Positions 1 through 64,000 of a stretch of DNA of 64,000 nucleotides are shown here, one piece after another. The position numbers and the translations under genes are program-made. The stretch covers positions 180,294-244,293 of IMG/VR virus record IMGVR_UViG_3300045921_000730; one strand, given 5' to 3'. Below the pieces are notes generated by a model. That model saw only the letters and a list, made by a program, of their open reading frames with translations. It was not told the DNA's origin and did no database searches. Numbering within the stretch: the stretch's first letter is position 1; every line of letters begins with the position of its first letter.

Positions 1-1
1 A

Positions 2-2122
2 GGTCCATCTCAGGGTATAGGCATATCTGGTTCTCCTATTGTAACATCAGGAACAATTACACTCTCACTAACAAACGACCTCAATGCTCTTGAAGGATTA
101 ACGAGTGTTGGTTATGCGGTTCGTACAGGTGTAGATACTTGGACTACTCGTTCTATTACTGGTGCAGCAGGAGAAATCACAGTAACAAACGATAATGCTG
201 TTATAGCAGATACTGTTTTGTCATTATCAAATGTTGGTACACCTGTAACAAACAGTTTTGTAAAAATTACAACTGATGCAAAAGGAAGAGTAACGGCAAC
301 AACACCGGTATCATCAGGCGACATCACACCACTTGTAAGTGGTAATTTCTTACCGTTGTCCGGTGGTACAATGACAGGAAGTTTAATTCTCGACGGTGAT
401 CCAATACTTGCCTTTGAAGCAGCAACAAAACAATATGTTGATGCACTTGCATCTGGATTGCATCCAAAACAAGCTGTCCGTGTTGCAACGACAGGTAGCA
501 ACATTACATTATCGGGTCTTTTGACGATCGATGGTGTAACATTAAGTCCTTTAGATCGTGTTCTTGTAAAAGACCAAACAAACCCAGTTAACAACGGAAT
601 TTATGTTGCTTCTGCTGGTGCTTGGACAAGAGCTTCTGACTTCGACGGTACACCTTTTGGTGAAGTGGAAAGCGGAGACTTTGTTTATGTAATCGACGGT
701 ACAATTAATGGTACAACTTCATGGATTGTAATAACACCAAACCCAATCAACGTTGGAACAACACCGATTAATTGGTCACCATTTGGTGTTGGCGGCGGTG
801 CCGTTTCATCAGTATTTGGAAGAATTGGTGCAGTTGTTGCACAAGATGGCGACTACACATTAACACAACTTGCAGATGTAACTATTACAGCGCCTTCGCT
901 TGGACAAGTATTAAAATACAATGGCACAACATGGATAAATGATACTGATGCCACAGGTGGTTTAACAGACCCAGGTTCCAACGGAATTGTTGTTAGAACA
1001 GCTTTAAATACAACAACAGCAAGAACAATCCAAGGTACACCTTCAGAAATCAATGTAACAAACGGAAATGGTATTTTAGGTAATCCTGTACTACAACTAG
1101 CAAACGTAGGAACGCCTGGAACATATACGTCTGTTACAGTAGATTCTAAAGGCAGAGTAACAAGCGGCACAACAACACAATCATGGAGTACTATTACATC
1201 AACGCCAACAACACTTTCCGGCTATGGTATTACAGATGCTGTAAGAAATGCTCTTGGTACTCCAAGCATTACACAAGACATATTTGCTAACCGTCCAACC
1301 GCTGGTACATCTGGTAGGTTGTTTGTTGATACAACAAACAACATTATTCAACGTGATGATGGTTCTAACTGGGTAACTCTTGGTGGTGTAGGCGGTGGCA
1401 CTGTAACATCTGTTGGTATCTCAAGTACAGGTGGCTCAATTACAGTATCGGGCTCACCAATCACAACTTCTGGCACGATTGATCTGGTCGTAAATCCTGC
1501 TAACGTAAACCACAATGCACTTCAAAATTATGTTACAAACGAACACATCAATCACGCATTGGTTTTCATTAATGCAGGAGCGGGCTTAACAGGTGGTGGT
1601 GATTTAACAACAACAAGAACATTGTCATTGACAAACACTGGCGTAACACCAGGTTCTTATGGTAATGGATCTAACGTAGCATCGATTACTGTTGATGCAC
1701 AAGGTCGTATCACATCTGTAACCAATGTTCCTATAACTGGTGGCGGTGGTGGTTTACAACGTTATAGTGTTGGCGGTGGCTCGTACGTATTGGCTTCGGG
1801 TCCAGGTGTAACAATATCTATAACACCAGGAAATGCCGTGATCAATGGTGTTCCGGGAGTTGAAATTGTCAGTGCCTCAATTTATGTTAGCTCTGCTAAT
1901 GCTTCAGGTACTGCTTTCCTTATTGACATTGGTCAAAACGAAGGTACAGGTGACAACACAAGCTATGCAACAGCATCAGTACCGAATGTTCAAGCGTGGA
2001 ACGATACTTCAGGCAGAGGTTTACGCACAACGTTAACAGCAAATATAAATTCTGGTCCAAATCTTGTACAGCTTACTGGCTTAACAGCTGGACAGCCTTT
2101 CTGGGTTAAACTTGCATTCTAA
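2..2122 (+). CDS. Tail fibre protein, 5'-truncated by the window edge
   Basis: The frame of the 218..2122 ORF stays open back to base 2. It contains AATKQYVD and TGVTPGSY...VDAQGRIT modules shared with the other fibre genes here. Confidence 0.8.
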   Translation, partial: GPSQGIGISGSPIVTSGTITLSLTNDLNALEGLTSVGYAVRTGVDTWTTRSITGAAGEITVTNDNAVIADTVLSLSNVGTPVTNSFVKITTDAKGRVTATTPVSSGDITPLVSGNFLPLSGGTMTGSLILDGDPILAFEAATKQYVDALASGLHPKQAVRVATTGSNITLSGLLTIDGVTLSPLDRVLVKDQTNPVNNGIYVASAGAWTRASDFDGTPFGEVESGDFVYVIDGTINGTTSWIVITPNPINVGTTPINWSPFGVGGGAVSSVFGRIGAVVAQDGDYTLTQLADVTITAPSLGQVLKYNGTTWINDTDATGGLTDPGSNGIVVRTALNTTTARTIQGTPSEINVTNGNGILGNPVLQLANVGTPGTYTSVTVDSKGRVTSGTTTQSWSTITSTPTTLSGYGITDAVRNALGTPSITQDIFANRPTAGTSGRLFVDTTNNIIQRDDGSNWVTLGGVGGGTVTSVGISSTGGSITVSGSPITTSGTIDLVVNPANVNHNALQNYVTNEHINHALVFINAGAGLTGGGDLTTTRTLSLTNTGVTPGSYGNGSNVASITVDAQGRITSVTNVPITGGGGGLQRYSVGGGSYVLASGPGVTISITPGNAVINGVPGVEIVSASIYVSSANASGTAFLIDIGQNEGTGDNTSYATASVPNVQAWNDTSGRGLRTTLTANINSGPNLVQLTGLTAGQPFWVKLAF

Positions 2123-2136
2123 GGGAAAAGTAAATA

Positions 2137-2673
2137 ATGAATTTATTAAATGCTAACTTGCAAATTACAAATGTTTCACCCACCCTTCAACCAGATGAAT
2201 GGGAAATAGAGAGTGATTTTTTGGATTATACTGGTTCTTTTTCTGCTCTTGATGTACAGATTGGAGATAGAATTTTTAATGATGGTACTCTTCTCGGAAA
2301 TGGAATTTATATCTATCGAATAGAGCAAATTTTACCTGGAACTAACTTTAATACGTTAGTGTGTAGAGTAAAGTGGGACAGACAACAACAACCACCACTA
2401 CCTAATGGACCATTTGAGCCTCTGGCATTTTTTGAATCGGCTGTCTGCAGTGTTATATATGATACAGCTACAATCACGTCATTTTCAGCACAAAATTTAT
2501 CAGAACCGTTTGTTAATGCTGTTCGCAACCAAGAAACGATTCGTATAAGTAGAAAAACGCAACCAGCAACAGAAACATCGCCTGGTATTGTACGATTAGA
2601 TACGCCAGCCACAAATCCAAACGATCCAATAGTTTTAACTCCTAACTCTGTAATTCAGGGGGGAAATTTTTAA
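2137..2673 (+). CDS. Hypothetical virion-associated protein
   Basis: 178-aa ORF between fibre genes; ends in GGNF like the next gene. Confidence 0.6.
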   Translation: MNLLNANLQITNVSPTLQPDEWEIESDFLDYTGSFSALDVQIGDRIFNDGTLLGNGIYIYRIEQILPGTNFNTLVCRVKWDRQQQPPLPNGPFEPLAFFESAVCSVIYDTATITSFSAQNLSEPFVNAVRNQETIRISRKTQPATETSPGIVRLDTPATNPNDPIVLTPNSVIQGGNF

Positions 2674-2767
2674 AAACTTTAATTTTACCATATTTAATAA
2701 TAAATATATTCACTAAAGCTTCCAGCTTTAAACACAATAACCATTAACTTTCAAGGAGATCATAATA

Positions 2768-5700
2768 ATGGCTAATAAAATTTTACTTAAGCGTTCTGCT
2801 ACGCCAAATGCAGTTCCGACAGCAGCGCAGTTAGAATATGGTGAATTAGCAATTAACTATAACGTTGCTGATCGCAAAATATTCTTCAAAGACTCTGCTA
2901 ATAATATCGTAACATTGGCAACAGCTGATGATACACTTATCAGACTCGATAACCTTCTTGCTGCAACATCTACAAATACAATTAACAACGGCAACTATGC
3001 GCAAGTATGGAATTGGGCATTAACAGGCTCTAACGTAACAGCATTCACAATCGGTGAAAACACAGCTGCTACAAACCCAAGTACGTTATTTGCTGTTAAG
3101 ACACTTACAGGCTCTGATGCAGACCCATTCGTTGTGTCCATTGGTTCAAATCAACTAATTCGTGTCAAAGCTTCGGGTGAAATTGATATTGTGGGTCGAC
3201 CAAGCTCAGGTGCAGCTGGTGATATTATTATTGCCGCTGGTGATTCGACTGGTGGCGCTGGTGGTGATCTAAGCCTTCAAGGTGGTGATGGTGTAACAGG
3301 CGGTGTTGTTGAAATCATTGGTGGTCAAGGTTCAAACACAGCCGGTAACGTCAACATCGTTGCTGGTGCAAACACAGGTTCCAATGCCGGTGGTACATTA
3401 ACATTAGCATCAGGCACATCAACATCTGGTAACGGTGGTGCAATCAGCGTTACAACAGCAGGTGGTGTTGCTGGTGGTGCAATGACATTTACAACAGGTA
3501 ATGGTAGCACAGGTAACGGCGGTAACGTTACGTTTACAACTGGTAACTCAACATCTGGCAACGCTGGTAACTTTACAATTAACTTAGGTTCTGGTGGTGG
3601 TTCACAAGGTATATTCAATGTTGTACAGAACAACAACTCACGTTTAACTGTTGATGCTGATGGTCAAGTTGGTGTTAACATAGCAAACCCAACAGAAGCA
3701 TTGCACGTATCAGGCAACATTCGCTTAACAGGCTCTGTAAAGTTCGCTGATGGTGATCAAACAGGTTCCACACTTGGCGGCTTGAGCAACGTTGCAGCAG
3801 CTGTTGATACTGCTCCTAACCTCTCAGTACTACAGAGAGTATCTGGTCAGTGGGTTGCAACTACCAAAACAACATTGTTAGAACTTGATGATCTTACTGA
3901 TATTAACATCGGTACACCAACAACTGGTCAGGTTCTTTATTATTCAGGTACAGACTGGATCAACCAGACGCTTGTTATTGCTAACATTTCTGGTTTACAA
4001 ACAGCTCTTAATGGTAAGTTGAGCTTGTCTGGCGGTACAATGACAGGTCCATTGATCCTTTCTGGTGCTCCTTCAGATCCAAATGAGGCAACTACAAAAA
4101 CATATGTTGACAATGCTGTTGCAACAACTCAAACAAACCTAACAAACCACATTAACGATCAGGCACTACACCTAACAGCTAGCCAGAACACGTTCTTGGA
4201 TAACTTCGACTATGTTGACGTCAACAGCGCCTCTACTGGTGATGTTATTCAGTGGAATGGTACACAGTGGGTTGCAAGTCCTCCTGTAACAAACTTGGAT
4301 GGTTTGTCCGATGTTATTATTACAACACCTACAGCATCTCAAGTTCTACGTTATAATGGCTCTAACTGGGTTAATGCAGCTCTAGTTGCAGCAGACATTT
4401 CTAACTTCAACACAGCAGTAACAACACAAGTCAACTCATTGCTCGGTTCAGTAGTACAAGCTTATGATGCTGATTTGGCTGCATTGGCTGCTATTGCAAC
4501 AACAGGTATCTATGTAATTACAGGTTCAGGTACATCTGTAACACGTGATATTCTAGGTACAGCAGGCCGTGTTGTTGTAACAAACGGCTCGGGTGTTAGC
4601 GGTAATCCAACTATTGATCTAGCTGGTGTAACAAACAGTAACACAGGTACCTTCCAAAAGGTTGATGTTGATGCTTATGGTCGTGTAACTGGTCATATTC
4701 CAGTTGTTCAGGCAGACATTACAACTCTTGTTGATAGCGTATATGTAAACGCTAGCGGCGATACAATGTCTGGTATTCTTAATATGGGCAGCAACAGAAT
4801 TACCGGTGTTGCCAATGCAACTACCGGTACTGATGCCGTTTCGCGTGATTATGGTGATACACGTTATCTACAATTAAGTGGCGGCACAATGACTGGCTTC
4901 TTGACGTTGAATGCAGATCCAACAGCAGCGTTGCATGCAGCCACAAAAGCATATGTCGATGCTGTTGCACAAGGCTTAAAGGTTAAGGCAGCAGTTCGTG
5001 CAGCAACAACTGGTAACATCACATTATCTGGTCTACAAACAGTTGATGGTGTTTCGTTGGTAGCTGGTGATCGCGTCTTGGTTCGTGCTCAAACAGACCA
5101 AACCGAAAACGGCATTTACGTTGTAAGTGCAGGTACATGGACACGCTCGACAGATGCTGATACAGGTGCAAAACTAGTTTCTGCATTCGTGTTTGTTGAA
5201 TCTGGTACAATATACGCTGATGTTGGTTTTGTACAAACAACTGACTCGCCAATCACACTTGGCACAAGCCCAATCGTTTGGACACAATTCTCTGGCGCTG
5301 GTACATACGTTGCTGGTGCAGGTTTGACATTAACAGGCAACATATTTGATGTTGGTACGGCATCTCCTTCACGCATCGTTGTAAATGCTAATGACATTGA
5401 CTTGGCAACAACAGGCGTAACACCAGGTTCATACAACTATATTACAGTTGATGCATATGGTCGTGCAACAACGGCTGTAAATCGCACATTAACTGCTGGT
5501 TCATCAAAGGTCACCATTACAAACGGTAACTTCTCTGGTGATCCAACAATCGATGTAGTTGAATCTAATATTCTCATTAACAACCTTGGTGGCGGCCCAC
5601 TATCGATTGCTAATGGTGGTACAGGTCAAACTACTGCTTCTGCAGCTGCTCAAACATTCTTGGGTACAGTTCTAACCGCAAAGGGCGATCTGTTAACACG

Positions 5701-5818
5701 CACTAACACAAACAGCGTTGCACTACCGGTCGGTCCAAACGGTTATATCCTTAAAGCCAACTCAGCAACCACTACTGGTCTTGAGTGGAGCGATACTATC
5801 GACGGCGGTAATTTCTAA
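2768..5818 (+). CDS. Long tail fibre protein with Mtd-N-like N-terminal domain
   Basis: N-terminus ILLKRS...PT..QLEYGELAIN is typical of fibre attachment domains. Gly/Thr-rich body with AATKAYVD repeats; GGAG RBS and ATAAATA motif upstream. Confidence 0.8.
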   Translation: MANKILLKRSATPNAVPTAAQLEYGELAINYNVADRKIFFKDSANNIVTLATADDTLIRLDNLLAATSTNTINNGNYAQVWNWALTGSNVTAFTIGENTAATNPSTLFAVKTLTGSDADPFVVSIGSNQLIRVKASGEIDIVGRPSSGAAGDIIIAAGDSTGGAGGDLSLQGGDGVTGGVVEIIGGQGSNTAGNVNIVAGANTGSNAGGTLTLASGTSTSGNGGAISVTTAGGVAGGAMTFTTGNGSTGNGGNVTFTTGNSTSGNAGNFTINLGSGGGSQGIFNVVQNNNSRLTVDADGQVGVNIANPTEALHVSGNIRLTGSVKFADGDQTGSTLGGLSNVAAAVDTAPNLSVLQRVSGQWVATTKTTLLELDDLTDINIGTPTTGQVLYYSGTDWINQTLVIANISGLQTALNGKLSLSGGTMTGPLILSGAPSDPNEATTKTYVDNAVATTQTNLTNHINDQALHLTASQNTFLDNFDYVDVNSASTGDVIQWNGTQWVASPPVTNLDGLSDVIITTPTASQVLRYNGSNWVNAALVAADISNFNTAVTTQVNSLLGSVVQAYDADLAALAAIATTGIYVITGSGTSVTRDILGTAGRVVVTNGSGVSGNPTIDLAGVTNSNTGTFQKVDVDAYGRVTGHIPVVQADITTLVDSVYVNASGDTMSGILNMGSNRITGVANATTGTDAVSRDYGDTRYLQLSGGTMTGFLTLNADPTAALHAATKAYVDAVAQGLKVKAAVRAATTGNITLSGLQTVDGVSLVAGDRVLVRAQTDQTENGIYVVSAGTWTRSTDADTGAKLVSAFVFVESGTIYADVGFVQTTDSPITLGTSPIVWTQFSGAGTYVAGAGLTLTGNIFDVGTASPSRIVVNANDIDLATTGVTPGSYNYITVDAYGRATTAVNRTLTAGSSKVTITNGNFSGDPTIDVVESNILINNLGGGPLSIANGGTGQTTASAAAQTFLGTVLTAKGDLLTRTNTNSVALPVGPNGYILKANSATTTGLEWSDTIDGGNF

Positions 5819-5839
5819 TTTTGAATTAGAAAGGTTAGA

Positions 5840-5865
5840 AGGGGAGCTTCTAGCTCCCCTTTTTT
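5840..5865 (+). terminator. Rho-independent terminator
   Basis: AGGGGAGC-TTCTA-GCTCCCCT followed by a T run. Confidence 0.85.
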
Positions 5866-5931
5866 ATTGAACATTTTCGTGAAGCAGACAAAAAACGATA
5901 AATATTACACACAACTTTAAGGAGTTCAAAC

Positions 5932-8900
5932 ATGGCATATATTCCATTAAGCCGTAGAATTGTTGTACGTACAAGTGATAGTTTTGGTCAAATACCTACA
6001 ACATCTGACTTAGATTTTGGCGAAATTGGTATTAATACTGATGACGGCAAAATGTACATTAAACGTGATACTGGTGTTGTCGAAATTGTTACACCCTATG
6101 TTAATGTACCACAATCTTTAGGTTATACACCAGTAAATCGTGCTGGTGATACATTAACAGGATTTTTAAATTTACATGCAGATCCACAACTATCAACACA
6201 TGCTGCAACAAAACAATATGTCGATAGCGTTGCTCAAGGTCTACACCCAAAACAATCGGTACGAGCAGCAACAACAGCCAACTTAAGTTCACTATCTGGA
6301 CTTTTAACAATTGACACTGTTACATTAAATCCGGGCGACAGAATCCTCGTAAAAGATCAAACTACAGGCTCTCAAAATGGTATATATATTGCATCAGCAG
6401 GAGCATGGTCGCGTGCTACTGACTTCGATGGCACACCACCAAATGAAGTAGAAAGCGGAAATTTTGTTTTTGTTCAACAAGGTTCAGTAAATGGTGGTTC
6501 AAGCTGGGTCCTTATTACTCCAGACCCAATCACAATCGGCGTCACATCTTTGACATTCACACAATTTAGCGGTGGTCAAACATATGGAGCAGGCGCTGGT
6601 CTTTCATTGTCTGGAAATACATTTAGCATTGCATCGAATCCTGTAATTCCAGGTACGGGTGCCATAACTGTACCGATTGGAAATCAAGCACAGCGCCCAG
6701 GTTCACCAACAAATGGAATGATTCGTTTTAACACAGATTCGGGAAGATTTGAATTCTATGAAGCTGGCACGTGGATCAATTTTGCAACAGGTACAGGTTC
6801 ACCAGGTGGAAGCAACACAGCTGTTCAATATAATAACAATGGTGACTTTGGTGGTTCTTCTAACTTTACGTGGAATATTGGCAGCAATACATTAACAATT
6901 GGTACAAATGGTACAGTTTCGGTAAGAAATATTACAGGTCCTGCTGCTCTTTCATTAGACATTGCTGGTTCACCAGGTTTATCGAACAACGAAACAGGAT
7001 ATCCAGTAAATATTAAAGGTGGTCTTGGCGGTTCTGGTAATTCGAACACCGGAAACGTTAACATTTCAACACCAGCTCCAAACGGAACAGGCGTTGGAGG
7101 TTCTATTACCTTTGAAACAAGTGGTGTTGCTCGTGCAGCCATTACAAATACCGGCGCATTTACTTGGGGTGGTTCTGCAGGAACGAGCGGTCAAGTACTA
7201 AAAACAAATGGTAGTGGTTCTCCACCATCATGGTCTTCGTTGACAAGCGGTGACATATCCACGGCACTCGGTTACAATCCTGTAAACCGCGCTGGTGATA
7301 CGATGACAGGCTTCTTGACATTAAATGCAGATCCAACATCAGCACTTCACGCAGCAACAAAACAGTATGTCGACGAAGTTGCATCTGGCATTACTGTAAG
7401 ACCAGCCGTAAAAGCAGCAACAACAACTAATTTATCAGCAACATATAATAACGGCACACTTGGCGTCGGAGCAACTTTGAATCTTGGTCCACTTGTAACA
7501 TTGAACATCGATGGTGTGATAACTTGGTCACAAGATGATGGCATTCTTGTAAAGAATCAAACAAATGCTGCTCACAACGGTCGTTATTACATTTCGCAAG
7601 TTGGCAATGGTTCTACAGATTGGATTTTAACACGTTCTACCGTCTGTGATCAAGCAAGCGAAATTCCTGGCTCTTACGTTTTTGTTCAAGGAGGATCGCA
7701 AGTAGGCACAGGCTGGGTATTAACAGTTGCAGATCCTACAACGTTTGTTGTTGGTACAGATGCAATTACAGTGACACAGTTCTCTGCAACAAATAACCCA
7801 ACAAACATTGCGTTGAATGATATTACAGCAGCAACAACAAATAATACTATCTCAAATGGTTCAAACGAACAAGTATGGAATTGGCAACTTACAAGTGCAA
7901 GTGCAAAGGCGTTTACCTTTGGAGAATCAGCAGCATCAGTAAACGGTACAAGCAATAATCAAAATATTATTCGCATTAATACAGTAGCTGCTTCTACAGC
8001 AGCACCATTGTATGTCAATGTTAGAGGTGGGAGCGCACACTTTATAATTGAACCAACAGGTGCGTGGAATGTATTAACAAATAACTCTGATGTTACATAT
8101 AATATTGGTAATGGAACATTTCAAATTACAGGCTCTGGTGGTAGTGTCAACTTTAATAATAGTCTTGCAGAAGTTGTTGTCAATCCTAAACTTCGTACTA
8201 TCAGTAATATTGTTGCACAGGATGCAATTCAGTCACTCAACACAACATCATCTCTAACAATTGGTGGTGCCAACACTTCCAACACAGGTACTGGCGGCAA
8301 CACAACGATACAAGCAAACGCTGGTGTTGGAACAGGTAATGCTGGCGGCAACGTTATTATTCGTGGTGGTACAGCATCAGATGGCAATGGCGGTAACGTA
8401 TCAATACAAGGTCGTGACGGTGTTGGTACAAGTCGCAATGGTGGTAATGTAACAATTGCTGGTGGACAACCAACAAGCGGTGGTTCTCCTGGTACAATTA
8501 CATTTACTACAGACAATACAACACGCCTTGTAATCAATGCAAACGGTGCGTGGAATGTCGGGGGTAATACAGGTACAGCAGGACAAGTATTGACATCTAA
8601 TGGTTCAGGTTCTGCACCAACATGGCAATCGGCTCCAAACGGAACACCTGTAGGTCCTAACGGTTCGCTCCAGTACAACAACAGTGGTGCGTTTGGTGGT
8701 GCTTCGGGATTAACAACCGATGGTACAAACTTGACAATTTCAGGTAACCTTACAATTGCTGGTACAACACGTAAAATTATAGGCGACTTTACAAACGCAA
8801 CGCCAAGTAACAGAACTTTATTCCAAACATCAACACCAAACTCAGAAACGTCTGTCGGTGCACTTCCATCAGGCGTGGTCAACTCATCAAGTTTTGTTGC

Positions 8901-9711
8901 TTGGAACGAGTCAACATTATTAAACACAAGTTTCTTTGCACTGGCTGTTACAAGTTCCCAAGCACAGTTGGATTCTAGTAGAATTGGTAGTGGCTCATTC
9001 TTACCAATTGTAATGAGAACAAGCAATACAGAACGAGTACGCATTGATCCTGACGGTAACGTTGTTATTGGTGTAAATGCTTTAGCAACAAACGCAACAA
9101 ACGGATTCTTGTACATTCCAACCATGCCTGGCGTTCCAACGGGAACACCATCGTTTTATTCGGGAAAGAGCGCTTTAGTATTAGACACTACCAACGACAG
9201 ATTGTATGCATATGATCCTGTAAACAGCATATGGGTTAACACAAGTGCCGGCACACCTAGTGGGTCTAACCAACAAGTGCAGTTTAATAATAATGGTGCT
9301 TTTGGCGCAAGCGCTAATTTCACTTGGAATAACTCATCAAGCTTATTGACTGTTAATGGTACAATTGACATGGTTTCATACCGTGAAACATCAACAGCAC
9401 CAACAATTTCAAGCGGCACATTAACCATTGATATGTCAACAGGTACCGTATTTAACGTAACACTAAATGCTAATATTACAACCTTGAATATTACAAATTC
9501 GGCCCCAACAAACAAGGTGTCGTCGTTTACATTAATCTTTACATATGACGCAACACCAAGATCAGTTACGTGGCCTGCAAGCGTAAAGTGGCCAAGCAAT
9601 ACGGTACCAACTTTAACAAATGCAAATGGTGCCGTTGATATCTTTACATTCTTTACATTAAATAATGGTACCACTTGGTTTGGTGTAGTTTCAGGTCAAA
9701 ATTATATCTAA
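5932..9711 (+). CDS. Long tail fibre protein
   Basis: Same N-terminal domain (DLDFGEIGINTDDGKMYIK) and AATKQYVD modules; C-terminal WPASVKWP...VDIFTFFT domain shared with 15425 and 43582. Confidence 0.8.
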   Translation: MAYIPLSRRIVVRTSDSFGQIPTTSDLDFGEIGINTDDGKMYIKRDTGVVEIVTPYVNVPQSLGYTPVNRAGDTLTGFLNLHADPQLSTHAATKQYVDSVAQGLHPKQSVRAATTANLSSLSGLLTIDTVTLNPGDRILVKDQTTGSQNGIYIASAGAWSRATDFDGTPPNEVESGNFVFVQQGSVNGGSSWVLITPDPITIGVTSLTFTQFSGGQTYGAGAGLSLSGNTFSIASNPVIPGTGAITVPIGNQAQRPGSPTNGMIRFNTDSGRFEFYEAGTWINFATGTGSPGGSNTAVQYNNNGDFGGSSNFTWNIGSNTLTIGTNGTVSVRNITGPAALSLDIAGSPGLSNNETGYPVNIKGGLGGSGNSNTGNVNISTPAPNGTGVGGSITFETSGVARAAITNTGAFTWGGSAGTSGQVLKTNGSGSPPSWSSLTSGDISTALGYNPVNRAGDTMTGFLTLNADPTSALHAATKQYVDEVASGITVRPAVKAATTTNLSATYNNGTLGVGATLNLGPLVTLNIDGVITWSQDDGILVKNQTNAAHNGRYYISQVGNGSTDWILTRSTVCDQASEIPGSYVFVQGGSQVGTGWVLTVADPTTFVVGTDAITVTQFSATNNPTNIALNDITAATTNNTISNGSNEQVWNWQLTSASAKAFTFGESAASVNGTSNNQNIIRINTVAASTAAPLYVNVRGGSAHFIIEPTGAWNVLTNNSDVTYNIGNGTFQITGSGGSVNFNNSLAEVVVNPKLRTISNIVAQDAIQSLNTTSSLTIGGANTSNTGTGGNTTIQANAGVGTGNAGGNVIIRGGTASDGNGGNVSIQGRDGVGTSRNGGNVTIAGGQPTSGGSPGTITFTTDNTTRLVINANGAWNVGGNTGTAGQVLTSNGSGSAPTWQSAPNGTPVGPNGSLQYNNSGAFGGASGLTTDGTNLTISGNLTIAGTTRKIIGDFTNATPSNRTLFQTSTPNSETSVGALPSGVVNSSSFVAWNESTLLNTSFFALAVTSSQAQLDSSRIGSGSFLPIVMRTSNTERVRIDPDGNVVIGVNALATNATNGFLYIPTMPGVPTGTPSFYSGKSALVLDTTNDRLYAYDPVNSIWVNTSAGTPSGSNQQVQFNNNGAFGASANFTWNNSSSLLTVNGTIDMVSYRETSTAPTISSGTLTIDMSTGTVFNVTLNANITTLNITNSAPTNKVSSFTLIFTYDATPRSVTWPASVKWPSNTVPTLTNANGAVDIFTFFTLNNGTTWFGVVSGQNYI

Positions 9712-9712
9712 T

Positions 9713-9967
9713 ATGGCTAATTATGTGTATATTGAGAACGGAGACGTTAAGGAAGCATATGATATTTTACCGACGAATTGGAGAAATATAAGTTATCTTC
9801 CAGGTCTTTCAGAAGAAGAAATGTTGAATATCGGATGGTACAAAGTAAAACACAACATACCATCCGAATTCAATCCTCCTTATACACAAATACAGTCGGA
9901 AGGATATGAAATAACAGATAACTCTGTTATACAACATTATAAAATAGTTATAAACAACGGGGAATAA
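9713..9967 (+). CDS. Small fibre-associated protein (possible assembly chaperone)
   Basis: 84 aa, tightly coupled to the fibre gene; function inferred from position only. Confidence 0.5.
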   Translation: MANYVYIENGDVKEAYDILPTNWRNISYLPGLSEEEMLNIGWYKVKHNIPSEFNPPYTQIQSEGYEITDNSVIQHYKIVINNGE

Positions 9968-9970
9968 AAC

Positions 9971-12900
9971 ATGAGACGACGTTTATTAAGTAGTCAACAA
10001 ACAGCTCCAGCACAACAACCTAATATTTTGTATACATGGGGTGGAAATAACAATGGTCAACTAGGTGATGGAACAACTGTGAGCAAATCAACACCACAAC
10101 AAATCGGGACCGAAAGTTGGAATATTGTTTCTGGTGGATCCAGTCATACATTAGCTATTCGTAATGACGGAAAATTATTTACGTGGGGTAGCAATACAGA
10201 AGGACAACTTGGTATACAATTTTTATATGCAAACGGAAGCAATTTTGGTTTGATTGGTTCAGGCATTGAAGAATTAGAAAACGTAAAAACATGGAATACA
10301 ATTTCTTCTTCATGTGAGGGTCTAACCATGGCTGGAATAGACAATGCCGGTCGCTTGTTTGTATGGGGAAGAAACAATTGGGGACAATTTGGTCAAGGGA
10401 ATCTAGAAACAGATTCAATTGGTGCCGAATGTGTGCTGCTTCCTGTAAACAATCAGTCGTGGATATCTATATCAGCCAATCGAGTACTCACTGGAACATC
10501 AACACGTCGTTTCTTTGCAGCCATTCGTAACGACGGAAGTTTGTTTGTTTGGGGTGCAAACAACCAAGGACAACTTGGCCTCGGAGACACATTAGATAGA
10601 TCTCTTCCGACCCAAGTCGGTACATCAAGTTGGACCATGGTGTCTTGTGGAAGTGAACATACTTGCGCTATTCGTAGTGACGGTGCATTGTTTGCATGGG
10701 GCTTCAATAATGCAGGTCAACTCGGTGACGGAACAACTACAAACAGATCATCGCCGGTTCAAATTGGAACATCAAGCTGGACTATGGTGTCATGCGGAGG
10801 CGCAGATGGTTTTACACATGCTATCACAAACGATGGTCGATTGTTTGCGTGGGGCGTCGGGTTGTTTGGAGTGCTTGGTGATAATACAATAAATAACAAA
10901 TCTTCACCCGTTCAGATCGGTACATCAAGCTGGACTATGGTATCTTGTGGTGTTTTACATGTAGGAGCAATACGTAGCGACGGTCTTCTATTTATGTGGG
11001 GCCAAAACCTCTTCGGTGAAGTTGGTGATGGAGCACTTACTAACAGATCTTCACCTGTTCAAATTGGAACATCAAGCTGGACCGTGGTGTCTTGTGGTGA
11101 AAGAGCTACAGCTGCTATTCGTTCTGACAATAGTTTATTTGCCTGGGGAAGAAATAACAACGGCCAACTCGGTGACGGAACAACCACAAACAGATCGTCG
11201 CCGGTTCAAATTGGAACATCAAGCTGGATAGCAGTATCGTGCGGTTCAAGCTTTGTGGCCGCCATTAGAAGTGATAATAAACTATTTACGTGGGGAAGTA
11301 ATGATGCGGGTCAGCTAGCTGATCCAACAAGCATCAACCGATCGTCTCCTGTTCAAGTTGGAACATCAAACTGGATATCCGTTAGTGCAGGAAACCAAAT
11401 GTTTGGAGCAATTGATACCAATGGTAAATTATTTACTGTTGGAAACAATTCACATTTTAATCTTGGAAGAATAACATACACAAATTCACCAGTTCAAGTT
11501 GGAACTTCGAGCTGGAATGCTGTTTCTGTTGGTGAAAGACACGTTCTCGGACTTAGAAGCAACAACAGTTTATTTGTCTGGGGAGGTAACAATTTTGGTC
11601 AACTTGGTGACACAAGCACACAAACGAGATTTTCGCCCGTTTCCCTGGGCGGAACTTGGTTGTCTATAAGTGCAGGTCAATTACACAGTGCAGCAATTCG
11701 TAATGACAATATTTTATTTACGTGGGGAAATAACTCAGAAGGACAACTTGGTGACGGAACAACCACAAACAAATCGTCGCCAGTTCAAATTGGAACATCA
11801 AGCTGGACAACTGTGAGTGCCGGTAGTTCTCACACAGCTGCCATACGTGTCAATGGTAGTCTATTTACATGGGGAACAGGAACGTTGGGAGTTCTAGGCA
11901 ATAATTCAACAACGCCTCAATCATCTCCAGTCCAAATTGGCTCTTCGAGCTGGACAGCTGTAAGTGCAGGAGCTTTACACACTCTTGCTATTCGTTTGGG
12001 TGGTTCCCTTTTTGCGTGGGGGTTCAATTCTCAGGGAGAACTCGGTGACGGAACACTTGTTAGTAAATCCTCGCCAGTACAGATTGGTTCTTCAAGCTGG
12101 ACAGCTGTAAGTGCAGGACAATCGCATTCGGTTGCTATACGCTCCGACAATCAATTATTCACCTGGGGCCAAGGTTTTGCAGGGCAGCTTGGTACTCCCG
12201 GTAACAGATCTTCACCTGTTCAAATCGGTGCTGTTGCAACGGGAGTATCCGCCGGAAACAGAAATTCAGTATTTTGGAACGCTGCTGGCGGTCACACGAC
12301 AGGAAATGCCTATCCAACTGAAACCGTGACAGCACTTACACCGTTTGTACTAGGAAGAACAATTTATAATTTTGGTCAAAATGTAAGCGTTCCAGTCCAA
12401 ATTGGCTCTTCGAGCTGGATAGCAGTATCAGGGGGAGAACAACATTCAGTAGCTATTCGTGCTGATGGTGCATTGTTTACATGGGGAAACAATGCTTTCG
12501 GACAATTAGGAAACGGCAATGCCACCACCGTTCGCTCACCAATTCAAATTGGAACATCAAGTTGGACCGCAGTAAGCGTTGGCGGTTCACACACTATGGC
12601 TATAAGATCTGATGGATTATTGTTTGCGTGGGGTGCAAACGATTGGGGACAGCTTGGCGACGGAACAACTTCACCCAAATCATCTCCAGTCCAAATTGGT
12701 TCTTCAAGTTGGTTATTTGTTGATGGTGGAAGTAACTTTACACACGCTATTCGGTCGGATAACTTATTGTTCGGCTGGGGCAACAACAATTTTGCTCAAC
12801 TTGGTGATGGAACATTTACTAGTAGAAGCTCACCGGTCCAAATTGGTTCTTCCAGTTGGGTGGCTGTTTCCTCAGGTGCTTCACACGCTGCCGCTATTCG

Positions 12901-13963
12901 CAGTGACGGCGCTTTATTTACGTGGGGAAATAACAGCTCTGGTCAACTCGGCGACAACACAACAGCAACCAGATCATCACCCGTACAAATTGGCTCTCAA
13001 AGTTGGGTGGCTGTTTCAGCCGGCAATGTGTTTACACTTGGCTTACGTTCAAATTATATTCTGTTTGGTTGGGGCAACAACGGTTGGGGACAACTCGGCT
13101 CTGGAACGACATCAAATAGATCCTCGCCAACACAAATTGGAGCAACAAGCTGGCGTCAAATATCAACAGGCGCCACTCACTCAATGGGCATTAGATTAAA
13201 TCGTGTTAATTTGCCTCTTACAATTTCCTCGGACGTTGATAATTATAATCTCTATACGGCTGTTGCTTCTAATCCTCTTTATGCATCAGGATTAACAGAT
13301 GTAACTCTAACTATCAATTCAGGTGTAAACGTTAAAAGTGCAACAACAGGTACAGCATCGCTCCGAATTCCAGCACAATTTAATGCCAATGATACAATTA
13401 CAGTTATCAATAACGGCACAATTATTGGTAGAGGTGGTAACGGAGGCAATGGCGTGGACTCAGGTAATGGTACGCCTGGTAACAATGGTGGTACAGCACT
13501 ATTAGTTTCGAGACCGGTTACATTCACAAACAACGGTACAATTGCCGGCGGAGGAGGAGGCGGTGGTGGCGGAGGTGGTGCCACAAGAACTGGGCCTGGT
13601 GGGAACCCAAAATCGCCGTCGCCTGTAACAACAACTGTTGCTGGTGGCGGTGGCGGAGGCGGTGCTGGGGGTGGTGCCGGAGGATCAACAACATCTCCTG
13701 CCGTCGGAGGCACACCGGGTCCGTTGGCCGCTGGCGGTAGTGGTGGAGCTGGAGGAACAGGCACAAATCCAGCAGGTCCTGTACAAGGTGGTGCTGGCGG
13801 AGCAGGAGGCGGACAAGGAAATACTGGCTCAACGGGCGGCAATTCTGTCTCTAGTGCTGTACCCTACACCGGTGGTACTGGCGGTGCTGCAGGTGCCGCT
13901 GTTTCAGGTAATCCATTAATTACATGGCCAGCCTTTGGTACACGTTTGGGTCCAATAAGCTAA
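9971..13963 (+). CDS. RCC1/BLIP-II repeat protein (about 21 repeats) fused to a gp38-like glycine-rich adhesin domain
   Basis: Repeated LF.WG.N..GQLGDGTTTNRSSPVQIGTSSW units of ~50 aa. The C-terminal ~250 aa are polyglycine-rich and homologous to 19013..19990. Confidence 0.85.
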   Translation: MRRRLLSSQQTAPAQQPNILYTWGGNNNGQLGDGTTVSKSTPQQIGTESWNIVSGGSSHTLAIRNDGKLFTWGSNTEGQLGIQFLYANGSNFGLIGSGIEELENVKTWNTISSSCEGLTMAGIDNAGRLFVWGRNNWGQFGQGNLETDSIGAECVLLPVNNQSWISISANRVLTGTSTRRFFAAIRNDGSLFVWGANNQGQLGLGDTLDRSLPTQVGTSSWTMVSCGSEHTCAIRSDGALFAWGFNNAGQLGDGTTTNRSSPVQIGTSSWTMVSCGGADGFTHAITNDGRLFAWGVGLFGVLGDNTINNKSSPVQIGTSSWTMVSCGVLHVGAIRSDGLLFMWGQNLFGEVGDGALTNRSSPVQIGTSSWTVVSCGERATAAIRSDNSLFAWGRNNNGQLGDGTTTNRSSPVQIGTSSWIAVSCGSSFVAAIRSDNKLFTWGSNDAGQLADPTSINRSSPVQVGTSNWISVSAGNQMFGAIDTNGKLFTVGNNSHFNLGRITYTNSPVQVGTSSWNAVSVGERHVLGLRSNNSLFVWGGNNFGQLGDTSTQTRFSPVSLGGTWLSISAGQLHSAAIRNDNILFTWGNNSEGQLGDGTTTNKSSPVQIGTSSWTTVSAGSSHTAAIRVNGSLFTWGTGTLGVLGNNSTTPQSSPVQIGSSSWTAVSAGALHTLAIRLGGSLFAWGFNSQGELGDGTLVSKSSPVQIGSSSWTAVSAGQSHSVAIRSDNQLFTWGQGFAGQLGTPGNRSSPVQIGAVATGVSAGNRNSVFWNAAGGHTTGNAYPTETVTALTPFVLGRTIYNFGQNVSVPVQIGSSSWIAVSGGEQHSVAIRADGALFTWGNNAFGQLGNGNATTVRSPIQIGTSSWTAVSVGGSHTMAIRSDGLLFAWGANDWGQLGDGTTSPKSSPVQIGSSSWLFVDGGSNFTHAIRSDNLLFGWGNNNFAQLGDGTFTSRSSPVQIGSSSWVAVSSGASHAAAIRSDGALFTWGNNSSGQLGDNTTATRSSPVQIGSQSWVAVSAGNVFTLGLRSNYILFGWGNNGWGQLGSGTTSNRSSPTQIGATSWRQISTGATHSMGIRLNRVNLPLTISSDVDNYNLYTAVASNPLYASGLTDVTLTINSGVNVKSATTGTASLRIPAQFNANDTITVINNGTIIGRGGNGGNGVDSGNGTPGNNGGTALLVSRPVTFTNNGTIAGGGGGGGGGGGATRTGPGGNPKSPSPVTTTVAGGGGGGGAGGGAGGSTTSPAVGGTPGPLAAGGSGGAGGTGTNPAGPVQGGAGGAGGGQGNTGSTGGNSVSSAVPYTGGTGGAAGAAVSGNPLITWPAFGTRLGPIS

Positions 13964-13986
13964 CACAGCACAATTACTTTCCGCAC

Positions 13987-14018
13987 AAAAAGAGCCTCTA
14001 TATAGGGGCTCTTTTTTT
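13987..14018. terminator. Probably bidirectional rho-independent terminator
   Basis: AAAAAGAGCCTCTA-TA-TAGGGGCTCTTTTTTT. Confidence 0.8.
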
Positions 14019-14082
14019 GTTATAAATATTGATGTCAATTGCTAAACGTTTCAACAACATCGGCTCTTCTTGTGAAAATCAT

Positions 14083-14463
14083 ATGAATACAATTACGATC
14101 AACATTATTGAATTCGATGAAAATAATAATAATATAATTGTTGGTTTTTCTCACGAAGAACTAACTAATGAAATTCGTCTTACATTTCAGATTTCTAATT
14201 TTGAAAAACCAAATGACATGGATCGTGTATTAAAAGAAATAGCTCACACAGGAATCTCTCTTGTTGAAGCAACAATAAAACAAGAACAATTAAAAAAACA
14301 ACAAGTATTAATCGAAAATTATAAAAATATTGTTGGTGTTAGAAAAACATATAATATCCCTGAACTTCAAAATTATATACAATTATTGTATTCTACCAAC
14401 GTTACCCCTGAAAACAACGCTGGTGATCCTTCATTTCAAGTCATCCCAGAAACTGACATGTAA
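14083..14463 (+). CDS. Hypothetical protein, paralog of 20048..20374
   Basis: Shares TIT..I...D......IV.F and VLK.IAH.GI...E...K.EQ.K with 20048. ATG 14083 is the likelier start; the ORF track starts at 14029. Confidence 0.6.
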   Translation: MNTITINIIEFDENNNNIIVGFSHEELTNEIRLTFQISNFEKPNDMDRVLKEIAHTGISLVEATIKQEQLKKQQVLIENYKNIVGVRKTYNIPELQNYIQLLYSTNVTPENNAGDPSFQVIPETDM

Positions 14464-14467
14464 TTGA

Positions 14468-14983
14468 TTATAAATTATTTTTAATGCAAAAGTCATATAC
14501 ATCTTGATACTTTATTGGTTTTTTAAATGACATTGATACCAAAAGACGCTCATTATTATAATTAATTACTTGATGACACTTTTCAGTATTGAATAACACA
14601 CAGTGGTTATCAGGATATATTAACTCAATAAATTTGTTTTTGAGCTTATATTGGCTAGTAAAATTTTCATTTTCATCAATAAACAAACACGACGATTTTG
14701 TATGTTGTAACAAAAAATTAATACAACAATCTCTATCAGCATCTCTGTGAAAGTGATAAACTTCGTATGGGTTCATTTTTACAAGAGTTGGAACATGCAT
14801 ATCAAAATTTTCATAAAACTTTTTTATAGCTTCGTTAGACACCATATCAAAAGGAAGGCCGATCACCGGAAAATCAAAACAATCGTACCATTTATCCGTT
14901 GACAAAGCTTTGATATATTCTAATAACTTATCTTTAAAATTACACGGTTGTTTTATTTGATAAAAATATTCATGCTGTTTCAT
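14468..14983 (-). CDS. 2OG-Fe(II) oxygenase/cupin-like protein
   Basis: HRD...H.V.N....R motif arrangement. Confidence 0.55.
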   Translation of the reverse strand: MKQHEYFYQIKQPCNFKDKLLEYIKALSTDKWYDCFDFPVIGLPFDMVSNEAIKKFYENFDMHVPTLVKMNPYEVYHFHRDADRDCCINFLLQHTKSSCLFIDENENFTSQYKLKNKFIELIYPDNHCVLFNTEKCHQVINYNNERLLVSMSFKKPIKYQDVYDFCIKNNL

Positions 14984-15002
14984 TTTTTGTTTCCTTTTTT
15001 AT

Positions 15003-15052
15003 CGAAAATTAGTTGAGAAAACCGCGAAGTATTTAGCTTTGTGGTAGTTCAT
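15003..15052 (+). mobile_element. Short single-hairpin IS200/IS605 derivative (PATE-like), copy E
   Basis: TTAT | CGAAAATTAGTTGAGAAAA-CCGCGAAG-TATTTAG-CTTTGTGG-TAGTTCAT. Confidence 0.7.
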
Positions 15053-15080
15053 ATAAAAAATTCCCCCCCCCCAATGTTAT

Positions 15081-15284
15081 AAATCGAGCTGAGAAAACCA
15101 CATGATTTTTAGTCGCGTGGATGAATCAGCACATTGGTATCTGGTTGGTTTGTCACCATAAATAGTAACGTCTGGTTGTGGGACGCAATCGGACATTAAA
15201 CAAAAACCGAAGGAGGCGTCGATGCTGTTAGGTCAAGTCGATGAATTCGGAAACCATGAAGTTTTTAGCTTCGTGGTAGTTCAT
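15081..15284 (+). mobile_element. Non-autonomous IS605 element carrying an orphan TnpB omegaRNA, copy A
   Basis: Starts after TTAT. Left-end hairpin, then ATAAATA (15158-15164), then from 15170 a scaffold homologous to the 3' end of tnpB 51512..52732; ends GGTAGTTCAT. Confidence 0.85.
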
Positions 15285-15340
15285 TCAAACAATAAAACGA
15301 ATTGAATAAGTATTCAAAGATAAATAAATAAATTGATTAT

Positions 15341-15390
15341 CGAAAATTAATTGAGAAAACCACGAAGTCTTTAGCTTCGTGGTAGTTCAT
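15341..15390 (+). mobile_element. Short single-hairpin IS200/IS605 derivative, copy F
   Basis: TTAT | CGAAAATTAATTGAGAAAA-CCACGAAG-TCTTTAG-CTTCGTGG-TAGTTCAT. Confidence 0.75.
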
Positions 15391-15424
15391 CCTGGTATAT
15401 ACCAAATTAAAAAGGAGACGCCAC

Positions 15425-18400
15425 ATGGCCACAAAAATTAGACTAAAACGAAGTGCTGTTCCCAATAATGTTCCCACGACAAGCCAACTTGACCTTGGTG
15501 AAATTGCTATCAACACTTATGATGGTAAACTTTATATTAAAAAAGACGATGGTTCTGAATCAATAGTGTTAGTTGGTCCACAAGCCGGTAACTCTGCTCC
15601 AACAAATCAAGTTGTTTATGGCACAGGGTTAAGTTTAACTAGTTCAGCAACGTTCACATATGATCCCACGACTGGAAATTTTACTGTTAATCCAGGAAGT
15701 GTAACTTCACCATCAAGCATTTCTTTGACTGCTGCAAGCGATTCGTCAATTGGTAACGGTGGCAGTATTGAATTGTTAGCTGGTAATGGTGGTTCAACAA
15801 GTGGTGATGGTGGTAACATTACTTTAAATGCGGGTGATGCTTCTATTGGCAACGGCGGCGATGTTTTTATTCTTGCTGGAACACCAACCAATGGTAATGG
15901 TGGTGATGTAACAATTACAGCGTCTGCTGGCTCCGGTTCTAACAACGAAGGTGGTGATGTAAATATCACATCCGGTAATTCTACAGGCTCTAGTGGTGCA
16001 GGAACAATTAATTTAACATCAGGATCCAACCCTGCAGGTACGGGCGTTGGAGGAAACATTGCTTTGACAGCCGGAGAAGGCGGTTCAGGCGGTGGCAATA
16101 TTACTTTAACAGCTGGCGACTCAAATAATTCGTCTGGCAATGCAGGCGACGTTAACATTATTGGCGGAAATGCTCTTCTTAACGGATCTGGAGGAAATGT
16201 TACATTTACAACTGGTGACTCTGCAACTGGTACAGCTGGCAATGCAATATTTAATATAGGTATTGGTAATGCAACACGCGGCACTTTTGATGTTGTACAT
16301 GGTAGCTCAAATAAATTTAGAGTAGCTGCCAACGGATATATCGGAATTAATCAAGACACACCAACAGAAGTTTTACATGTTGGTGGTAATATTAGATTAA
16401 CAGGAAGCATTAAATTTCCTGGCGGCGATATTACTGATAGTTCTCTCAATGGTCTGAGCGATGTAGTTATTTCTGGACCAACTAATGGTCAATTTTTGAA
16501 ATATAATGGAACAAACTGGGTAAATTCTGCTCTTGGTGTTGTTCTTGATGATATTAGTGATGTTGATATTGGTGTACCAACCAACGGTCAAGTGTTATAT
16601 AGATCAGGATCAAATTGGATTAATCAAACGCTTGTTATTGCTGACATTTCTGGTTTACAAACATCTCTTAATGGTAAGTTGAGCTTGTCTGGCGGCACAA
16701 TGACAGGTCCATTGATCCTTTCTGGTGCTCCTTCAGATCCAAACGAAGCAACTACAAAAACATATGTTGATAATGCTGACGCTGCTAAAGTCAACAAAGC
16801 TGGTGACTCAATGACAGGCCTTCTAACGTTGAGCGGAGATCCAACGGCACCGTTGCATGCAGCTACAAAACAATACGTCGACAATCTTGCAGGAGGGCTA
16901 GTACCACATGCAAGTGTAAAAGCAGCTACAACAGTAAACTTGTCATCTTTGTCAGGATTGTTGACGGTTGACGGATACACTCTATCTGCTGGTGATAGAG
17001 TATTAGTAAAAAACCAAACCACCGGAAGTGAAAATGGTATATATGTTGCTAGTGCCGGAAGTTGGTCTCGAGCAACTGACTTCGATGGAACACCTTCGGG
17101 TGAAGTTTCTCCGGGCGATTTTGTCTTTGTTGAAAATGGTACAACTAACGGTGGAACATCTTGGATTCTAATAACACCAAATCCAATTAACGTCGGAACT
17201 ACAACATTAACATTTACACAATTTAGTGGCGGTGCCGGCAGTAATCCTGGTGGTCTTGATACACAGGTCCAATTTAATGACGGCGGAACATTCGGTGGCG
17301 ATGCGGACTTTACATGGAATAAGACAACAAATACTTTGACAGCAACAAACATAACAACGTCTGGCACATTAGATGTAACACGTTATGTTGAAACAGGACC
17401 GATTGTTTCGATTTCGTCGGGGACATTAACCATCGATTTAGCGACCGGTACATTGTTTGAAGTAAGCTTAAATCAAAACATTTCAACTTTAACAATAAAC
17501 AACGCTGCTTCTTCAGGCAAGGTGTCGACATTTAGTTTAATGTTTGTTGGTGATGGTACTCCAAGAACGATCACGTGGCCAGCAAGCGTAAAGTGGCCAA
17601 ACGATGTTCCACCTACTTTATCCGCATCTAACGGAGCTGTTGACGTGTTCACGTTCTTTACACGTAATGGTGGTACAACTTGGTATGGTATTATTGCTGG
17701 ACAATTGTTCAATGACTCACAACCCATTGCTCCACCTGACTTAAGACTTGATCAAATATTGGCTGCTCAAAATCCAAACACAATAGACAATGGAAACAAC
17801 ACTCAAACGTGGAGATGGTCGCTTGGTGGTAGTAATAATGGTTTATCAATTAGAGAACATGCTGTATCCACATCTACTGGAACCTTATTCTCGATAGATT
17901 CATTAGCATCATCGACAGTTGGTATTTTTAATGCGCGTGCCCAAAACGGTCAAGGCGGTATTACAATTGATAATAACGGTTTTGTAACCGTCAATAGTGG
18001 TACAACAAACCCAACATTCACAATTGCAACTACGTCAGGATTTATAACAAATAGTCAGTTAAGATTTACTTCATCAGCACCATCACCACAAGTTACAACA
18101 GCAACGGGTACTAACTTAACAATTAATCCTGGCAATGCCACAGTTACGGGCACTGGACCATCATTAACATTACAGTCTGGTAACGGCTTAACAACTGGAG
18201 CAGGTGGTGCAATAAACATTACAGCAGGAAACGGTACAGGCACAAACCAAAATGGTGGTACCGTAACAATTAGTGGTGGTATACCAACAGGTACAGGCAC
18301 AAGTGAAATTCTTTTACGTACAAATAATACGACTCGTTTAACTGTTAACACCAGCGGTACAATTATTATTCCTGGAAATATGACCGTTGGTACAATCACT

Positions 18401-19009
18401 TCCGGCACTTGGAATGGTACAGCTGTTGGTACAGGATTTGGTGGTACTGGTTTAACATCTATTGGTTCAGCCAACCAAATACTTGGTGTTAATACAGGTG
18501 GCAGTGCTCTTGAATATAAAACTGTTACAGCTGGTACAGGTGTGATTGTAACACCATCAGCAAATACTATTACAATTAGTTTACCACAAGCAGTTAATAC
18601 AACGTCTAATGTTGAGATTGGGTCTTTGGGTGTTGGAACACCAGCTAGTGGTACTGCAGGTGAAATAAGAGCAACAAATAACATTACAGCTTATTACTCG
18701 TCGGATAAACGTCTGAAGGAAAACATTCAACCAATAGATAATGCTCTTCAAAAAGTTGGTAAAATTTCAGGTGTGATGTTTGACTGGAGCGATGACTATA
18801 TTCAAAAACATGGTGGTGAAGACGGTTATTTCATTCGTAAGCATGATGTTGGTGTTATTGCTCAAGAAGTTGAAGAAATTATGCCTGAAATTGTTGCCAC
18901 AAGAGAGGATGGCTATAAAGCATTGCGATATGAGCGTTTGGTACCGCTCCTAATAGAAGCAATAAAAGAATTAAAAGCAGAAATTGATCAATTAAAGAAA
19001 GGTAAGTAA
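15425..19009 (+). CDS. Long tail fibre with C-terminal intramolecular chaperone (peptidase S74-like)
   Basis: Mtd-N-like start. Ends YYSSDKRLKENI...LVPLLIEAIKELKAEIDQLK, the classic autocleaving chaperone signature. Confidence 0.85.
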   Translation: MATKIRLKRSAVPNNVPTTSQLDLGEIAINTYDGKLYIKKDDGSESIVLVGPQAGNSAPTNQVVYGTGLSLTSSATFTYDPTTGNFTVNPGSVTSPSSISLTAASDSSIGNGGSIELLAGNGGSTSGDGGNITLNAGDASIGNGGDVFILAGTPTNGNGGDVTITASAGSGSNNEGGDVNITSGNSTGSSGAGTINLTSGSNPAGTGVGGNIALTAGEGGSGGGNITLTAGDSNNSSGNAGDVNIIGGNALLNGSGGNVTFTTGDSATGTAGNAIFNIGIGNATRGTFDVVHGSSNKFRVAANGYIGINQDTPTEVLHVGGNIRLTGSIKFPGGDITDSSLNGLSDVVISGPTNGQFLKYNGTNWVNSALGVVLDDISDVDIGVPTNGQVLYRSGSNWINQTLVIADISGLQTSLNGKLSLSGGTMTGPLILSGAPSDPNEATTKTYVDNADAAKVNKAGDSMTGLLTLSGDPTAPLHAATKQYVDNLAGGLVPHASVKAATTVNLSSLSGLLTVDGYTLSAGDRVLVKNQTTGSENGIYVASAGSWSRATDFDGTPSGEVSPGDFVFVENGTTNGGTSWILITPNPINVGTTTLTFTQFSGGAGSNPGGLDTQVQFNDGGTFGGDADFTWNKTTNTLTATNITTSGTLDVTRYVETGPIVSISSGTLTIDLATGTLFEVSLNQNISTLTINNAASSGKVSTFSLMFVGDGTPRTITWPASVKWPNDVPPTLSASNGAVDVFTFFTRNGGTTWYGIIAGQLFNDSQPIAPPDLRLDQILAAQNPNTIDNGNNTQTWRWSLGGSNNGLSIREHAVSTSTGTLFSIDSLASSTVGIFNARAQNGQGGITIDNNGFVTVNSGTTNPTFTIATTSGFITNSQLRFTSSAPSPQVTTATGTNLTINPGNATVTGTGPSLTLQSGNGLTTGAGGAINITAGNGTGTNQNGGTVTISGGIPTGTGTSEILLRTNNTTRLTVNTSGTIIIPGNMTVGTITSGTWNGTAVGTGFGGTGLTSIGSANQILGVNTGGSALEYKTVTAGTGVIVTPSANTITISLPQAVNTTSNVEIGSLGVGTPASGTAGEIRATNNITAYYSSDKRLKENIQPIDNALQKVGKISGVMFDWSDDYIQKHGGEDGYFIRKHDVGVIAQEVEEIMPEIVATREDGYKALRYERLVPLLIEAIKELKAEIDQLKKGK

Positions 19010-19012
19010 AAA

Positions 19013-19990
19013 ATGGCAAACCTACCTTCGAGTGGTCCATTAAGTATACAACAAATTGGAACATTTTTTGGTGATACATCACCGCATGCCATGAATGAAT
19101 TTTATCGTGGTGGACCATTAGTTCCAAACATACCAGCAAATGCTTCAATACCTACATCAGGACAGATTGCTGTCGGAAATTTTTATAATGCAAGTGACGG
19201 ACGACAACTAATTACTTTGACTGTTGCAGGAACTACCAACACAAATTATAATGTCTACACAGCTGCTTCGGCAAGTCCATTATATGCACCTGGCTTTACA
19301 GATGTTGTGTTAAATATTCAATCCGGAGCACAAATAAGCTCAACAAGCACTTCAACAGCAGCACTGCTTGTTCCTAATGCTTTTAACCCAGGAGACACTG
19401 TAACAATTAACAATCAAGGAGTAGTTGCTGGTCGCGGCGGTAATGGTGGCAACGGAGGTCCGGGTGCTCCCGGTTCTGCCCCCACCATGGCTGGTGGTTC
19501 AGGTGGTGCCGGCGGTCTGGCTCTTGAAGTCCAACGTCCAGTAACAATAAATAATAGCGGAGGTATTATACGTGGTGGCGGTGGCGGAGGAGGAGGCGGT
19601 GGGGGAGCTTTCGCACAAGCATTTGGGCCACCCAAAAGCCCTACTCCAGCAGCTTCTGTTATTGGAGGCGGAGGAGGTGGAGGAGCAACCGGCAACCCAG
19701 GTGCTTCACCGTTAGTAACTTCAATTGGCGGATCACCTAACGGCAACCATGGCCTCAATAATGCGGCCGGATCTGGAGGTCCAGGAACACCAAACGCTCC
19801 CAGAGGAATAGCGTCCGGTGCCGGCGGCAATGGCGGTGCCGCAGGCAGTGCAGGTACATCAGGATCGCCAGCACCAGCCGGTCCTATAACAGGTGCAGGT
19901 GGCGCCGGTGGTTCGGCTGGTGGCGCAGTTTCTGGAAATCCATTTATTACATGGACAAACACAGGCACTCGCACAGGACCAATTTCATAG
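19013..19990 (+). CDS. gp38-like glycine-rich tail-fibre adhesin
   Basis: N-terminus LPSSGPLSI..I.TFFG; polyglycine segments; directly follows an S74-type fibre, as in gp37/gp38 pairs. Confidence 0.7.
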   Translation: MANLPSSGPLSIQQIGTFFGDTSPHAMNEFYRGGPLVPNIPANASIPTSGQIAVGNFYNASDGRQLITLTVAGTTNTNYNVYTAASASPLYAPGFTDVVLNIQSGAQISSTSTSTAALLVPNAFNPGDTVTINNQGVVAGRGGNGGNGGPGAPGSAPTMAGGSGGAGGLALEVQRPVTINNSGGIIRGGGGGGGGGGGAFAQAFGPPKSPTPAASVIGGGGGGGATGNPGASPLVTSIGGSPNGNHGLNNAAGSGGPGTPNAPRGIASGAGGNGGAAGSAGTSGSPAPAGPITGAGGAGGSAGGAVSGNPFITWTNTGTRTGPIS

Positions 19991-20047
19991 TGTTGACAAA
20001 AACTACCACTTTGTATAAAAATAAATATTTTTAACAAAGGAGTAAAT

Positions 20048-20374
20048 ATGATACCGACAACCATTACACTTAAAATTCACAATTATGATCCTGAATCAGA
20101 ATCATTAATTGTTTCATTTGCTTCCGATAAAACTAACTTTGGTCCTGACGAATACACACGCTTTGCTTATCAACCAACAGTTTATCAAGATCCATACAAT
20201 GTTAACTTTGTGTTGAAACATATTGCTCATTCAGGAATTGAAATAACAGAAGATATTGTTAAAAAAGAACAATATAAAGAAAATAAACAAATTACAGAAA
20301 AATATAAAGAACTTGTTGGGAAACAGTTTACTTTTTCTGTAAAAGAATTGTATAATTTTATTCATAATCAATAA
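20048..20374 (+). CDS. Hypothetical protein, paralog of 14083..14463
   Basis: Shared motifs as above; both copies follow a glycine-rich adhesin gene. Confidence 0.6.
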   Translation: MIPTTITLKIHNYDPESESLIVSFASDKTNFGPDEYTRFAYQPTVYQDPYNVNFVLKHIAHSGIEITEDIVKKEQYKENKQITEKYKELVGKQFTFSVKELYNFIHNQ

Positions 20375-20384
20375 TAAAAATAAT

Positions 20385-20990
20385 ATGACTATTAGCACTG
20401 ATCTTCTAAACACATACGGGGCTGTACATCTTACTAAACTAGTACCAATTGAATTTTGTTATTTTCTCACTCATATATTAATGAGAGAAAATGCTATAAA
20501 TGGCCAAGTTGGAGATCCACAAGTACCTAATTCGTTGGTGTCAGTTCATGGTAATATTGCATTTGATACGCTTCAAGAGCGGTTGTGGCCAACCATTGAG
20601 AAATGTACTGGGAAAGAATTGATACCTACGTATTCATATGCACGGTTATATAGTAATGGTGATATCTTAGAAAAGCATGCCGATCGTCCATCGTGCGAAT
20701 ACAGTGTAACAATCCAACTTGGAAGATCACATCACTATGCGTGGCCAATTTATATGGGTGATATTCGTTTTGATATGGCAGAAGGGGATGCTATAATTTA
20801 CAAAGGTTGTGAAATCGATCATTGGCGCGATAAGTGCGACGGTCCACCGAATTATTATTCGGGCCAAGTATTTTTACATTATGTTGATGCTAACGGCCCA
20901 TATACAGAATGGGCAGGCGACAAACGGTGGCAAGATCTGAAAAATTTTCCGTATCAAAAACAAAGAACATTAGTAATGGAGGCGAAATGA
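20385..20990 (+). CDS. 2OG-Fe(II) oxygenase
   Basis: YSYARLY..GD.L.KHADRPSCEYSVT...HWR motif. Confidence 0.8.
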   Translation: MTISTDLLNTYGAVHLTKLVPIEFCYFLTHILMRENAINGQVGDPQVPNSLVSVHGNIAFDTLQERLWPTIEKCTGKELIPTYSYARLYSNGDILEKHADRPSCEYSVTIQLGRSHHYAWPIYMGDIRFDMAEGDAIIYKGCEIDHWRDKCDGPPNYYSGQVFLHYVDANGPYTEWAGDKRWQDLKNFPYQKQRTLVMEAK

Positions 20991-21589
20991 TATACCAAGT
21001 TCCTTACAAAAATACATTTGGAAAAGACCAATATGCATATTGGGAAAATTTTCTTACAGACGAAGAAATAAATCAAATATTAGCTTTGCCTCAATGGCAT
21101 CAAATGACTGAAGGTCGTATAGGTGGTGCCTCCGAAGTTAATGATCTTAATAAAGAAGTTCGTAGTTCGTCAATTTCTTGGTTTTTACCTACAGCAGAAA
21201 CAAATCACATATGGAAAAAAATGACAGAAATAATATCGGAAGTAAATAGTCGTTTTTTTCAATTTGAAATCACAGGTTGTTATGAACCTGCGCAGCTTGG
21301 CTTATATAAAGCAGAGAGTGAAGATAAGTATGAATGGCATACAGACGCCATTCCTCAAGACAGAGCAGTGCCAAGAAAACTATCAATGGCATTGATGCTT
21401 TCTGATCCTTCAGAATTTGAAGGCGGAGATTTACAGATTAAAACAAACTCTGATCAAGCAATTACTTTAGAACAAAAACGTGGAAGAGCGTGGTTTTTCC
21501 CTTCGTACACTTTACATCGTGTAACACCTGTAACTAAAGGCGTTAGACGTTCTTTGGTTTTGTGGGTTGGAGGCCCTCAATTTAGATGA
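20987..21589 (+). CDS. 2OG-Fe(II) oxygenase, prolyl-4-hydroxylase-like
   Basis: WHTD...RKLS...FEGG.L...FPSY.LHRVTPVTKG.R.SLV.W. ATG 20987 overlaps the upstream stop (ATGA). Confidence 0.85.
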   Translation: MIYQVPYKNTFGKDQYAYWENFLTDEEINQILALPQWHQMTEGRIGGASEVNDLNKEVRSSSISWFLPTAETNHIWKKMTEIISEVNSRFFQFEITGCYEPAQLGLYKAESEDKYEWHTDAIPQDRAVPRKLSMALMLSDPSEFEGGDLQIKTNSDQAITLEQKRGRAWFFPSYTLHRVTPVTKGVRRSLVLWVGGPQFR

Positions 21590-21603
21590 TTTAACCCAAA
21601 ATC

Positions 21604-21728
21604 TATATAGGCTAAGAGCTGGCTGAATTTACGCCTACGGAGTGGCTGATGTTAATGCCACAACGAAGCAGGAATCAAGGTTGCCGTTGGGTGACTCCAC
21701 TTCTTTTTAAGAACACGTGGTGGTTAAG
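21604..21728 (+). ncRNA. Orphan, partly decayed omegaRNA/right end of the second TnpB family, copy G
   Basis: Gap-free match to 54641..54765 with about 19 mismatches in 125 nt (hand count); right-end hairpin damaged. Confidence 0.75.
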
Positions 21729-21740
21729 ATAATAATTTAT

Positions 21741-21944
21741 AAATCGAGCTGAGAAAATCCCACGATTTTTAGTCACGTGGATGAATCAGCACATTGGTAT
21801 CTGGTTCGTTTGTCACCATAAATAGTAATGTCTGGTTGTGGGACGCAATCGGACGTTAAACAAAAACCGAAGGAGGCGTCGATGCTGTTAGGTCGAGTCG
21901 ATGAGTTCGGAAACCATAAAGTTTTTAGCTTCGTGGTAGTTCAT
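21741..21944 (+). mobile_element. Non-autonomous IS605 element with orphan omegaRNA, copy B
   Basis: Near-identical to copy A; TTAT at 21737-21740, ATAAATA at 21818-21824, ends GGTAGTTCAT. Confidence 0.85.
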
Positions 21945-21982
21945 TTTAAACATAAATAGTATATTATTTTCTGGAAAAAACA

Positions 21983-23899
21983 ATGTCTTTAAACAAACGA
22001 AAAAAACACACACCATTACAACCTGATAGTTTACAAAACGCTTTGTTTAGTTGGGGCGACAATAGCGTCGGTCAGCTAGGTACCAACAATTTAGTTAGTA
22101 CTTCATCGCCCGTAAACGTAAACACAGGTACAAGTTGGCAAACGATTTCTGTCGGTAGCTCTCATGCTGCTGCTATTCGTTCTGACGGTGCATTGTTTAC
22201 ATGGGGGAGAAATAATAACGGACAGCTGGGTCTTGGGGATACAATAGATCGTTCAAACCCGACACAAGTTGGTTCTTCGCTTTGGACAGCAGTATCTGCT
22301 GGTGGTAACCATACTCTTGCTATAAGAATTGATGGTCGTTTGTTTGCGTGGGGTCTTAACACTTCAGGTCAACTCGGTGACGGAACGTTAGTTAGCAAAT
22401 CATCCCCCGTGGGAATAGGAACTTCAAGTTGGGCATTTGTAAGTGCTGGCGAAAATCATTCTTTGGGTGGTAGATGGAGCCCTACCGACACAACAAACAT
22501 TGTTCGTATTGATGCGTGGGGACAAAATAATTTTGGACAGCTTGGTCTTGGTGACACAATAACCAGATCAACTCCCGTAGCTTTTGGTACAACAAACTGG
22601 AAAGAAGTTGTAGCAGGAGATTTTCATTCTGTGGGCATACGTACAGATATGACACTATCTGTGTGGGGAAGAAATGATCAGGGCCAACTTGGGTTAAATG
22701 ATACAATTAATAGATCTGCTCCAACAACACTAGGGACAAAGGAATGGTTAAATGTTAGTGCTGGCGTTTCTCGCACCACAGCTATCGATACTGAAAGAAG
22801 ATTATTCGCCTGGGGGACCAATACAGGCGACGGAACAACAATAAACAGATCATCTCCAGTCCAAATTGGTACATCGAGTTGGACGGTAACTAACACTGGA
22901 AATGTTACTCTAGCAATAGATATCAACAACAAATTATTTTCATGGGGAGAAAATTCTTCAGGACAGGGCGGCGACAATACGACAGTAAACAAATCTTCTC
23001 CAGTACAAGTTGGAACATATAATTGGAAATCAATATCAGCAGCAAGAAACAATTTTAGTTTAGGAATACGTGGCGACACAGATCCTGAATATCCATTGAA
23101 AGCAGAATTTGAAGAAGGTGATTCAGCAGTTATTCCTACTGCTCAAGCGTTCAATACGGCACTAAGATTTTTAACAATTTACAATCCATCAAAAACAAAA
23201 ACAATACAGTTGGGTGCCACCGGTGGGGCTCAAGCTTTCAACAGAGGACAAGCGGGTACGTTGTATGGCATGCCGATACGTCCACCAGGATTTACACCAA
23301 CAAACCCAACATTACTTTCAGTTCCGGCTGTAGGATGGAGAACGTTCCCTTCACAAGAACCTGTATTATTAGCTCCTCAAGAAACAAAAAAAGTAATGAT
23401 TGGCTTTAACGGAGGAAATACTGTAACCACCGGGGAAGACTATTTTGCTGTTGCATCAAGAGTCATCGGTTCAAATATATTTCGAATAACAAGAATTCGT
23501 GTTACTGCATCAAGCGTTCAAGGAATTGGATTCAATAATAACGAATACCCAATAGCCGGACAAGCAACGATAAACAATTTCAACAATTTGACTTTGTCTT
23601 CTTTGCCATCAGGAGCTTCTATTATAACACCACTTCCAAATTCTCAAGGATTAATTTTTGCGTGTACACGATTAGAAGGCGAGGGATTTCAAATACGGCC
23701 CGGTCCATGTAGCGAGGCTACATATGATTGGAGTTCAGGTGGTTTTTATGATGTGTTCAATGAAAATATAGTCACAAGTATTTGTTCTACTATACAAGTT
23801 CGTGTGGTCTCAAGTAGTCCAGGTATAAAAGTTGGCATTCTTCGATTGGGATGTAGTGATCCGTATTTTTATATTCAATTTACAGCAAACATTAGTTAA
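21983..23899 (+). CDS. RCC1-repeat protein (about 7 repeats) with an unrecognised C-terminal domain
   Basis: LF.WG.N..GQLG repeats in the first ~365 aa. Confidence 0.8.
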   Translation: MSLNKRKKHTPLQPDSLQNALFSWGDNSVGQLGTNNLVSTSSPVNVNTGTSWQTISVGSSHAAAIRSDGALFTWGRNNNGQLGLGDTIDRSNPTQVGSSLWTAVSAGGNHTLAIRIDGRLFAWGLNTSGQLGDGTLVSKSSPVGIGTSSWAFVSAGENHSLGGRWSPTDTTNIVRIDAWGQNNFGQLGLGDTITRSTPVAFGTTNWKEVVAGDFHSVGIRTDMTLSVWGRNDQGQLGLNDTINRSAPTTLGTKEWLNVSAGVSRTTAIDTERRLFAWGTNTGDGTTINRSSPVQIGTSSWTVTNTGNVTLAIDINNKLFSWGENSSGQGGDNTTVNKSSPVQVGTYNWKSISAARNNFSLGIRGDTDPEYPLKAEFEEGDSAVIPTAQAFNTALRFLTIYNPSKTKTIQLGATGGAQAFNRGQAGTLYGMPIRPPGFTPTNPTLLSVPAVGWRTFPSQEPVLLAPQETKKVMIGFNGGNTVTTGEDYFAVASRVIGSNIFRITRIRVTASSVQGIGFNNNEYPIAGQATINNFNNLTLSSLPSGASIITPLPNSQGLIFACTRLEGEGFQIRPGPCSEATYDWSSGGFYDVFNENIVTSICSTIQVRVVSSSPGIKVGILRLGCSDPYFYIQFTANIS

Positions 23900-23918
23900 A
23901 AATGTTTGAAAAATATTG

Positions 23919-23948
23919 TTGACATGTAAATATTTTTGTTACTATAAT
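23919..23948 (+). promoter_or_regulatory. Sigma70-like early promoter of the SSB gene
   Basis: TTGACA-18-TATAAT. Confidence 0.75.
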
Positions 23949-23990
23949 TAGTAGGGCTAAAAGGTAGCCTCGTATATTAAATTAACAAAA

Positions 23991-24054
23991 TAATATTAGA
24001 TAATATTAGATATTTTTAGATAATATTAGATAATTTTAGATAATTTTAGATAAT
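23991..24054 (+). repeat. 10-bp tandem repeat (TAATATTAGA-like x6) in the SSB leader
   Basis: Six units read directly, ending just before the AAGGA RBS. Confidence 0.9.
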
Positions 24055-24069
24055 AAAGGAAATTATATT

Positions 24070-25011
24070 ATGAATAAACAAACTTTAGCTGCTCTCCGTT
24101 CTGCTTTTTCAAAAGATTCCGAACAAAAAAACCCCTCATCAAATAATTATTATCCTTTCTGGAATATGAAAGATGGTGAAAAATGTGTAATTCGTTTCTT
24201 GCCAGATAAGAACGATGAAAACCCTTATGGTTTTTTGGTCGAAAAGTCTGTCCACACACTTGAAATCAACGGCGAACAAAAAACTGTCCCGTGTTTAACA
24301 ATGTATGGTGAAGACTGTCCAATCTGCAAACTTTCGCAAAAATATTATAAAGCCAAGGATGAGATTAATGGTAAGAAATATTGGAGAAAGAAGCAGCATA
24401 TAGCTCAAGCACTAATTGTTGAAGATCCACTACCTCCAAACGATGCTGGTGAAACGCACGAAGGTAAAGTTCGCTTCATTACTCTTGGTTTCCAACTCTA
24501 CGAAATCATTCAACACGCTTTCAAATCTGATGATGTTCTTGATTCTATTCCTTATGATTTCGAAGAGGGATATGATTTTATTATTAAAAAGTCAAAGCAA
24601 GGAAACTATTCGACCTATGCTGTTGGTTCAAGGTTTGCACGTAAACAACGCCCTCTAACAGAAGAGCAGCTTGCTGTTGCTGAAGCAGATATGGTTGATC
24701 TTTCTACCCTTCTTCCAAAGAACCCAGGGTTCGAAAAAGTGAATAGCATGCTTGAGGCCTCACTTGTTGGTGCAAATTATTCTGACGACGAAGATGAAGA
24801 AGAGTTCGTTCCAACCAAGCCACAAAGACAAACTTCTAAGCCAACAACAAAAGTTGTAGACAATAAAGATGATGAAGATGATGAAGAATTTCAAACACCA
24901 AAAGTAGTTTCTTCTAAAAAGCCAAAAAACGAAGAACCTGAAGACGAAGAAAGTGATGATATGGATGTAGAACAAATCCTTGAATCGCTTCGTAACAACC
25001 GTCGCAGGTAA
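24070..25011 (+). CDS. Single-stranded DNA-binding protein, T4 gp32-like
   Basis: IRFLP, CL..YGEDCPIC zinc motif, GYDF.IK, acidic C-terminal tail; upstream of uvsX. Confidence 0.85.
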   Translation: MNKQTLAALRSAFSKDSEQKNPSSNNYYPFWNMKDGEKCVIRFLPDKNDENPYGFLVEKSVHTLEINGEQKTVPCLTMYGEDCPICKLSQKYYKAKDEINGKKYWRKKQHIAQALIVEDPLPPNDAGETHEGKVRFITLGFQLYEIIQHAFKSDDVLDSIPYDFEEGYDFIIKKSKQGNYSTYAVGSRFARKQRPLTEEQLAVAEADMVDLSTLLPKNPGFEKVNSMLEASLVGANYSDDEDEEEFVPTKPQRQTSKPTTKVVDNKDDEDDEEFQTPKVVSSKKPKNEEPEDEESDDMDVEQILESLRNNRRR

Positions 25012-25019
25012 TTCAATCT

Positions 25020-25044
25020 AGCGGACGGGGTTAACCCGTCCGCT
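25020..25044 (+). terminator. Strong stem-loop (terminator or processing site)
   Basis: AGCGGACGGG-GTTAA-CCCGTCCGCT; the U tail is weak. Confidence 0.55.
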
Positions 25045-25083
25045 TCTAAAAAATTTAGACAAGTAGTAGTTCAGGAGAACACT

Positions 25084-26181
25084 ATGACAGGAAAATTAAA
25101 TTTTATTGATTCATTTATCAAAGAAGTAAACAAACTAGAAGGAATCGGAACTTCTTCGGCGCCACCTCGTTATTGGTACTCAACAGGTAACTATGTGTTG
25201 AATAAAATTATTTCTGGTTCCTTTTATAAAGGAATCCCTCAAGGAAGAATTACAAACTTTGCTGGTCCATCAGGTGCTGGTAAAAGTTTTTTGACAGCTA
25301 ACATCGTTCGTGAAGCTCAAAAATCGGGCGCAATGATTTTAATTGTTGACACCGAGAACGCTCTTGACGATGAGTTCATGACAAAGATTGGCGTTGATGT
25401 AAATGACAAATCAAAATATTTTTACTTTGGTGTATCTACAATTCAACAAGCTGTCAATGTGATTTCACAATTCCTGAAGGGCTATAAAGAAGAATATAAC
25501 AATGATGTAACTGCTCCGCAAGTTTTGATTGTTCTTGATTCTCTCGATATGATGTTAACGGAAACAGAACTTGAAAACTATGAAAAGGGTATCCAAAAAG
25601 GTGATCAGGGCCAAAAGAACAAACAACTAAAAATGATGCTAAGAACATTTACACAAGACATCAAAACATTAAATGTTGCTATGATCTGCACTTCACAAGT
25701 TTATAGAAACCAAGATATCTTAAACGGCGAAGGAGTATGGATTGTTAGCGATGCTGTAAAGTATTCAGCTTCACAAATTGTTCTTTTGAATAAATTAAAA
25801 CTAAAAGATGGGACAGAAGTAAAAGGTATTCGTATGAAGTGTGAAGGTTATAAAACGCGTTTTACAAAACCTTTTCAGACTGTTGTAATTGAAGTTCCAT
25901 ACGAAACTGGCATGGATCCATATAGTGGCTTAGTTGAAACGGCAATCAATTTAAAAATTGTTGAAAAAGCTGGTTCGCGTTATCGAATCGTTGGTAACGA
26001 CGAAACATGGTACGAACGTGATATCCATAAAGTTGCCGACAAAATTCTCACCGCTGCTGAATCAGCACAAGATGCTTTCCTCGGTATTGAAGAAATTCCT
26101 TCTAACGAAATTGATGTAGAAACTGAATCAAAACAAGAAACTATATCACGTCGCAAAAACAAAAATGTAATTGTTGAATAA
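25084..26181 (+). CDS. uvsX: RecA-like recombinase
   Basis: Walker A GPSGAGKS, VDTENALD, IVLDSL; T4-like context. Confidence 0.9.
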   Translation: MTGKLNFIDSFIKEVNKLEGIGTSSAPPRYWYSTGNYVLNKIISGSFYKGIPQGRITNFAGPSGAGKSFLTANIVREAQKSGAMILIVDTENALDDEFMTKIGVDVNDKSKYFYFGVSTIQQAVNVISQFLKGYKEEYNNDVTAPQVLIVLDSLDMMLTETELENYEKGIQKGDQGQKNKQLKMMLRTFTQDIKTLNVAMICTSQVYRNQDILNGEGVWIVSDAVKYSASQIVLLNKLKLKDGTEVKGIRMKCEGYKTRFTKPFQTVVIEVPYETGMDPYSGLVETAINLKIVEKAGSRYRIVGNDETWYERDIHKVADKILTAAESAQDAFLGIEEIPSNEIDVETESKQETISRRKNKNVIVE

Positions 26182-26193
26182 TCCTTGAACAAC

Positions 26194-26225
26194 GGAGATA
26201 ATATTTTATAATATTATCTCCTTTT
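26194..26225 (+). terminator. Rho-independent terminator
   Basis: GGAGATAATAT ... ATATTATCTCC followed by TTTT. Confidence 0.65.
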
Positions 26226-26241
26226 ACTTTGTGAAAAGTAT

Positions 26242-26871
26242 ATGAAAAAAGAACAACTCGACAAAACAAAATTATTAGTTGAAATGATTCTGTTAAGAGA
26301 CCACGAGTATGATAGACAAACGTCTGTTATAAAACACGTACTACAAGAACATCTCTTTCCGATACTAGCCGAATTCCTTAACACACAATCTGAAAAAACA
26401 GAATGGTATACGGTTGACTTAAGGGAAGGAATTTTATTAATTAGCGCACTGGTAACACACGACGTCGATACCGTTCCAGATTTTCTTCAAGAACTTGCCC
26501 CCATGGAAGATAATGAAGATATAGTAAGTGTGCAACGACTAATTAAAATTGTAATACCAGTAACATTATGCTTTGCACCAAAAGAAATTATTTTTGCTTA
26601 CTTAACAGAAAGACTAAAAAACCAACAAAAGACTCAAACGAGTATACCAACCATATATCTTAAACCGTCTCAAGAAGAAACAACAAACACGGACACAACA
26701 GATAATATAAACAACATCACAACTCAACTTGCCAATTTAATTGAAGAGAAACCATCCGAGACAAATTCAGTAAAAATATTTACACCAACTTTTACGGGAG
26801 AACAACTAACTCCTGAACAACTACGAATGTTAGCATTATTTGAAACAACGCAAACTAAAACTAAACAATAA
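26242..26871 (+). CDS. Hypothetical protein
   Basis: 209-aa ORF; no motif recognised. Confidence 0.6.
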   Translation: MKKEQLDKTKLLVEMILLRDHEYDRQTSVIKHVLQEHLFPILAEFLNTQSEKTEWYTVDLREGILLISALVTHDVDTVPDFLQELAPMEDNEDIVSVQRLIKIVIPVTLCFAPKEIIFAYLTERLKNQQKTQTSIPTIYLKPSQEETTNTDTTDNINNITTQLANLIEEKPSETNSVKIFTPTFTGEQLTPEQLRMLALFETTQTKTKQ

Positions 26872-26878
26872 AAATCTT

Positions 26879-27337
26879 ATGGATTCGCCAGCCATTCTTT
26901 TCAAAAATCCTGAGAAGTTATTATTAACATTGGACGAATATCGTGCTTCAATTAAAGAAGTAGAAGCAATCTTAACATTTCAGGGCAAAACACTTCAACA
27001 AATTGATAGAGAACAAGTTGCTTGGCCTTTCTACTATGAACAAAAAAGAATTGAGCTCGAAACTTTGTTAAAGTTTGCTAAAATGCAAGAAGATAAAATT
27101 CGCAGCACGTTAGCACGAAAATATAAAGAAAACTATAGTTTTGATCTTGGTGATAGATTAAGAGATAGTTATATTGATTCGGAACCTTCATACCTTGCAA
27201 TTCATGAACTCGTAATTGAAATAGAACATGTAGTAAACTTATATAAAAGTGTGTGTGATTGTTTTCAAACAAGAGGATATACATTAAGAAATATGACTGA
27301 ACATTTTGTTAATAACATACAGGATCGAGTAATTTAA
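26879..27337 (+). CDS. UvsY-like recombination mediator
   Basis: Helical protein with ID.EP.Y...and RGY.L.N motifs, between uvsX and uvsW; ATG 26879 is the likelier start. Confidence 0.6.
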   Translation: MDSPAILFKNPEKLLLTLDEYRASIKEVEAILTFQGKTLQQIDREQVAWPFYYEQKRIELETLLKFAKMQEDKIRSTLARKYKENYSFDLGDRLRDSYIDSEPSYLAIHELVIEIEHVVNLYKSVCDCFQTRGYTLRNMTEHFVNNIQDRVI

Positions 27338-27340
27338 AAC

Positions 27341-28867
27341 ATGAAAGTAACCGTAAGGATTTTAGATGAAGTGTTTATGGCAGTGATCGGTCTTAAATCT
27401 GAACATATTGAAATGTTTTATGATATGTATGGACTGTATGCTCCCAATTATTTTTTTAATCCAAAGTTTAAGCTTGGACGCTGGGATGGAAAAATACGTT
27501 TTTTTCAACGTACAGCAAAAAATTCAAATTCGGGAAAAACTTATCTGTATCTTGCAGAAGAAATTTTACCAAAAATATCAAAACTTGGATATAAAATTCG
27601 TCTTGAAGATAACAGAAAGACAGAGGTTCCTTTGCCTGAAAAAATTAATGAAAATATTTTTTCGGACATTTTACATTTAGATACACAGCAACCAATCATT
27701 CTTAAACCGCACCAAGTGGATGCTGTCAATAGCTTAATTGAAGCAGGTCACGGTGTTGTTGTTGCTTCTACAGGAAGCGGTAAAACATTAATGACTTCTG
27801 CTCTCGTAAAAGCATACGACAAATATAATATCCGTTCGCTTACAATCGTACCAAACCAAGACTTAATTAAACAAACAAAAAATGAATATATCAATTGCAA
27901 ACTTGACACAGGCGAATATAGTGGAGCATACAAAACAATAGAACATAAACATGTTGTATCAACTTGGCAAGCATTAAAAAATAATCCAAGTCTTGTGGCA
28001 CACTTTCAAATGGTAATTGTTGACGAGTGTCACGGGTTGAAAGGGAACGTTCTTGGTCAAATATTAACAAACCACGCCGCTAATATTCCTTTAAGGTTTG
28101 GTTTTACAGGAACGATGCCAAAAGAAAAAACAGATGAACTTGCTGTAAAGGTTGCTGTAGGTCCTGTACGGTATTCTGTAAATGCAGATCACTTAATTAA
28201 TCAAGGCGTTCTTGCTAACCTTCAAATCGATATCTTACAACTCGAAGAAAATCTTGAAAAAGATTATCGACAATTTTTAGATGAATGTGTTGGTGATCCA
28301 ATATCTTATGAAGAGTTTAAAGAACAATATTTTCCTGATTTTTCCGCTGAAAAATCATATTTGCAAAAACAAGACAAACGAATTCGTTGGATAGCAAATA
28401 TGATTGAGGAAAGGAGAGATAACAAAAAAGGAAATACATTGTGTCTTGTTGATAGTATTTCTTTTGGAAGAAAACTAGCAAAATATATCAATAATTCAGT
28501 TTTTATTAATGGTCAAGACGTAAAAGATACAAAACAGCGTCAGTATGTGTATGATTTATTTAAAGACAATGATAATCTTGTTGTTATTGCAACTGTTCAT
28601 ATTGCAGGAACAGGATTAAACATTCGTCGTATTTTTAATTTAATATTGATTGATGTTGGCAAATCATTTATCCGAGTAATTCAAGCGGTAGGAAGAGGTT
28701 TAAGAAAAGCGGAAGATAAAGATTTTGTCAATATTATAGATGTTAGTAGCGATATGAAGTATAGTAAACGACATACTACAGAACGAATAAAATATTATAA
28801 AGAAGCAAATTATCCCTATAAAAAACACAAAATAAAATACGTTGAACAATTAAAAGAAATTGTATAG
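27341..28867 (+). CDS. uvsW: SF2 DNA helicase
   Basis: STGSGKT, DECH, GFTGT, QAVGRGLR motifs. Confidence 0.85.
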   Translation: MKVTVRILDEVFMAVIGLKSEHIEMFYDMYGLYAPNYFFNPKFKLGRWDGKIRFFQRTAKNSNSGKTYLYLAEEILPKISKLGYKIRLEDNRKTEVPLPEKINENIFSDILHLDTQQPIILKPHQVDAVNSLIEAGHGVVVASTGSGKTLMTSALVKAYDKYNIRSLTIVPNQDLIKQTKNEYINCKLDTGEYSGAYKTIEHKHVVSTWQALKNNPSLVAHFQMVIVDECHGLKGNVLGQILTNHAANIPLRFGFTGTMPKEKTDELAVKVAVGPVRYSVNADHLINQGVLANLQIDILQLEENLEKDYRQFLDECVGDPISYEEFKEQYFPDFSAEKSYLQKQDKRIRWIANMIEERRDNKKGNTLCLVDSISFGRKLAKYINNSVFINGQDVKDTKQRQYVYDLFKDNDNLVVIATVHIAGTGLNIRRIFNLILIDVGKSFIRVIQAVGRGLRKAEDKDFVNIIDVSSDMKYSKRHTTERIKYYKEANYPYKKHKIKYVEQLKEIV

Positions 28868-28896
28868 AATAGATTATTATTTAAAATAACTATGAT

Positions 28897-29388
28897 ATGT
28901 TAATTTTTGACGAAAACTCACAACCAATCATAATTGATAGCGTAAATGCTCCAATAGTAACGACCCACATTTGGGTTCTTGATTTTACTATGATGGACTT
29001 TACTTTATCACCTCTTTCAGTGATTGAAGAAACAATATGTCCAGGAATTGAAATAGAAATTCTTGGTTATCGTTTTGTTGTTCCTTCACATTGGAATATT
29101 TTAATTTATGATAAAGAAACATCTCAACTTGATGTTGCTGAAATAAAAGAAATTTTAGGAATGGAATTCACAGCTTTTATATATGGACCAAAAAAAGGTT
29201 CCCATGCCGGAGCACCAATTTCCGTAACAAATTATTTTCCAGAATATAAACACATTTCCCCTTCTTTAAATAAATTTCAAATGTTATGTCATCCAATATC
29301 TAGCGACTCGTGGGTAAACATATCCCCGTCTGATAGTTATAATAAGTATTTAAGAAATATGATTGTTAGTGACATTACAGGAACATAA
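28897..29388 (+). CDS. Hypothetical protein
   Basis: 163-aa ORF in the replication block. Confidence 0.6.
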   Translation: MLIFDENSQPIIIDSVNAPIVTTHIWVLDFTMMDFTLSPLSVIEETICPGIEIEILGYRFVVPSHWNILIYDKETSQLDVAEIKEILGMEFTAFIYGPKKGSHAGAPISVTNYFPEYKHISPSLNKFQMLCHPISSDSWVNISPSDSYNKYLRNMIVSDITGT

Positions 29389-29391
29389 AAA

Positions 29392-29745
29392 ATGGCAAAC
29401 GATAAACAAATAACAATTAAAGATTTCAAGATGTGGTTAGAGGGCGTTGAAGAAATGCAGGATGAAAACTGGACACCTTCCCCTACACAATGGAAACGTA
29501 TTCGTGAAAAAATTGATAGCATAACCGAAACACAGAATACATTACCGCAACAGCCAAGACCAGTACAGAGAAGTATGATGGAACCGAACAATTTCCCTCT
29601 TCCACCATCAAATCTTCCTGTTCCACCACAACCAAGTCCGTCTACTATTAATCCTTTGTTTGGGTCTCCAGATTCAGGAATACCTGCAAAAACACCTGCT
29701 GTGGATACAACAGATGGAAAACCATACAAAAGTTCATTCACTTAA
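29392..29745 (+). CDS. Hypothetical protein with Pro-rich tail
   Basis: 117-aa ORF. Confidence 0.6.
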   Translation: MANDKQITIKDFKMWLEGVEEMQDENWTPSPTQWKRIREKIDSITETQNTLPQQPRPVQRSMMEPNNFPLPPSNLPVPPQPSPSTINPLFGSPDSGIPAKTPAVDTTDGKPYKSSFT

Positions 29746-30265
29746 TACAAAATTAGCGGACAGAACGTTGTGGTTTGATGGAATATCATCCTTTGATCCA
29801 TCAGAAATTGATAGTTTAATATCATTATATGATATTAAATATGTTAACTATCACAACGAAGAAACGCTTCGTTACAATAAAAATGTTGATAACAAAAAAC
29901 AACTTTTAGTAAAAAATAGTTGTGAAATCCCAAAAAAACAATGGACAATACCAGAAGAATACAAAAATATTAATGTAATTGAGTATGTTGCAACAAAACA
30001 CACCAAAATTATTGAAAATTTATCAAGCGAAGAAACTCTTGGTCGTGAAACCAGATTAGCAAAAGAACTTGTTTTATACCACAAAAAACATTTGTTTCCA
30101 GTATTGCAAACGATTATTTTTATAATAAATACTTTAACAGAAAAAAATATTGTCTGGGGTGTAGGTCGTGGTTCATCAGTTTCTTCGTATGTGTTATATG
30201 TAATTGGCTTGCACGATGTTGATAGTTATGCATACAATTTTGACATAAATGATTTCATTAAATAA
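29660..30265 (+). CDS. DNA polymerase III alpha-like N-side fragment (start uncertain; ATG 29714 possible)
   Basis: RL.KEL...WGVGRGSSVSSYVLYVIGLHDVD matches the DnaE GPGRGS.AGSLVAY.L.IT.D block; no PHP motifs. Confidence 0.8.
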   Translation: MGLQIQEYLQKHLLWIQQMENHTKVHSLNTKLADRTLWFDGISSFDPSEIDSLISLYDIKYVNYHNEETLRYNKNVDNKKQLLVKNSCEIPKKQWTIPEEYKNINVIEYVATKHTKIIENLSSEETLGRETRLAKELVLYHKKHLFPVLQTIIFIINTLTEKNIVWGVGRGSSVSSYVLYVIGLHDVDSYAYNFDINDFIK

Positions 30266-30315
30266 TACAATTGTCGGAAGAAAATCGAATGTTCTTTAGA
30301 CGTCTAGCAGTTGAC
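30266..30315 (+). mobile_element. Degenerate single-hairpin IS605 end remnant, copy I
   Basis: GAAGAAAA...GTTCTTTAGACGTCTAGCAGTTGAC resembles copies E, F and H; flank is TAAT rather than TTAT. Confidence 0.4.
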
Positions 30316-30355
30316 TAAATAATACTCCAACAAAAATGAGTATAGGAGAAAAATA

Positions 30356-30640
30356 ATGCCTAATAAAGTTAGAACAGCAAGGGGCGAATTAATTGATTTT
30401 GATCTTTTGCGTATCAAACAACAAATTGCAAAAAAGCCCCCCGAAACAGAAGTTAAAACAAGAGAAAATTTTATCGATAAAAAATTTCAAAGAAGATTAA
30501 AAAAGATTAACCCTGAAAAAATTATGGTTGAACTTCCCGACGTGTCCGTAGAACCAACAGTGTTGGAAACTAATGATACTGTAAGCGAACCAACCGTCGA
30601 AGAAAAACCAACAAAACCCAAAAAACATAAGGAAAATTAA
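30356..30640 (+). CDS. Hypothetical protein
   Basis: 94 aa with a strong GGAG RBS. Confidence 0.6.
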   Translation: MPNKVRTARGELIDFDLLRIKQQIAKKPPETEVKTRENFIDKKFQRRLKKINPEKIMVELPDVSVEPTVLETNDTVSEPTVEEKPTKPKKHKEN

Positions 30641-30641
30641 T

Positions 30642-30947
30642 ATGAAATTGCATGCAATTAGAAACCATATTATATTTCAATTTGTTGATGATATTGATAG
30701 TAAGGGACAATTCGTCTCCAAAACTTCTTCAGGATTCATACTTCCTGGACATTACGACAGCAGCGCAAAAGAAGCAAGGTGGGCTAAAGTAATTTCTGCC
30801 GGCCCCGAATGCGATGAAGTTCTCAAACGAGAGGGTTGTGAAATATTGATAGCGCCTCTTCGTTGGACAAAAGGATCAAGATTTGACGGCCAAACGTTCT
30901 GGCGCACTGATCAAAATCAAGTTTTAGGATATAAACTTCCAGAATAA
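30642..30947 (+). CDS. GroES-like co-chaperonin
   Basis: MKL..IRN.II, mobile-loop-like KTSSGFILP, V.SAGP. Confidence 0.75.
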   Translation: MKLHAIRNHIIFQFVDDIDSKGQFVSKTSSGFILPGHYDSSAKEARWAKVISAGPECDEVLKREGCEILIAPLRWTKGSRFDGQTFWRTDQNQVLGYKLPE

Positions 30948-30963
30948 TTTGAAGAGAAAATAA

Positions 30964-32220
30964 ATGATTTTTATTTTAATATTAGGACTCTCGGCGTTTG
31001 CTATTGCCGGTTCAGCAGCATTCTTTAGTGTTTTTGGTTTAGCAAATACGTTTGCCGGTGTTTTCTGGTCTGTTGTAATTATGGGCGGTGCTCTTGAAGC
31101 TGGGAAACTTGTTGCAGCATCATACCTATATCGTTATTGGAAACAAACAAATTTATTGTTAAAGTCGTATTTGTTCGTCTGCATTCTTGTTTTAATGTTA
31201 ATTACATCTACAGGTATTTTTGGTTTTTTAAGTTCAGGATATCAACAAGATGTGTTGCCTCTTCAACAAATCGCCTCTCAATTAGCATTATATGAAGAAG
31301 AAAAAGTAAGAGCTTTGGAACGGAAAAAACAAATTGATGATTTGCTTGCTAGCGGTCCAACAATAAACACTCTCCAAAACGGAGATAAGATTGATGTTAA
31401 TGCTGTCCGCGCTTTAAGAGAAACACGCAGAAGTCGTGAAAGTTTAGTATCACAATACAAAGAAGAACAAAAGCAAATAACACTACGAATTGGTGAATTG
31501 GATAATGAAATTCTTCAACTAAAACAAAAACAAATTGAAAAAGAAGCGCACGTGGGTCCAATTATTTACATTGCAAAGTCTCTTAATTTAAGTACAGACG
31601 ATGCAACAAAATATTTAATTTTATTAATTATTTTTGCTTTTGATCCATTGGCTGTTTCGTTAACGCTTGCTCTGAACATTGCTTTGGAACAAAGAAACAA
31701 AAAGCCAGAGCTTTTGTTTAATGAAAAAGATAACAATGTTAAGCACGCAAATATATCTGTCGAAAACTTAAAACCACTAAATTCTGAACCTTCAGAAGCA
31801 ATAAGTAAAAAACCAGAAATTTCAGAAAATTCAGAAGTGCCAACCGAAAAGTTTGAAATGGAAAAGAGAACTACAAAAGAATTGGAACCTCTCGATTTTG
31901 AATTTTCGAAAAAGTCTGAACCACAAATAGAACCACAAATAGAACCACAAATAGAACCACAAATAGAACCACAAGCAGATAAACAACAAACTGTTTCGCA
32001 AGAAACAAAGAACCAAACAAAAACACTAAGGAACGAACGATCGCGAATTCTTTCTACGCTAAACATCGAAAAAAATGACTTGCAAACCATTCTCGATTAT
32101 TATAGAGAATTAAAACAAAAAAACGGTAACTTATCAGGCGAAGAAAGAAACTTGTTGACAACAATTGAAACCTTTTTAAGGAAAAAGGGTCTTCACATAT
32201 ACGTCTCCGATTATTTGTAA
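30964..32220 (+). CDS. Membrane-anchored coiled-coil protein
   Basis: Three or four N-terminal hydrophobic helices, a coiled coil, a further TM (LIIFAFDPLA), then a low-complexity tail. Confidence 0.65.
   Translation: MIFILILGLSAFAIAGSAAFFSVFGLANTFAGVFWSVVIMGGALEAGKLVAASYLYRYWKQTNLLLKSYLFVCILVLMLITSTGIFGFLSSGYQQDVLPLQQIASQLALYEEEKVRALERKKQIDDLLASGPTINTLQNGDKIDVNAVRALRETRRSRESLVSQYKEEQKQITLRIGELDNEILQLKQKQIEKEAHVGPIIYIAKSLNLSTDDATKYLILLIIFAFDPLAVSLTLALNIALEQRNKKPELLFNEKDNNVKHANISVENLKPLNSEPSEAISKKPEISENSEVPTEKFEMEKRTTKELEPLDFEFSKKSEPQIEPQIEPQIEPQIEPQADKQQTVSQETKNQTKTLRNERSRILSTLNIEKNDLQTILDYYRELKQKNGNLSGEERNLLTTIETFLRKKGLHIYVSDYL
31918..31977 (+). repeat. 12-bp coding tandem repeat (EPQI x4 plus one variant)
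   Basis: GAACCACAAATA units read directly. Confidence 0.9.
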
Positions 32221-32221
32221 G

Positions 32222-32250
32222 TTGATTTATACTGTCACCACAGGTATAAT
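32222..32250 (+). promoter_or_regulatory. Sigma70-like promoter
   Basis: TTGATT-17-TATAAT upstream of the clamp loader gene. Confidence 0.65.
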
Positions 32251-32279
32251 AAACTTATACTAATATATTTGGAGATCGC

Positions 32280-33218
32280 ATGGAAAAACGACACAAGTTG
32301 TGGGTTGAGCAATATAGACCCTCTACAGTTGAAACCTTTATTTTTCAAGACAAACACCAAGAAGCAGCAATTAGGGAAATGATTAACAATCGTCAGCTTC
32401 CCCACTTACTTTTTGCTGGAACTGCCGGAACAGGAAAAACTACTTTAGCAAAAATTCTCATTAAAGAAACTGGCGTTGACGAAAACGATGTTCTTTTTCT
32501 TAATGCTTCTGATGAAAATTCCGTAGATACAATTCGAGAAAAAATTAAAAATTTTGTTTCGACATATGCTATGGGTTCTTTTAAAGTTGTTTTTCTCGAT
32601 GAGGCCGATTACTTAACAGGAAACGCTCAAGGAATTTTAAGAAACTTGATGGAACAATATGCTAACACTACAAGTTTTATTTTAACTTGTAATTACGATT
32701 ACAAAATTATAGAACCAATTAAATCTAGATGTCAAAAATTTACATTTAAAGCAATGGATAAACAAGACATAACACTCTATTGTGCTGAAATTCTTGTTGA
32801 CCAAAAAATTAAATTTTCCAAAAAAGTTCTTGAAAAGTTTGTTGCTGCTGGATATCCCGATGTAAGAAAAATTGTTAATAGTTTGCAACAATATTCAATT
32901 GGCGAAAAGCTGCAATCGCCCAACGATGAAAATATTGCTGGAGGTGATTGGAAATTCAACCTTTTGGAAATGTTAAATCGTAATGATTGGATAGAAATAA
33001 GAAAAACAATTTGTGCAAGTATTGCAGGAGAAGAATGGATTGATTTGTATCGTTTTATGTATGAAAATTTGAATGCTTGTCCTAAGTTTTCAAATAAAGA
33101 ATCTTGGGAACAAGGCATCGTAATTATAGCAGAACATTTATATAAACACTCAATTGTTGCGGATCCGGAAATTAATGCCGCATCAATGTTTATTCAACTG
33201 GGGAACGTTAATGCCTAA
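32280..33218 (+). CDS. Clamp loader AAA+ subunit (gp44/RFC-like)
   Basis: LWVEQYRP, GTAGTGKTT, LNASD, DEADYL, SRC motifs. Confidence 0.9.
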   Translation: MEKRHKLWVEQYRPSTVETFIFQDKHQEAAIREMINNRQLPHLLFAGTAGTGKTTLAKILIKETGVDENDVLFLNASDENSVDTIREKIKNFVSTYAMGSFKVVFLDEADYLTGNAQGILRNLMEQYANTTSFILTCNYDYKIIEPIKSRCQKFTFKAMDKQDITLYCAEILVDQKIKFSKKVLEKFVAAGYPDVRKIVNSLQQYSIGEKLQSPNDENIAGGDWKFNLLEMLNRNDWIEIRKTICASIAGEEWIDLYRFMYENLNACPKFSNKESWEQGIVIIAEHLYKHSIVADPEINAASMFIQLGNVNA

Positions 33219-33555
33219 GAAAAGAAAACAACCAAACGAAACAATTGAAGAACAAAAAATACGAATGGATTTGGAGGCAATTTCAAACTATGCAACGCGA
33301 AGCGAAAAGATGTCATTTCATAGAATGATGGACAATCTTGTAAAAGCAATTGCCGAACTAAAACCAATTCAAGACAAAATTCTTGAATTGGAAACTAAAA
33401 AAATTCCTTTAGTAGACGAAATTGCAACTCTAAGAAATAAAATGGTTCGAGATTGTGTTCATCCTTATGAACATTTGGTTCATAAAGGTGATCACATTGA
33501 ATGTAAGTTTTGTAATAAAAAATTTGCGCTAACAAAATGGCAGAAAGAAGATTAG
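33211..33555 (+). CDS. Hypothetical protein with C-terminal zinc-binding motif
   Basis: CVHP...ECKFC; ATG 33211 is the likelier start. Confidence 0.6.
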   Translation: MPKKRKQPNETIEEQKIRMDLEAISNYATRSEKMSFHRMMDNLVKAIAELKPIQDKILELETKKIPLVDEIATLRNKMVRDCVHPYEHLVHKGDHIECKFCNKKFALTKWQKED

Positions 33556-34097
33556 ACCTATTTAAGTTGCTGGGCGAAATAAGTAAAAAAAATATAACTT
33601 ATTATGAAACTCTTTCAGAACAAGAAGTAAAAGAGTTTATTCCGTTTGTTGTTCAACGTTGGCTTTCAGGAACAACAAATAAACAACAAATTTATTTGTT
33701 GAATGAAATTGTTAATCAATGTATCTTTAACTTAGGAAACCAACACAAAAAGTTGTTGTTTGATTTATTAACAATTGCTTGTAGTGGGCGATCACAAAAA
33801 TATTATTGGAACAAATTACCAACAAAAACGGTGAATAGTAAACCTGTATCGCTCGATGTAATTTGTCAATATTACAATTATTCCAAAAAACAAGGGACGG
33901 AAGCGTTGGGGTTGATGTCGTATGACGATGTTGTTTATTGTGCTGAAGAGTTAGGAAAACAAGAAGAAGATATTAACAAAATAAGTAAAGAATGGGGAGT
34001 AAAAAATGTTAGAAAAAATAATAGTAAAGACGAAGGACAAGCAAACAACATACACAAAACAAGTAAAGGGAAGTTTGGAGATGCTTTTGAAGACTGA
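33537..34097 (+). CDS. Probable clamp loader small subunit (gp62-like)
   Basis: F.PFVVQRWLS motif and position near the gp44-like gene. Confidence 0.55.
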   Translation: MAERRLDLFKLLGEISKKNITYYETLSEQEVKEFIPFVVQRWLSGTTNKQQIYLLNEIVNQCIFNLGNQHKKLLFDLLTIACSGRSQKYYWNKLPTKTVNSKPVSLDVICQYYNYSKKQGTEALGLMSYDDVVYCAEELGKQEEDINKISKEWGVKNVRKNNSKDEGQANNIHKTSKGKFGDAFED

Positions 34098-34198
34098 AAG
34101 AAGTTTTATAAAAACAACTAAGTCACATTGATGAACAAACAAAAACGTCTGAAACATTTAAAAGAATAACTCCAACACACCAAAAAATCTTTTAATCT

Positions 34199-34912
34199 AT
34201 GCTAATGACTTTTGTGGCAAAAACATCTTCTTATACACCTCCGAGATATCAATGCAAATATTGCTCTAAGCTTTTTGTTAGAGAAAATATGTTTCTTCAA
34301 CACAAGTGCAAAGATATGATTCGTGCTGAAGAACTGCAAACGCCAATAGGTCAAGCAGCACTGAATTATTATGTAATGTGGATGAAAACATATAACAGAA
34401 TTGTAAAAAGACCAGAAAGTTTTGCTCACTCCAAATACTACAGAACTTTTATTGAGTTTGCTAAATTTGTAAAATCAGTAAAGTTGCCCGATGTAGAAAA
34501 GTTTCTATGGCTAATGAAAGAAAAAGATTTACCACCATCATTGTGGAAAACTGATGAGGTCTATAGTCTGTATATTGAATTTTTAGATAATCAATTATCA
34601 CCACTTAAAAAAGTAAAAATTTCTATTGACAGTTTAGTTACAAAGGCGTCTGCGTTGGATGTTGATATATCTGATATATTTTCTGCTATTTCAATAAATG
34701 AAATCTTACATATGTTAAGAACAAGGCAACTATCGCCTTGGCTATTACTAGAAAGTAAAAAGTTTAAAGAAAAATACAAAAGAGAAGCCACCGAAGAACA
34801 AAAAATTTTACTAGAAACGTTTATTAGACCAGACTATTGGATAGAAAAACGAAAAAACAATCCTAAAATTGTCGAGAAAATACGGAAAATAGTATCAGAA
34901 CTAAACATATAA
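34199..34912 (+). CDS. Hypothetical protein with N-terminal C2H2-like zinc finger
   Basis: YQCKYCSKLF...FLQHKC. Confidence 0.65.
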   Translation: MLMTFVAKTSSYTPPRYQCKYCSKLFVRENMFLQHKCKDMIRAEELQTPIGQAALNYYVMWMKTYNRIVKRPESFAHSKYYRTFIEFAKFVKSVKLPDVEKFLWLMKEKDLPPSLWKTDEVYSLYIEFLDNQLSPLKKVKISIDSLVTKASALDVDISDIFSAISINEILHMLRTRQLSPWLLLESKKFKEKYKREATEEQKILLETFIRPDYWIEKRKNNPKIVEKIRKIVSELNI

Positions 34913-34924
34913 ACTACCACAAAC

Positions 34925-34974
34925 CTGAACTACCACCTGTCTAAAGAACGTTAGTTTTTCTTCAATTTTTCTAT
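34925..34974 (-). mobile_element. Short single-hairpin IS605 derivative, copy H (degenerate)
   Basis: Minus strand reads TTAT | ATAGAAAAATTGAAGAAAA...TCTTTAGACAGGTGGTAGTTCAG. Confidence 0.6.
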
Positions 34975-35011
34975 ATAAATAAATAAGATATTATTTATAT
35001 GGGAGAACTTT

Positions 35012-36727
35012 ATGGCATATCAGATCGACTTTTCAGATCTAACAAAGCCAAGTTTTAGCATTTCAGACTATTCGTTCAATGGACCTGGTGGGATAAGTGT
35101 AAATTCTTCTTTAAGATTATATGGACGAAATGCTCAAGAGTGGGGTGAAGCGGTCAACGAAAACCTGCTCAGATTAGCTGAAAACTGGGCAAGTGCAACT
35201 CCACCAATTAACCCAATCAACGGACAAAGTTGGGTAAAAGAAGAAATTTATTGGAGGAATTCATCAGTAATTTTATTTCCAGCACCTTCGGCGCCGGCTA
35301 CATCATTTTATAGATATAATTTTACAACAAATTCATGGGATGAAATTAGTGCAAACGTACAAGTAATTAATGGTCCTTTACCTCCTTCCGCACCAATCGG
35401 ATCCTATGTTTATAATATATTAACATCAACTTTATATCGGTATGACTCACAATACAAACAAACAACGTTTGCTTGGTTAGAGCGAAATTACAGAGTTGAA
35501 ACAACAACACCAGGACTTTCTGACAATCCACGTAACGACTTTTTAATATACAATGAAGCAGAAGCTTCTTGGAAATCATTAACGCCAAATGTTGGTATAC
35601 CAGTAACTAACCAATTTGTAAAAATCACAACCAACAACACAGGAAATATTACAGCAACATCACCAGTAACAACAACTGATGTTACACCATTGGTAGATAG
35701 TGTGTATGTTAATATAACCGGCGATACAATGACAGGCAATCTAACCATGTCAGGAGGTAGTCAAGTGCTTGGGTTGCCACCGACGCCATCTGCAACAGCA
35801 GCAGCATCTAAAGAATATGTTGATAACCAAGACGCATTAAAATTAAACTTAACGGGTGGTGTATTAACCGGCTCTTTAACATTATCTGGTCCTCCTGCTG
35901 GACCAAACGAAGCAGCAACAAAACAATATGTTGATAATCTGATTAATACTTTGAATAATACTATTTTTCCCGTAGGAATGATTGTAGATTATGGTGGTTC
36001 GGTTGCACCCGCAGGATGGTTGATTTGTGATGGACAAGCTGTGTCACGCACAACATATGCCGACTTGTTTGCTGTAATAGGTGTAACGTACGGAAGTGGT
36101 GATGGATCAACAACATTTAATCTTCCGGACGCAAGAGGTCGTGTTGGAGTTGGTGTGGGACCTGCAACGTTTGTTGAAAATTTGGTTTTACAGCCTGCAA
36201 TCGGCAACGCTGTTAGTGTAGTATCAAATACTGATACGTGGATTACTGGCATGCCTGTTATTGTATCAAACGTTAGTGGTTTTAGTGGTTTGACGAATGG
36301 GTCATGGTGGATTATTCGTGTAAATAACAATCAAATTAGATTTGCAACGTCACTAGAAAATGCTCAAAACAATATAGCACAAACCATAACTGGTACAGGT
36401 ACAGCAACCATTACATATCAAACAGATTCAAGATTATTGGGTGGACGGGGCGGAGAGTCGTCTCATGCCCAAAACATAAACGAAATTTTGAAACATGCAC
36501 ACACGTTTCCTGGTACTTTTCAAACTTTGCCGACGCTTGGTGGCGGAGGCGGAGGCGGAGGCGGTAATTACGGATATAACCCAGGGAAGACCCCGCCCCC
36601 TGGTCCACCGGTGTTGGAATCACGTCTCATAAACGTCGGTGCAACGCCTACATCACTTATAGGCAACAATGTTACTATGAATAATATGCAGCCGTATATT
36701 GTTTTAAATAAAATAATAAAGTTTTAA
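35012..36727 (+). CDS. Virion fibre/baseplate protein with tail-collar domain
   Basis: N-terminal SLRLYGR...WGEAVNEN.LRLAE.WA domain; PVG.I.DYGG..APAGWLICDG collar motif. Confidence 0.8.
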   Translation: MAYQIDFSDLTKPSFSISDYSFNGPGGISVNSSLRLYGRNAQEWGEAVNENLLRLAENWASATPPINPINGQSWVKEEIYWRNSSVILFPAPSAPATSFYRYNFTTNSWDEISANVQVINGPLPPSAPIGSYVYNILTSTLYRYDSQYKQTTFAWLERNYRVETTTPGLSDNPRNDFLIYNEAEASWKSLTPNVGIPVTNQFVKITTNNTGNITATSPVTTTDVTPLVDSVYVNITGDTMTGNLTMSGGSQVLGLPPTPSATAAASKEYVDNQDALKLNLTGGVLTGSLTLSGPPAGPNEAATKQYVDNLINTLNNTIFPVGMIVDYGGSVAPAGWLICDGQAVSRTTYADLFAVIGVTYGSGDGSTTFNLPDARGRVGVGVGPATFVENLVLQPAIGNAVSVVSNTDTWITGMPVIVSNVSGFSGLTNGSWWIIRVNNNQIRFATSLENAQNNIAQTITGTGTATITYQTDSRLLGGRGGESSHAQNINEILKHAHTFPGTFQTLPTLGGGGGGGGGNYGYNPGKTPPPGPPVLESRLINVGATPTSLIGNNVTMNNMQPYIVLNKIIKF

Positions 36728-36738
36728 TGGAGTGATAA

Positions 36739-38493
36739 ATGTCATATACAATTAATTTTTCGGATCCACTTAAGCCAACATTTATAGTAAACACTGGCGA
36801 TTTTAATGGTCCCGGAGGAAATACAGCAAATTCTTCGTTAAGAATTTATGGTCGAAGCACACTTGAATGGGGAGAAGCTGTCAATGAAAATCAGCTCCGC
36901 TTAACTGAACATTGGGCAGGTGCAACACCACCACCTTTTCCAATAGAAGGACAGCTTTGGTACGAACAACAACTTTATATTTTACAACCAGGCACAGCAT
37001 GGTGGCGTTGGAATTTTACTGGACAAATATGGGAAGACATAACAATTAATGTGCACGGTAATACAGTAGGTAGTAACACACCACCATTAACACCATCAGA
37101 TGGTGACTATTGGTATACAGGCTCAACACCATCTCTTCCAGGAATACAACCAAACACTTTATATAGGTATGATTCTTTATATCGTCAAATACCATCGTCA
37201 TGGCTTAAACGTATCTCGGGAACATCAACAACACCTCCAAATGCACCGCCTGTTTCTCGTTTGCTCGTATGGACAGGAACAGAATGGAGAGCAAATACAA
37301 ACATTTTTACTTCTTCATCGCAACCCGAAAATCCAACTGTGGGAGATCTCTGGTTTGACGTTTCTGGTGCTCCGGTAAATGTTCTTCGTGTCTACGATGG
37401 AACGGTTTGGGAAATTGTTAATCAAAATAAATTTGATCAAAGATATGTTAATATAACTGGCGACACGATGAACGGCGTTCTTAATATGGGAAACAACAAC
37501 ATTATTAATGTCGTTGATCCGGTAAACAACCAAGATGCAGCCACAAAAGCATATGTTGACAGTGGCGATACTACAAAAGTAAGTAAATCTGGCGACACAA
37601 TGAACGGCGTTCTTAATATGGGAAACAACAACATTATTAATGTCGTTGATCCGGTAAACAACCAAGATGCAGCCACAAAAGCATATGTCGACGCTGCAAC
37701 TGCTTCTGTTACAGTTTTTCCAACTGGTGCAATACTTGATTATTTGGGCACAACTGCACCAACTGGCTGGTTACTACTAAACGGAAACACGATTGGCAAC
37801 ACAGGTTCTGGAGCAACGTTTGCAGGAGCGTTATATCAAAACTTATATAACTTGTTATGGAATCTATCGCAAGAACTCGCGCCCGTTTCTGGTGGAAGAG
37901 GCGTTTCTGCTGCTGCTGACTGGACAGCAAATAAAACGTTGGGCTTACCAAATGCTGGACAAAGAACTTTCATTGGAGCAGGCAGCGCTGCTGGTCAATT
38001 TGATAATTTCACAGACACAGCTGTTAACATAACAAACGAAAGAATAACAGTTCCTTCTAATGTTGACAAATGGATTACAGGCATGCCAGTTGTCTTTAAT
38101 GTTATTTCTGGCACATCACCAGCACCGTTGGTTGATTCCACAACATACTGGATTATTCGTATTTCAGCAACAGAAATACAACTTGCTTCTTCGTTAGCAA
38201 ATGCACAAAATCAAAATCCAATCAATTTGACAACCGCTGGTTCAGGCACATTCAGAGTTACATACACACCAAGTGGCACTAGAGCGTTTGGTACGATTGG
38301 TGGAGAATCGTCTCATGCTCAAAACATAAACGAACTATTAGCACATAATCACTCTTTTGGTGCTTTAAATACGGGTGCTGGTGCTTTGGGAACTGGTAAT
38401 ATTGTTGCATCAAATACTGGAACAACAGGTGGTAATGTTGCTATGAATATTATGCAGCCGTACATTGTAACGAATAAAATTATTAAAATCTAA
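36739..38493 (+). CDS. Paralogous virion fibre protein with tail-collar domain
   Basis: Same N-terminal domain; FPTGAILDY...APTGWLLLNG motif. Confidence 0.8.
   Translation: MSYTINFSDPLKPTFIVNTGDFNGPGGNTANSSLRIYGRSTLEWGEAVNENQLRLTEHWAGATPPPFPIEGQLWYEQQLYILQPGTAWWRWNFTGQIWEDITINVHGNTVGSNTPPLTPSDGDYWYTGSTPSLPGIQPNTLYRYDSLYRQIPSSWLKRISGTSTTPPNAPPVSRLLVWTGTEWRANTNIFTSSSQPENPTVGDLWFDVSGAPVNVLRVYDGTVWEIVNQNKFDQRYVNITGDTMNGVLNMGNNNIINVVDPVNNQDAATKAYVDSGDTTKVSKSGDTMNGVLNMGNNNIINVVDPVNNQDAATKAYVDAATASVTVFPTGAILDYLGTTAPTGWLLLNGNTIGNTGSGATFAGALYQNLYNLLWNLSQELAPVSGGRGVSAAADWTANKTLGLPNAGQRTFIGAGSAAGQFDNFTDTAVNITNERITVPSNVDKWITGMPVVFNVISGTSPAPLVDSTTYWIIRISATEIQLASSLANAQNQNPINLTTAGSGTFRVTYTPSGTRAFGTIGGESSHAQNINELLAHNHSFGALNTGAGALGTGNIVASNTGTTGGNVAMNIMQPYIVTNKIIKI
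37458..37688 (+). repeat. Near-perfect ~99-bp in-frame direct duplication (period 132 bp)
   Basis: 37458-37556 versus 37590-37688, encoding GDTMNGVLNMGNNNIINVVDPVNNQDAATKAYV twice. Confidence 0.9.
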
Positions 38494-38524
38494 AATAAAT
38501 ATTATATAAACAAGGGAAAAAGCG

Positions 38525-40753
38525 ATGTCGGATTATATTATTGATTTTACAGGTACATTTGATTTAACAAGTCCAAAGACACCTTTTGTAATCAAACCGT
38601 CCACCATTGATGGACCACAAAATCCACACAACCCCTTACCTGTAAACACCGCAGCACATACCTCTTTAAGGTTACCTGGCAAAAGAGTTCCAAACTACGG
38701 CGAAATTCTTGCTGAAAACCAAGTATTCTTACTTGAAAATTTTGCAGCAACAATTCCTCCTGTTTTCCCAACGTCAGGACAATTGTGGTATGATTTAACA
38801 AACAATACAATGAAAGTTTATAATGGTAGTAGTTGGGATGCAGTCCAAATAACTGTATCACCAACATCTCCCACACTACCGAACATCGGGCATCTTTGGT
38901 ATAATACAAACACAGGAAACGTTTTGATTTGGAATGGTACAATATGGACAAGTGTTGCTGCCGGTTACTTGTTGGCTGACGGTTCTGTTCCTATGACAGG
39001 AAATTTTGATGTTGGCAATAACAGAATTATTAATTTAGCAACTCCCTTAGCACCTTCTGATGGAGCGACAAAACAATACGTAGATAACAAAAACGCTTCT
39101 CAAACACCATTCACACCAGCAGGTAATATTGTTGCAGTAACAACACAATTGGCAATAGAAGAATTAGACTTTAACAAAGTTGCAAAAGCTGGTGATACAA
39201 TGACGGGAACTTTAACACTAAGTGGAAATCCAACATTACCATTACATGCTGCAACAAAACAATATGTTGACACTGCTGTCGCAACAGCGCCAATTAGTTT
39301 AAATGACTTAACAGACGTTGCAACTACAGGAGTTAGTAATTATGATTTGTTATCATATGACACAATTACAAATCAATGGGTGAATCGTTCAATAGCAACA
39401 GCTGGCGTAGCTGCTATATCACACACACACGTTGCAACAGAAGTTAGTTTTGTTCCATATTTAACTACAGCGTCAACCAATGTTCAGGCAGCAATAGAAG
39501 AATTAACAGACGATAAAGTAAATCGCCTCGGCGATATAATGACTGGGTTTATTAATTTTGTAACAAACAGTTATCCATTATTCTCGTCACAATCAGCAAC
39601 AAAACAATATGTAGATGATAATGATTATGTTAATAAAACATATGTTGCTACCGACAATATAAATACAACATTTTCGTCGCTTCCATATGTTGTTGGTTCA
39701 AATAAACTTAATGTATATTTTTATGACGGTACATCAACAACACGCATGAGAGCCTCCTCAAATGGATATCAAACTGCTAATTTTAATCAAACAATACGTA
39801 ATTACGATTTTTCATTCACAGGTATTGATACAATTGTGGATGCACAGACTATATTTAAGGCTCAAGCTGTGGTCTCTGGTACGACGCCGTCGACAAGACT
39901 GTTCAGAATCAAAGGCGCAAATTTAGCCACATATCAACAATTAATAAATCAAATCGAAAACGGATTTATTGAACCAGTCGAGGCTATTGATGATGTTCTT
40001 GGAACAATAGAAATAAATGGGGATTATACAGATTTATTTACAGCAGGAACATTGTTTGAAGTATTAAACTCAACATCAAACAACGGTACCTACGAAACTT
40101 TAAGTTCTTCATTTTCAGGCGGAATAACAACAATTACAATCACAGGAACGTTTGCAGCGCCGGGTGTAAGTTTAGGTGTTCTTAAAGCAAATGGTCACAA
40201 TACTTTTTATACATTAACAATTCTCAACACCGACGACACTTTGAACGAATTTACAGTGCAGGGTGATCATACAGCTTTATTTACTGCTGGTTATACATTT
40301 CACGTAATTAATTCCGGCACAAACGATGGTTTATATACTGTAGATGTCGGCGGATCAACATACAGTGGTGGTTTAACTACAATCCCCGTTACAACATCTT
40401 TAACGGCCCCGGCTTTTGGTCTTGGAAGTATAAGAGGAAGTATTCTCGAACCAGCGCTGAAAGTAACAGTTAGCGGAAGAAACTTAAAGTTTGAAAATAT
40501 TGCAACATATGGAAACACATCAACTGTTACATTATCTGATGGACCGGGACCTAACAATTTATTTGCAAACTTGTTGGGGTTTGTTAATTTTTTTCCAGGC
40601 AATCCAGGAACAACCGGTGATTATGATGAAGATCATACATTTTCTGATCCGTTGGGTTATTTTGTTGGTAACCAATGGGTATCAACAACAATTACGTTTG
40701 GTTCTCCTCCTGCAACCGGAACTCTAGAAATTGTTTCTCAAGGATTGGTATAA
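38525..40753 (+). CDS. Virion structural protein of the same N-terminal family
   Basis: SLRLPGK...YGE.LAEN.VFLLENFA...P.P..GQLWYD motif. Confidence 0.75.
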   Translation: MSDYIIDFTGTFDLTSPKTPFVIKPSTIDGPQNPHNPLPVNTAAHTSLRLPGKRVPNYGEILAENQVFLLENFAATIPPVFPTSGQLWYDLTNNTMKVYNGSSWDAVQITVSPTSPTLPNIGHLWYNTNTGNVLIWNGTIWTSVAAGYLLADGSVPMTGNFDVGNNRIINLATPLAPSDGATKQYVDNKNASQTPFTPAGNIVAVTTQLAIEELDFNKVAKAGDTMTGTLTLSGNPTLPLHAATKQYVDTAVATAPISLNDLTDVATTGVSNYDLLSYDTITNQWVNRSIATAGVAAISHTHVATEVSFVPYLTTASTNVQAAIEELTDDKVNRLGDIMTGFINFVTNSYPLFSSQSATKQYVDDNDYVNKTYVATDNINTTFSSLPYVVGSNKLNVYFYDGTSTTRMRASSNGYQTANFNQTIRNYDFSFTGIDTIVDAQTIFKAQAVVSGTTPSTRLFRIKGANLATYQQLINQIENGFIEPVEAIDDVLGTIEINGDYTDLFTAGTLFEVLNSTSNNGTYETLSSSFSGGITTITITGTFAAPGVSLGVLKANGHNTFYTLTILNTDDTLNEFTVQGDHTALFTAGYTFHVINSGTNDGLYTVDVGGSTYSGGLTTIPVTTSLTAPAFGLGSIRGSILEPALKVTVSGRNLKFENIATYGNTSTVTLSDGPGPNNLFANLLGFVNFFPGNPGTTGDYDEDHTFSDPLGYFVGNQWVSTTITFGSPPATGTLEIVSQGLV

Positions 40754-40802
40754 ATTGGAGACAAAACACACAATAAATATTATTGCTTTGATAGGAATGT
40801 AA

Positions 40803-43571
40803 ATGACGACACCGATTACAATAACATTATCTGATAACAACACATCATTTAATATATTTCCTTTGGAAACAAATGGTCCAAGAAACAGATCTGTTTTAAG
40901 ATCTGTTTTAAAACCAATTCTATCACCACATAACCTTGGAAATAATTATTTCGTTGTTGGCGGAGACATTTCTGCAAGGTTCACTGCTGGTTTTATTTTC
41001 GATGTAACGGACGAAAACGGTAGTTTTATAACTCCAATATCTGGAACATATACAACAAATATTAATTCAGTGTTTAATGTTTCTGCAACAGAAATCCCAG
41101 TAAATGAAACAATACCACGCGGATTCTTTGAGATTGTTGGTGTTACGTTTCCGAACATATGGATTATTAAAGGTAACTTTGCGCAAGAATTTGAATCTGG
41201 CAATTTTATTTCAATAACAGAGAATGGTGATTCAGGAGTTTTTACGGTTGCTTCAGCAACAAACGTTGGTCCTAATACAGAAATTATTGTAAGCGAAACA
41301 ATTGCTGTTACAGCAACATCACAAGGATTTCTTTCACACAGAGAATTTCCTATTTTATCGCATGTTCCTGGTCTTGGCGGATCTGTAGAAATAAATGGTG
41401 ATTTAACTAATCGTTTTCCGCCTGGAAGTAAATTTGTGTTAACACCTTCACAAACATTTACTGTACAATCTTCGGTATTTGGTGCAGGTACCACAACAAT
41501 TACAGTCGATCCAGGAGAAACTGTGCCTGTTATTACAACGGAACGCGTAAATATTACAGCACTTCCCATTGGTTTCATTTCATATACAGTTCCTGCCGAA
41601 AAAACAATACCTACTGGTGTTGCTACATCTTTTTCCTTGCCAGGAAGAGGAATGATTGAGTGGGGACAAAAACTTGAACAATCAATTGTTAGAATTGCAG
41701 AAAGTTCTGCACATTCTGTACCACCACCAGCACCACTAAATGGACAGCTCTGGTACAACAGCAATGATCAACTTATGTATTTTTATAACTCCTCGCAATC
41801 ATATCTTGGTAATTTTGTAAAAGTAATTGGTGTAAATTCTGGCCTCGGACAATGGACGCTTGAAGGAAACCAAACGTTATATATAACACCCGGATCAAGA
41901 TTTGCTGTTTTTGGAAATACTGGAATAGATGCCGATCCGCTTTATGCCAACAAACCGGTTGTTACATATGAAGTTGTAACGTCTACATTATCAGGCCTAG
42001 ATACAATTGTAACAATTAATTCATTACCGTTAAACCCTGTTGATGAACCATCCATACCTTCAACTGCAACGCCCAATGGCTTAATTTATAGTTTAAATGA
42101 TTGGACAGTTTTCTTTGACACTTCAAATCCATCATTGTTTAATAATTTAAATATGAATGGAAACTTAATTACAAACGTCGGTAATCCTGTAAATGCAGGC
42201 GACGCTTTAAATCTTGGGTTTGCAGATAACAGATATGTTAATGTAACTGGCGACACAATGACAGGTTTCTTAACATTAAATGCTGATCCCACGCTTGCAC
42301 TACATGCTGCAACAAAACAATATGTCGATAATATTGCTGCTGGCATTGTAACAAAACCAGCCGTAGAAATTGTTGCTGTATCAAATTTGGCAGCAACATA
42401 CAACAATGGTGTTTTAGGTGTTGGTGCAACACTGACAGCAACATCCAACGGTCCTTTCCCAACAATTGATGGTGTAACGTTAACAGTAACCACGCCAGGT
42501 CTAAATGGTGTTTTGGTTGCTGGTCAAACAAATCCAGCTGAAAACGGAAGATACAATCTTACACAAGTTGGCGACGGTTCCAATCCATGGATATTAACAC
42601 GTTGTGGTTTATGTGATCAAGCAAATGAGATTCCAGGATCATATACGTTTATTAAACAAGGTACAACTTATGCAGGATCAGGTTGGGTACAAACAGTAAA
42701 CGATCCATTGACGTTTGTTGTTGGTACTGACGCAATTTTTGTAACTCAGTTTACGGGCGGTTCTTCATACACGGCCGGTAACGGTTTATTATTAATCGGT
42801 AACCAATTTAATGTTTTACCGGACACAGTAACAAACACAACATTTATAAATGGTAGCAATCAAATTGCAGTAGATTTTACTGGCTTAAATCCAATATATC
42901 TTGCTTTAAATGGCTCAAACATTCCGCCAGGTGGTCTAAACTTTACTGCACCGTCAGGTAATCCTGGTGGCGATATGATTTTTAATGGTGGTGATGGTGT
43001 TGGTGTTGGATCTGGTGGTGACGTTGGTTTAATTGGAGGAGATGCGCCTGGTAGTGGGTTTGGTGGTAATTTATTTCTGTCAGCAGGAACATCTGTATCA
43101 GGAACTGACGGACAAACAGTTATAACGTCACGCGGCGGAATTAATTTTCGTGGCGATAACTTTACGTCTCCTGGAGATGCACAAACAACACTATATACAT
43201 TATTAACAGAAACGACAAATAATACTATAACTGAAATGTTCTTAGATGGAACAAGTGGTACACGAAGAATGGTGTTGCCAGATAATGGCACATGGAAATT
43301 TAGAATTGATTTAGTCGCAAGACGAACAGATGCGTCAAACGAAAGAGCAGCATACACGTTTGATGGATGTATTGATAGAATTTCTGGTCCTGCTTCTGTT
43401 ACAATAGTAGGTCCTGTTTATACAACAATTGTTGCTGAAGATATCCCCGCATGGAATGCAACTGTCGATGCCGATATAACGCACGGAAGTTTACGTATAC
43501 GTGTACAAGGCGAAACTGCAAAAGTAATTAGATGGGTTGCTTTCGTATCGACTGTACAAGTAACAAGTTAA
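40803..43571 (+). CDS. Virion structural/fibre protein
   Basis: Internal SFSLPGRG..EWGQ..EQ..VRIAE module and AATKQYVD fibre module shared with 5932. Confidence 0.75.
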   Translation: MTTPITITLSDNNTSFNIFPLETNGPRNRSVLRSVLKPILSPHNLGNNYFVVGGDISARFTAGFIFDVTDENGSFITPISGTYTTNINSVFNVSATEIPVNETIPRGFFEIVGVTFPNIWIIKGNFAQEFESGNFISITENGDSGVFTVASATNVGPNTEIIVSETIAVTATSQGFLSHREFPILSHVPGLGGSVEINGDLTNRFPPGSKFVLTPSQTFTVQSSVFGAGTTTITVDPGETVPVITTERVNITALPIGFISYTVPAEKTIPTGVATSFSLPGRGMIEWGQKLEQSIVRIAESSAHSVPPPAPLNGQLWYNSNDQLMYFYNSSQSYLGNFVKVIGVNSGLGQWTLEGNQTLYITPGSRFAVFGNTGIDADPLYANKPVVTYEVVTSTLSGLDTIVTINSLPLNPVDEPSIPSTATPNGLIYSLNDWTVFFDTSNPSLFNNLNMNGNLITNVGNPVNAGDALNLGFADNRYVNVTGDTMTGFLTLNADPTLALHAATKQYVDNIAAGIVTKPAVEIVAVSNLAATYNNGVLGVGATLTATSNGPFPTIDGVTLTVTTPGLNGVLVAGQTNPAENGRYNLTQVGDGSNPWILTRCGLCDQANEIPGSYTFIKQGTTYAGSGWVQTVNDPLTFVVGTDAIFVTQFTGGSSYTAGNGLLLIGNQFNVLPDTVTNTTFINGSNQIAVDFTGLNPIYLALNGSNIPPGGLNFTAPSGNPGGDMIFNGGDGVGVGSGGDVGLIGGDAPGSGFGGNLFLSAGTSVSGTDGQTVITSRGGINFRGDNFTSPGDAQTTLYTLLTETTNNTITEMFLDGTSGTRRMVLPDNGTWKFRIDLVARRTDASNERAAYTFDGCIDRISGPASVTIVGPVYTTIVAEDIPAWNATVDADITHGSLRIRVQGETAKVIRWVAFVSTVQVTS

Positions 43572-43581
43572 GGAATAAAAC

Positions 43582-45903
43582 ATGAGCTTATTTTTTGACA
43601 ATGCAAGTGGTACAATAAGAATTACATCCAACTTTACAAATCCTACGACCGTAAAAGGCATTGGTATTCCTACACTTACAACAGCAGAACGCAATGCTAT
43701 CGCTTCACCATATCCTGGGTTATTAATATACAATTCAACAACCGAAGAACTTAACATGTTCACAACCGGCTGGACAGCTGTTGGAGGTGGTTCAACTTCA
43801 TTATCATTGATAACGCCTGCTACTACAGGAAATACTATCAACAATAACAACAATCAACAAAGATGGAATTGGCAACTTACAGCAAACGGTCAAAACGGAT
43901 TTACTTTTGGGGAAAATCTAGCTTCCACAAGCGGGTTGGGAGCTTCAAACCTTTTACAAATTGAAACAATAACAGGATCAAATGCTAATCCGTTGTTAGT
44001 TCGTGCAAGATCTAATGATGCATTAAGAGTTGGACCGTTGGGAAATATAGCAATATTGACTGGAACAGCAGGTGGACCAGCGTTAGGCTTTTTAGAAAGC
44101 CCAACTACTGGTTTTCATTTAAGAACAGTAACAACACATCCGGGCGTAGGCAACCAAGGCCTTGGTTTTGCGCTTGTAGGGTCTGAAGCTGGTTTCATTA
44201 ATAACAACGGCGCATTTGTTCAAGGACGTCCTGGCGCATTTGGCCCAACACCATCATCAACGGACGGATGGATGTATATTTCATCTTTAACAGCACCACC
44301 CACAAGCACACCAGTTTCCTTTACAAACAAATCGCCTTTGACCATCGATACAGCATCAAATACACTATATTTCCATAATGGTACATCATGGGTTGGTGTA
44401 ACAGCTGGTAGTGGTGTTCCAGGTGGATCTAATACACACGTACAATTTAACAACAGTGGTGTTTTTGGTGGTAGTGCAAATTTTACATGGGATAATGCAA
44501 CAAGTATTTTAACAATAAATGGTAGAACTGATCTGAGACAATATACAGAAAGCTATGCTACTCCAACAATAAGTGGCGGTTCACTAACTCTTGATTTAGC
44601 AACAGCTTCTGTTTTCAGAGTTTCTCTAAATCAGAACGTTACATCACTAACAATTAATAATCCAGCTAGTTCAGGTCGTGTATCTACATTTACATTAATT
44701 TTTACAGCTGATGGTACACCAAGAACAATTGCGTGGCCAGGATCAATCCTTTGGCCAAATTCTATACCTCCAACTCCAGCAGTTTCCAATGGTGCTGAAG
44801 ATGTTTATACATTCACAACATATAACGGTGGTACAACTTGGTACGGTTTAGTTGCAGGTCAGCTCTTTAACGATTCACAACCGATTGCACCAGCCGTTGT
44901 AAGACTAGATCAAATTTTAGCTGCCACAAACCCAAACACCATTAATAATACAAACAATCAACAATCATGGAGATGGACGCTGTTTGGTACTAATAACGGT
45001 CTGGATATTAATGAAACAGCACCATCTGCTGGTACAGGTAGTTTGCTTAACATAAACTCGTTAGCAGCATCAACCGTAAACGTATTTAATGCTCGCGCAC
45101 AAAATGGTAATGGTGGTATAACAATTAACAATATCGGCTCTGTTACTATTAACAGCGGTACAACAAACCCAACATTTACGACGCAGGCGCCTTTTAATAT
45201 TGCCACAAATACAGGGTTTACAACAAGTAGTTCTTTGACATTTGCTGCCCTAGCACCAACACCGCAAATTACTACACAAACGGGAACAAACATTACAATG
45301 GCTACAGGTAATGCAACCGTTGCAGGCAACGGTCCAAGCTTGACGTTTACGGCAGGAAATGCATTAACAGGTGGTATAGGTGGTGGTGTTACAATTACAG
45401 CCGGAAATGCTGCTGGTACAAACCAAAATGGAGGTACTGTACAAATATCTGCCGGTGTTCCAACAGGTGCTGGTACAAGTAATATTGTTTTAAGAACAAA
45501 CAACACAACACGAATGACAATTAATGCAGCAGGAAATGTAATAATTCCTGGACTGTTGGATATAGTTCAGTACATAGAAACATCGCCAACAGTTGCAATT
45601 ACAGCCGGTACACTTACGCTTGATTTGACCACAGGAACGTTCTTCAATGTTTCATTGAGCCAAAATATTACAACGTTGACGTTTAACGGTATCCCCGCAT
45701 CAGGCAAAGTTTCATCAATTACGATAATGTTTACAATGGATGGTACACCCAGAACGGTTACGTGGCCTCCTTCAGTACGTTGGGCCGGCGGGACGGCTCC
45801 AACGCTTTCCTCAATAGCCGGCAGAGTTGATATTATTACATTGATAACAAGAGATGGTGGTGCTAACTGGTTTGGTGTTGTTACTGGACAAAACTATTTT
45901 TAA
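43582..45903 (+). CDS. Tail fibre protein
   Basis: Two copies of the RTIAWP.S..WP domain; long block homologous to 15425..19009 (GQLFNDSQPIAP...FNARAQNG). Confidence 0.8.
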   Translation: MSLFFDNASGTIRITSNFTNPTTVKGIGIPTLTTAERNAIASPYPGLLIYNSTTEELNMFTTGWTAVGGGSTSLSLITPATTGNTINNNNNQQRWNWQLTANGQNGFTFGENLASTSGLGASNLLQIETITGSNANPLLVRARSNDALRVGPLGNIAILTGTAGGPALGFLESPTTGFHLRTVTTHPGVGNQGLGFALVGSEAGFINNNGAFVQGRPGAFGPTPSSTDGWMYISSLTAPPTSTPVSFTNKSPLTIDTASNTLYFHNGTSWVGVTAGSGVPGGSNTHVQFNNSGVFGGSANFTWDNATSILTINGRTDLRQYTESYATPTISGGSLTLDLATASVFRVSLNQNVTSLTINNPASSGRVSTFTLIFTADGTPRTIAWPGSILWPNSIPPTPAVSNGAEDVYTFTTYNGGTTWYGLVAGQLFNDSQPIAPAVVRLDQILAATNPNTINNTNNQQSWRWTLFGTNNGLDINETAPSAGTGSLLNINSLAASTVNVFNARAQNGNGGITINNIGSVTINSGTTNPTFTTQAPFNIATNTGFTTSSSLTFAALAPTPQITTQTGTNITMATGNATVAGNGPSLTFTAGNALTGGIGGGVTITAGNAAGTNQNGGTVQISAGVPTGAGTSNIVLRTNNTTRMTINAAGNVIIPGLLDIVQYIETSPTVAITAGTLTLDLTTGTFFNVSLSQNITTLTFNGIPASGKVSSITIMFTMDGTPRTVTWPPSVRWAGGTAPTLSSIAGRVDIITLITRDGGANWFGVVTGQNYF

Positions 45904-45912
45904 GAGACTATT

Positions 45913-47169
45913 ATGGCATTAAATAAAGGAACATATAAAAATACTGTCGTGGGTGGGCCGCCTCCTACCCCGGTTGGTACATTATTTATGTGGGGTCAAA
46001 ATACTTACGGAGAACTTGGTGACGGAACAACTACAAACAGATCATCGCCAGTCCAAATTGGTGCATCAAGCTGGATGTTTGTAGCTGTTGCAAACCAATA
46101 CACAACATATGCAATACGCAGCGACGGTCGTTTGTTTGCGTGGGGTCGTAACACTTCAGGTCAACTTGGTGACGGAACAACTATAGATAGATCATCTCCA
46201 GTCCAAATTGGTACGTCGAGTTGGATATTTGTTGGTGTACAGCCACAGAGTGTAATAGCTTTACGACAAGATAACAGACTTTTTGCATGGGGCGCCAATT
46301 CCGACGGTCAACTTGGTGACGGAACAACTATAAACAGATCATCGCCAGTTCAGATTGGAACATCGAGTTGGACAGCAATAAGTACTAGTCAAACCAGTCA
46401 CACTTTAGCAATAAGACAGGACGGTCTTTTGTTTGCTTGGGGAAGAAATGGCTTTGGTCAACTTGGTGACGGAACAACTATAGATAGATCATCTCCAGTT
46501 CAGATCGGAACAGCAAGTTGGATATTTGTTTATGCAAGCGACATCACTTGTTCTTTTGCAATAAGACAGGACGGTCGTTTGTTTGCATGGGGAAGAAACA
46601 GCTTGGGTCAACTTGGTGACGGAACAACTACAAACAGATCATCTCCAGTTCAGATCGGTTCATCAACCTGGTCAAGTGTGCTTGGGGGTGATAGTTCTCA
46701 TACCTTAGCAATAAGACAGGACGGTCGTTTGTTTGCTTGGGGAAGAAATGATCAAGGCCAACTTGGTGACGGAACAACTACAAACAGATCATCGCCGGTT
46801 CAGATCGGTTCGTTAAGCTGGTCTTCCATTTACATTGATGATCTCTCTTCTTTTTCTATTAGAAACGACGGATTATTGTTTGCTTGGGGAAGAAATAACA
46901 ACGGCCAACTCGGTGACGGAACAACTACAAACAGATCATCACCAGTTCAGATCGGTTCATCAACCTGGTCAAAAGTGTCGGTTGGTGGTAATACAGTTCA
47001 TGCTATACGAAGCGACGGATTGTTATTTGGATGGGGTAACAATTTTAGTGGGAAAATTGGCGACGGAACAACTACAAACAGATCATCACCCGTACAAATT
47101 GGCTCTCAAAGTTGGGTTAATCTTGCTTCTGGTATTGGGTTTTTCCACAAAGGAGCAATTCGAGCATAA
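45913..47169 (+). CDS. RCC1-repeat beta-propeller protein
   Basis: About eight highly similar 50-aa repeats (150-bp DNA period). Confidence 0.85.
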   Translation: MALNKGTYKNTVVGGPPPTPVGTLFMWGQNTYGELGDGTTTNRSSPVQIGASSWMFVAVANQYTTYAIRSDGRLFAWGRNTSGQLGDGTTIDRSSPVQIGTSSWIFVGVQPQSVIALRQDNRLFAWGANSDGQLGDGTTINRSSPVQIGTSSWTAISTSQTSHTLAIRQDGLLFAWGRNGFGQLGDGTTIDRSSPVQIGTASWIFVYASDITCSFAIRQDGRLFAWGRNSLGQLGDGTTTNRSSPVQIGSSTWSSVLGGDSSHTLAIRQDGRLFAWGRNDQGQLGDGTTTNRSSPVQIGSLSWSSIYIDDLSSFSIRNDGLLFAWGRNNNGQLGDGTTTNRSSPVQIGSSTWSKVSVGGNTVHAIRSDGLLFGWGNNFSGKIGDGTTTNRSSPVQIGSQSWVNLASGIGFFHKGAIRA

Positions 47170-47226
47170 CGTTGTCTTTTTTGCAAAGTCATTTATAATC
47201 ATACTTATAACTATAAGGAGAAATAT

Positions 47227-48930
47227 ATGCATCCAATCGACCAACAGTTGGATCACATGCTTCGCGGTGAATTCGAAAAAGGTTGGCAAATATCCGAACA
47301 TTTAGAAAGAAACGGTCCTGATAACATTCCAGTCGTTCCTGGCAAAGATAAAGAAGAAATGTGGTTAAGACACAATTTCAACAGAGGTTGGTTTTTACTA
47401 AATCAAGGAAAGTTCCAAGAAGGAATGCAACTACTAGATTCCGGTCGCTTTCTTAATGTTTATGGTGGTCCACCGCTTGCTACTTCAAAACCAATTTGGG
47501 ACGGATCAGATCCATCCAGTAAAACAATTATTATCTCGTTAGAAGGTGGCTATGGTGATGAAATTATTCACGCTCGTTTTGCAAAAACGCTTGCAGACAA
47601 AGGTGCTAATGTTATTCTAGCTGCCGATCCACAACTTCACAGCCTCTTTTATAGAATTCCAGGCGTATCGAAGTGTATTACTAGAATCGATGCAAAAAAT
47701 ACACCACACGATTATTGGATTCCGGGGTTTAGTGTTGCGTGGGTTGCTGGTATTACTTTCGAAACACTACCAAACGATCCATACATTTTCCCGAATCCAA
47801 CAAGCGTTGAAATGTGGAAGAATATTATTAGTTCAGAAAAAATTAAAATTGGTATTCGTTGGTCTGGTAATCCAAAATTTGAACATCAACAATTTAGAAA
47901 ATTTCCGCCTGAGTTTTTAATAGATTTAGCAAATCGTGATGAATTTCAAATTTATTCATTGCAGCGTGACAACGATATTCAAAAATTACCGGAAAATATT
48001 ATCGATCTACAACACTTGTTGATTTCTTGGGAAGATACGGCTGCAGCAATCAGCAACCTTGATTTAGTAATTACTTCATGTACAAGCATTGCACACATTT
48101 CTGCAGCGATGGGAAAAGAGACGTGGGTAATTGTTCCGATTCTTCCATATCACACATGGACGCTTGATGCACCTCACAGCACATCATCACCCTGGTATAA
48201 ATCCGCTCTTCTTTTTAGACAAGAAGAATATCAAGATTGGACAAAATGTTTCAATAAACTATATAAAAAGTTAAATGAAAAATTTAATTTAACACCTCCT
48301 ATTAGTGAGGTAATTAAAAAACCGAAATCAACGCTGAATCTTGGTTGTGGGTTTAAAAAAATTGAAGGTGCTCTCAACGTTGATAAAGAACCTCTAGCAC
48401 GACCCGACAAAATAGTCGACCTAGAAGTATTTCCCTGGCCATTTGATGATAACAGTTTCGATGTCATCGTAGCAAAAGATATCTTAGAACATCTTGGACA
48501 AACGCCTTCTGACTTTATTAACATTTTAAAAGAAATGTATAGAATATCAAAACCAAATGCAACATGGGAGGTTGTATTCCCACATTGGAGATGTGATAAT
48601 GCTATCAATGATCCAACACATGTTCGCTTATTAACAACCGAAATGTTTAAGTTATTTGATCAGAGCGAAAACGCTTTGCAATCAAAAAAACAAACAGCTA
48701 ATAGTACTCTTGGTTTATACAATAACATTGACATTCAAATAATTGATTCAACATATGAAATTGTTGACTACTGGAAAAAGCAACTCGATACAGGAACTTT
48801 AAGTTCACAAGAATTTGAAATAAAATTCAATACATTGAACAATGTTGCCACGGCAGTTAATTTGGTAATAAAAGTACATAAACCCGGTAGAGAAATTGAT
48901 TTAATTAAAAAACTCTTACATGGACATTGA
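47227..48930 (+). CDS. Glycosyltransferase (GT9-like) fused to a SAM-dependent methyltransferase
   Basis: GGYGDEII..RF, IGIRWSGNP and DLVITSCTSIAH motifs; then LNLGCG...NVD and HLG...EMYRISKP. Confidence 0.75.
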   Translation: MHPIDQQLDHMLRGEFEKGWQISEHLERNGPDNIPVVPGKDKEEMWLRHNFNRGWFLLNQGKFQEGMQLLDSGRFLNVYGGPPLATSKPIWDGSDPSSKTIIISLEGGYGDEIIHARFAKTLADKGANVILAADPQLHSLFYRIPGVSKCITRIDAKNTPHDYWIPGFSVAWVAGITFETLPNDPYIFPNPTSVEMWKNIISSEKIKIGIRWSGNPKFEHQQFRKFPPEFLIDLANRDEFQIYSLQRDNDIQKLPENIIDLQHLLISWEDTAAAISNLDLVITSCTSIAHISAAMGKETWVIVPILPYHTWTLDAPHSTSSPWYKSALLFRQEEYQDWTKCFNKLYKKLNEKFNLTPPISEVIKKPKSTLNLGCGFKKIEGALNVDKEPLARPDKIVDLEVFPWPFDDNSFDVIVAKDILEHLGQTPSDFINILKEMYRISKPNATWEVVFPHWRCDNAINDPTHVRLLTTEMFKLFDQSENALQSKKQTANSTLGLYNNIDIQIIDSTYEIVDYWKKQLDTGTLSSQEFEIKFNTLNNVATAVNLVIKVHKPGREIDLIKKLLHGH

Positions 48931-49492
48931 CATTGATTTGCCAACGACGTTTGTGGGGAAAGAAGTTTTTCCTTCCTCCGTCCCCGCTTCGATGGTAAGA
49001 AATGAAAAGTTAACAAAACACAATTGTGGTTTTTACTTTCAAAATATTCCAGTCGATGAAATTACTGGAGTTGCTGCAATTCCTTATAAAGATGCAGAAG
49101 ATCTTGGTTATTTTAAAATAGATTTTTTGCATTTATCTTTACTTGATAATTTTACATCAAAGCAACAAATACGAGATTTGTTAAAGAAAGAACCTGACTG
49201 GAGTTTATTGTTAAATAAAGAAATAGTTGAACAATTATTTCAAGTAAATCGTGAACATTTACTATTGAAGAAAATAAAACCACGAAGTGTAGAAGAATTG
49301 GCTGATTGTATTGCATTGATGCGGCCAGGGAAACGACATTTAGTACCTGAATACATTGATAATAAAGAATTTGTCAGAAACAATAAACTTTATACAAAAA
49401 CAGATGATGGTTATAGTTTTAAACGTTCGCATGCTATCGCGTATGCCTTGACAATTATTTTACAACTCCATTTATTTTCCAACAAAAAATAA
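48920..49492 (+). CDS. DNA polymerase III alpha-like C-side catalytic fragment
   Basis: MDIDID, H..G.YF, GYFKIDFL, ALMRPG and YSFKRSHAIAYA map in order onto the DnaE palm/fingers motifs. Confidence 0.8.
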   Translation: MDIDIDLPTTFVGKEVFPSSVPASMVRNEKLTKHNCGFYFQNIPVDEITGVAAIPYKDAEDLGYFKIDFLHLSLLDNFTSKQQIRDLLKKEPDWSLLLNKEIVEQLFQVNREHLLLKKIKPRSVEELADCIALMRPGKRHLVPEYIDNKEFVRNNKLYTKTDDGYSFKRSHAIAYALTIILQLHLFSNKK

Positions 49493-49601
49493 TTTTTTGA
49501 TATATGTTTGCAAAGAGCTTGTGACTGAACTTAGTGTTGTAAAATTATTACAACAGCAGTAAAATTAAAATTGTTATCATTTTTTTGAAAAAAGGACAAG
49601 T

Positions 49602-50033
49602 ATGCGCGCATATTATTTTACTAACATGTACCTTTCACCGATACAAAAAGGTATTCAAACAGCACATTGCACTGCAGAATTTTTTATCAACACAAACCCC
49701 AACAGTCCTGAATATTCCATTATTTGTGATTGGGCTCGAAACCACAAAACAATGATTGTACTTGATGGTGGGAACCATAGACAGTTGGCTGATTTGTACT
49801 TTGGTCTTAAAGTAATTCAACAGAACTATCCTTTGCCTGTTGCTATCTTCAATGAAGACGAACAAGCATTAAATAATGCTACAACTTGTGTTGGTATTAT
49901 TTTGAACGAAAAAGTTTATGAAGCTGCATCGATAGTGAGAGAAGGAAGGTTGGATATAAGAGAACTTCACTTTCTTCTTGAAGAAGAAAGATATTTGGTT
50001 AACGTGTTACTTAAATATTCTTTAGCAAGATAA
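49602..50033 (+). CDS. Peptidyl-tRNA hydrolase type 2-like protein
   Basis: QKGIQTAH, KTMIVL.GG and EDEQ.LN...TCVG pattern. Confidence 0.6.
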   Translation: MRAYYFTNMYLSPIQKGIQTAHCTAEFFINTNPNSPEYSIICDWARNHKTMIVLDGGNHRQLADLYFGLKVIQQNYPLPVAIFNEDEQALNNATTCVGIILNEKVYEAASIVREGRLDIRELHFLLEEERYLVNVLLKYSLAR

Positions 50034-50034
50034 C

Positions 50035-50196
50035 TTACAAGATGACTCCATTACTAACTCGTTTAACGATCACATATTGAACAGCAGTAAACCCTAATCT
50101 ATGTTTTCGTTCAAACCAAAGTGCTCGTTGAAAACAGCGTTGTTTTTTAGTATGCTGAGTAGCATGGAACTTTCTGTTGTGAGTGAAGTTGCTCAT
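50035..50196 (-). CDS. Small basic protein (53 aa) absent from the ORF track
   Basis: AAAGGAG RBS, then MSNFTHNRKFHATQHTKKQRCFQRALWFERKHRLGFTAVQYVIVKRVSNGVIL*. Confidence 0.55.
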   Translation of the reverse strand: MSNFTHNRKFHATQHTKKQRCFQRALWFERKHRLGFTAVQYVIVKRVSNGVIL

Positions 50197-50252
50197 ATGA
50201 GTTCTCCTTTAAAGGCTTCACAACAATATTTATTATATTTTGAGGAATAGAA

Positions 50253-50618
50253 ATGAACGAAAACCAACAAAAAATAATTGCAACAAAAACAATGGTTTAT
50301 TGCACGCTTCAGTTTGAAGCAACGCACAACTGGCCCGAGTGTCCGTTTGAAGAGGTATCATATTTAAGAGTCGAACACCGTCACATGTTTCATATTAAAG
50401 CATACAAATGGGTAAATCATGATGACCGTGATGTTGAATTTATCATGCTGAAGCATCGGATTCAAGAATATTTAAATGAAACATATCCAAACCACAAGTT
50501 TGGAAAAAAGTCTTGTGAAATGTTAGGACGAGAACTAGCAGAAAAATTTGATTTGTGTCAGGTTGATGTGAGCGAAGACGGAGAAAATGGGGCTGTGTTT
50601 TTTGTAGAGGAACTCTAA
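50253..50618 (+). CDS. QueD/PTPS-like T-fold protein
   Basis: ATHNW...HRHMFH, VEF..LK and SCE...E.GENG pattern. Confidence 0.5.
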   Translation: MNENQQKIIATKTMVYCTLQFEATHNWPECPFEEVSYLRVEHRHMFHIKAYKWVNHDDRDVEFIMLKHRIQEYLNETYPNHKFGKKSCEMLGRELAEKFDLCQVDVSEDGENGAVFFVEEL

Positions 50619-50619
50619 C

Positions 50620-51456
50620 ATGATAAAAAAATATTGGTCTTGTTCAAAATTTGCTCTTTGGCTATTGAAAAGATATTGCATTGAAAAACCTAATGCTGCT
50701 GAAATCGGTCAATGGAAAGTATGGAAAGATGCTTCTCGGACCAAAAACAAATTTGTTTATTGGTTTGTAGAAGAATTTTTGGATTTTGCACAAGAGATAA
50801 TTTATTTTCCGTTTACAAAATTTTCTGATTTTCGTTATTATCTCATAAAGAGGTTTGTCATGAAAACACATTATCTCAATACAAAACTAACACCTGGTGT
50901 ATATCATGAAATTGATACAAGAATTCTTTATGGGTTGTTCGAAACCCTCGTTGATTTTATTGAAGTAGAAAAGGCGCGCATCGAAGTTATTTTTGATCAG
51001 GAATCGGCAAGAAAATATGGTTTTACTGGATTGACAAAATTTCTCGATTGGATTGGCATTAAGCAATGGCGATCTGCAGAAGCGGGGATCAAATATCTCG
51101 AATGGGAAATGTCTTTAACGGATGATGTTTGTTTATTTGAAGAAAAAGAATATGCACCACCAACACCACAATCACTTTCAGCAAAAGAACAATACGAACT
51201 TTATAATTGGTGGAAAAACGTAAGACCGCTAAGACCAGATCCTTATGATGCATCCGGATGGACGGAACTCTGCGAAAAGAGAAGAGGGACAAACAAAGAA
51301 CCTCTTTCCTCATTTTGGTGCGATCAAACAGATGAAGATAGAGCAGAAACTCACAAAGCACTTAATCTTTGTAATCAAATTGAACAGCAATATTTTAATG
51401 AAGATACTGAAATGTTAATTCGTTTAATAAAAATTCGTGCTAATCTTTGGACGTAA
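50620..51456 (+). CDS. Hypothetical phage protein
   Basis: 278-aa Trp-rich ORF. Confidence 0.65.
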   Translation: MIKKYWSCSKFALWLLKRYCIEKPNAAEIGQWKVWKDASRTKNKFVYWFVEEFLDFAQEIIYFPFTKFSDFRYYLIKRFVMKTHYLNTKLTPGVYHEIDTRILYGLFETLVDFIEVEKARIEVIFDQESARKYGFTGLTKFLDWIGIKQWRSAEAGIKYLEWEMSLTDDVCLFEEKEYAPPTPQSLSAKEQYELYNWWKNVRPLRPDPYDASGWTELCEKRRGTNKEPLSSFWCDQTDEDRAETHKALNLCNQIEQQYFNEDTEMLIRLIKIRANLWT

Positions 51457-51506
51457 AATGCTATCGAAGATTAAATTGTACAGAATGTGGAAAGGTGGTA
51501 TTTGGT

Positions 51507-52822
51507 ATGAACTACCGCGTAGCTAAAGACAACGCGGTTTCCGAACTCAACGACCCAGCCAACTTCACCGGCGCCTCCTTCGGTTTTTGTTTAGAGTCCG
51601 ACTGCGTTCCACAACCAGACATTAAATTCAAACCTTGACGAAGTGTGTTCTTAGCTGCATTGACATCTCTGTCATGTACTTCACCACAAACAGGGCATGT
51701 CCATTCTCTAATGGAAAGATTCATGTCTTGTATGATGTGGTTGCACGAAGAACAAGTCTTACTAGATGGAAACCATCTATCTATTTGAATTACTTGTCTA
51801 CCATGCCATGCTGCTTTGTACTTCAACATCGAAACTAAACTACCCCAGCTAACATCAGATATTGCTTGTGCTAGTTTGTGATTTTTAATCATGTTCTTAA
51901 CACTAAAGTCTTCCAAACAGATTACTTGGTTATCGTTAATCAATTTGGTCGTTACCTGATGAAGATAGTTGTTTCTTTGATCTACTACTTTTTGGTGTTG
52001 TCTTGCTAGTCTGTACCTAGCTTTTGTTCTTGATTTTGTGTCTTTCTTTTTCTTAGAGAGTTGACGTTGGAGGTACTTGATCTTCTTTAGATGCTTCTTG
52101 AGAAATCGTTCGTTCTTAATCTCTGTTCCATTTGAATCGACAAGAAGAGATTTGATTCCAAGGTCAACGCCGATGATTTCACCTGTGGATTCCTTTTGGT
52201 CGATCTCAAACTCACCCTGAATGGAGGCAAAATACTTACCTGAAGCATTCATTGAAATTGTTACAGAATTCGCTTTCACTAATCGACCAGTGAATTTGCC
52301 TTTGAACTTGAATGGAACTTTGAACTTAGGAATCTTTAGGGTTTTTGCATCCCAGTCAATGACGAAATGTTGAGGTACCTTAAATAATTGTCTGCTATTG
52401 TGTTTAGATTTGAACTTTGGGAATTTGGCAATTTTACGGAAGAAGCGATCATATGCTCCATCTAAATCTTTTAGTGCTGCTTGAATTGTCTGAGAATTGA
52501 TTTCCTTTAACCATTCAAATTCAGGATTTTTCTTCATCTCAGTGACTAGAGCAGAGCAAGCATTGTATCCGATCGACTTTTTGTTTTCTAGGTATTCGTT
52601 CTTACGGATCTCAAGAAACTTGTTGAAGACGAATCGACGAGCGCCAAAATGCTTAGCCAAGAGTTCTTTGTCAGACTCTCTTGGATAAATTTGAACTTTG
52701 ACGGACTTCTGAACTATCACTTGATTTAGCATCCTAGATTGTGTTATACTATTATTTATACACAAAATCTCCAAAATATAAGAAATTTTACAAAAAATTT
52801 TTCTATTGAAATGGAATTGGCT
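51507..52822 (-). mobile_element. IS200/IS605-family tnpB-only element 1
   Basis: Right end ...CGCGG-TAGTTCAT at 51507. The left end is placed after the minus-strand TTAT at 52823-52826 (inferred; its hairpin is not recognisable). Confidence 0.7.
51512..52732 (-). CDS. tnpB: RNA-guided endonuclease TnpB, family 1 (406 aa from ATG 52732)
   Basis: HTH start; RuvC GVDLG / LED / HDRDVNAA all intact; CSSC...CPVC zinc finger; omegaRNA overlaps the 3' end. Confidence 0.95.
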   Translation of the reverse strand: MLNQVIVQKSVKVQIYPRESDKELLAKHFGARRFVFNKFLEIRKNEYLENKKSIGYNACSALVTEMKKNPEFEWLKEINSQTIQAALKDLDGAYDRFFRKIAKFPKFKSKHNSRQLFKVPQHFVIDWDAKTLKIPKFKVPFKFKGKFTGRLVKANSVTISMNASGKYFASIQGEFEIDQKESTGEIIGVDLGIKSLLVDSNGTEIKNERFLKKHLKKIKYLQRQLSKKKKDTKSRTKARYRLARQHQKVVDQRNNYLHQVTTKLINDNQVICLEDFSVKNMIKNHKLAQAISDVSWGSLVSMLKYKAAWHGRQVIQIDRWFPSSKTCSSCNHIIQDMNLSIREWTCPVCGEVHDRDVNAAKNTLRQGLNLMSGCGTQSDSKQKPKEAPVKLAGSLSSETALSLATR

Positions 52823-52837
52823 ATAAGCAAAAATTAT

Positions 52838-53013
52838 CAGAATTGGGGCTGAGAAAACCACGTGATCATCAGCGATGAATCAGCCATAAATAATTTACAG
52901 TCTGGTTGTAGAACGCAGTCGGACACTAAACAAAAACCGAAGGAGGCGCTGGTGTTGTTAGCTGGGTCGATGAGTTCAGAAACCGCGTTGTCTTTAGCTA
53001 CGCGGTAGTTCAT
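52838..53013 (+). mobile_element. Non-autonomous IS605 element with orphan omegaRNA, copy C
   Basis: TTAT at 52834-52837, left hairpin, ATAAATA at 52886-52892, scaffold from 52900, ends GGTAGTTCAT. Confidence 0.85.
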
Positions 53014-53126
53014 ACAACAACAACAAAAAATAAAAAATCGCATCCTGAAAAAATGGAAAAAATAAAATATGATCCAGTTGTAAGAAAACACGTCTTGTAC
53101 AAAGAAGCAAAATTAAAATAACCCTG

Positions 53127-53155
53127 TTGTATTTTCAAAAAAATTATGCTATGAT
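53127..53155 (+). promoter_or_regulatory. Sigma70-like promoter for the tRNA
   Basis: TTGTAT-17-TATGAT with extended -10 TG. Confidence 0.6.
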
Positions 53156-53175
53156 TTAATTATAAATTAAATTAT

Positions 53176-53247
53176 GGGCTGGTAGTGATAATGAGAGCAC
53201 GTCGCGTTTGCACCGCGAAGGTGGGAGTTTGATTCTCCTCCGGTCCA
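53176..53247 (+). tRNA. tRNA-Ala(UGC)
   Basis: GGGCTGG/CCGGTCC acceptor with G3:U70, anticodon arm TCGCG-TTTGCAC-CGCGA, T arm GGGAG-TTTGATT-CTCCT; CCA not encoded (CAA follows). Confidence 0.9.
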
Positions 53248-53254
53248 CAAAAAT

Positions 53255-53383
53255 TGTAACGGTAAAGCATATTGTGCCAAGACCGGCTTGTTGGAACACC
53301 CTTGGGAATTATTTATAACTACAAATATAATTGATTTTGGGAACCTAAGCCTCTGTAGTACACGTCAACAATTTACCGTTACA
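53255..53383 (+). ncRNA. Candidate structured RNA of unknown class
   Basis: Perfect 12-bp closing stem TGTAACGGTAAA/TTTACCGTTACA enclosing further hairpins. Confidence 0.35.
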
Positions 53384-53450
53384 GCTTCTTCGTGCGTAAC
53401 AAAAATTGTTAATTCTAAGAACATTATATTTCAACAAAGCATAGATTTAA

Positions 53451-54765
53451 CATTGCACGCTCAAAAACCCACTTGTTGTTAGACAAGTAAATGAAAAAGT
53501 GCTAGAATTACTAGCATTTTCACTCGAATAAATAAAATAATTAACTAATAAACGCAAATACCTTTATGATTAAAACGTTTGAGGTTCAATTATTACCAAC
53601 AGAAGACCAGCTGGTGCAATTAAAGCAGCACGCAGGTGCTGTTCGTTGGCTATGGAATCAAATGTTAGAAGCAAATATTCAGAAATATGAGCAAGAGAAA
53701 AAATTCATATTTCGCTTTGAAATGCAAAGGTTATTGCCTGAACTAAGGAAGCAGCATCTGTGGTTAACCGAAATAAACAGCCAATCTCTACACGAACAAT
53801 GCATTAATTTAAACAATGCACTGGTGCGAATATTTAAGAACAAGGCCGGATTTCCGCGTTTTAAGAGCAAACATGATGCTGCCGATTCATTCGCTGTGCC
53901 ACAATTTTTCAATATCTGTAATAGAAGCATTAAGTTACCTAAAATTGGCCGATTGAAATATGCAAAACAGAGATGTTTTGAAGGAAAAGCAAAGAGAATC
54001 GTTGTTAAACAAAGAGACGATAAGTGGTTTGCCCTGATTTCATGTGAATTACCTGATGTTCCTGTTCGATCCGTTGCTGAATCAGAAGTTGTTGGAATTG
54101 ATGTTGGAATTAAAGACTTTGCAATATTAAGCGATGGCACCAAGATATCTAATCCTAAACACCTTGAAAAGAGTGAAAAACTGTTAAGAACTAGACAGAA
54201 AGCACTCTCCAGAAAGGTTAAAGGATCACAAAACTGCGCAAAAGCTCGTAATTCAGTGGCTAAATTACATAGACATATAACAAATCAAAGAAAAGACTTC
54301 CAATGGAAACTGGTTGCTTCGATAGCCAAGAAATGGCAAGTTGTGGCATTGGAAGACCTGAATATTCAAGGAATGATGAAAAACCGGAGGTTATCAAAAG
54401 CAATTGGCTCAGCTGGATGGAGTTCATTTAAAAACAAACTGAACCATAAACTAGCTGAAAAAGGTGGATATGTGGTTGAAATTGGACGGTTTGCACCTAG
54501 TTCAAAAACATGTTCATCGTGCGGACTCATAAATGACAATCTAACTCTCAATGATAGAGAGTGGGATTGTGAATGTGGAGTGCATCACGATAGAGATGTT
54601 AATGCTGCTGTGAATATCAGGAATATAGGAATAAAAGAAATATATAGGCTGGGAACTGGCCGAATTTACGCCTGTGGAGTGGCTGAAGTAGATGTCACAT
54701 TGAAGCAGGAATCACGGTTGCCGTTGGGTGACCCCACTTGTTCTTAAGAACAAGTGGTAGTTCAG
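53451..54765 (+). mobile_element. IS200/IS605-family tnpB-only element 2
   Basis: Left hairpin ACTTGT/ACAAGT (53471-53488) about 20 nt after TTTAA; matching right hairpin CCACTTGT/ACAAGTGG followed by TAGTTCA(G). Confidence 0.8.
53566..54747 (+). CDS. tnpB: RNA-guided endonuclease TnpB, family 2
   Basis: GIDVG / LEDL / HDRDVNAA intact; CSSC...CEC zinc finger. Confidence 0.95.
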   Translation: MIKTFEVQLLPTEDQLVQLKQHAGAVRWLWNQMLEANIQKYEQEKKFIFRFEMQRLLPELRKQHLWLTEINSQSLHEQCINLNNALVRIFKNKAGFPRFKSKHDAADSFAVPQFFNICNRSIKLPKIGRLKYAKQRCFEGKAKRIVVKQRDDKWFALISCELPDVPVRSVAESEVVGIDVGIKDFAILSDGTKISNPKHLEKSEKLLRTRQKALSRKVKGSQNCAKARNSVAKLHRHITNQRKDFQWKLVASIAKKWQVVALEDLNIQGMMKNRRLSKAIGSAGWSSFKNKLNHKLAEKGGYVVEIGRFAPSSKTCSSCGLINDNLTLNDREWDCECGVHHDRDVNAAVNIRNIGIKEIYRLGTGRIYACGVAEVDVTLKQESRLPLGDPTCS

Positions 54766-54802
54766 GAGCGAGGGGTCGCAAGTTCAAATCTTGCATCACC
54801 GA
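54765..54802 (+). pseudogene. 3' half of a tRNA-Pro-like gene
   Basis: GGA-GCGAG-GGGTC-GCAAG-TTCAAAT-CTTGC-ATCACCG-A. G72/A73 are Pro identity elements; no 5' half found in the window. Confidence 0.7.
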
Positions 54803-54844
54803 CAAACGTTCAGATTGTTCATTCTTGTCCTTCATTGCGTGTTG

Positions 54845-54873
54845 TTGTATTCACTGCTCAGTTGATATATAAT
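54845..54873 (+). promoter_or_regulatory. Sigma70-like promoter
   Basis: TTGTAT-17-TATAAT. Confidence 0.65.
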
Positions 54874-54904
54874 AGTTTTTTAAATAGCAAAAGGATATTT
54901 TATT

Positions 54905-55489
54905 GTGCTAATTTCTATTTCAGGTTCTCAAGGGTGTGGCAAAACAACGACCCTCAATCTACTTAAACAATATGGACATACGATCGTTGAAAGAAAAACG
55001 TCGCGTTCTATTCTTTCAGATTGGAATGTTTCACTTGATCAAGTAAATCGAGACTTTGATCTCACGCTCAAGTTTCAAGACGAAATTCTTGCACGAAAGA
55101 TTGCAGATGAACAAAAATTTGTCAACACAAAAGAAATTGTCTTTACAGAAAGATCGTATGCTGATCTTTTTACATATGGCTTGATTGTTTTGGGAAAACA
55201 TAACCAATATTCTGATTGGGTCGACGAATATTATCAACGGTGTAAGCAAGCACAACAAACGTATGGTTGTGTTGTTTTTTTGAAAGGCGGATTGTTTCCT
55301 ATTCAACATGATGGTACTCGAGGTTCAAATCAACACTACCAAAAAATGGTTGATCAAACAATCTTAATGAATGTAATGTCAATGACAGATTCAAAAAAGC
55401 ACACTACAATTGAAACTGCTGATATCACTAAACGAGTACAAGCAATCGAACAGATTATCTTAAACATAAAAATATTTGGAGAATTATAA
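54905..55489 (+). CDS. P-loop nucleotide kinase (dNMP-kinase-like)
   Basis: GSQGCGKTT and FTERSYAD motifs. Confidence 0.7.
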   Translation: MLISISGSQGCGKTTTLNLLKQYGHTIVERKTSRSILSDWNVSLDQVNRDFDLTLKFQDEILARKIADEQKFVNTKEIVFTERSYADLFTYGLIVLGKHNQYSDWVDEYYQRCKQAQQTYGCVVFLKGGLFPIQHDGTRGSNQHYQKMVDQTILMNVMSMTDSKKHTTIETADITKRVQAIEQIILNIKIFGEL

Positions 55490-55492
55490 AAA

Positions 55493-56509
55493 ATGAAATA
55501 TCGACCAATTAAACACAGACATAACGATTATAGCAAACATATGTCTCATTTGGATTTTAAATATGATAGTGAGTATTATCCAGAAGATGCAGATCTGCCA
55601 GATCCTCAAATCGACCCGTTCATACCTGGTGCAAAAGTACCAATTGATAAAGTTGGTGTATCTGGTGTAGATTTGCCTGTTCATTTTATTCGTCGTGATG
55701 GTACAATTGAAAAACTACATGCAAGAGTATCCTTATATGGTTCATTAGATAATCCGAATGCAAAAGGTCTTAACCTTTCACGGTTTCCAATCGTGATGCA
55801 TGAAGCAATTGCTAATCATTTATCAATTGATGGTCTAAAGTCCGTGTTAGATATTCTGCAAAAGAAACAAGGATCTCATAGCGTTTATTGTAAAATGAAG
55901 TTTAAATATCCTTGGACCCAACAGGCACTAAGAACGAGAAAAGAACTACCTGATGATGCACCAGACGATCAAGTATTCAAAATCGTTGAAGGAATTAAGC
56001 TTTCATACGAAAAGATGGAAGGTTTTATTTTTTATGATTGTGTATTAGAAGGACAAAAGCATGGGCACAATTATAAGTTTTATTTGACTGTTGATTATGT
56101 TTATTCATCAACGTGTCCATGTTCATTTGAACTTGCACAAGACGCAATGGTAAAACGCGGTAAGGCTGCAAATGGACATTCGCAACGAAGCATTGGTAAA
56201 ATCACTGTGGAATTCGATCCTTCGAATCCGGTATTTATCGAAGATATTGTTGAAATGGCTCGTCGTCAAGTACCAACTGAAGTTGTAATCATTTGTAAGC
56301 GAAGAGATGAACAAGCGTTTGCAGAATTAAATGGTTCAAATTTATTGTTTACTGAGGATGCTATTCGTTTATTTTATGAAGGATTAGACGAAATGTTTCT
56401 GGCAGGTAAAATTTTTGATTTTAGCGTCGTGACAGATCACATAGAAAGTTTGCATCCGTGGAGTGCAACCGCTGTTATCTCAAAAGGGATTCCGGGCGGT
56501 CTAAGATAA
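55493..56509 (+). CDS. folE2: GTP cyclohydrolase IB
   Basis: I.KVGVSG, KGLNLSRF, STCPCS, HSQRS, FTED..R and ESLH motifs. Confidence 0.9.
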   Translation: MKYRPIKHRHNDYSKHMSHLDFKYDSEYYPEDADLPDPQIDPFIPGAKVPIDKVGVSGVDLPVHFIRRDGTIEKLHARVSLYGSLDNPNAKGLNLSRFPIVMHEAIANHLSIDGLKSVLDILQKKQGSHSVYCKMKFKYPWTQQALRTRKELPDDAPDDQVFKIVEGIKLSYEKMEGFIFYDCVLEGQKHGHNYKFYLTVDYVYSSTCPCSFELAQDAMVKRGKAANGHSQRSIGKITVEFDPSNPVFIEDIVEMARRQVPTEVVIICKRRDEQAFAELNGSNLLFTEDAIRLFYEGLDEMFLAGKIFDFSVVTDHIESLHPWSATAVISKGIPGGLR

Positions 56510-58089
56510 TCTCAGTGGACGATATTATCAAACAAATAAAACAAATAGTTGTGCTGCATGATGGAAGAGTGTCTCCAAAAGCAGCACAACTTCTTTTAAC
56601 GAAGAATAAACAACTATATGATTTTTTGTTTGAAAAAACAAACTTTCTCGATGAAAAAGCATCGATAACACATCGGATTTATTGTTTAGAACATAACATT
56701 ACATCACCTCCTATCTGTAAGGTATGTGGTAAAAAGACCAAGTTTCAAACATCAAAAAAACAATATAGTGATTTTTGTTCGGTTCAGTGTGCAACACGAA
56801 GCAATCAAACAATCAAAAAACGAAAACGAACAAACATTAAAAAGTATGGTAATTGTGTTCCAGCAAATGTTTTGCACAGCACGAAACAAACAATGCTTAA
56901 AAAGTATGGTGTAGAAAAACCGCTGCAAGCTATAAAGTTTCAGCAAAAAAGAAAAAATACACTAATACAAAAATATGGTACTGATAATACAAACCTTGTT
57001 CCTGAAATTCTAGAAAAAAGAAAAAATACCAGCATAAAACGTTATGGCACAGAGCATACATCACAACGATTAATCGCACATGCGATTGAATATCTAAATA
57101 ATCGTGAATGGCTTACAAAAGAACATATTACAAACAAAAAATCATGTGTTGCAATAGCAAACGAATTAAACGTTGGTGTAACAACTGTAACAAATGCGAT
57201 TAATAGATTGCAGTTATTACAAACATCCAATCGCTCTTCATATGAACACGAACTCAGCGATTTTTTGCAATCATACAATATAGAACACACAATAAACGAT
57301 AGAACTATTATCTTTCCCAAAGAACTTGATATATATTGTCAATCTTATAATCTAGCAATAGAGATATGCGGACACTATTGGCACAGTGAACTCAACGGAA
57401 AAGATAAAAACTATCATTTAAATAAAACGCTACTTTGCAATGAAAAACAAATACGACTAATACAAATATTTGAACATGAATGGGTGAATAAAAACGACAT
57501 TGTGAAACAAAGACTGTTGCATATATTCAAAAAAACAGAAACAAAAATACACGGACGCAAGTGTATTGTAAGACCGATTGAGTCGAGTGAAGCAAAAAAG
57601 TTCATCAACAAGAATCATATCCAAGGATATGCACCAGCATCTCATTATATTGGTTTGTTTTATCAACAAACGTTGGTCGGATGTGCTACTTTTGGTAAAG
57701 CAAGATATTCAAACCATCAATGGGAATTAATTAGATTGTGTTTTTCACAACCTGTGAGCGGTGGCAGCGGAAAACTTTTTTCGTTTTTTGTGAAACAATA
57801 TGCTCCACACACCATTGTCTCTTATAGTGATAAGAGATGGAATACAGGTAACGTTTATCAGCAACTTGGGTTCACACATCAGGGAACGTCTCGACCTGGA
57901 TATTTTTATTTTCATGTTTATAAACCACTTTTGTTACATTCACGGATCAATTTTCAAAAACATAAATTGAAATTGTTATTTGAAAATTACAATGATCAAT
58001 TAACAGAATGGGAGAACATGAAAAATAACGGTTATGATAGAATATGGGATTGTGGGAATGATGTATGGGTATGGACTAATCCGTGTTGA
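56458..58089 (+). CDS. Free-standing homing-endonuclease-like protein (start uncertain)
   Basis: CKVC...CSVQC zinc motif, KRK.T.IKKYG repeats, ELDIY...AIE..G.YWH nuclease-like block, C-terminal GNAT-like domain. Confidence 0.6.
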   Translation: MECNRCYLKRDSGRSKIISVDDIIKQIKQIVVLHDGRVSPKAAQLLLTKNKQLYDFLFEKTNFLDEKASITHRIYCLEHNITSPPICKVCGKKTKFQTSKKQYSDFCSVQCATRSNQTIKKRKRTNIKKYGNCVPANVLHSTKQTMLKKYGVEKPLQAIKFQQKRKNTLIQKYGTDNTNLVPEILEKRKNTSIKRYGTEHTSQRLIAHAIEYLNNREWLTKEHITNKKSCVAIANELNVGVTTVTNAINRLQLLQTSNRSSYEHELSDFLQSYNIEHTINDRTIIFPKELDIYCQSYNLAIEICGHYWHSELNGKDKNYHLNKTLLCNEKQIRLIQIFEHEWVNKNDIVKQRLLHIFKKTETKIHGRKCIVRPIESSEAKKFINKNHIQGYAPASHYIGLFYQQTLVGCATFGKARYSNHQWELIRLCFSQPVSGGSGKLFSFFVKQYAPHTIVSYSDKRWNTGNVYQQLGFTHQGTSRPGYFYFHVYKPLLLHSRINFQKHKLKLLFENYNDQLTEWENMKNNGYDRIWDCGNDVWVWTNPC

Positions 58090-58114
58090 TTAATAACAAC
58101 ATTTACAATATAAT
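58086..58114 (+). promoter_or_regulatory. Sigma70-like promoter
   Basis: TTGATT-17-TATAAT. Confidence 0.65.
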
Positions 58115-58142
58115 TTAAATTTAACAAACAAAGGTTAATAAT

Positions 58143-58529
58143 ATGTTTACAATCAAAATTAAAAAAACAGAAACTGATTCTACTCGTTTTCAATTACGAA
58201 TTCCAACGCTTGGCGAATGGCTAAAAAATGTTGAAGAAATGTATAATGACAGCACCAAATATGAAGGTTATGTTGTGTACTTAGATTTTTCGGTTACCGA
58301 TATTGTTAATCCAGCTGCACTACGTCTTGCGCAATATGTAAACATTCAACATCCACTAACAGTGTATATTACAAACGAAGAAACTAACGAAACGACAGTT
58401 TTGAAAAATGTTCACCTTCGTGACGTTATTGTCTACAATAAAGAATTATATGACCAAAACTCCAAATCAATTACTATGGAGCTTGAGTTTCAAACATTAA
58501 CAAAATTATTGGAAGTGAAAGGGGGATAA
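58143..58529 (+). CDS. Hypothetical protein
   Basis: 128-aa ORF behind a promoter. Confidence 0.6.
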   Translation: MFTIKIKKTETDSTRFQLRIPTLGEWLKNVEEMYNDSTKYEGYVVYLDFSVTDIVNPAALRLAQYVNIQHPLTVYITNEETNETTVLKNVHLRDVIVYNKELYDQNSKSITMELEFQTLTKLLEVKGG

Positions 58530-58530
58530 A

Positions 58531-58716
58531 ATGACGTTTAATATTAATCAAACGGATCGTTTTATTCGATTATTAATTTCAATTATTGTAGGTTTGGGTA
58601 TAATTATTGGACAATTTCCTGTAGAATGGATTTTACTTTCGTTTGTATTATTGATAACAGCAGCATTCAAGTTTTGTCCAGCATACAAGATTGTAGATCT
58701 GTTAAAGAACCGATAA
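58531..58716 (+). CDS. DUF2892/YgaP-like membrane protein
   Basis: NI..TDR.IR, two TM helices, FCPAY. Confidence 0.7.
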
Positions 58717-58726
58717 GAGGAATATT

Positions 58727-59797
58727 ATGAGAATAATTGAGGATACCAAGCTAGATTTTAGAGATGTATTAATTGTACCAAAACGTTCCGAAAAAAATAG
58801 TCGTAAAGAAGTAGATCTGACAAGACAGTTTACTTTCAAATATAGCAAGCATCAATGGAAAGGAATTCCAATCATTGCTGCAAACATGGATACGGTTGGT
58901 ACATTTGAAATGTTATATTCATTAACATCTTACAATATGCTAACTTGTATTCACAAACATTATTCTTTTGAAAGATGGGAACAAACAATATCTGAATTAA
59001 AAAAATTAATGTTGCGAGATATATATTATCAACATATTGTGTATAGTCTTGGAACAAGTGAAGATGAGTTTGAAAAACTAATTCAAATAAACGACATCCT
59101 TTTTGATGTTCGTACCATTTGCATCGACATTGCAAACGGATATAGTCAACACATTTTACATTTTGTCGAAAAAGTAAGAACAAAATTTCCCGAAAAAATT
59201 ATCATTGCTGGAAACGTCGTAACGCCTGAAATGACAGAAGCGTTGATTTTGGCTGGTGCTGATGTCGTAAAGGTCGGTATTGGTGGTGGGTCAGTGTGTA
59301 CAACAAGAATTAAAACTGGCGTTGGATACCCACAACTTTCTGCTGTAATTGAATGCGGTGATGCAGCACACGGACTGAAAGGACATATCATTAGCGATGG
59401 TGGATGTACAAATTCTGGTGATATCGCAAAAGCGTTTGGTGGTGGTGCTGATTTTGTAATGTTGGGCGGAATGCTAGCAGGACATGATGAAGCAGGTGAA
59501 GAAAATATCGTGTATGATGGTGTAGAAATAAAAGGCGTTCGCTTCTATGGGATGAGTTCCAACGCAGCCATGGAAAAACATTATGGGGGAGTAGCAGATT
59601 ATCGTGCTGCAGAAGGGAAAGAAGTCCTGGTTCCATACAAAGGAAGCGTCAAAAATACATTACAAGATATCTTGGGTGGCGTAAGAAGCGCTTGTACATA
59701 CATTGGTGCGTCTTCAATTAAAGAAGTACCAAAAAGAACAACGTTTGTAAAAGTGCACCAACAATACAATCCAGTTTATGATAAATATATTAAATAA
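58727..59797 (+). CDS. guaC: GMP reductase
   Basis: [36 protein letters not shown] and EGK.V motifs. Confidence 0.92.
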
Positions 59798-59810
59798 ACG
59801 GAGAAAACAG

Positions 59811-60188
59811 ATGGATTTATTAAAAACGTTGATAAAAGAATTTGAAGACCAATCTGAAAAAAATAGTTTATTAGATACTGATCAAATTTACAAACTAATT
59901 AAATTCGATGACGAAAAAGAAACTGAGCAACAAAATCGTCAGGGTATAATTCGTCATGTACCAAATGCACAATTAGTTTATAAAAGAAAAACAGAAGATG
60001 GTACATACGAAGAATTATGGATTTATAATATCAATAATATTAAAACACAAAAAAATGTTCGTGAAGCAATCCTTGCTGGTACCGATATTGTTCCGAATCA
60101 AACGACAAGTGAAGACAACAAACAATATGCTGAAACATGGACTTCCGGAAACATTGAGCTATTAAAAATTAACGGTCTACCCAACTGA
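59811..60188 (+). CDS. Hypothetical protein
   Basis: ATG 59811 follows a GGAG RBS. Confidence 0.6.
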   Translation: MDLLKTLIKEFEDQSEKNSLLDTDQIYKLIKFDDEKETEQQNRQGIIRHVPNAQLVYKRKTEDGTYEELWIYNINNIKTQKNVREAILAGTDIVPNQTTSEDNKQYAETWTSGNIELLKINGLPN

Positions 60189-60200
60189 AAGGGAGCACAG

Positions 60201-60455
60201 GTGAATAAGTTAGAAACATACATACAACAATATTTGCAACAGCTTTTAATTGAAGCAGCCTCGTATAGAAAAAAAGCGAACCAAAGTAAGACTCAAACAA
60301 CAAAAAATTATTATATGAAAAAATTAAACAAGCTCACACCTCAAATTCAACGATTGGTTTTACAGTTACAAACAATTCAACCAAGTACTTCGACACAATC
60401 AACAAACGAACATTCAACAAATGAAACAAACGCAACAACAGATCTCATGGCCTGA
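60201..60455 (+). CDS. Hypothetical protein
   Basis: GTG start after GGAG. Confidence 0.5.
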   Translation: MNKLETYIQQYLQQLLIEAASYRKKANQSKTQTTKNYYMKKLNKLTPQIQRLVLQLQTIQPSTSTQSTNEHSTNETNATTDLMA

Positions 60456-60846
60456 ACTAATAATTACGGCCGAAGGACTAAAAGAACAATTTACAGAAAT
60501 TGTGATTAAAACTCTAAAACAAGCATTTATTGAAAATGTTTATGATATAGTTTGGTCAAATTTTTATAATAATCATGAAGACATAACGACAGAAAAAATT
60601 GACATAAAAGTAGAAGAACTTATACGAAACAATAAAGCACCATTAATAAGCGAATATCTTTGGAGGACTCCAGAAAATCAGATAGAAGTTGTATTGAACA
60701 AAGAAAAAATCAATGATGATGTAATATGGGAAGTGATGGAAATTATTTCTAATAATTTAGAAAAGTTATCAAACAATAACTTTGTTCCTCTCGGAAAACC
60801 GCTCTCATTTACTTCACATGAACTAGCTCACCTTTTTCGCCAATAG
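60421..60846 (+). CDS. Hypothetical protein
   Basis: 141-aa ORF. Confidence 0.55.
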   Translation: MKQTQQQISWPELIITAEGLKEQFTEIVIKTLKQAFIENVYDIVWSNFYNNHEDITTEKIDIKVEELIRNNKAPLISEYLWRTPENQIEVVLNKEKINDDVIWEVMEIISNNLEKLSNNNFVPLGKPLSFTSHELAHLFRQ

Positions 60847-61612
60847 GTTTTCTTGCTTCTCTTAGAATAATTTGCAAATACCAAATAATATCAAAGATAT
60901 TAGGAACAATTCTCTTTTTTTCTTCGCCATAATATGGTGTAGAAAACCGTTCAATTAAAGTTCTAATTTGCTCGTCTTTTTCTTTTTCGTACCAAAACAA
61001 TTTAATAATTTCAAACATTTCTTGTTTTTGTCTATCAAGTACACCGAAATATCCCGTCTCTTCTATACCAAACGTAAAGATATTTTCTGCAGGTGAATTT
61101 TTTTCACGAATAATGTAAAAAATATAATTTTCCTCTGTTAATTTTTTTGCTTCTAATAATTCTATCGGTTTATTTCCTAACCAATGATTCCAGCTAATCC
61201 ATTTTGAATAGTACATATCGGGTCTTGATGGAATATCTGGTGGTCTTTTTCCGTCATGACAAAATTGTTTCCAGTCTTCATATGTTTTTAATTGCTGCTT
61301 GTGCACAAAAGCGATTGCTTCTTCGTATGGACGATATGTTTTTAATTCACCAAATTTATTTTCTGTTCCTAAAAAGTCATTCCATGTTGTCCATTCTTTG
61401 TACACTCTTGCTGGGAAACGAGGAATATTTCTTGGTCTATTAATTTTCCACCACTCTTCATATTTGTTAACAGACGTCAACAACTCATCACGAACAATTT
61501 TTTGAGCCTCCAAAAATGGAAGAAAGTTCTTTTTCTTTCTTCCACGTTTCTTTGCGGCTTCTTTTTTTGCTCGATGTTCAGCAAGTTTTTCTTCCAATGT
61601 TTTTTTCGTCAT
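60809..61612 (-). CDS. Protein with two phage-integrase-type repeat units
   Basis: F.EA...V....L.S...Y..W...IP..P...Y..W..W..FLG occurs twice; no catalytic integrase motif seen. Confidence 0.65.
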   Translation of the reverse strand: MTKKTLEEKLAEHRAKKEAAKKRGRKKKNFLPFLEAQKIVRDELLTSVNKYEEWWKINRPRNIPRFPARVYKEWTTWNDFLGTENKFGELKTYRPYEEAIAFVHKQQLKTYEDWKQFCHDGKRPPDIPSRPDMYYSKWISWNHWLGNKPIELLEAKKLTEENYIFYIIREKNSPAENIFTFGIEETGYFGVLDRQKQEMFEIIKLFWYEKEKDEQIRTLIERFSTPYYGEEKKRIVPNIFDIIWYLQIILREARKPIGEKGELVHVK

Positions 61613-61702
61613 ATTTTAATACCCTAAAAAATAAAAAAATATATCATATAAATGAGATATATACATTATATTTACAACAACAAAAAACAAAGATTCCGGT
61701 AC

Positions 61703-62137
61703 ATGAAAAAGATAAAACCCCCCGAACTGATTGTAGAACCACATCCTAAAGAATACAGAGGATATCCTTTCATTACATTGATAATGTATAGAAAGCATCA
61801 TATTCTTACAATTATTGATAACAGTGATCAGCAAAACATATATGGTTATGTTCTTGATTACTGTAATGCAGAAAATATTGATGAAGAAATATTGATATTG
61901 ACAGCAGCTGAATGGTTTGAGACCAACAAAACAAAATATCCGTTATCAATTGAATTTTCAAAAAGAGGATTAACAAAAAACTTCAGTAAAATCTACAAAA
62001 CGTTCAATATTGAATATGTATCAAGAGTGATTGGACCGCTTCCTCATTTTCCCATGGGAACATCTGCAATAAAATCAATAAAAAGACGAAGAAAAAAGCA
62101 GATACAACCAACAATAGAAATTATCAAAAAGTCTTAA
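61703..62137 (+). CDS. Hypothetical phage protein
   Basis: ATG 61703 is the likelier start; basic C-terminal tail. Confidence 0.6.
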   Translation: MKKIKPPELIVEPHPKEYRGYPFITLIMYRKHHILTIIDNSDQQNIYGYVLDYCNAENIDEEILILTAAEWFETNKTKYPLSIEFSKRGLTKNFSKIYKTFNIEYVSRVIGPLPHFPMGTSAIKSIKRRRKKQIQPTIEIIKKS

Positions 62138-62166
62138 AAGTTCACAAAAACAAAATTGGCAAGTGT

Positions 62167-62517
62167 TTAAAATCTTGACAAATGTTTAATCATTTTAAAC
62201 TTTTCTTTGTAAGAAACACTTTCTTGTTGTACCTTTTCCCCATCATATGCATACTTTAATCCATCTTCTGTCAATTCACCGTTTTCATCAATCAGTGCAT
62301 GGTCAATCATTACTTGTTTGCCAGAATCAGTAATTGTTGCACCTTTATTTTCATCATATGTTATTAGTCCAAGGTCAACTAAAATATCTCTTGCTGCAAC
62401 AATGTTAACATTGCCTGAAATTCTTTCACCAGCAACAACAGGCGTTTCACTTGCAACAATTGTTGTCATTACTTTTTTCTGATGGTCTGTCAATCTTACA
62501 GTCGGTAAAACGCTCAT
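62167..62517 (-). CDS. Hypothetical protein
   Basis: 116-aa ORF with GGAG RBS. Confidence 0.6.
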   Translation of the reverse strand: MSVLPTVRLTDHQKKVMTTIVASETPVVAGERISGNVNIVAARDILVDLGLITYDENKGATITDSGKQVMIDHALIDENGELTEDGLKYAYDGEKVQQESVSYKEKFKMIKHLSRF

Positions 62518-62520
62518 AAG

Positions 62521-62796
62521 TTACTCCATATCTCCTGCTCTATCTCCACTCTTTGTCATATTGAAAAACATGTTTGATACAACATAATCATAATATTTTT
62601 TGTCAGCAAACGTTTTACCTCTATTCCATTGTAAATCAGTACCATCATCATGAATATGATCATGTGGTTTACCGGGCTTTTCTTTACTTTTTACAGAATG
62701 TATTTTTTTAACAAGCTCGTTGTTTCTTTCAGTTTTTGATCTTGTCATCTTTGCTTTTTCTGTAATTATTTCCAAAAATTCTTTCAACAACACCAC
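62521..62796 (-). CDS. Hypothetical protein (start uncertain)
   Basis: 91-aa ORF. Confidence 0.5.
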   Translation of the reverse strand: MVLLKEFLEIITEKAKMTRSKTERNNELVKKIHSVKSKEKPGKPHDHIHDDGTDLQWNRGKTFADKKYYDYVVSNMFFNMTKSGDRAGDME

Positions 62797-62820
62797 GACA
62801 TAAATCCTTCTTTTGATAAT

Positions 62821-63025
62821 ATGAACTACCGCGTAGCTAAAGACGACGCGGTTTCCGAACTCATCGACCCAGCTAACATCACCGGCGCCTCCTTCGGTTT
62901 TTGTTTAGAGTCCGACTGCGTTCCACAACCAGACATTTTATTTATGACTACAAATTAATTAGATATCAATAGGCCGATTCATCCATGTGATTGAAGATCA
63001 CGTGGTTTTCTCAGCCCTGAAGATG
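62821..63025 (-). mobile_element. Non-autonomous IS605 element with orphan omegaRNA, copy D
   Basis: Minus-strand TTAT at 63026-63029, left hairpin, ATAAATA at 62939-62945; scaffold differs from that of tnpB element 1 at about 5 positions in ~117 nt. Confidence 0.88.
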
Positions 63026-63042
63026 ATAAAGTATTTATATTT

Positions 63043-63381
63043 TCATGATATCATTTTCAATAGTTTTTCTGTTTCTAAAAGTTTTTTGTTGTGTTCATCC
63101 TTTGCGGTTGTGAATATATCTTTCTCCCAACACCCGCCTCTTTTACTTTGAACGAATTCATGTTGCTTTTGAGAAACACGAATTTCTTTAATTTCACGTA
63201 TCTTGACAATAATATCACTGTTATTACCATCATTGATATTATATTCTGTCCTATACTTTTTTGCCCAGTTTTGCATCGATTTTTCAGAAACAAACAGCCT
63301 CATTCCTTGATACTCAAGGATGTTTTTTTCTTTATTATTTTTCCAAACTGGAAGTCCGTAAAGTACGTATATGATTGCCAT
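63043..63381 (-). CDS. Hypothetical protein
   Basis: 112-aa ORF. Confidence 0.55.
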   Translation of the reverse strand: MAIIYVLYGLPVWKNNKEKNILEYQGMRLFVSEKSMQNWAKKYRTEYNINDGNNSDIIVKIREIKEIRVSQKQHEFVQSKRGGCWEKDIFTTAKDEHNKKLLETEKLLKMIS

Positions 63382-63444
63382 TTATTTTTTGTTGTTTTAC
63401 CATTCACTATTTACACAGGAAAATCCATTAATATATATTACCCT

Positions 63445-63562
63445 TTTTTTATATATCCCCGTATAGAAGTATATAACCAAAAAATAAATCTTCAATTTTC
63501 TATAGAAATTTAGTTCTCAGGAAAAAAAATTTTTTTATATATCCCCGTATAGAAGTATATAA
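63445..63562. repeat. Two copies of a 32-bp direct repeat
   Basis: TTTTTTATATATCCCCGTATAGAAGTATATAA at 63445-63476 and 63531-63562. Confidence 0.9.
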
Positions 63563-63693
63563 TTGATACGTCAACCTTTAAAATTGTCTAGAAAAAATAA
63601 ATCTGCAAGAAAAAATTTTTTGAAAAGGGGGTAATATTAATATTGAAATGTATAACTGATGTTAAACCTTGTAAGCGATTTAGATGTATGTTC

Positions 63694-63925
63694 AATGTTT
63701 TTGTTATGTGATCAATGTTTTTGTTGTGTGATAAATGTTTTTGTTATGTGATCAATGTTTTTGTTATGTGATAAATGTTTTTGTTATGTGATCAATGTTT
63801 TTGTTATGTGATCAATGTTTTTGTTATGTGATAAATGTTTTTGTTATGTGATCAATGTTTTTGTTATGTGATAAATGTTTTTGTTATGTGATCAATGTTT
63901 TTGTTATGTGATCAATGTTTTTGTT
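63694..63925. repeat. 20-bp tandem array, 11 full units plus a partial one
   Basis: AATGTTTTTGTTATGTGAT(C/A), no spacers. Confidence 0.95.
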
Positions 63926-64000
63926 GAAAAAACGTATACAGAGAAGTATATTAATGTAATTTGTGAAAAAACTGCCCCTCCACCATGATTATATGGAGAA

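What the first reader, a model, noticed from the sequence alone, without database searches (positions are those of the whole stretch)
15003..15390. Three IS605-derived mini-elements stacked in one 390-bp divergent promoter region
Two 50-bp single-hairpin elements (E, F) flank a 204-bp omegaRNA cassette (A), all in the same orientation and all after TTAT. A C10 homopolymer (15063-15072) lies between E and A. F sits between the late-promoter motif and the RBS of the 1194-aa fibre gene, so its hairpin would be in that mRNA leader. E and F appear to fuse the left-end 5' segment to the right-end hairpin, so one hairpin would serve both ends, which is a very minimal mobile unit.
Basis: partly seen in the sequence, partly recalled or inferred. 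Interest (0 to 1): 0.6.

Follow-up and report, generated by a model that had tools for sequence, protein, structure and literature searches.

The report
Stacked IS605 mini-elements in phage promoter
A 441-bp gap between two divergent genes of a hot-spring jumbo phage holds three gene-less derivatives of IS200/IS605 transposons: one guide-RNA (omegaRNA) cassette flanked by two 50-bp elements that keep only a single transposase hairpin, an unusually small form that also occurs in multiple copies in an unrelated bacterial genome.

Summary
E (15003-15052), A (15079-15284) and F (15341-15390) lie in one orientation. Each follows TTAT and ends in GGTAGTTCAT. C10 is at 15063-15072.

A is one of at least 11 copies of a ~200-bp non-autonomous IS605 element in this 244-kb phage record. 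It carries the omegaRNA scaffold of an ISDra2-like TnpB encoded elsewhere in the window. This family has been mobile recently: a variant strain has a copy at a TTAT site that is precisely empty in this genome.

E and F are left-end/right-end fusions. F's 30-nt core is identical to the left end of bacterial IS605 elements that carry tnpA and tnpB, and its 3' tail is the right-end tail. The same architecture occurs at three unrelated TTAT sites in a Bacillota MAG that also holds the parent ends and intact tnpA. It also occurs in one metagenome contig.

No empty-site allele of E, A or F was found, and all three are present in two variant strains. No tnpA was found in about 254 kb of phage sequence, so movement of E/F as 50-nt units remains inferred.

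F lies between a strongly gene-upstream-enriched ATAAATA motif and the fibre gene's ribosome-binding site. No terminator-like site was found.

Verdict: a real feature and a new variant of a known kind.

The parts
14468..14983 (-). 171-aa gene of unknown function; its start codon lies 16 nt from the TTAT that precedes E
   Evidence: no Pfam match, and no homologue outside this phage lineage.
14999..15002 (+). TTAT target/TAM preceding E
15003..15052 (+). Element E, a 50-nt single-hairpin left-end/right-end fusion. It consists of an 18-nt left-end linker ending GAGAAA, a hairpin at 15021-15045 (9-bp stem with two G.T pairs, loop TATTTAG) and the right-end tail AGTTCAT.
   Evidence: E is 100% identical in the strain-variant contigs L033, L034 and L035.
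15063..15072 (+). C10 homopolymer in the ancestral spacer between E and A. Its length differs between strains: C10, C9 and CAC5.
15075..15078 (+). TTAT target/TAM preceding A
15079..15284 (+). Element A, a 206-bp omegaRNA-bearing non-autonomous IS605 element (PATE/MITE). It has an imperfect left-end hairpin at 15096-15118 followed by ATGAATC, an internal ATAAATA at 15158-15164, the omegaRNA scaffold at about 15170-15284, and a right-end hairpin at 15253-15277 followed by AGTTCAT.
15285..15300 (+). Predicted guide portion of A's omegaRNA, i.e. the flank 3' of the right end. Its target would be TTAT plus this sequence in an allele lacking A.
   Evidence: Inference from the ISDra2/TnpB rule. One search shows no other TTAT+guide site in the genome.
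15320..15330 (+). Two overlapping ATAAATA motifs (late-promoter-like). One ATAA unit is missing in the variant strains.
15337..15340 (+). TTAT target/TAM preceding F
15341..15390 (+). Element F, a 50-nt single-hairpin fusion with a perfect 9-bp hairpin at 15359-15383 (loop TCTTTAG) and tail AGTTCAT. Its 30-nt core is identical to left ends of bacterial IS605 elements.
15412..15427 (+). AAGGAG ribosome-binding site and ATG of the fibre gene
15425..19009 (+). 1194-aa tail-fibre-like gene with a C-terminal Peptidase_S74 chaperone domain
21741..21944 (+). Closest sister copy of A (95% identical), after TTAT and 38 nt upstream of a 638-aa gene
51507..52735 (-). tnpB gene (51512-52735) whose 3' end and right end carry the same omegaRNA scaffold as the mini-elements. 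It is ISDra2-like and all three RuvC residues are present.
52838..53013 (+). Another omegaRNA mini-element of the family, after TTAT
62821..63025 (-). Another omegaRNA mini-element of the family, after TTAT

Best explanation
The intergenic region holds three non-autonomous derivatives of IS200/IS605-family (IS605-type) insertion sequences. Each was inserted 3' of TTAT on the same strand by the single-strand peel-and-paste chemistry of a Y1 TnpA supplied in trans. No tnpA is present in the phage sequence examined.

**A.** A is a left end, a short spacer carrying a phage ATAAATA promoter-like motif, and the omegaRNA scaffold and right end. It is a guide-RNA-only cassette. With one of the phage's TnpB nucleases it would cut TTAT plus flank in alleles that lack it, giving retention and homing. 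This step is inferred.

**E and F.** These are 50-nt fusions: the left-end linker (18-19 nt, ending in the AAAA guide) and hairpin are joined directly to the right-end tail (TAGTTCAT). They most likely arose by deletion between the near-identical left and right hairpins of a parent element. One such unit was then copied to a second TTAT site nearby. A single hairpin thus carries both cleavage sites at the canonical distances. The architecture is shown; movement as a 50-nt unit is inferred.

**F's side effect.** F lies between the fibre gene's ATAAATA motif and its ribosome-binding site, so its hairpin is predicted to sit near the 5' end of that late mRNA. This too is inferred.
For: **Ends and target**
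- All 14 left ends examined follow TTAT, and all right ends finish in TTCAT or TTTAT.

**Family mobility (shown)**
- Variant-strain contigs L176 and L177 carry a left end directly after a TTAT. L033 carries the matching right-end junction.
- This genome has the precise empty site with no duplication.

**A is an omegaRNA cassette**
- A translates to the TnpB C-terminus and aligns with the tnpB-linked copy.
- The consensus structure has 31 pairs, 7 with compensatory changes. The fold z-score is -4.4.
- TnpB matches ISDra2 TnpB (8H1J, 5e-69) with the D, E and D residues present.

**E/F architecture**
- F's 30-nt core is identical to left ends in about 40 bacterial and metagenomic loci, including L028 with Y1 tnpA plus tnpB. 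Those left ends continue ATGAATC, whereas E and F continue TAGTTCAT, the right-end tail.
- The same fusion lies at three unrelated TTAT sites in Bacillota MAG G001, plus one decayed copy. G001 also has the parent left end with the identical linker (L159), the parent right end (L155) and four intact tnpA genes.
- The fusion is also present in contig L027, whose linker equals the left end in L023.
- E/F similarity ends exactly at the canonical boundaries.
- E's two stem substitutions keep pairing on the top strand only.
- The linker length matches the 19 nt that is critical in IS608 (PMC3597680).

**Promoter motif**
- 85 of 127 ATAAATA motifs lie in the 10% of the genome that is intergenic, peaking 20-40 nt upstream of start codons.
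- The motif-to-ATG distance at the fibre gene is 94 nt, or 44 nt without F.
Against: - No empty-site allele of E, A or F was found. All three are present in two variant strains that are 93-97% identical to this genome, and E is invariant in them.
- No Y1 or serine tnpA was found in 244 kb plus 10 kb of a longer contig.
- The known TnpA transpososome synapses two hairpins (PMC3597680). A one-hairpin substrate has no demonstrated pathway.
- Within this genome, right ends with GGAAACC go with TTCAT and right ends with GAAAACC go with TTTAT. E and F combine GAAAACC with TTCAT, which may make right-end cleavage poor.
- No parent element with the E/F linker was found anywhere.
- The multiple copies in G001 could also come from recurrent deletion in situ.
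- There are no RNA data. Transcription starts, omegaRNA expression and the leader position of F are predictions.
Confidence: 0.7

Rival explanations
1. E and F are immobile relics. Two larger elements of one subfamily inserted at the two TTAT sites, and each later lost its interior by slippage or recombination between its left and right hairpins. The 50-nt units never moved as such.
For: In the bacterial parents the left and right hairpins are near-identical direct repeats (L159 against L155), so such deletions should recur. Free-standing IS605 stem-loops are known as relics in Borrelia plasmids (PMC2775950). The known transpososome needs two hairpins (PMC3597680). E and F are fixed in all strains seen.
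Against: This needs two insertions of a parent that is now absent from the genome, into one 135-bp region, followed by two identical deletions. E and F share a linker found in no other element. The phage's own mini-elements have dissimilar left and right hairpins, so they are poor substrates for such a deletion.
Confidence: 0.25
2. E and F act as the left and right ends of one composite 388-bp element (15003-15390) that carries A. The two hairpins a TnpA dimer needs would be supplied by two single-hairpin units.
For: The span starts right after TTAT and ends in TTCAT. E and F are co-oriented and bracket A. Three elements in 135 bp of ancestral spacer is far from random.
Against: There is only one such arrangement in the genome and none elsewhere. 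The spacers between E, A and F resemble ordinary intergenic DNA, with a promoter motif and a strain-variable C tract. The single-hairpin units in G001 stand alone.
Confidence: 0.08
3. Whatever their origin, E and F are now kept for expression control. F would be a 5' stem-loop in the fibre mRNA leader, affecting stability or translation. E would supply a promoter-like CTAAATACT on the minus strand, 45 nt upstream of the 171-aa gene.
For: F's hairpin dominates the predicted leader fold. CTAAATA is the only one-mismatch variant of ATAAATA that is enriched to a comparable degree upstream of genes (4 observed against 0.4 expected). E's loop differs from the canonical TCTTTAG at exactly the base that creates this variant. 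E is invariant across strains although the adjacent spacer varies.
Against: Counts for CTAAATA are tiny and include E itself. Zero changes in 50 nt at 3-7% divergence is weak evidence of constraint. F's hairpin does not cover the ribosome-binding site. There are no expression data.
Confidence: 0.2
4. The hairpins are ordinary intrinsic terminators or chance palindromes unrelated to transposons.
For: On the minus strand F's stem is followed by TTTCTC.
Against: The terminator scan finds no site in 14400-15600. No T-run follows either hairpin on the + strand. E does not fold on the minus strand. The 30-nt identity to IS605 left ends and the TTAT/TTCAT boundaries cannot be chance.
Confidence: 0.02

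Closest known systems
PATEs/MITEs of the IS200/IS605 family (palindrome-associated transposable elements), including omegaRNA-bearing PATEs that TnpB uses in trans (Meers et al., bioRxiv 10.1101/2023.03.14.532601; PMC7290912)
   Same: A and its roughly 11 sister copies are gene-less. They keep a left-end hairpin, the last part of tnpB with the omegaRNA, and the right end. They insert 3' of a fixed tetranucleotide without duplication and depend on TnpA and TnpB supplied in trans.
   Different: These elements sit in a lytic-type jumbo phage with 7-8 tnpB genes. They carry a phage promoter-like ATAAATA just upstream of the omegaRNA scaffold, which the tnpB-linked copies lack. E and F go further and keep only one hairpin, with no omegaRNA scaffold.
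IS608 / ISDra2 (model IS200/IS605 elements; PMC3597680, PMC5027513, PMC8612924)
   Same: Both have top-strand subterminal hairpins and a left cleavage site about 19 nt 5' of the hairpin foot. A 4-nt guide lies 5' of the foot (IS608 AAAG with TTAC; here AAAA with TTAT), and the right cleavage site is a few nt 3' of the hairpin. The TnpB is 5e-69 to ISDra2 TnpB.
   Different: No tnpA is present. The target is TTAT rather than TTAC or TTGAT. E and F have one hairpin where the characterised transpososome binds two.
REP elements and their RAYT/TnpA-REP transposases (PMC3333891, PMC8266576, PMC3733652)
   Same: Both are short single hairpins related to IS200/IS605 ends, dispersed in intergenic DNA and thought to be moved by a Y1 enzyme in trans.
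   Different: E and F lack the GTAG/CGTC tag. No RAYT gene is present and the copy number is very low. Unlike REPs, E and F retain a complete IS left-end linker and right-end tail with the IS target and end motifs.
Free-standing IS605 stem-loops in Borrelia plasmids (Delihas 2009, PMC2775950)
   Same: Both are isolated IS605-type stem-loops next to genes, away from any transposase gene, sometimes conserved with G.U-compatible changes.
   Different: The Borrelia loops were described as dispersed remnants of either the left or the right end. E and F, and the G001 and L027 copies, are precise left/right fusions bounded by TTAT and TTCAT/TTCAC at several unrelated sites.

Membership tests
IS200/IS605-family non-autonomous element (PATE/MITE) | Insertion 3' of a fixed tetranucleotide, in one orientation relative to it, with no target-site duplication and no terminal inverted repeats | tested here: met
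   TTAT precedes E, A, F and all 11 other left ends. The filled-against-empty site comparison shows no duplication.
IS200/IS605-family non-autonomous element (PATE/MITE) | Two subterminal hairpins (left end and right end) on the same strand | tested here: not met
   This is met for A (15096-15118 and 15253-15277). It is not met for E and F, which have one hairpin each. E and F are therefore a variant rather than standard members.
IS200/IS605-family non-autonomous element (PATE/MITE) | Ends homologous to those of elements that encode tnpA and/or tnpB | tested here: met
   A's right end equals that of the tnpB copy at 51507-52735. F's core is identical to the left end of L028, which encodes Y1 tnpA (1.4e-31) and tnpB.
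IS200/IS605-family non-autonomous element (PATE/MITE) | Mobilisation by a Y1 TnpA | not testable with these tools
   No PF01797 or PF00239 hit in the 244-kb record, and none among the called genes of a further 10 kb. About 34 kb of the longer contig was not examined. Activity needs an experiment.
omegaRNA of TnpB (OMEGA system) | Derived from the 3' end of tnpB plus the right end, with the guide taken from the flank 3' of the right end | tested here: met
   A translates to TnpB residues of about 371-392. Alignment A1 places A with the tnpB-linked copies L012 and L020.
omegaRNA of TnpB (OMEGA system) | Conserved secondary structure supported by covariation | tested here: met
   31 consensus pairs, 7 with compensatory double changes, in 16 sequences. 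The MFE z-score is -4.4. There is no Rfam match, so the family is not a curated one.
omegaRNA of TnpB (OMEGA system) | Cognate TnpB with an intact RuvC catalytic triad | tested here: met
   The alignment printed (to the top PDB hit, a designed TnpB-like nuclease, 9YYG) shows GVDLG, CLEDF and HDRDVNAA; ISDra2 TnpB (8H1J, 8BF8) matches over the same residues 7-370 at 5e-69. Pfam finds the OrfB_IS605 and TNB domains.
omegaRNA of TnpB (OMEGA system) | Expression, and RNA-guided cleavage of TAM plus target | not testable with these tools
   No RNA runs hold this sequence. Only the promoter-like motif upstream of the scaffold is seen.
REP / RAYT system | GTAG or CGTC tag at the hairpin foot, high copy number, and an associated TnpA-REP gene | tested here: not met
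   No such tag in E or F, two copies only, and no Y1 gene.
Intrinsic terminator | GC-rich stem followed by a T-run | tested here: not met
   No terminator-like site in 14400-15600 on either strand.
T4-type late promoter (TATAAATA class) | A/T-rich octamer enriched at a fixed short distance upstream of late genes | tested here: inconclusive
   ATAAATA is about 17-fold enriched 15-50 nt upstream of start codons. However, no transcription data exist and the cognate sigma factor was not sought.

The most novel reading that the evidence does not exclude
This jumbo phage may run a distributed RNA-guided homing system. Seven or eight late-promoter-driven TnpB nucleases would be combined with a dozen gene-less omegaRNA cassettes. 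Each cassette would be transcribed from its own phage promoter and aimed at the empty allele of its own site in co-infecting relatives.

Alongside it, 50-nt single-hairpin elements such as E and F would be the smallest functional IS200/IS605 substrates. That would show that one hairpin can serve both the left and right ends for a Y1 transposase.
Probability: 0.3. Interest if true: 0.8.

Novelty: new variant of a known kind. Interest (0 to 1): 0.58.

Why it matters
If single-hairpin fusions such as E and F can be moved by TnpA, they define the minimal cis requirements of single-strand peel-and-paste transposition: about 50 nt, one hairpin, one guide and two cleavage sites. They would also form a bridge between IS200/IS605 ends and REP-like repeats. 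That is directly testable with oligonucleotides and a purified TnpA.

The context matters too. Phage records rarely carry more than one tnpB: 374 of 50,697 records have one, at 510 places in total. This phage has 7-8, plus a dozen omegaRNA cassettes fitted with a phage promoter motif, and one shows an insertion polymorphism between strains. That makes the lineage a natural system for asking whether TnpB/omegaRNA works as a homing or competition device between phages, as protein homing endonucleases do in T4-like phages.

The insertions also sit in the control regions of tail-fibre genes, so they may affect expression of host-range determinants.

Tried and rejected
- **Rfam.** Gathering thresholds on the whole window and E-value mode on 14950-15450 gave only a tRNA and one chance-level hit.
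- **Sigma-70 promoter and terminator scan.** Nothing in the intergenic region.
- **Phage collection.** No DNA match for the locus or for A.
- **Empty sites for E, A and F.**
  - The 171-aa neighbour has no homologue beyond its own 3-member cluster.
  - Fibre relatives in viral contigs are 54% identical or less and are not syntenic.
  - The strain-variant contigs all contain E and A, and laid contigs span F in both variant strains.
- **Read laying.** It had only Logan contigs, so read-level C-tract heterogeneity, excision joints and circle junctions could not be assessed. The joint 15230>15357 is a cross-alignment of another copy, not an excision.
- **E/F-type elements elsewhere.**
  - None in viral contigs with two patterns.
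  - The two hits in genome G003 turned out to be left ends of full elements with shared flanks, not mini-elements.
  - No orthologous empty sites for the G001 copies were found among 30 relatives.
- **The 288-kb sister contig.** It is not held for whole-record search. I walked 10 kb into its extra 44 kb and stopped, to stay within the 40-kb holding limit for a metagenome record.
- **Look-up of the short ORF next to the polymorphic site.** Not on record.
- **Regulatory off-target use of the guides.** No omegaRNA guide has another TTAT+target in the genome.
- **A guide/cleavage-site rule to predict E/F competence.** The within-genome covariation (GGAAACC with TTCAT, GAAAACC with TTTAT) has one exception. 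It also does not transfer to IS608's GAAT/TCAA or to G001, so I treat it as weak.

Full report
**What is there**

The window is the last 64 kb of a 244,293-bp IMG/VR virus record (G000, 35.6% G+C, CheckV 72%). It comes from hot-spring and microbial-mat metagenomes. This part of the genome is a tail-fibre module.

Between a 171-aa gene on the minus strand (14468-14983) and a 1194-aa fibre gene (15425-19009) lies a 441-bp gap.
- E at 15003-15052, A at 15079-15284 (206 bp) and F at 15341-15390, all on the + strand.
- Each follows TTAT and each ends in GGTAGTTCAT.
- C10 is at 15063-15072.

E and F are 46/50 identical, and their similarity stops exactly at TTAT| and at TTCAT|. The 20-nt right-end motif occurs 7 times in the window against 0 expected, and about 17 times in the genome. 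With the three elements removed the gap would be 135 bp. Three of 17 elements landing there has P about 1e-4.

**A is an omegaRNA mini-element of a family that is mobile in this phage**

The genome has seven full-length tnpB genes, 35-43% identical to each other. An eighth lies in a 288-kb sister contig.

The genome also has at least 11 copies of a ~200-bp gene-less element. Each consists of:
- TTAT, then a left-end linker and an imperfect hairpin followed by ATGAATC;
- a short spacer;
- the last ~115 nt of a tnpB element, including the right-end hairpin and AGTTCAT.

Evidence that this is an omegaRNA cassette:
- A translates to the TnpB C-terminus.
- It aligns with the tnpB-linked copy at 51507-52735. 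The consensus structure of 16 copies has 31 pairs, 7 with compensatory changes.
- A's scaffold folds with z -4.4.
- The cognate TnpB matches ISDra2 TnpB (8H1J) at 5e-69 and keeps the RuvC D, E and D residues.
- Rfam has no model for this RNA.

Evidence of recent mobility comes from a variant strain:
- Contigs L176 and L177 have a left end directly after a TTAT.
- Contig L033 from the same sample carries the matching right-end junction.
- This genome, and L174 and L175, read TTAT followed at once by the same flank, with no duplication.

**E and F are left-end/right-end fusions with one hairpin**

F's 30-nt core (linker end GAGAAAACC plus the hairpin) is identical to the left ends of many bacterial IS605 elements. 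These include L028, which encodes a Y1 TnpA (PF01797, 1.4e-31) and a TnpB. In those elements the hairpin is followed by ATGAATC. In E and F it is followed by TAGTTCAT, the right-end tail.

E and F therefore keep:
- the target TTAT;
- the 18-19-nt left linker, the length known to be critical in IS608 (PMC3597680);
- the AAAA guide position, matching IS608's AAAG/TTAC logic (PMC5027513);
- one hairpin;
- the right cleavage motif.

The same architecture is not unique to this phage.
- Bacillota MAG G001 has three intact copies at unrelated TTAT sites and one decayed copy.
- G001 also has the parent left end with the identical 13-nt linker next to a tnpA fragment (L159), a parent right end with the same hairpin (L155) and four intact tnpA genes.
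- Contig L027 has another copy, whose linker equals the left end in L023.

In those parents the left and right hairpins are near-identical direct repeats, which gives a simple origin by deletion between them. The phage's own mini-elements have dissimilar left and right hairpins. No element with the E/F linker exists elsewhere in the genome or in the collections scanned.

One formation event followed by one copy event is therefore more economical than two parallel insertions and two identical deletions. This step is inference.

E's two stem substitutions relative to F both give G.T pairs. Its hairpin therefore survives on the top strand (-5.8 kcal/mol) and not on the bottom strand (-0.8). That fits a top-strand DNA role, or a plus-strand RNA role.

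**What argues for caution**

- E, A and F are all present in the two variant strains available, and E is invariant there. Only assembled contigs were available, so rare excision products cannot be seen.
- No Y1 or serine transposase is present in 244 kb, or in a further 10 kb of the longer contig.
- The characterised TnpA dimer synapses two hairpins. How one hairpin would present both cleavage sites is unknown.
- Right ends in this genome pair GGAAACC with TTCAT and GAAAACC with TTTAT. E and F combine GAAAACC with TTCAT, which might weaken right-end cleavage. The rule has an exception and does not transfer to IS608, so I give it little weight.

**Relation to gene expression**

ATAAATA is the dominant upstream motif of this phage:
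- 127 copies in the genome, 85 of them in the 10% that is intergenic;
- a sharp peak 20-40 nt before start codons;
- about 17-fold enrichment 15-50 nt upstream of start codons.

Two overlapping copies lie at 15320-15330. The fibre ATG is 94 nt downstream, or 44 nt without F. No other copy lies between F and the ATG. F is therefore predicted to sit at the 5' end of the late fibre transcript, where its hairpin dominates the fold without covering the ribosome-binding site.

No terminator-like or sigma-70-like site is present. All seven tnpB genes have ATAAATA 25-35 nt upstream. All but one of the 14 mini-element copies aligned, though not the two tnpB-linked copies, have ATAAATA a few nt before the first omegaRNA stem. 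This suggests omegaRNA cassettes adapted to phage transcription.

**Comparison with what is known**

OmegaRNA-bearing PATEs used in trans are known (bioRxiv 10.1101/2023.03.14.532601), so A is a new member of that kind in an unusual host. Only 374 of 50,697 phage records carry a tnpB homologue, at 510 places in total.

For E and F the closest known things are PATEs, REPs and the free-standing IS605 stem-loops of Borrelia (PMC2775950). I found no description of precise left/right fusions bounded by the target and end motifs.

I therefore rate the finding a new variant of a known kind, with interest 0.58.

Read laying was given 4,501 letters. No alternative genetic code was used.

Noticed in passing
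G000:C1 about 21513-21516 (minus strand; outside the window); loci L174-L177, L033: This is a strain polymorphism. A variant strain has an omegaRNA mini-element inserted after this TTAT, 11 nt upstream of a small ORF's ATG. This genome has the exact empty site. JGI contig L033 is a chimera assembled through the repeat.
   Followed up: yes
window 51512-52735 (-) and about 53566-54654 (+); five more tnpB genes elsewhere in G000; one more in L180 18280-19524: There are seven tnpB genes in 244 kb, plus an eighth in the longer contig. All have open frames and each has ATAAATA 25-35 nt upstream of the start. No tnpA was found. This is far more than the usual one per phage record.
   Followed up: partly
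window 15158-15164, and the same position in sister copies (alignment A1): The mini-elements carry ATAAATA a few nt upstream of the first omegaRNA stem. The tnpB-linked copies have coding sequence there. This suggests the omegaRNA is driven by a phage promoter.
   Followed up: partly
G000:C1 about 24116-24171 (+), 32650-32700 (-), 35990-36040 (-): This is a second family of about 47-nt single-hairpin units. Each has a left-end-like linker ending CAAAGAAA, a hairpin with loop TCTTTAG, and a right-end-like tail RRTTCAR. The boundaries are sharp and follow TTTA(C). One copy is followed by ATGAATC and then GTAGTTCAC.
   Followed up: partly
window 21600-21720: An omegaRNA/right-end remnant of a different tnpB lineage (the one at about 53566-54654) lies directly upstream of the A-type copy at 21741-21944. 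Stacking of elements therefore recurs upstream of another large structural-module gene.
   Followed up: partly
window 15063-15072 and 15320-15333: The C tract is C10 here, C9 in one variant strain and CAC5 in another. One ATAA unit of the promoter-like repeat is missing in both variants. Only assembled contigs were available, so within-population variation is unknown.
   Followed up: partly
window 15029-15037 (minus strand): E's loop differs from the canonical TCTTTAG by one base. On the minus strand it therefore reads CTAAATACT, 45 nt upstream of the 171-aa gene's ATG. CTAAATA is the only one-mismatch variant of the promoter motif that is enriched to a comparable degree upstream of genes (4 observed against 0.4 expected).
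   Followed up: partly
G000:C1 40813, 55447, 73424 (right ends): Three right ends finish in TTTAT instead of TTCAT. This recreates TTAT next to their own guide sequence. If the TAM is TTAT they would be self-targets of their own omegaRNA.
   Followed up: no
G000:C1 73291-73424 (+): A roughly 125-nt two-hairpin element has a left end and a right end but no omegaRNA scaffold. It is intermediate in size between the 200-bp cassettes and the 50-nt units.
   Followed up: no
window 9971-13963 and 21983-23899: Very large RCC1-repeat proteins (1330 aa with 18 RCC1 repeats, and 638 aa) are encoded within the tail-fibre module.
   Followed up: no
window 53176-53247: A tRNA gene lies between an omegaRNA mini-element (52838-53013) and a tnpB gene. 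Another tRNA-like stretch lies next to the polymorphic insertion site near G000 21600.
   Followed up: no
L155 (G001:C38) and L026 1630-2000: Bacterial elements with this hairpin family carry a long conserved structured-looking segment upstream of the right end that differs from the phage's omegaRNA scaffold. It was not identified.
   Followed up: no

What the first reader, a model, noticed from the sequence alone, without database searches (positions are those of the whole stretch)
15158..15284. Orphan omegaRNAs are each fronted by a phage late-promoter motif
All four family-1 orphans have CATAAATA 4-7 nt upstream of the scaffold start GTCTGGTTG (15158, 21818, 52886 and minus-strand 62945). 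The tnpB-embedded copy has TTTGAATTTAAT at the equivalent position. The sequences upstream of the motif differ between A/B, C and D, which suggests more than one deletion event ending with the same placement. tnpB1 (TATAAATA, minus 52760-52753) and tnpB2 (AATAAATA near 53526) have the motif too. This points to guides and nucleases co-expressed late in infection by a gp55-type sigma factor, that is, domestication rather than decay.
Basis: partly seen in the sequence, partly recalled or inferred. Interest (0 to 1): 0.8.

Follow-up and report, generated by a model that had tools for sequence, protein, structure and literature searches.

The report
Guide-only transposons carrying phage late promoters
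A giant T4-related phage from hot-spring mats carries about a dozen roughly 200-base, gene-less copies of an IS200/IS605 transposon, each holding a TnpB guide-RNA scaffold preceded by what looks like the phage's own late promoter, so the guides are probably made late in infection alongside the phage's two TnpB nucleases, although no RNA data exist to prove it.

Summary
The motif is real. CATAAATA lies 4-7 nt before GTCTGGTTG in all four orphan copies (15157, 21817, 52885, minus 62946). A covariance model finds exactly five full scaffolds in the window.

The sequences upstream of the motif are homologous in all four copies: a TTAT/TTTAT border, then a left-end hairpin that resembles the right-end hairpin. 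The orphans are therefore copies of one non-autonomous, PATE-like IS200/IS605 element. The source contig holds 12 orphans plus the tnpB1 copy.

A near-identical phage carries one more copy at a site that is empty in this phage. The element is or recently was mobile, not domesticated.

The promoter reading is indirectly supported:
- ATAAATA occurs 21 times in intergenic DNA against 4.6 expected.
- It sits 20-31 nt before structural genes and both tnpB genes, and before none of 16 replication genes.
- The same contig encodes a gp55-like late sigma factor.
- In other phage contigs at least three independent orphan lineages have a perfect NATAAATA at the same spacing. Only 1 of 26 tnpB-embedded copies does.
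- A sister lineage has a sigma-70 extended -10 at that position instead.

No RNA run was listed, so transcription is untested.

The parts
15081..15284 (+). Orphan A, a complete non-autonomous element of 204 nt. TTAT border at 15077-15080, left-end hairpin 15098-15120, CATAAATA 15157-15164, scaffold 15170-15284, presumed guide 15285-15304.
   Evidence: (112.5 bits)
21741..21944 (+). Orphan B, 94% identical to A over 220 nt. TTAT 21737-21740, left-end hairpin 21758-21780, CATAAATA 21817-21824, scaffold 21830-21944, guide 21945-21964. The guide overlaps the late-promoter motif of the RCC1-repeat gene at 21951.
   Evidence: D16; 113.4 bits
52838..53013 (+). Orphan C. TTAT 52834-52837, truncated left end, CATAAATA 52885-52892 directly after GATGAATCAGC, 7-nt spacer, scaffold 52900-53013, guide 53014-53033. 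It lies head to head with tnpB1.
   Evidence: I1, I11; 108.8 bits
62821..63025 (-). Orphan D. TTTAT 63030-63026, left-end hairpin 63005-62983, CATAAATA 62946-62939, scaffold 62934-62821, guide 62820-62801. It is inserted 6 nt downstream of a gene-type TATAAATA (63039-63032) and 20-25 nt upstream of the next minus-strand ORF.
   Evidence: (119.6 bits)
51507..51620 (-). Scaffold E, inside and just past the 3' end of tnpB1. TTTGAATTTAAT stands where the orphans have the promoter motif. The right end is at 51507, where contigs of the other copies diverge.
   Evidence: loose ends at 51506/7; about 10-fold depth; 116 bits
51512..52732 (-). tnpB1, 406 aa from the ATG at 52732. The RuvC D-E-D residues are present. 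TATAAATA at 52760-52753 lies 20 nt before the ATG.
53467..54765 (+). tnpB2 element. Its own left-end hairpin is at about 53467-53500, AATAAATA at 53527-53534, CDS at 53566-54747 (D-E-D present), and the family-2 scaffold ends near 54765.
15003..15052 (+). Hairpin-only mini element of 50 nt. It has a TTAT border, a left-end-type 5' half and a right-end-type 3' half (...GGTAGTTCAT), and no scaffold.
   Evidence: 26.3 bits
15341..15390 (+). Second hairpin-only mini element of 50 nt, between orphan A and the 1194-aa tail-fibre-like gene.
   Evidence: 30.1 bits

Best explanation
The four 'orphan omegaRNAs' are copies of one non-autonomous IS200/IS605 element, like the PATEs (palindrome-associated transposable elements) of bacteria.

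Anatomy of each copy:
- It begins right after TTTAT or TTAT, the presumed transposon-adjacent motif (TAM).
- A left-end hairpin follows.
- Next comes a short spacer holding CATAAATA.
- After 4-7 nt comes a 114-115-nt structured TnpB guide-RNA scaffold. Its last stem-loop is the right-end hairpin.
- The element ends in ...GGTAGTTCAT. The adjoining phage DNA would serve as the guide.

Shown: the anatomy, the shared descent of the copies, precise insertion at many sites, covariation in the scaffold, and intact TnpB catalytic residues.

Inferred:
1. CATAAATA is a T4-type late promoter read by host RNA polymerase carrying the phage's gp55-like sigma factor. Transcription would start at or within 2 nt of the first base of the scaffold.
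2. These RNAs are loaded in trans by TnpB1, whose own scaffold is 86-95% identical to theirs. TnpB1 is itself behind a late promoter.
3. The complexes cut copies of the phage genome that carry TTTAT plus the flank but lack the element. T4-type recombination (UvsX, UvsY, gp46/47) then copies the element back in. This keeps and spreads the elements in replicating or co-infecting genomes, much as homing endonucleases do.

An own promoter is needed because an orphan has no tnpB mRNA from which the guide could be cut.
For: Element identity:
- A shared left end, TAM-like border and right end in all 12 orphans of the contig plus one in a relative.
- Left and right hairpins resemble each other.
- No ORF lies inside.
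- A filled site in L011 against an empty site in L199 shows a precise 201-nt insertion between about 99.5% identical genomes.
- Contig ends pile up at the right-end border, and depth there is about 10-fold.

RNA:
- 20 of 34 predicted pairs show compensatory changes across 30 scaffolds.
- Stem 1 starts at the G of GTCTGG and contains G-U pairs, so the structure is strand-specific.

Promoter:
- 21 intergenic ATAAATA against 4.6 +/- 2.2 in 500 shuffles.
- The motif lies 20-31 nt before the starts of genes 5932, 20048, 21983, 35012, 38525 and 40803, a small minus-strand ORF at 50196, tnpB1 and tnpB2. It precedes none of the 16 genes of the replication block at 24070-34912.
- A gp55-like sigma factor lies in the same contig: phrog_234 E 4e-28; 29% identity to T4 gp55, E 5e-11; next to gp47/gp46 homologues.
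- Related Rak2-like jumbo phages are reported to have a gp55-like factor and an ATAAATA late motif (PMC5259590, PMC6102473).
- The motif keeps its distance to the scaffold (4-7 nt), while its distance to the left-end hairpin is 0 or 26 nt.
- It is the least variable segment of the element: 0.045 differences per site, against 0.18 in the spacer and 0.10 in the scaffold.

Comparative:
- A perfect NATAAATA 4-6 nt before GTCTGG occurs in orphans with unrelated upstream DNA: L002, L003, L023, L026, L083/L144/L160 and L117. Only 1 of 26 tnpB-embedded copies has it.
- Well-supported branches of the tree force at least 3 origins.
- L002 and L011 also encode gp55 homologues.
- A sister PATE lineage has TGnTAnAAT plus exactly 6 nt at the same place.

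Nuclease: TnpB1 matches ISDra2 TnpB at E 5e-69. Both TnpB proteins keep the D-E-D residues.

Precedent: PATEs that encode omegaRNAs acted on in trans are described for Geobacillus (PMC10055086).
Against: - There is no transcript evidence. No RNA run was listed for this DNA, and no cultured relative matched at the DNA level.
- Within this genome, conservation of the motif is largely explained by common descent of the copies.
- The tnpB genes of the nearest relatives carry the same motif before their ATG. One full-length element (L078) has CATAAATA just after its left-end hairpin. The motif could therefore be an inherited transposon promoter.
- No TnpA (Y1 transposase) was identified, so what mobilises the elements is unknown.
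- The family-2 orphan at 21603-21728 has no such motif.
- Loading in trans by TnpB1 and cutting of empty sites are inference only.
- The one empty site found reads TTCAT, not TTTAT. This fits the model, but it is a single case.
Confidence: 0.6

Rival explanations
1. Passive inheritance. The motif is simply the promoter of the ancestral transposon's left end or tnpB gene, kept by the deletion that made the first orphan and copied with it. The orphans are neutral debris, and any RNA they make has no role.
For: All copies in the genome share the junction by descent. tnpB1 and its relatives L014, L041 and L130 have [T/C]ATAAATA before the ATG. L078 has CATAAATA 13 nt after its left-end hairpin. 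Hairpin-only mini elements show that the family does decay.
Against: The spacing to the scaffold is kept while the distance to the left end varies. The motif is the least variable segment. Several orphan lineages with unrelated upstream DNA have the perfect motif at the same spacing, while embedded copies almost never do. A sister lineage holds a different promoter type at the same spot. Scaffold pairs covary between the A/B and C/D/E types. The region upstream of tnpB1 is not homologous to the orphans' left end.
Confidence: 0.2
2. Mobile promoter cassette. The main effect of the element is on the phage gene downstream. The internal late promoter reads through the scaffold, which has no terminator, into the next gene. 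The copies would then act like the promoter-plus-stem-loop cassettes described in T4-type phages, and the guide-RNA function would be secondary.
For: 11 of 12 copies point the same way as the downstream gene, often 20-90 nt from its start. No terminator-like site follows the right end. D sits between a gene's own TATAAATA and its ribosome-binding site. In the opposite orientation, the left-end hairpin followed by TTTTCTC looks like a terminator, which would select for co-orientation.
Against: A and B are followed by further gene-proximal motifs, so the downstream genes do not depend on the element's promoter. Strong covariation of the scaffold and the intact ends point to a TnpB/TnpA-related role. 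This rival is compatible with the best explanation rather than exclusive of it.
Confidence: 0.15
3. Domesticated guide set. The orphans are fixed, immobile phage genes whose guides direct TnpB against host or competitor targets chosen for the phage's benefit.
For: Late-promoter motifs stand on the guides and on both nucleases. In other contigs some orphans lack any left-end hairpin and sit between a terminator and the next gene (L003, L023).
Against: In this phage the ends and TAM borders are intact. One site is polymorphic between near-identical genomes. The 20-nt guides match only their own flanks in all sequence held. TnpB1 and TnpB2 are ordinary nuclease-competent transposon proteins.
Confidence: 0.05

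Closest known systems
PATE-like, protein-less IS200/IS605 elements that encode omegaRNAs (Geobacillus stearothermophilus; Meers et al. 2023, PMC10055086)
   Same: Left and right ends with hairpins, no gene, an omegaRNA scaffold that must be used in trans by a TnpB encoded elsewhere, and many copies per genome.
   Different: Here the host genome is a lytic-type jumbo phage. The element carries a phage late-promoter motif abutting the scaffold. No TnpA is known for it.
tnpB-only IS200/IS605 elements with TnpB-omegaRNA (ISDra2 TnpB, PDB 8H1J/8EXA)
   Same: tnpB1 and tnpB2 have the HTH, OrfB and zinc-ribbon domains with an intact RuvC triad. The scaffold overlaps the 3' end of the gene and ends at the right end, and the guide is the flank.
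   Different: The inferred TAM is TTTAT/TTAT rather than TTGAT. The genes sit behind T4-type late-promoter motifs. The embedded scaffold has no promoter motif of its own.
T4 late promoters (TATAAATA, gp55/gp33/clamp) and late-expressed homing-endonuclease genes of T-even phages
   Same: An 8-bp -10-type element without a -35 element, placed before structural genes. A gp55 homologue and a clamp loader are encoded. Selfish nucleases would be expressed when genomes replicate and recombine. The comparison with T4 rests on general knowledge and on PMC2988022 and PMC5259590.
   Different: The first base is free (N-ATAAATA) and is C in the orphans. The product would be a guide RNA rather than a protein. 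Nothing has been mapped experimentally.
Promoter-plus-stem-loop cassettes (PeSL) of T4-type phages (from memory, not checked here)
   Same: Short repeated intergenic modules that combine a hairpin and a promoter, co-oriented with genes.
   Different: Those cassettes carry early promoters and spread by recombination. These elements are transposon derivatives with TAM-defined borders and a guide-RNA scaffold.
TldR, phage-encoded nuclease-dead TnpB relatives with fixed guides (PMC10705468)
   Same: TnpB-family proteins and guide RNAs encoded by phages.
   Different: TldR proteins have lost catalysis and mobility, and they repress host genes. Here the triad and the transposon ends are intact.

Membership tests
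Non-autonomous IS200/IS605 element (PATE-like) | Subterminal hairpins at both ends that resemble each other | tested here: met
   The left end reads AAACC-stem-TT(C/T)AG-stem-GATGAATCA. The right end reads AAACC-stem-TTTAG-stem-GGTAGTTCAT.
Non-autonomous IS200/IS605 element (PATE-like) | Insertion 3' of a short conserved motif, with sharp borders and no target duplication | tested here: met
   TTTAT (9 copies) or TTAT (3 copies) precedes every copy, and flanks diverge exactly after ...TTCAT. The filled/empty pair differs by 201 nt with no duplication. However, the empty allele reads TTCAT.
Non-autonomous IS200/IS605 element (PATE-like) | No protein-coding gene inside | tested here: met
   The elements are 176-205 nt long, and only spurious short ORFs overlap them.
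Non-autonomous IS200/IS605 element (PATE-like) | Mobilised by a Y1 (HUH) TnpA transposase | not tested
   No tnpA was seen next to any family member. The rest of the 244-288 kb genome and the host were not scanned.
TnpB omegaRNA | Overlaps the 3' end of tnpB and ends at the transposon right end | tested here: met
   Copy E lies at 51620-51507. The tnpB1 stop codon at 51512 falls inside the terminal hairpin.
TnpB omegaRNA | Conserved secondary structure supported by covariation | tested here: met
   20 of 34 pairs show compensatory changes in 30 sequences.
TnpB omegaRNA | Match to a curated RNA family | tested here: not met
   Family 1 has no Rfam match, even at E up to 10. Family 2 gives a sub-threshold RAGATH-18 match (31.1 bits against a gathering score of 44.9).
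TnpB omegaRNA | Bound by TnpB and guides DNA cleavage next to a TAM | not testable with these tools
   This needs biochemistry or an interference assay.
T4-type late promoter (gp55-dependent) | TATAAATA-like element without a -35 element | tested here: met
   N-ATAAATA is present. The scan calls no sigma-70-type site in front of the orphans.
T4-type late promoter (gp55-dependent) | Found before late (structural) genes and not before early or replication genes | tested here: met
   21 intergenic motifs against 4.6 expected. The motif lies at -20 to -31 before nine genes, and before none of the 16 genes at 24070-34912.
T4-type late promoter (gp55-dependent) | gp55 homologue in the same genome | tested here: met
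   L196 lies in IMGVR_UViG_3300045921_000730 and scores phrog_234 E 4e-28.
T4-type late promoter (gp55-dependent) | gp33 co-activator and sliding clamp | tested here: inconclusive
   Clamp-loader homologues lie at 32280 and 33537. The clamp candidate at 34199 matches only a family of unknown function. gp33 was not searched for.
T4-type late promoter (gp55-dependent) | Late transcripts starting about 6 nt after the motif | not testable with these tools
   No RNA run was listed.
Active TnpB nuclease | RuvC D-E-D catalytic residues and a zinc ribbon | tested here: met
   TnpB1: GVDLG, LED, HDRD. TnpB2: GIDVG, LED, HDRD. Pfam domains are complete.

The most novel reading that the evidence does not exclude
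The phage carries a multi-locus RNA-guided drive. TnpB1, together with about a dozen late-expressed guide-only elements, would cut every co-infecting relative that has TTTAT plus the flank but lacks the insertion. T4-type recombination would then convert those genomes, excluding markers at many loci at once. Empty alleles whose TAM reads TTCAT, like the one found in this phage, would be resistance alleles. Promoter swapping between lineages (T4-late against extended -10) would show that guide-only elements adapt their expression to each resident genome.
Probability: 0.3. Interest if true: 0.8.

Novelty: new variant of a known kind. Interest (0 to 1): 0.6.

Why it matters
Guide-only derivatives of IS200/IS605 elements are known in bacteria. 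How their RNAs are made, and whether they work in trans, is largely unexplored.

This window offers a natural case with a clear, testable design: a minimal single-element promoter set directly against the scaffold, in a genome that also supplies the matching sigma factor and two intact nucleases. The promoter type differs between lineages (T4-late here, extended -10 in a sister lineage) while its position stays the same. That argues that expression of stand-alone guides is selected.

If TnpB and these guides act on co-infecting genomes, this would be an RNA-guided counterpart of the protein homing endonucleases of T-even phages. It would also be a step on the road from transposon guides to arrays of independently expressed guides.

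Tried and rejected
- The 8-mer alone is not enriched in the whole window, so chance had to be judged from its context instead.
- One of six exact GTCTGGTTG matches (3969, minus strand) is a chance hit inside a coding region.
- The region upstream of tnpB1 was aligned to the orphans' left end. The similarity was no better than for shuffled sequence, so the orphans are not simple deletions of the tnpB1 locus as it stands.
- Rfam gave no family for the scaffold.
- Megablast and blastn against GenBank phages found nothing.
- My first collection scan used a mis-registered pattern and returned nothing. It was corrected.
- RNA runs: none was listed. DNA contigs laid on 50401-56400 gave copy number, element borders and a tnpB2 deletion variant, but no orphan polymorphism.
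- gp55 was sought in the window and in six other loci of the contig without success. It was then found through a relative's contig.
- Guides were searched in all held DNA with up to 2 mismatches in 16 nt. They matched only their own flanks.
- Predicted empty sites of orphan D and of the L012 copy were not found in viral contigs.
- An exact-protein look-up of the ORF at 20909-21589 failed, probably because its start was called differently. The look-up of the RCC1 gene found only the same strain.
- A sigma-70 promoter as the explanation was rejected. The scan calls none in front of the orphans, and the best hand-made fit lacks the key -10 bases.

Full report
**Source.** The window is part of IMGVR_UViG_3300045921_000730 (244,293 bp). 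A 288-kb assembly of the same phage also exists. The samples are hot-spring microbial mats.

The phage has a T4-type replication and recombination module:
- gp32-like at 24070
- UvsX at 25084
- UvsY-like at 26840
- gp41-type helicase at 27341
- clamp-loader subunits at 32280 and 33537

Its nearest UvsX relatives, at about 45% identity, are jumbo phages of Stenotrophomonas, Xanthomonas, Ralstonia and Agrobacterium. Most of the rest of the window encodes very large structural proteins.

**The observation.**
- CATAAATA lies at 15157, 21817, 52885 and 62946(-), and GTCTGGTTG follows after 5, 5, 7 and 4 nt.
- The copy inside tnpB1 has TTTGAATTTAAT in that place.
- tnpB1 (406 aa from the ATG at 52732) and tnpB2 (393 aa) are complete TnpB genes. 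Both keep the RuvC D-E-D residues. Each has N-ATAAATA 20 or 31 nt before its ATG.
- A covariance model built from 30 scaffolds finds exactly five full copies in the window.
- The scaffold is a real structured RNA. 20 of 34 predicted pairs show compensatory changes. The first helix starts at the G of GTCTGG and contains G-U pairs, which fixes the strand.

**What the orphans are.** It is not. All four copies share the same left-end module:
1. The element begins just after TTAT or TTTAT.
2. Next comes GCTGAGAAAACC, a hairpin, and GATGAATCAGC.
3. A 26-nt spacer follows, which is deleted in C.
4. The motif comes last.

The left hairpin resembles the terminal hairpin of the scaffold, and each copy ends sharply at ...GGTAGTTCAT. 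These are the two ends of an IS200/IS605 element with everything between the left-end region and the guide-RNA scaffold removed. Such elements are called PATE-like in Geobacillus, where their omegaRNAs are thought to be used in trans (PMC10055086).

The source contig holds 12 such orphans and one tnpB1-embedded copy. Contig depth over the scaffold is about ten-fold, and contigs break at the right-end border.

The elements have moved. A phage about 99.5% identical in the flanks (L011) has a 201-nt copy between two baseplate-region genes, and this phage (L199) has none at that site. The filled allele reads ...AAATTTAT|element|CTGCGCC..., and the empty allele reads ...AAATTCATCTGCGCC.... The empty site therefore equals the expected joint except for one base in the TTTAT motif. 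That base is one of only six differences in about 1,400 nt of flank.

There are two possible readings. Either insertion needed the TTTAT allele, or the empty allele has escaped cutting. This is a single case, and I treat it as a lead.

The family also decays. Two 50-nt hairpin-only remnants flank orphan A. A run from the same mats holds a variant in which tnpB2 is deleted between its two hairpins.

**Is the motif a promoter?** There is no direct evidence, because no RNA run was listed. The indirect evidence is good:
- ATAAATA occurs 21 times in the 4,974 nt of intergenic DNA, against 4.6 +/- 2.2 in dinucleotide-preserving shuffles (maximum 12 in 500).
- It is nearly always co-oriented with the next gene.
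- It lies 20-31 nt before the start codons of six structural genes, a small minus-strand ORF and both tnpB genes. It precedes none of the 16 genes of the replication block.
- The same contig encodes a gp55-like late sigma factor next to gp47 and gp46 homologues, as in T4 and Atu_ph07.
- Related Rak2-like phages are reported to have a gp55-like factor and an ATAAATA motif before structural genes (PMC5259590, PMC6102473).
- The scan calls no sigma-70-type promoter in front of the orphans.

From general knowledge, a T4 late start lies about six bases after the motif. The predicted starts then fall at the first scaffold base in A and B, two bases before it in C, and at the second base in D.

**Is the placement selected or merely inherited?** Within this genome the junction is shared by descent, so the four copies are not independent evidence. 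Three observations go beyond descent.
1. The motif keeps its distance to the scaffold while its distance to the left-end hairpin is 0 or 26 nt. It is also the least variable segment of the element.
2. In 188 loci fetched from viral and metagenome contigs, orphans with unrelated upstream DNA carry a perfect N-ATAAATA 4-6 nt before GTCTGG: L002, L003, L023, L026, L083/L144/L160 and L117. Only 1 of 26 tnpB-embedded copies does. There the position encodes a conserved Q-G-L-N/K-I stretch, which gives near-misses such as TTTAAATA. On a scaffold tree, well-supported branches force at least three origins. All promoter-bearing orphans fall in the major clade that contains tnpB1. Two of these contigs also encode gp55 homologues.
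3. A sister lineage of PATE-like elements with the same left end has, at the same place, TGnTAnAAT followed by exactly six bases and then the G of the scaffold. This is a textbook extended -10 promoter.

The position is therefore constant and the promoter type varies with the lineage, which is what selection for stand-alone expression predicts.

Against this, the closest tnpB genes carry the same motif before their ATG. One full-length element has CATAAATA just after its left hairpin. Simple inheritance of a transposon promoter therefore remains a live rival.

**What it is not.** It is not a domesticated guide set:
- The ends are intact.
- One site is polymorphic between near-identical phages.
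- The 20-nt guides match only their own flanks.

The family-2 orphan at 21603-21728 has no such motif and follows a gene directly.

**Side effects on the phage.** 11 of 12 copies point the same way as the gene downstream, and no terminator follows the right end. In the opposite orientation, the left hairpin followed by TTTTCTC would look like a terminator. The elements may therefore also feed late transcription into neighbouring genes, and inverted insertions may be selected against.

**Verdict.** The 'late promoter' idea is well supported but unproven. The 'several deletions' idea is wrong within the window but right across phages. 'Domestication' should be replaced by 'active, guide-only selfish elements adapted to the phage's late transcription'.

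Noticed in passing
L011:11357-11558 (-) versus L199:4020-4040: A family-1 orphan of 201 nt is present in a roughly 99.5% identical phage and absent here. The empty site reads TTCAT where the filled allele has TTTAT before the element.
   Followed up: yes
window 15003-15052, 15341-15390; also 34918-34963 (-): Hairpin-only mini elements of about 50 nt, with a left-end-type 5' half and a right-end-type 3' half. They look like the end point of decay by recombination between the two hairpins.
   Followed up: partly
window 21603-21728: A family-2 (tnpB2-type) orphan scaffold lies directly after the stop codon of the 2OG-Fe(II) oxygenase gene and has no late-promoter motif. Orphan B is inserted 12 nt downstream of it.
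   Followed up: partly
window 53483-54764: In run X5 a contig joins 53482 to 54765, so tnpB2 is deleted between its left and right hairpins. Depth over 54601-54800 suggests about three family-2 scaffolds in the genome.
   Followed up: partly
L004:278-407 (-): This copy ends in GGTAGTTTAT, so its right end equals the TAM. That might expose its own flank to cutting.
   Followed up: no
window 63039-63026 (-): Orphan D is inserted at CTTTAT, 6 nt after a gene-type TATAAATA. It separates that promoter from the ribosome-binding site of the next ORF by about 205 nt.
   Followed up: partly
window 62983-63005 (+), 51567-51584 (+), 62881-62898 (+): On the strand opposite to the element, the left-end hairpin and one scaffold helix are each followed by a T-run and score as terminator-like.
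   Followed up: no
window 53176-53248: A tRNA-Ala (TGC) gene lies between orphan C/tnpB1 and tnpB2, preceded by TATAAATT.
   Followed up: no
window 63619-63978: A run of at least 13 tandem 20-nt repeats lies at the end of the window. The purpose is unknown and it could be an iteron-like region.
   Followed up: no
window 15066-15075: A run of ten C sits between the first mini element and orphan A.
   Followed up: no
window 9971-13963, 21983-23899, 45913-47169: Three genes are built of 147-150-nt RCC1-type repeats, which dominate the repeat content of the window.
   Followed up: no
window 56458-58089: A 543-aa ORF matches phage HNH/homing-endonuclease families (phrog_3339, E 5e-124). This is a second kind of selfish nuclease, close to the tnpB cluster.
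   Followed up: no
L008:162-270, L012:4165-4248, L013:2663-2758: Weak covariance-model matches of 24-32 bits elsewhere in the same phage contig. They are probably further degenerate copies or hairpin remnants.
   Followed up: no
window 51512-51620 (-): The tnpB1 reading frame runs through the whole guide-RNA scaffold and stops 5 nt before the right end, so about 36 C-terminal residues are encoded by the scaffold itself.
   Followed up: no
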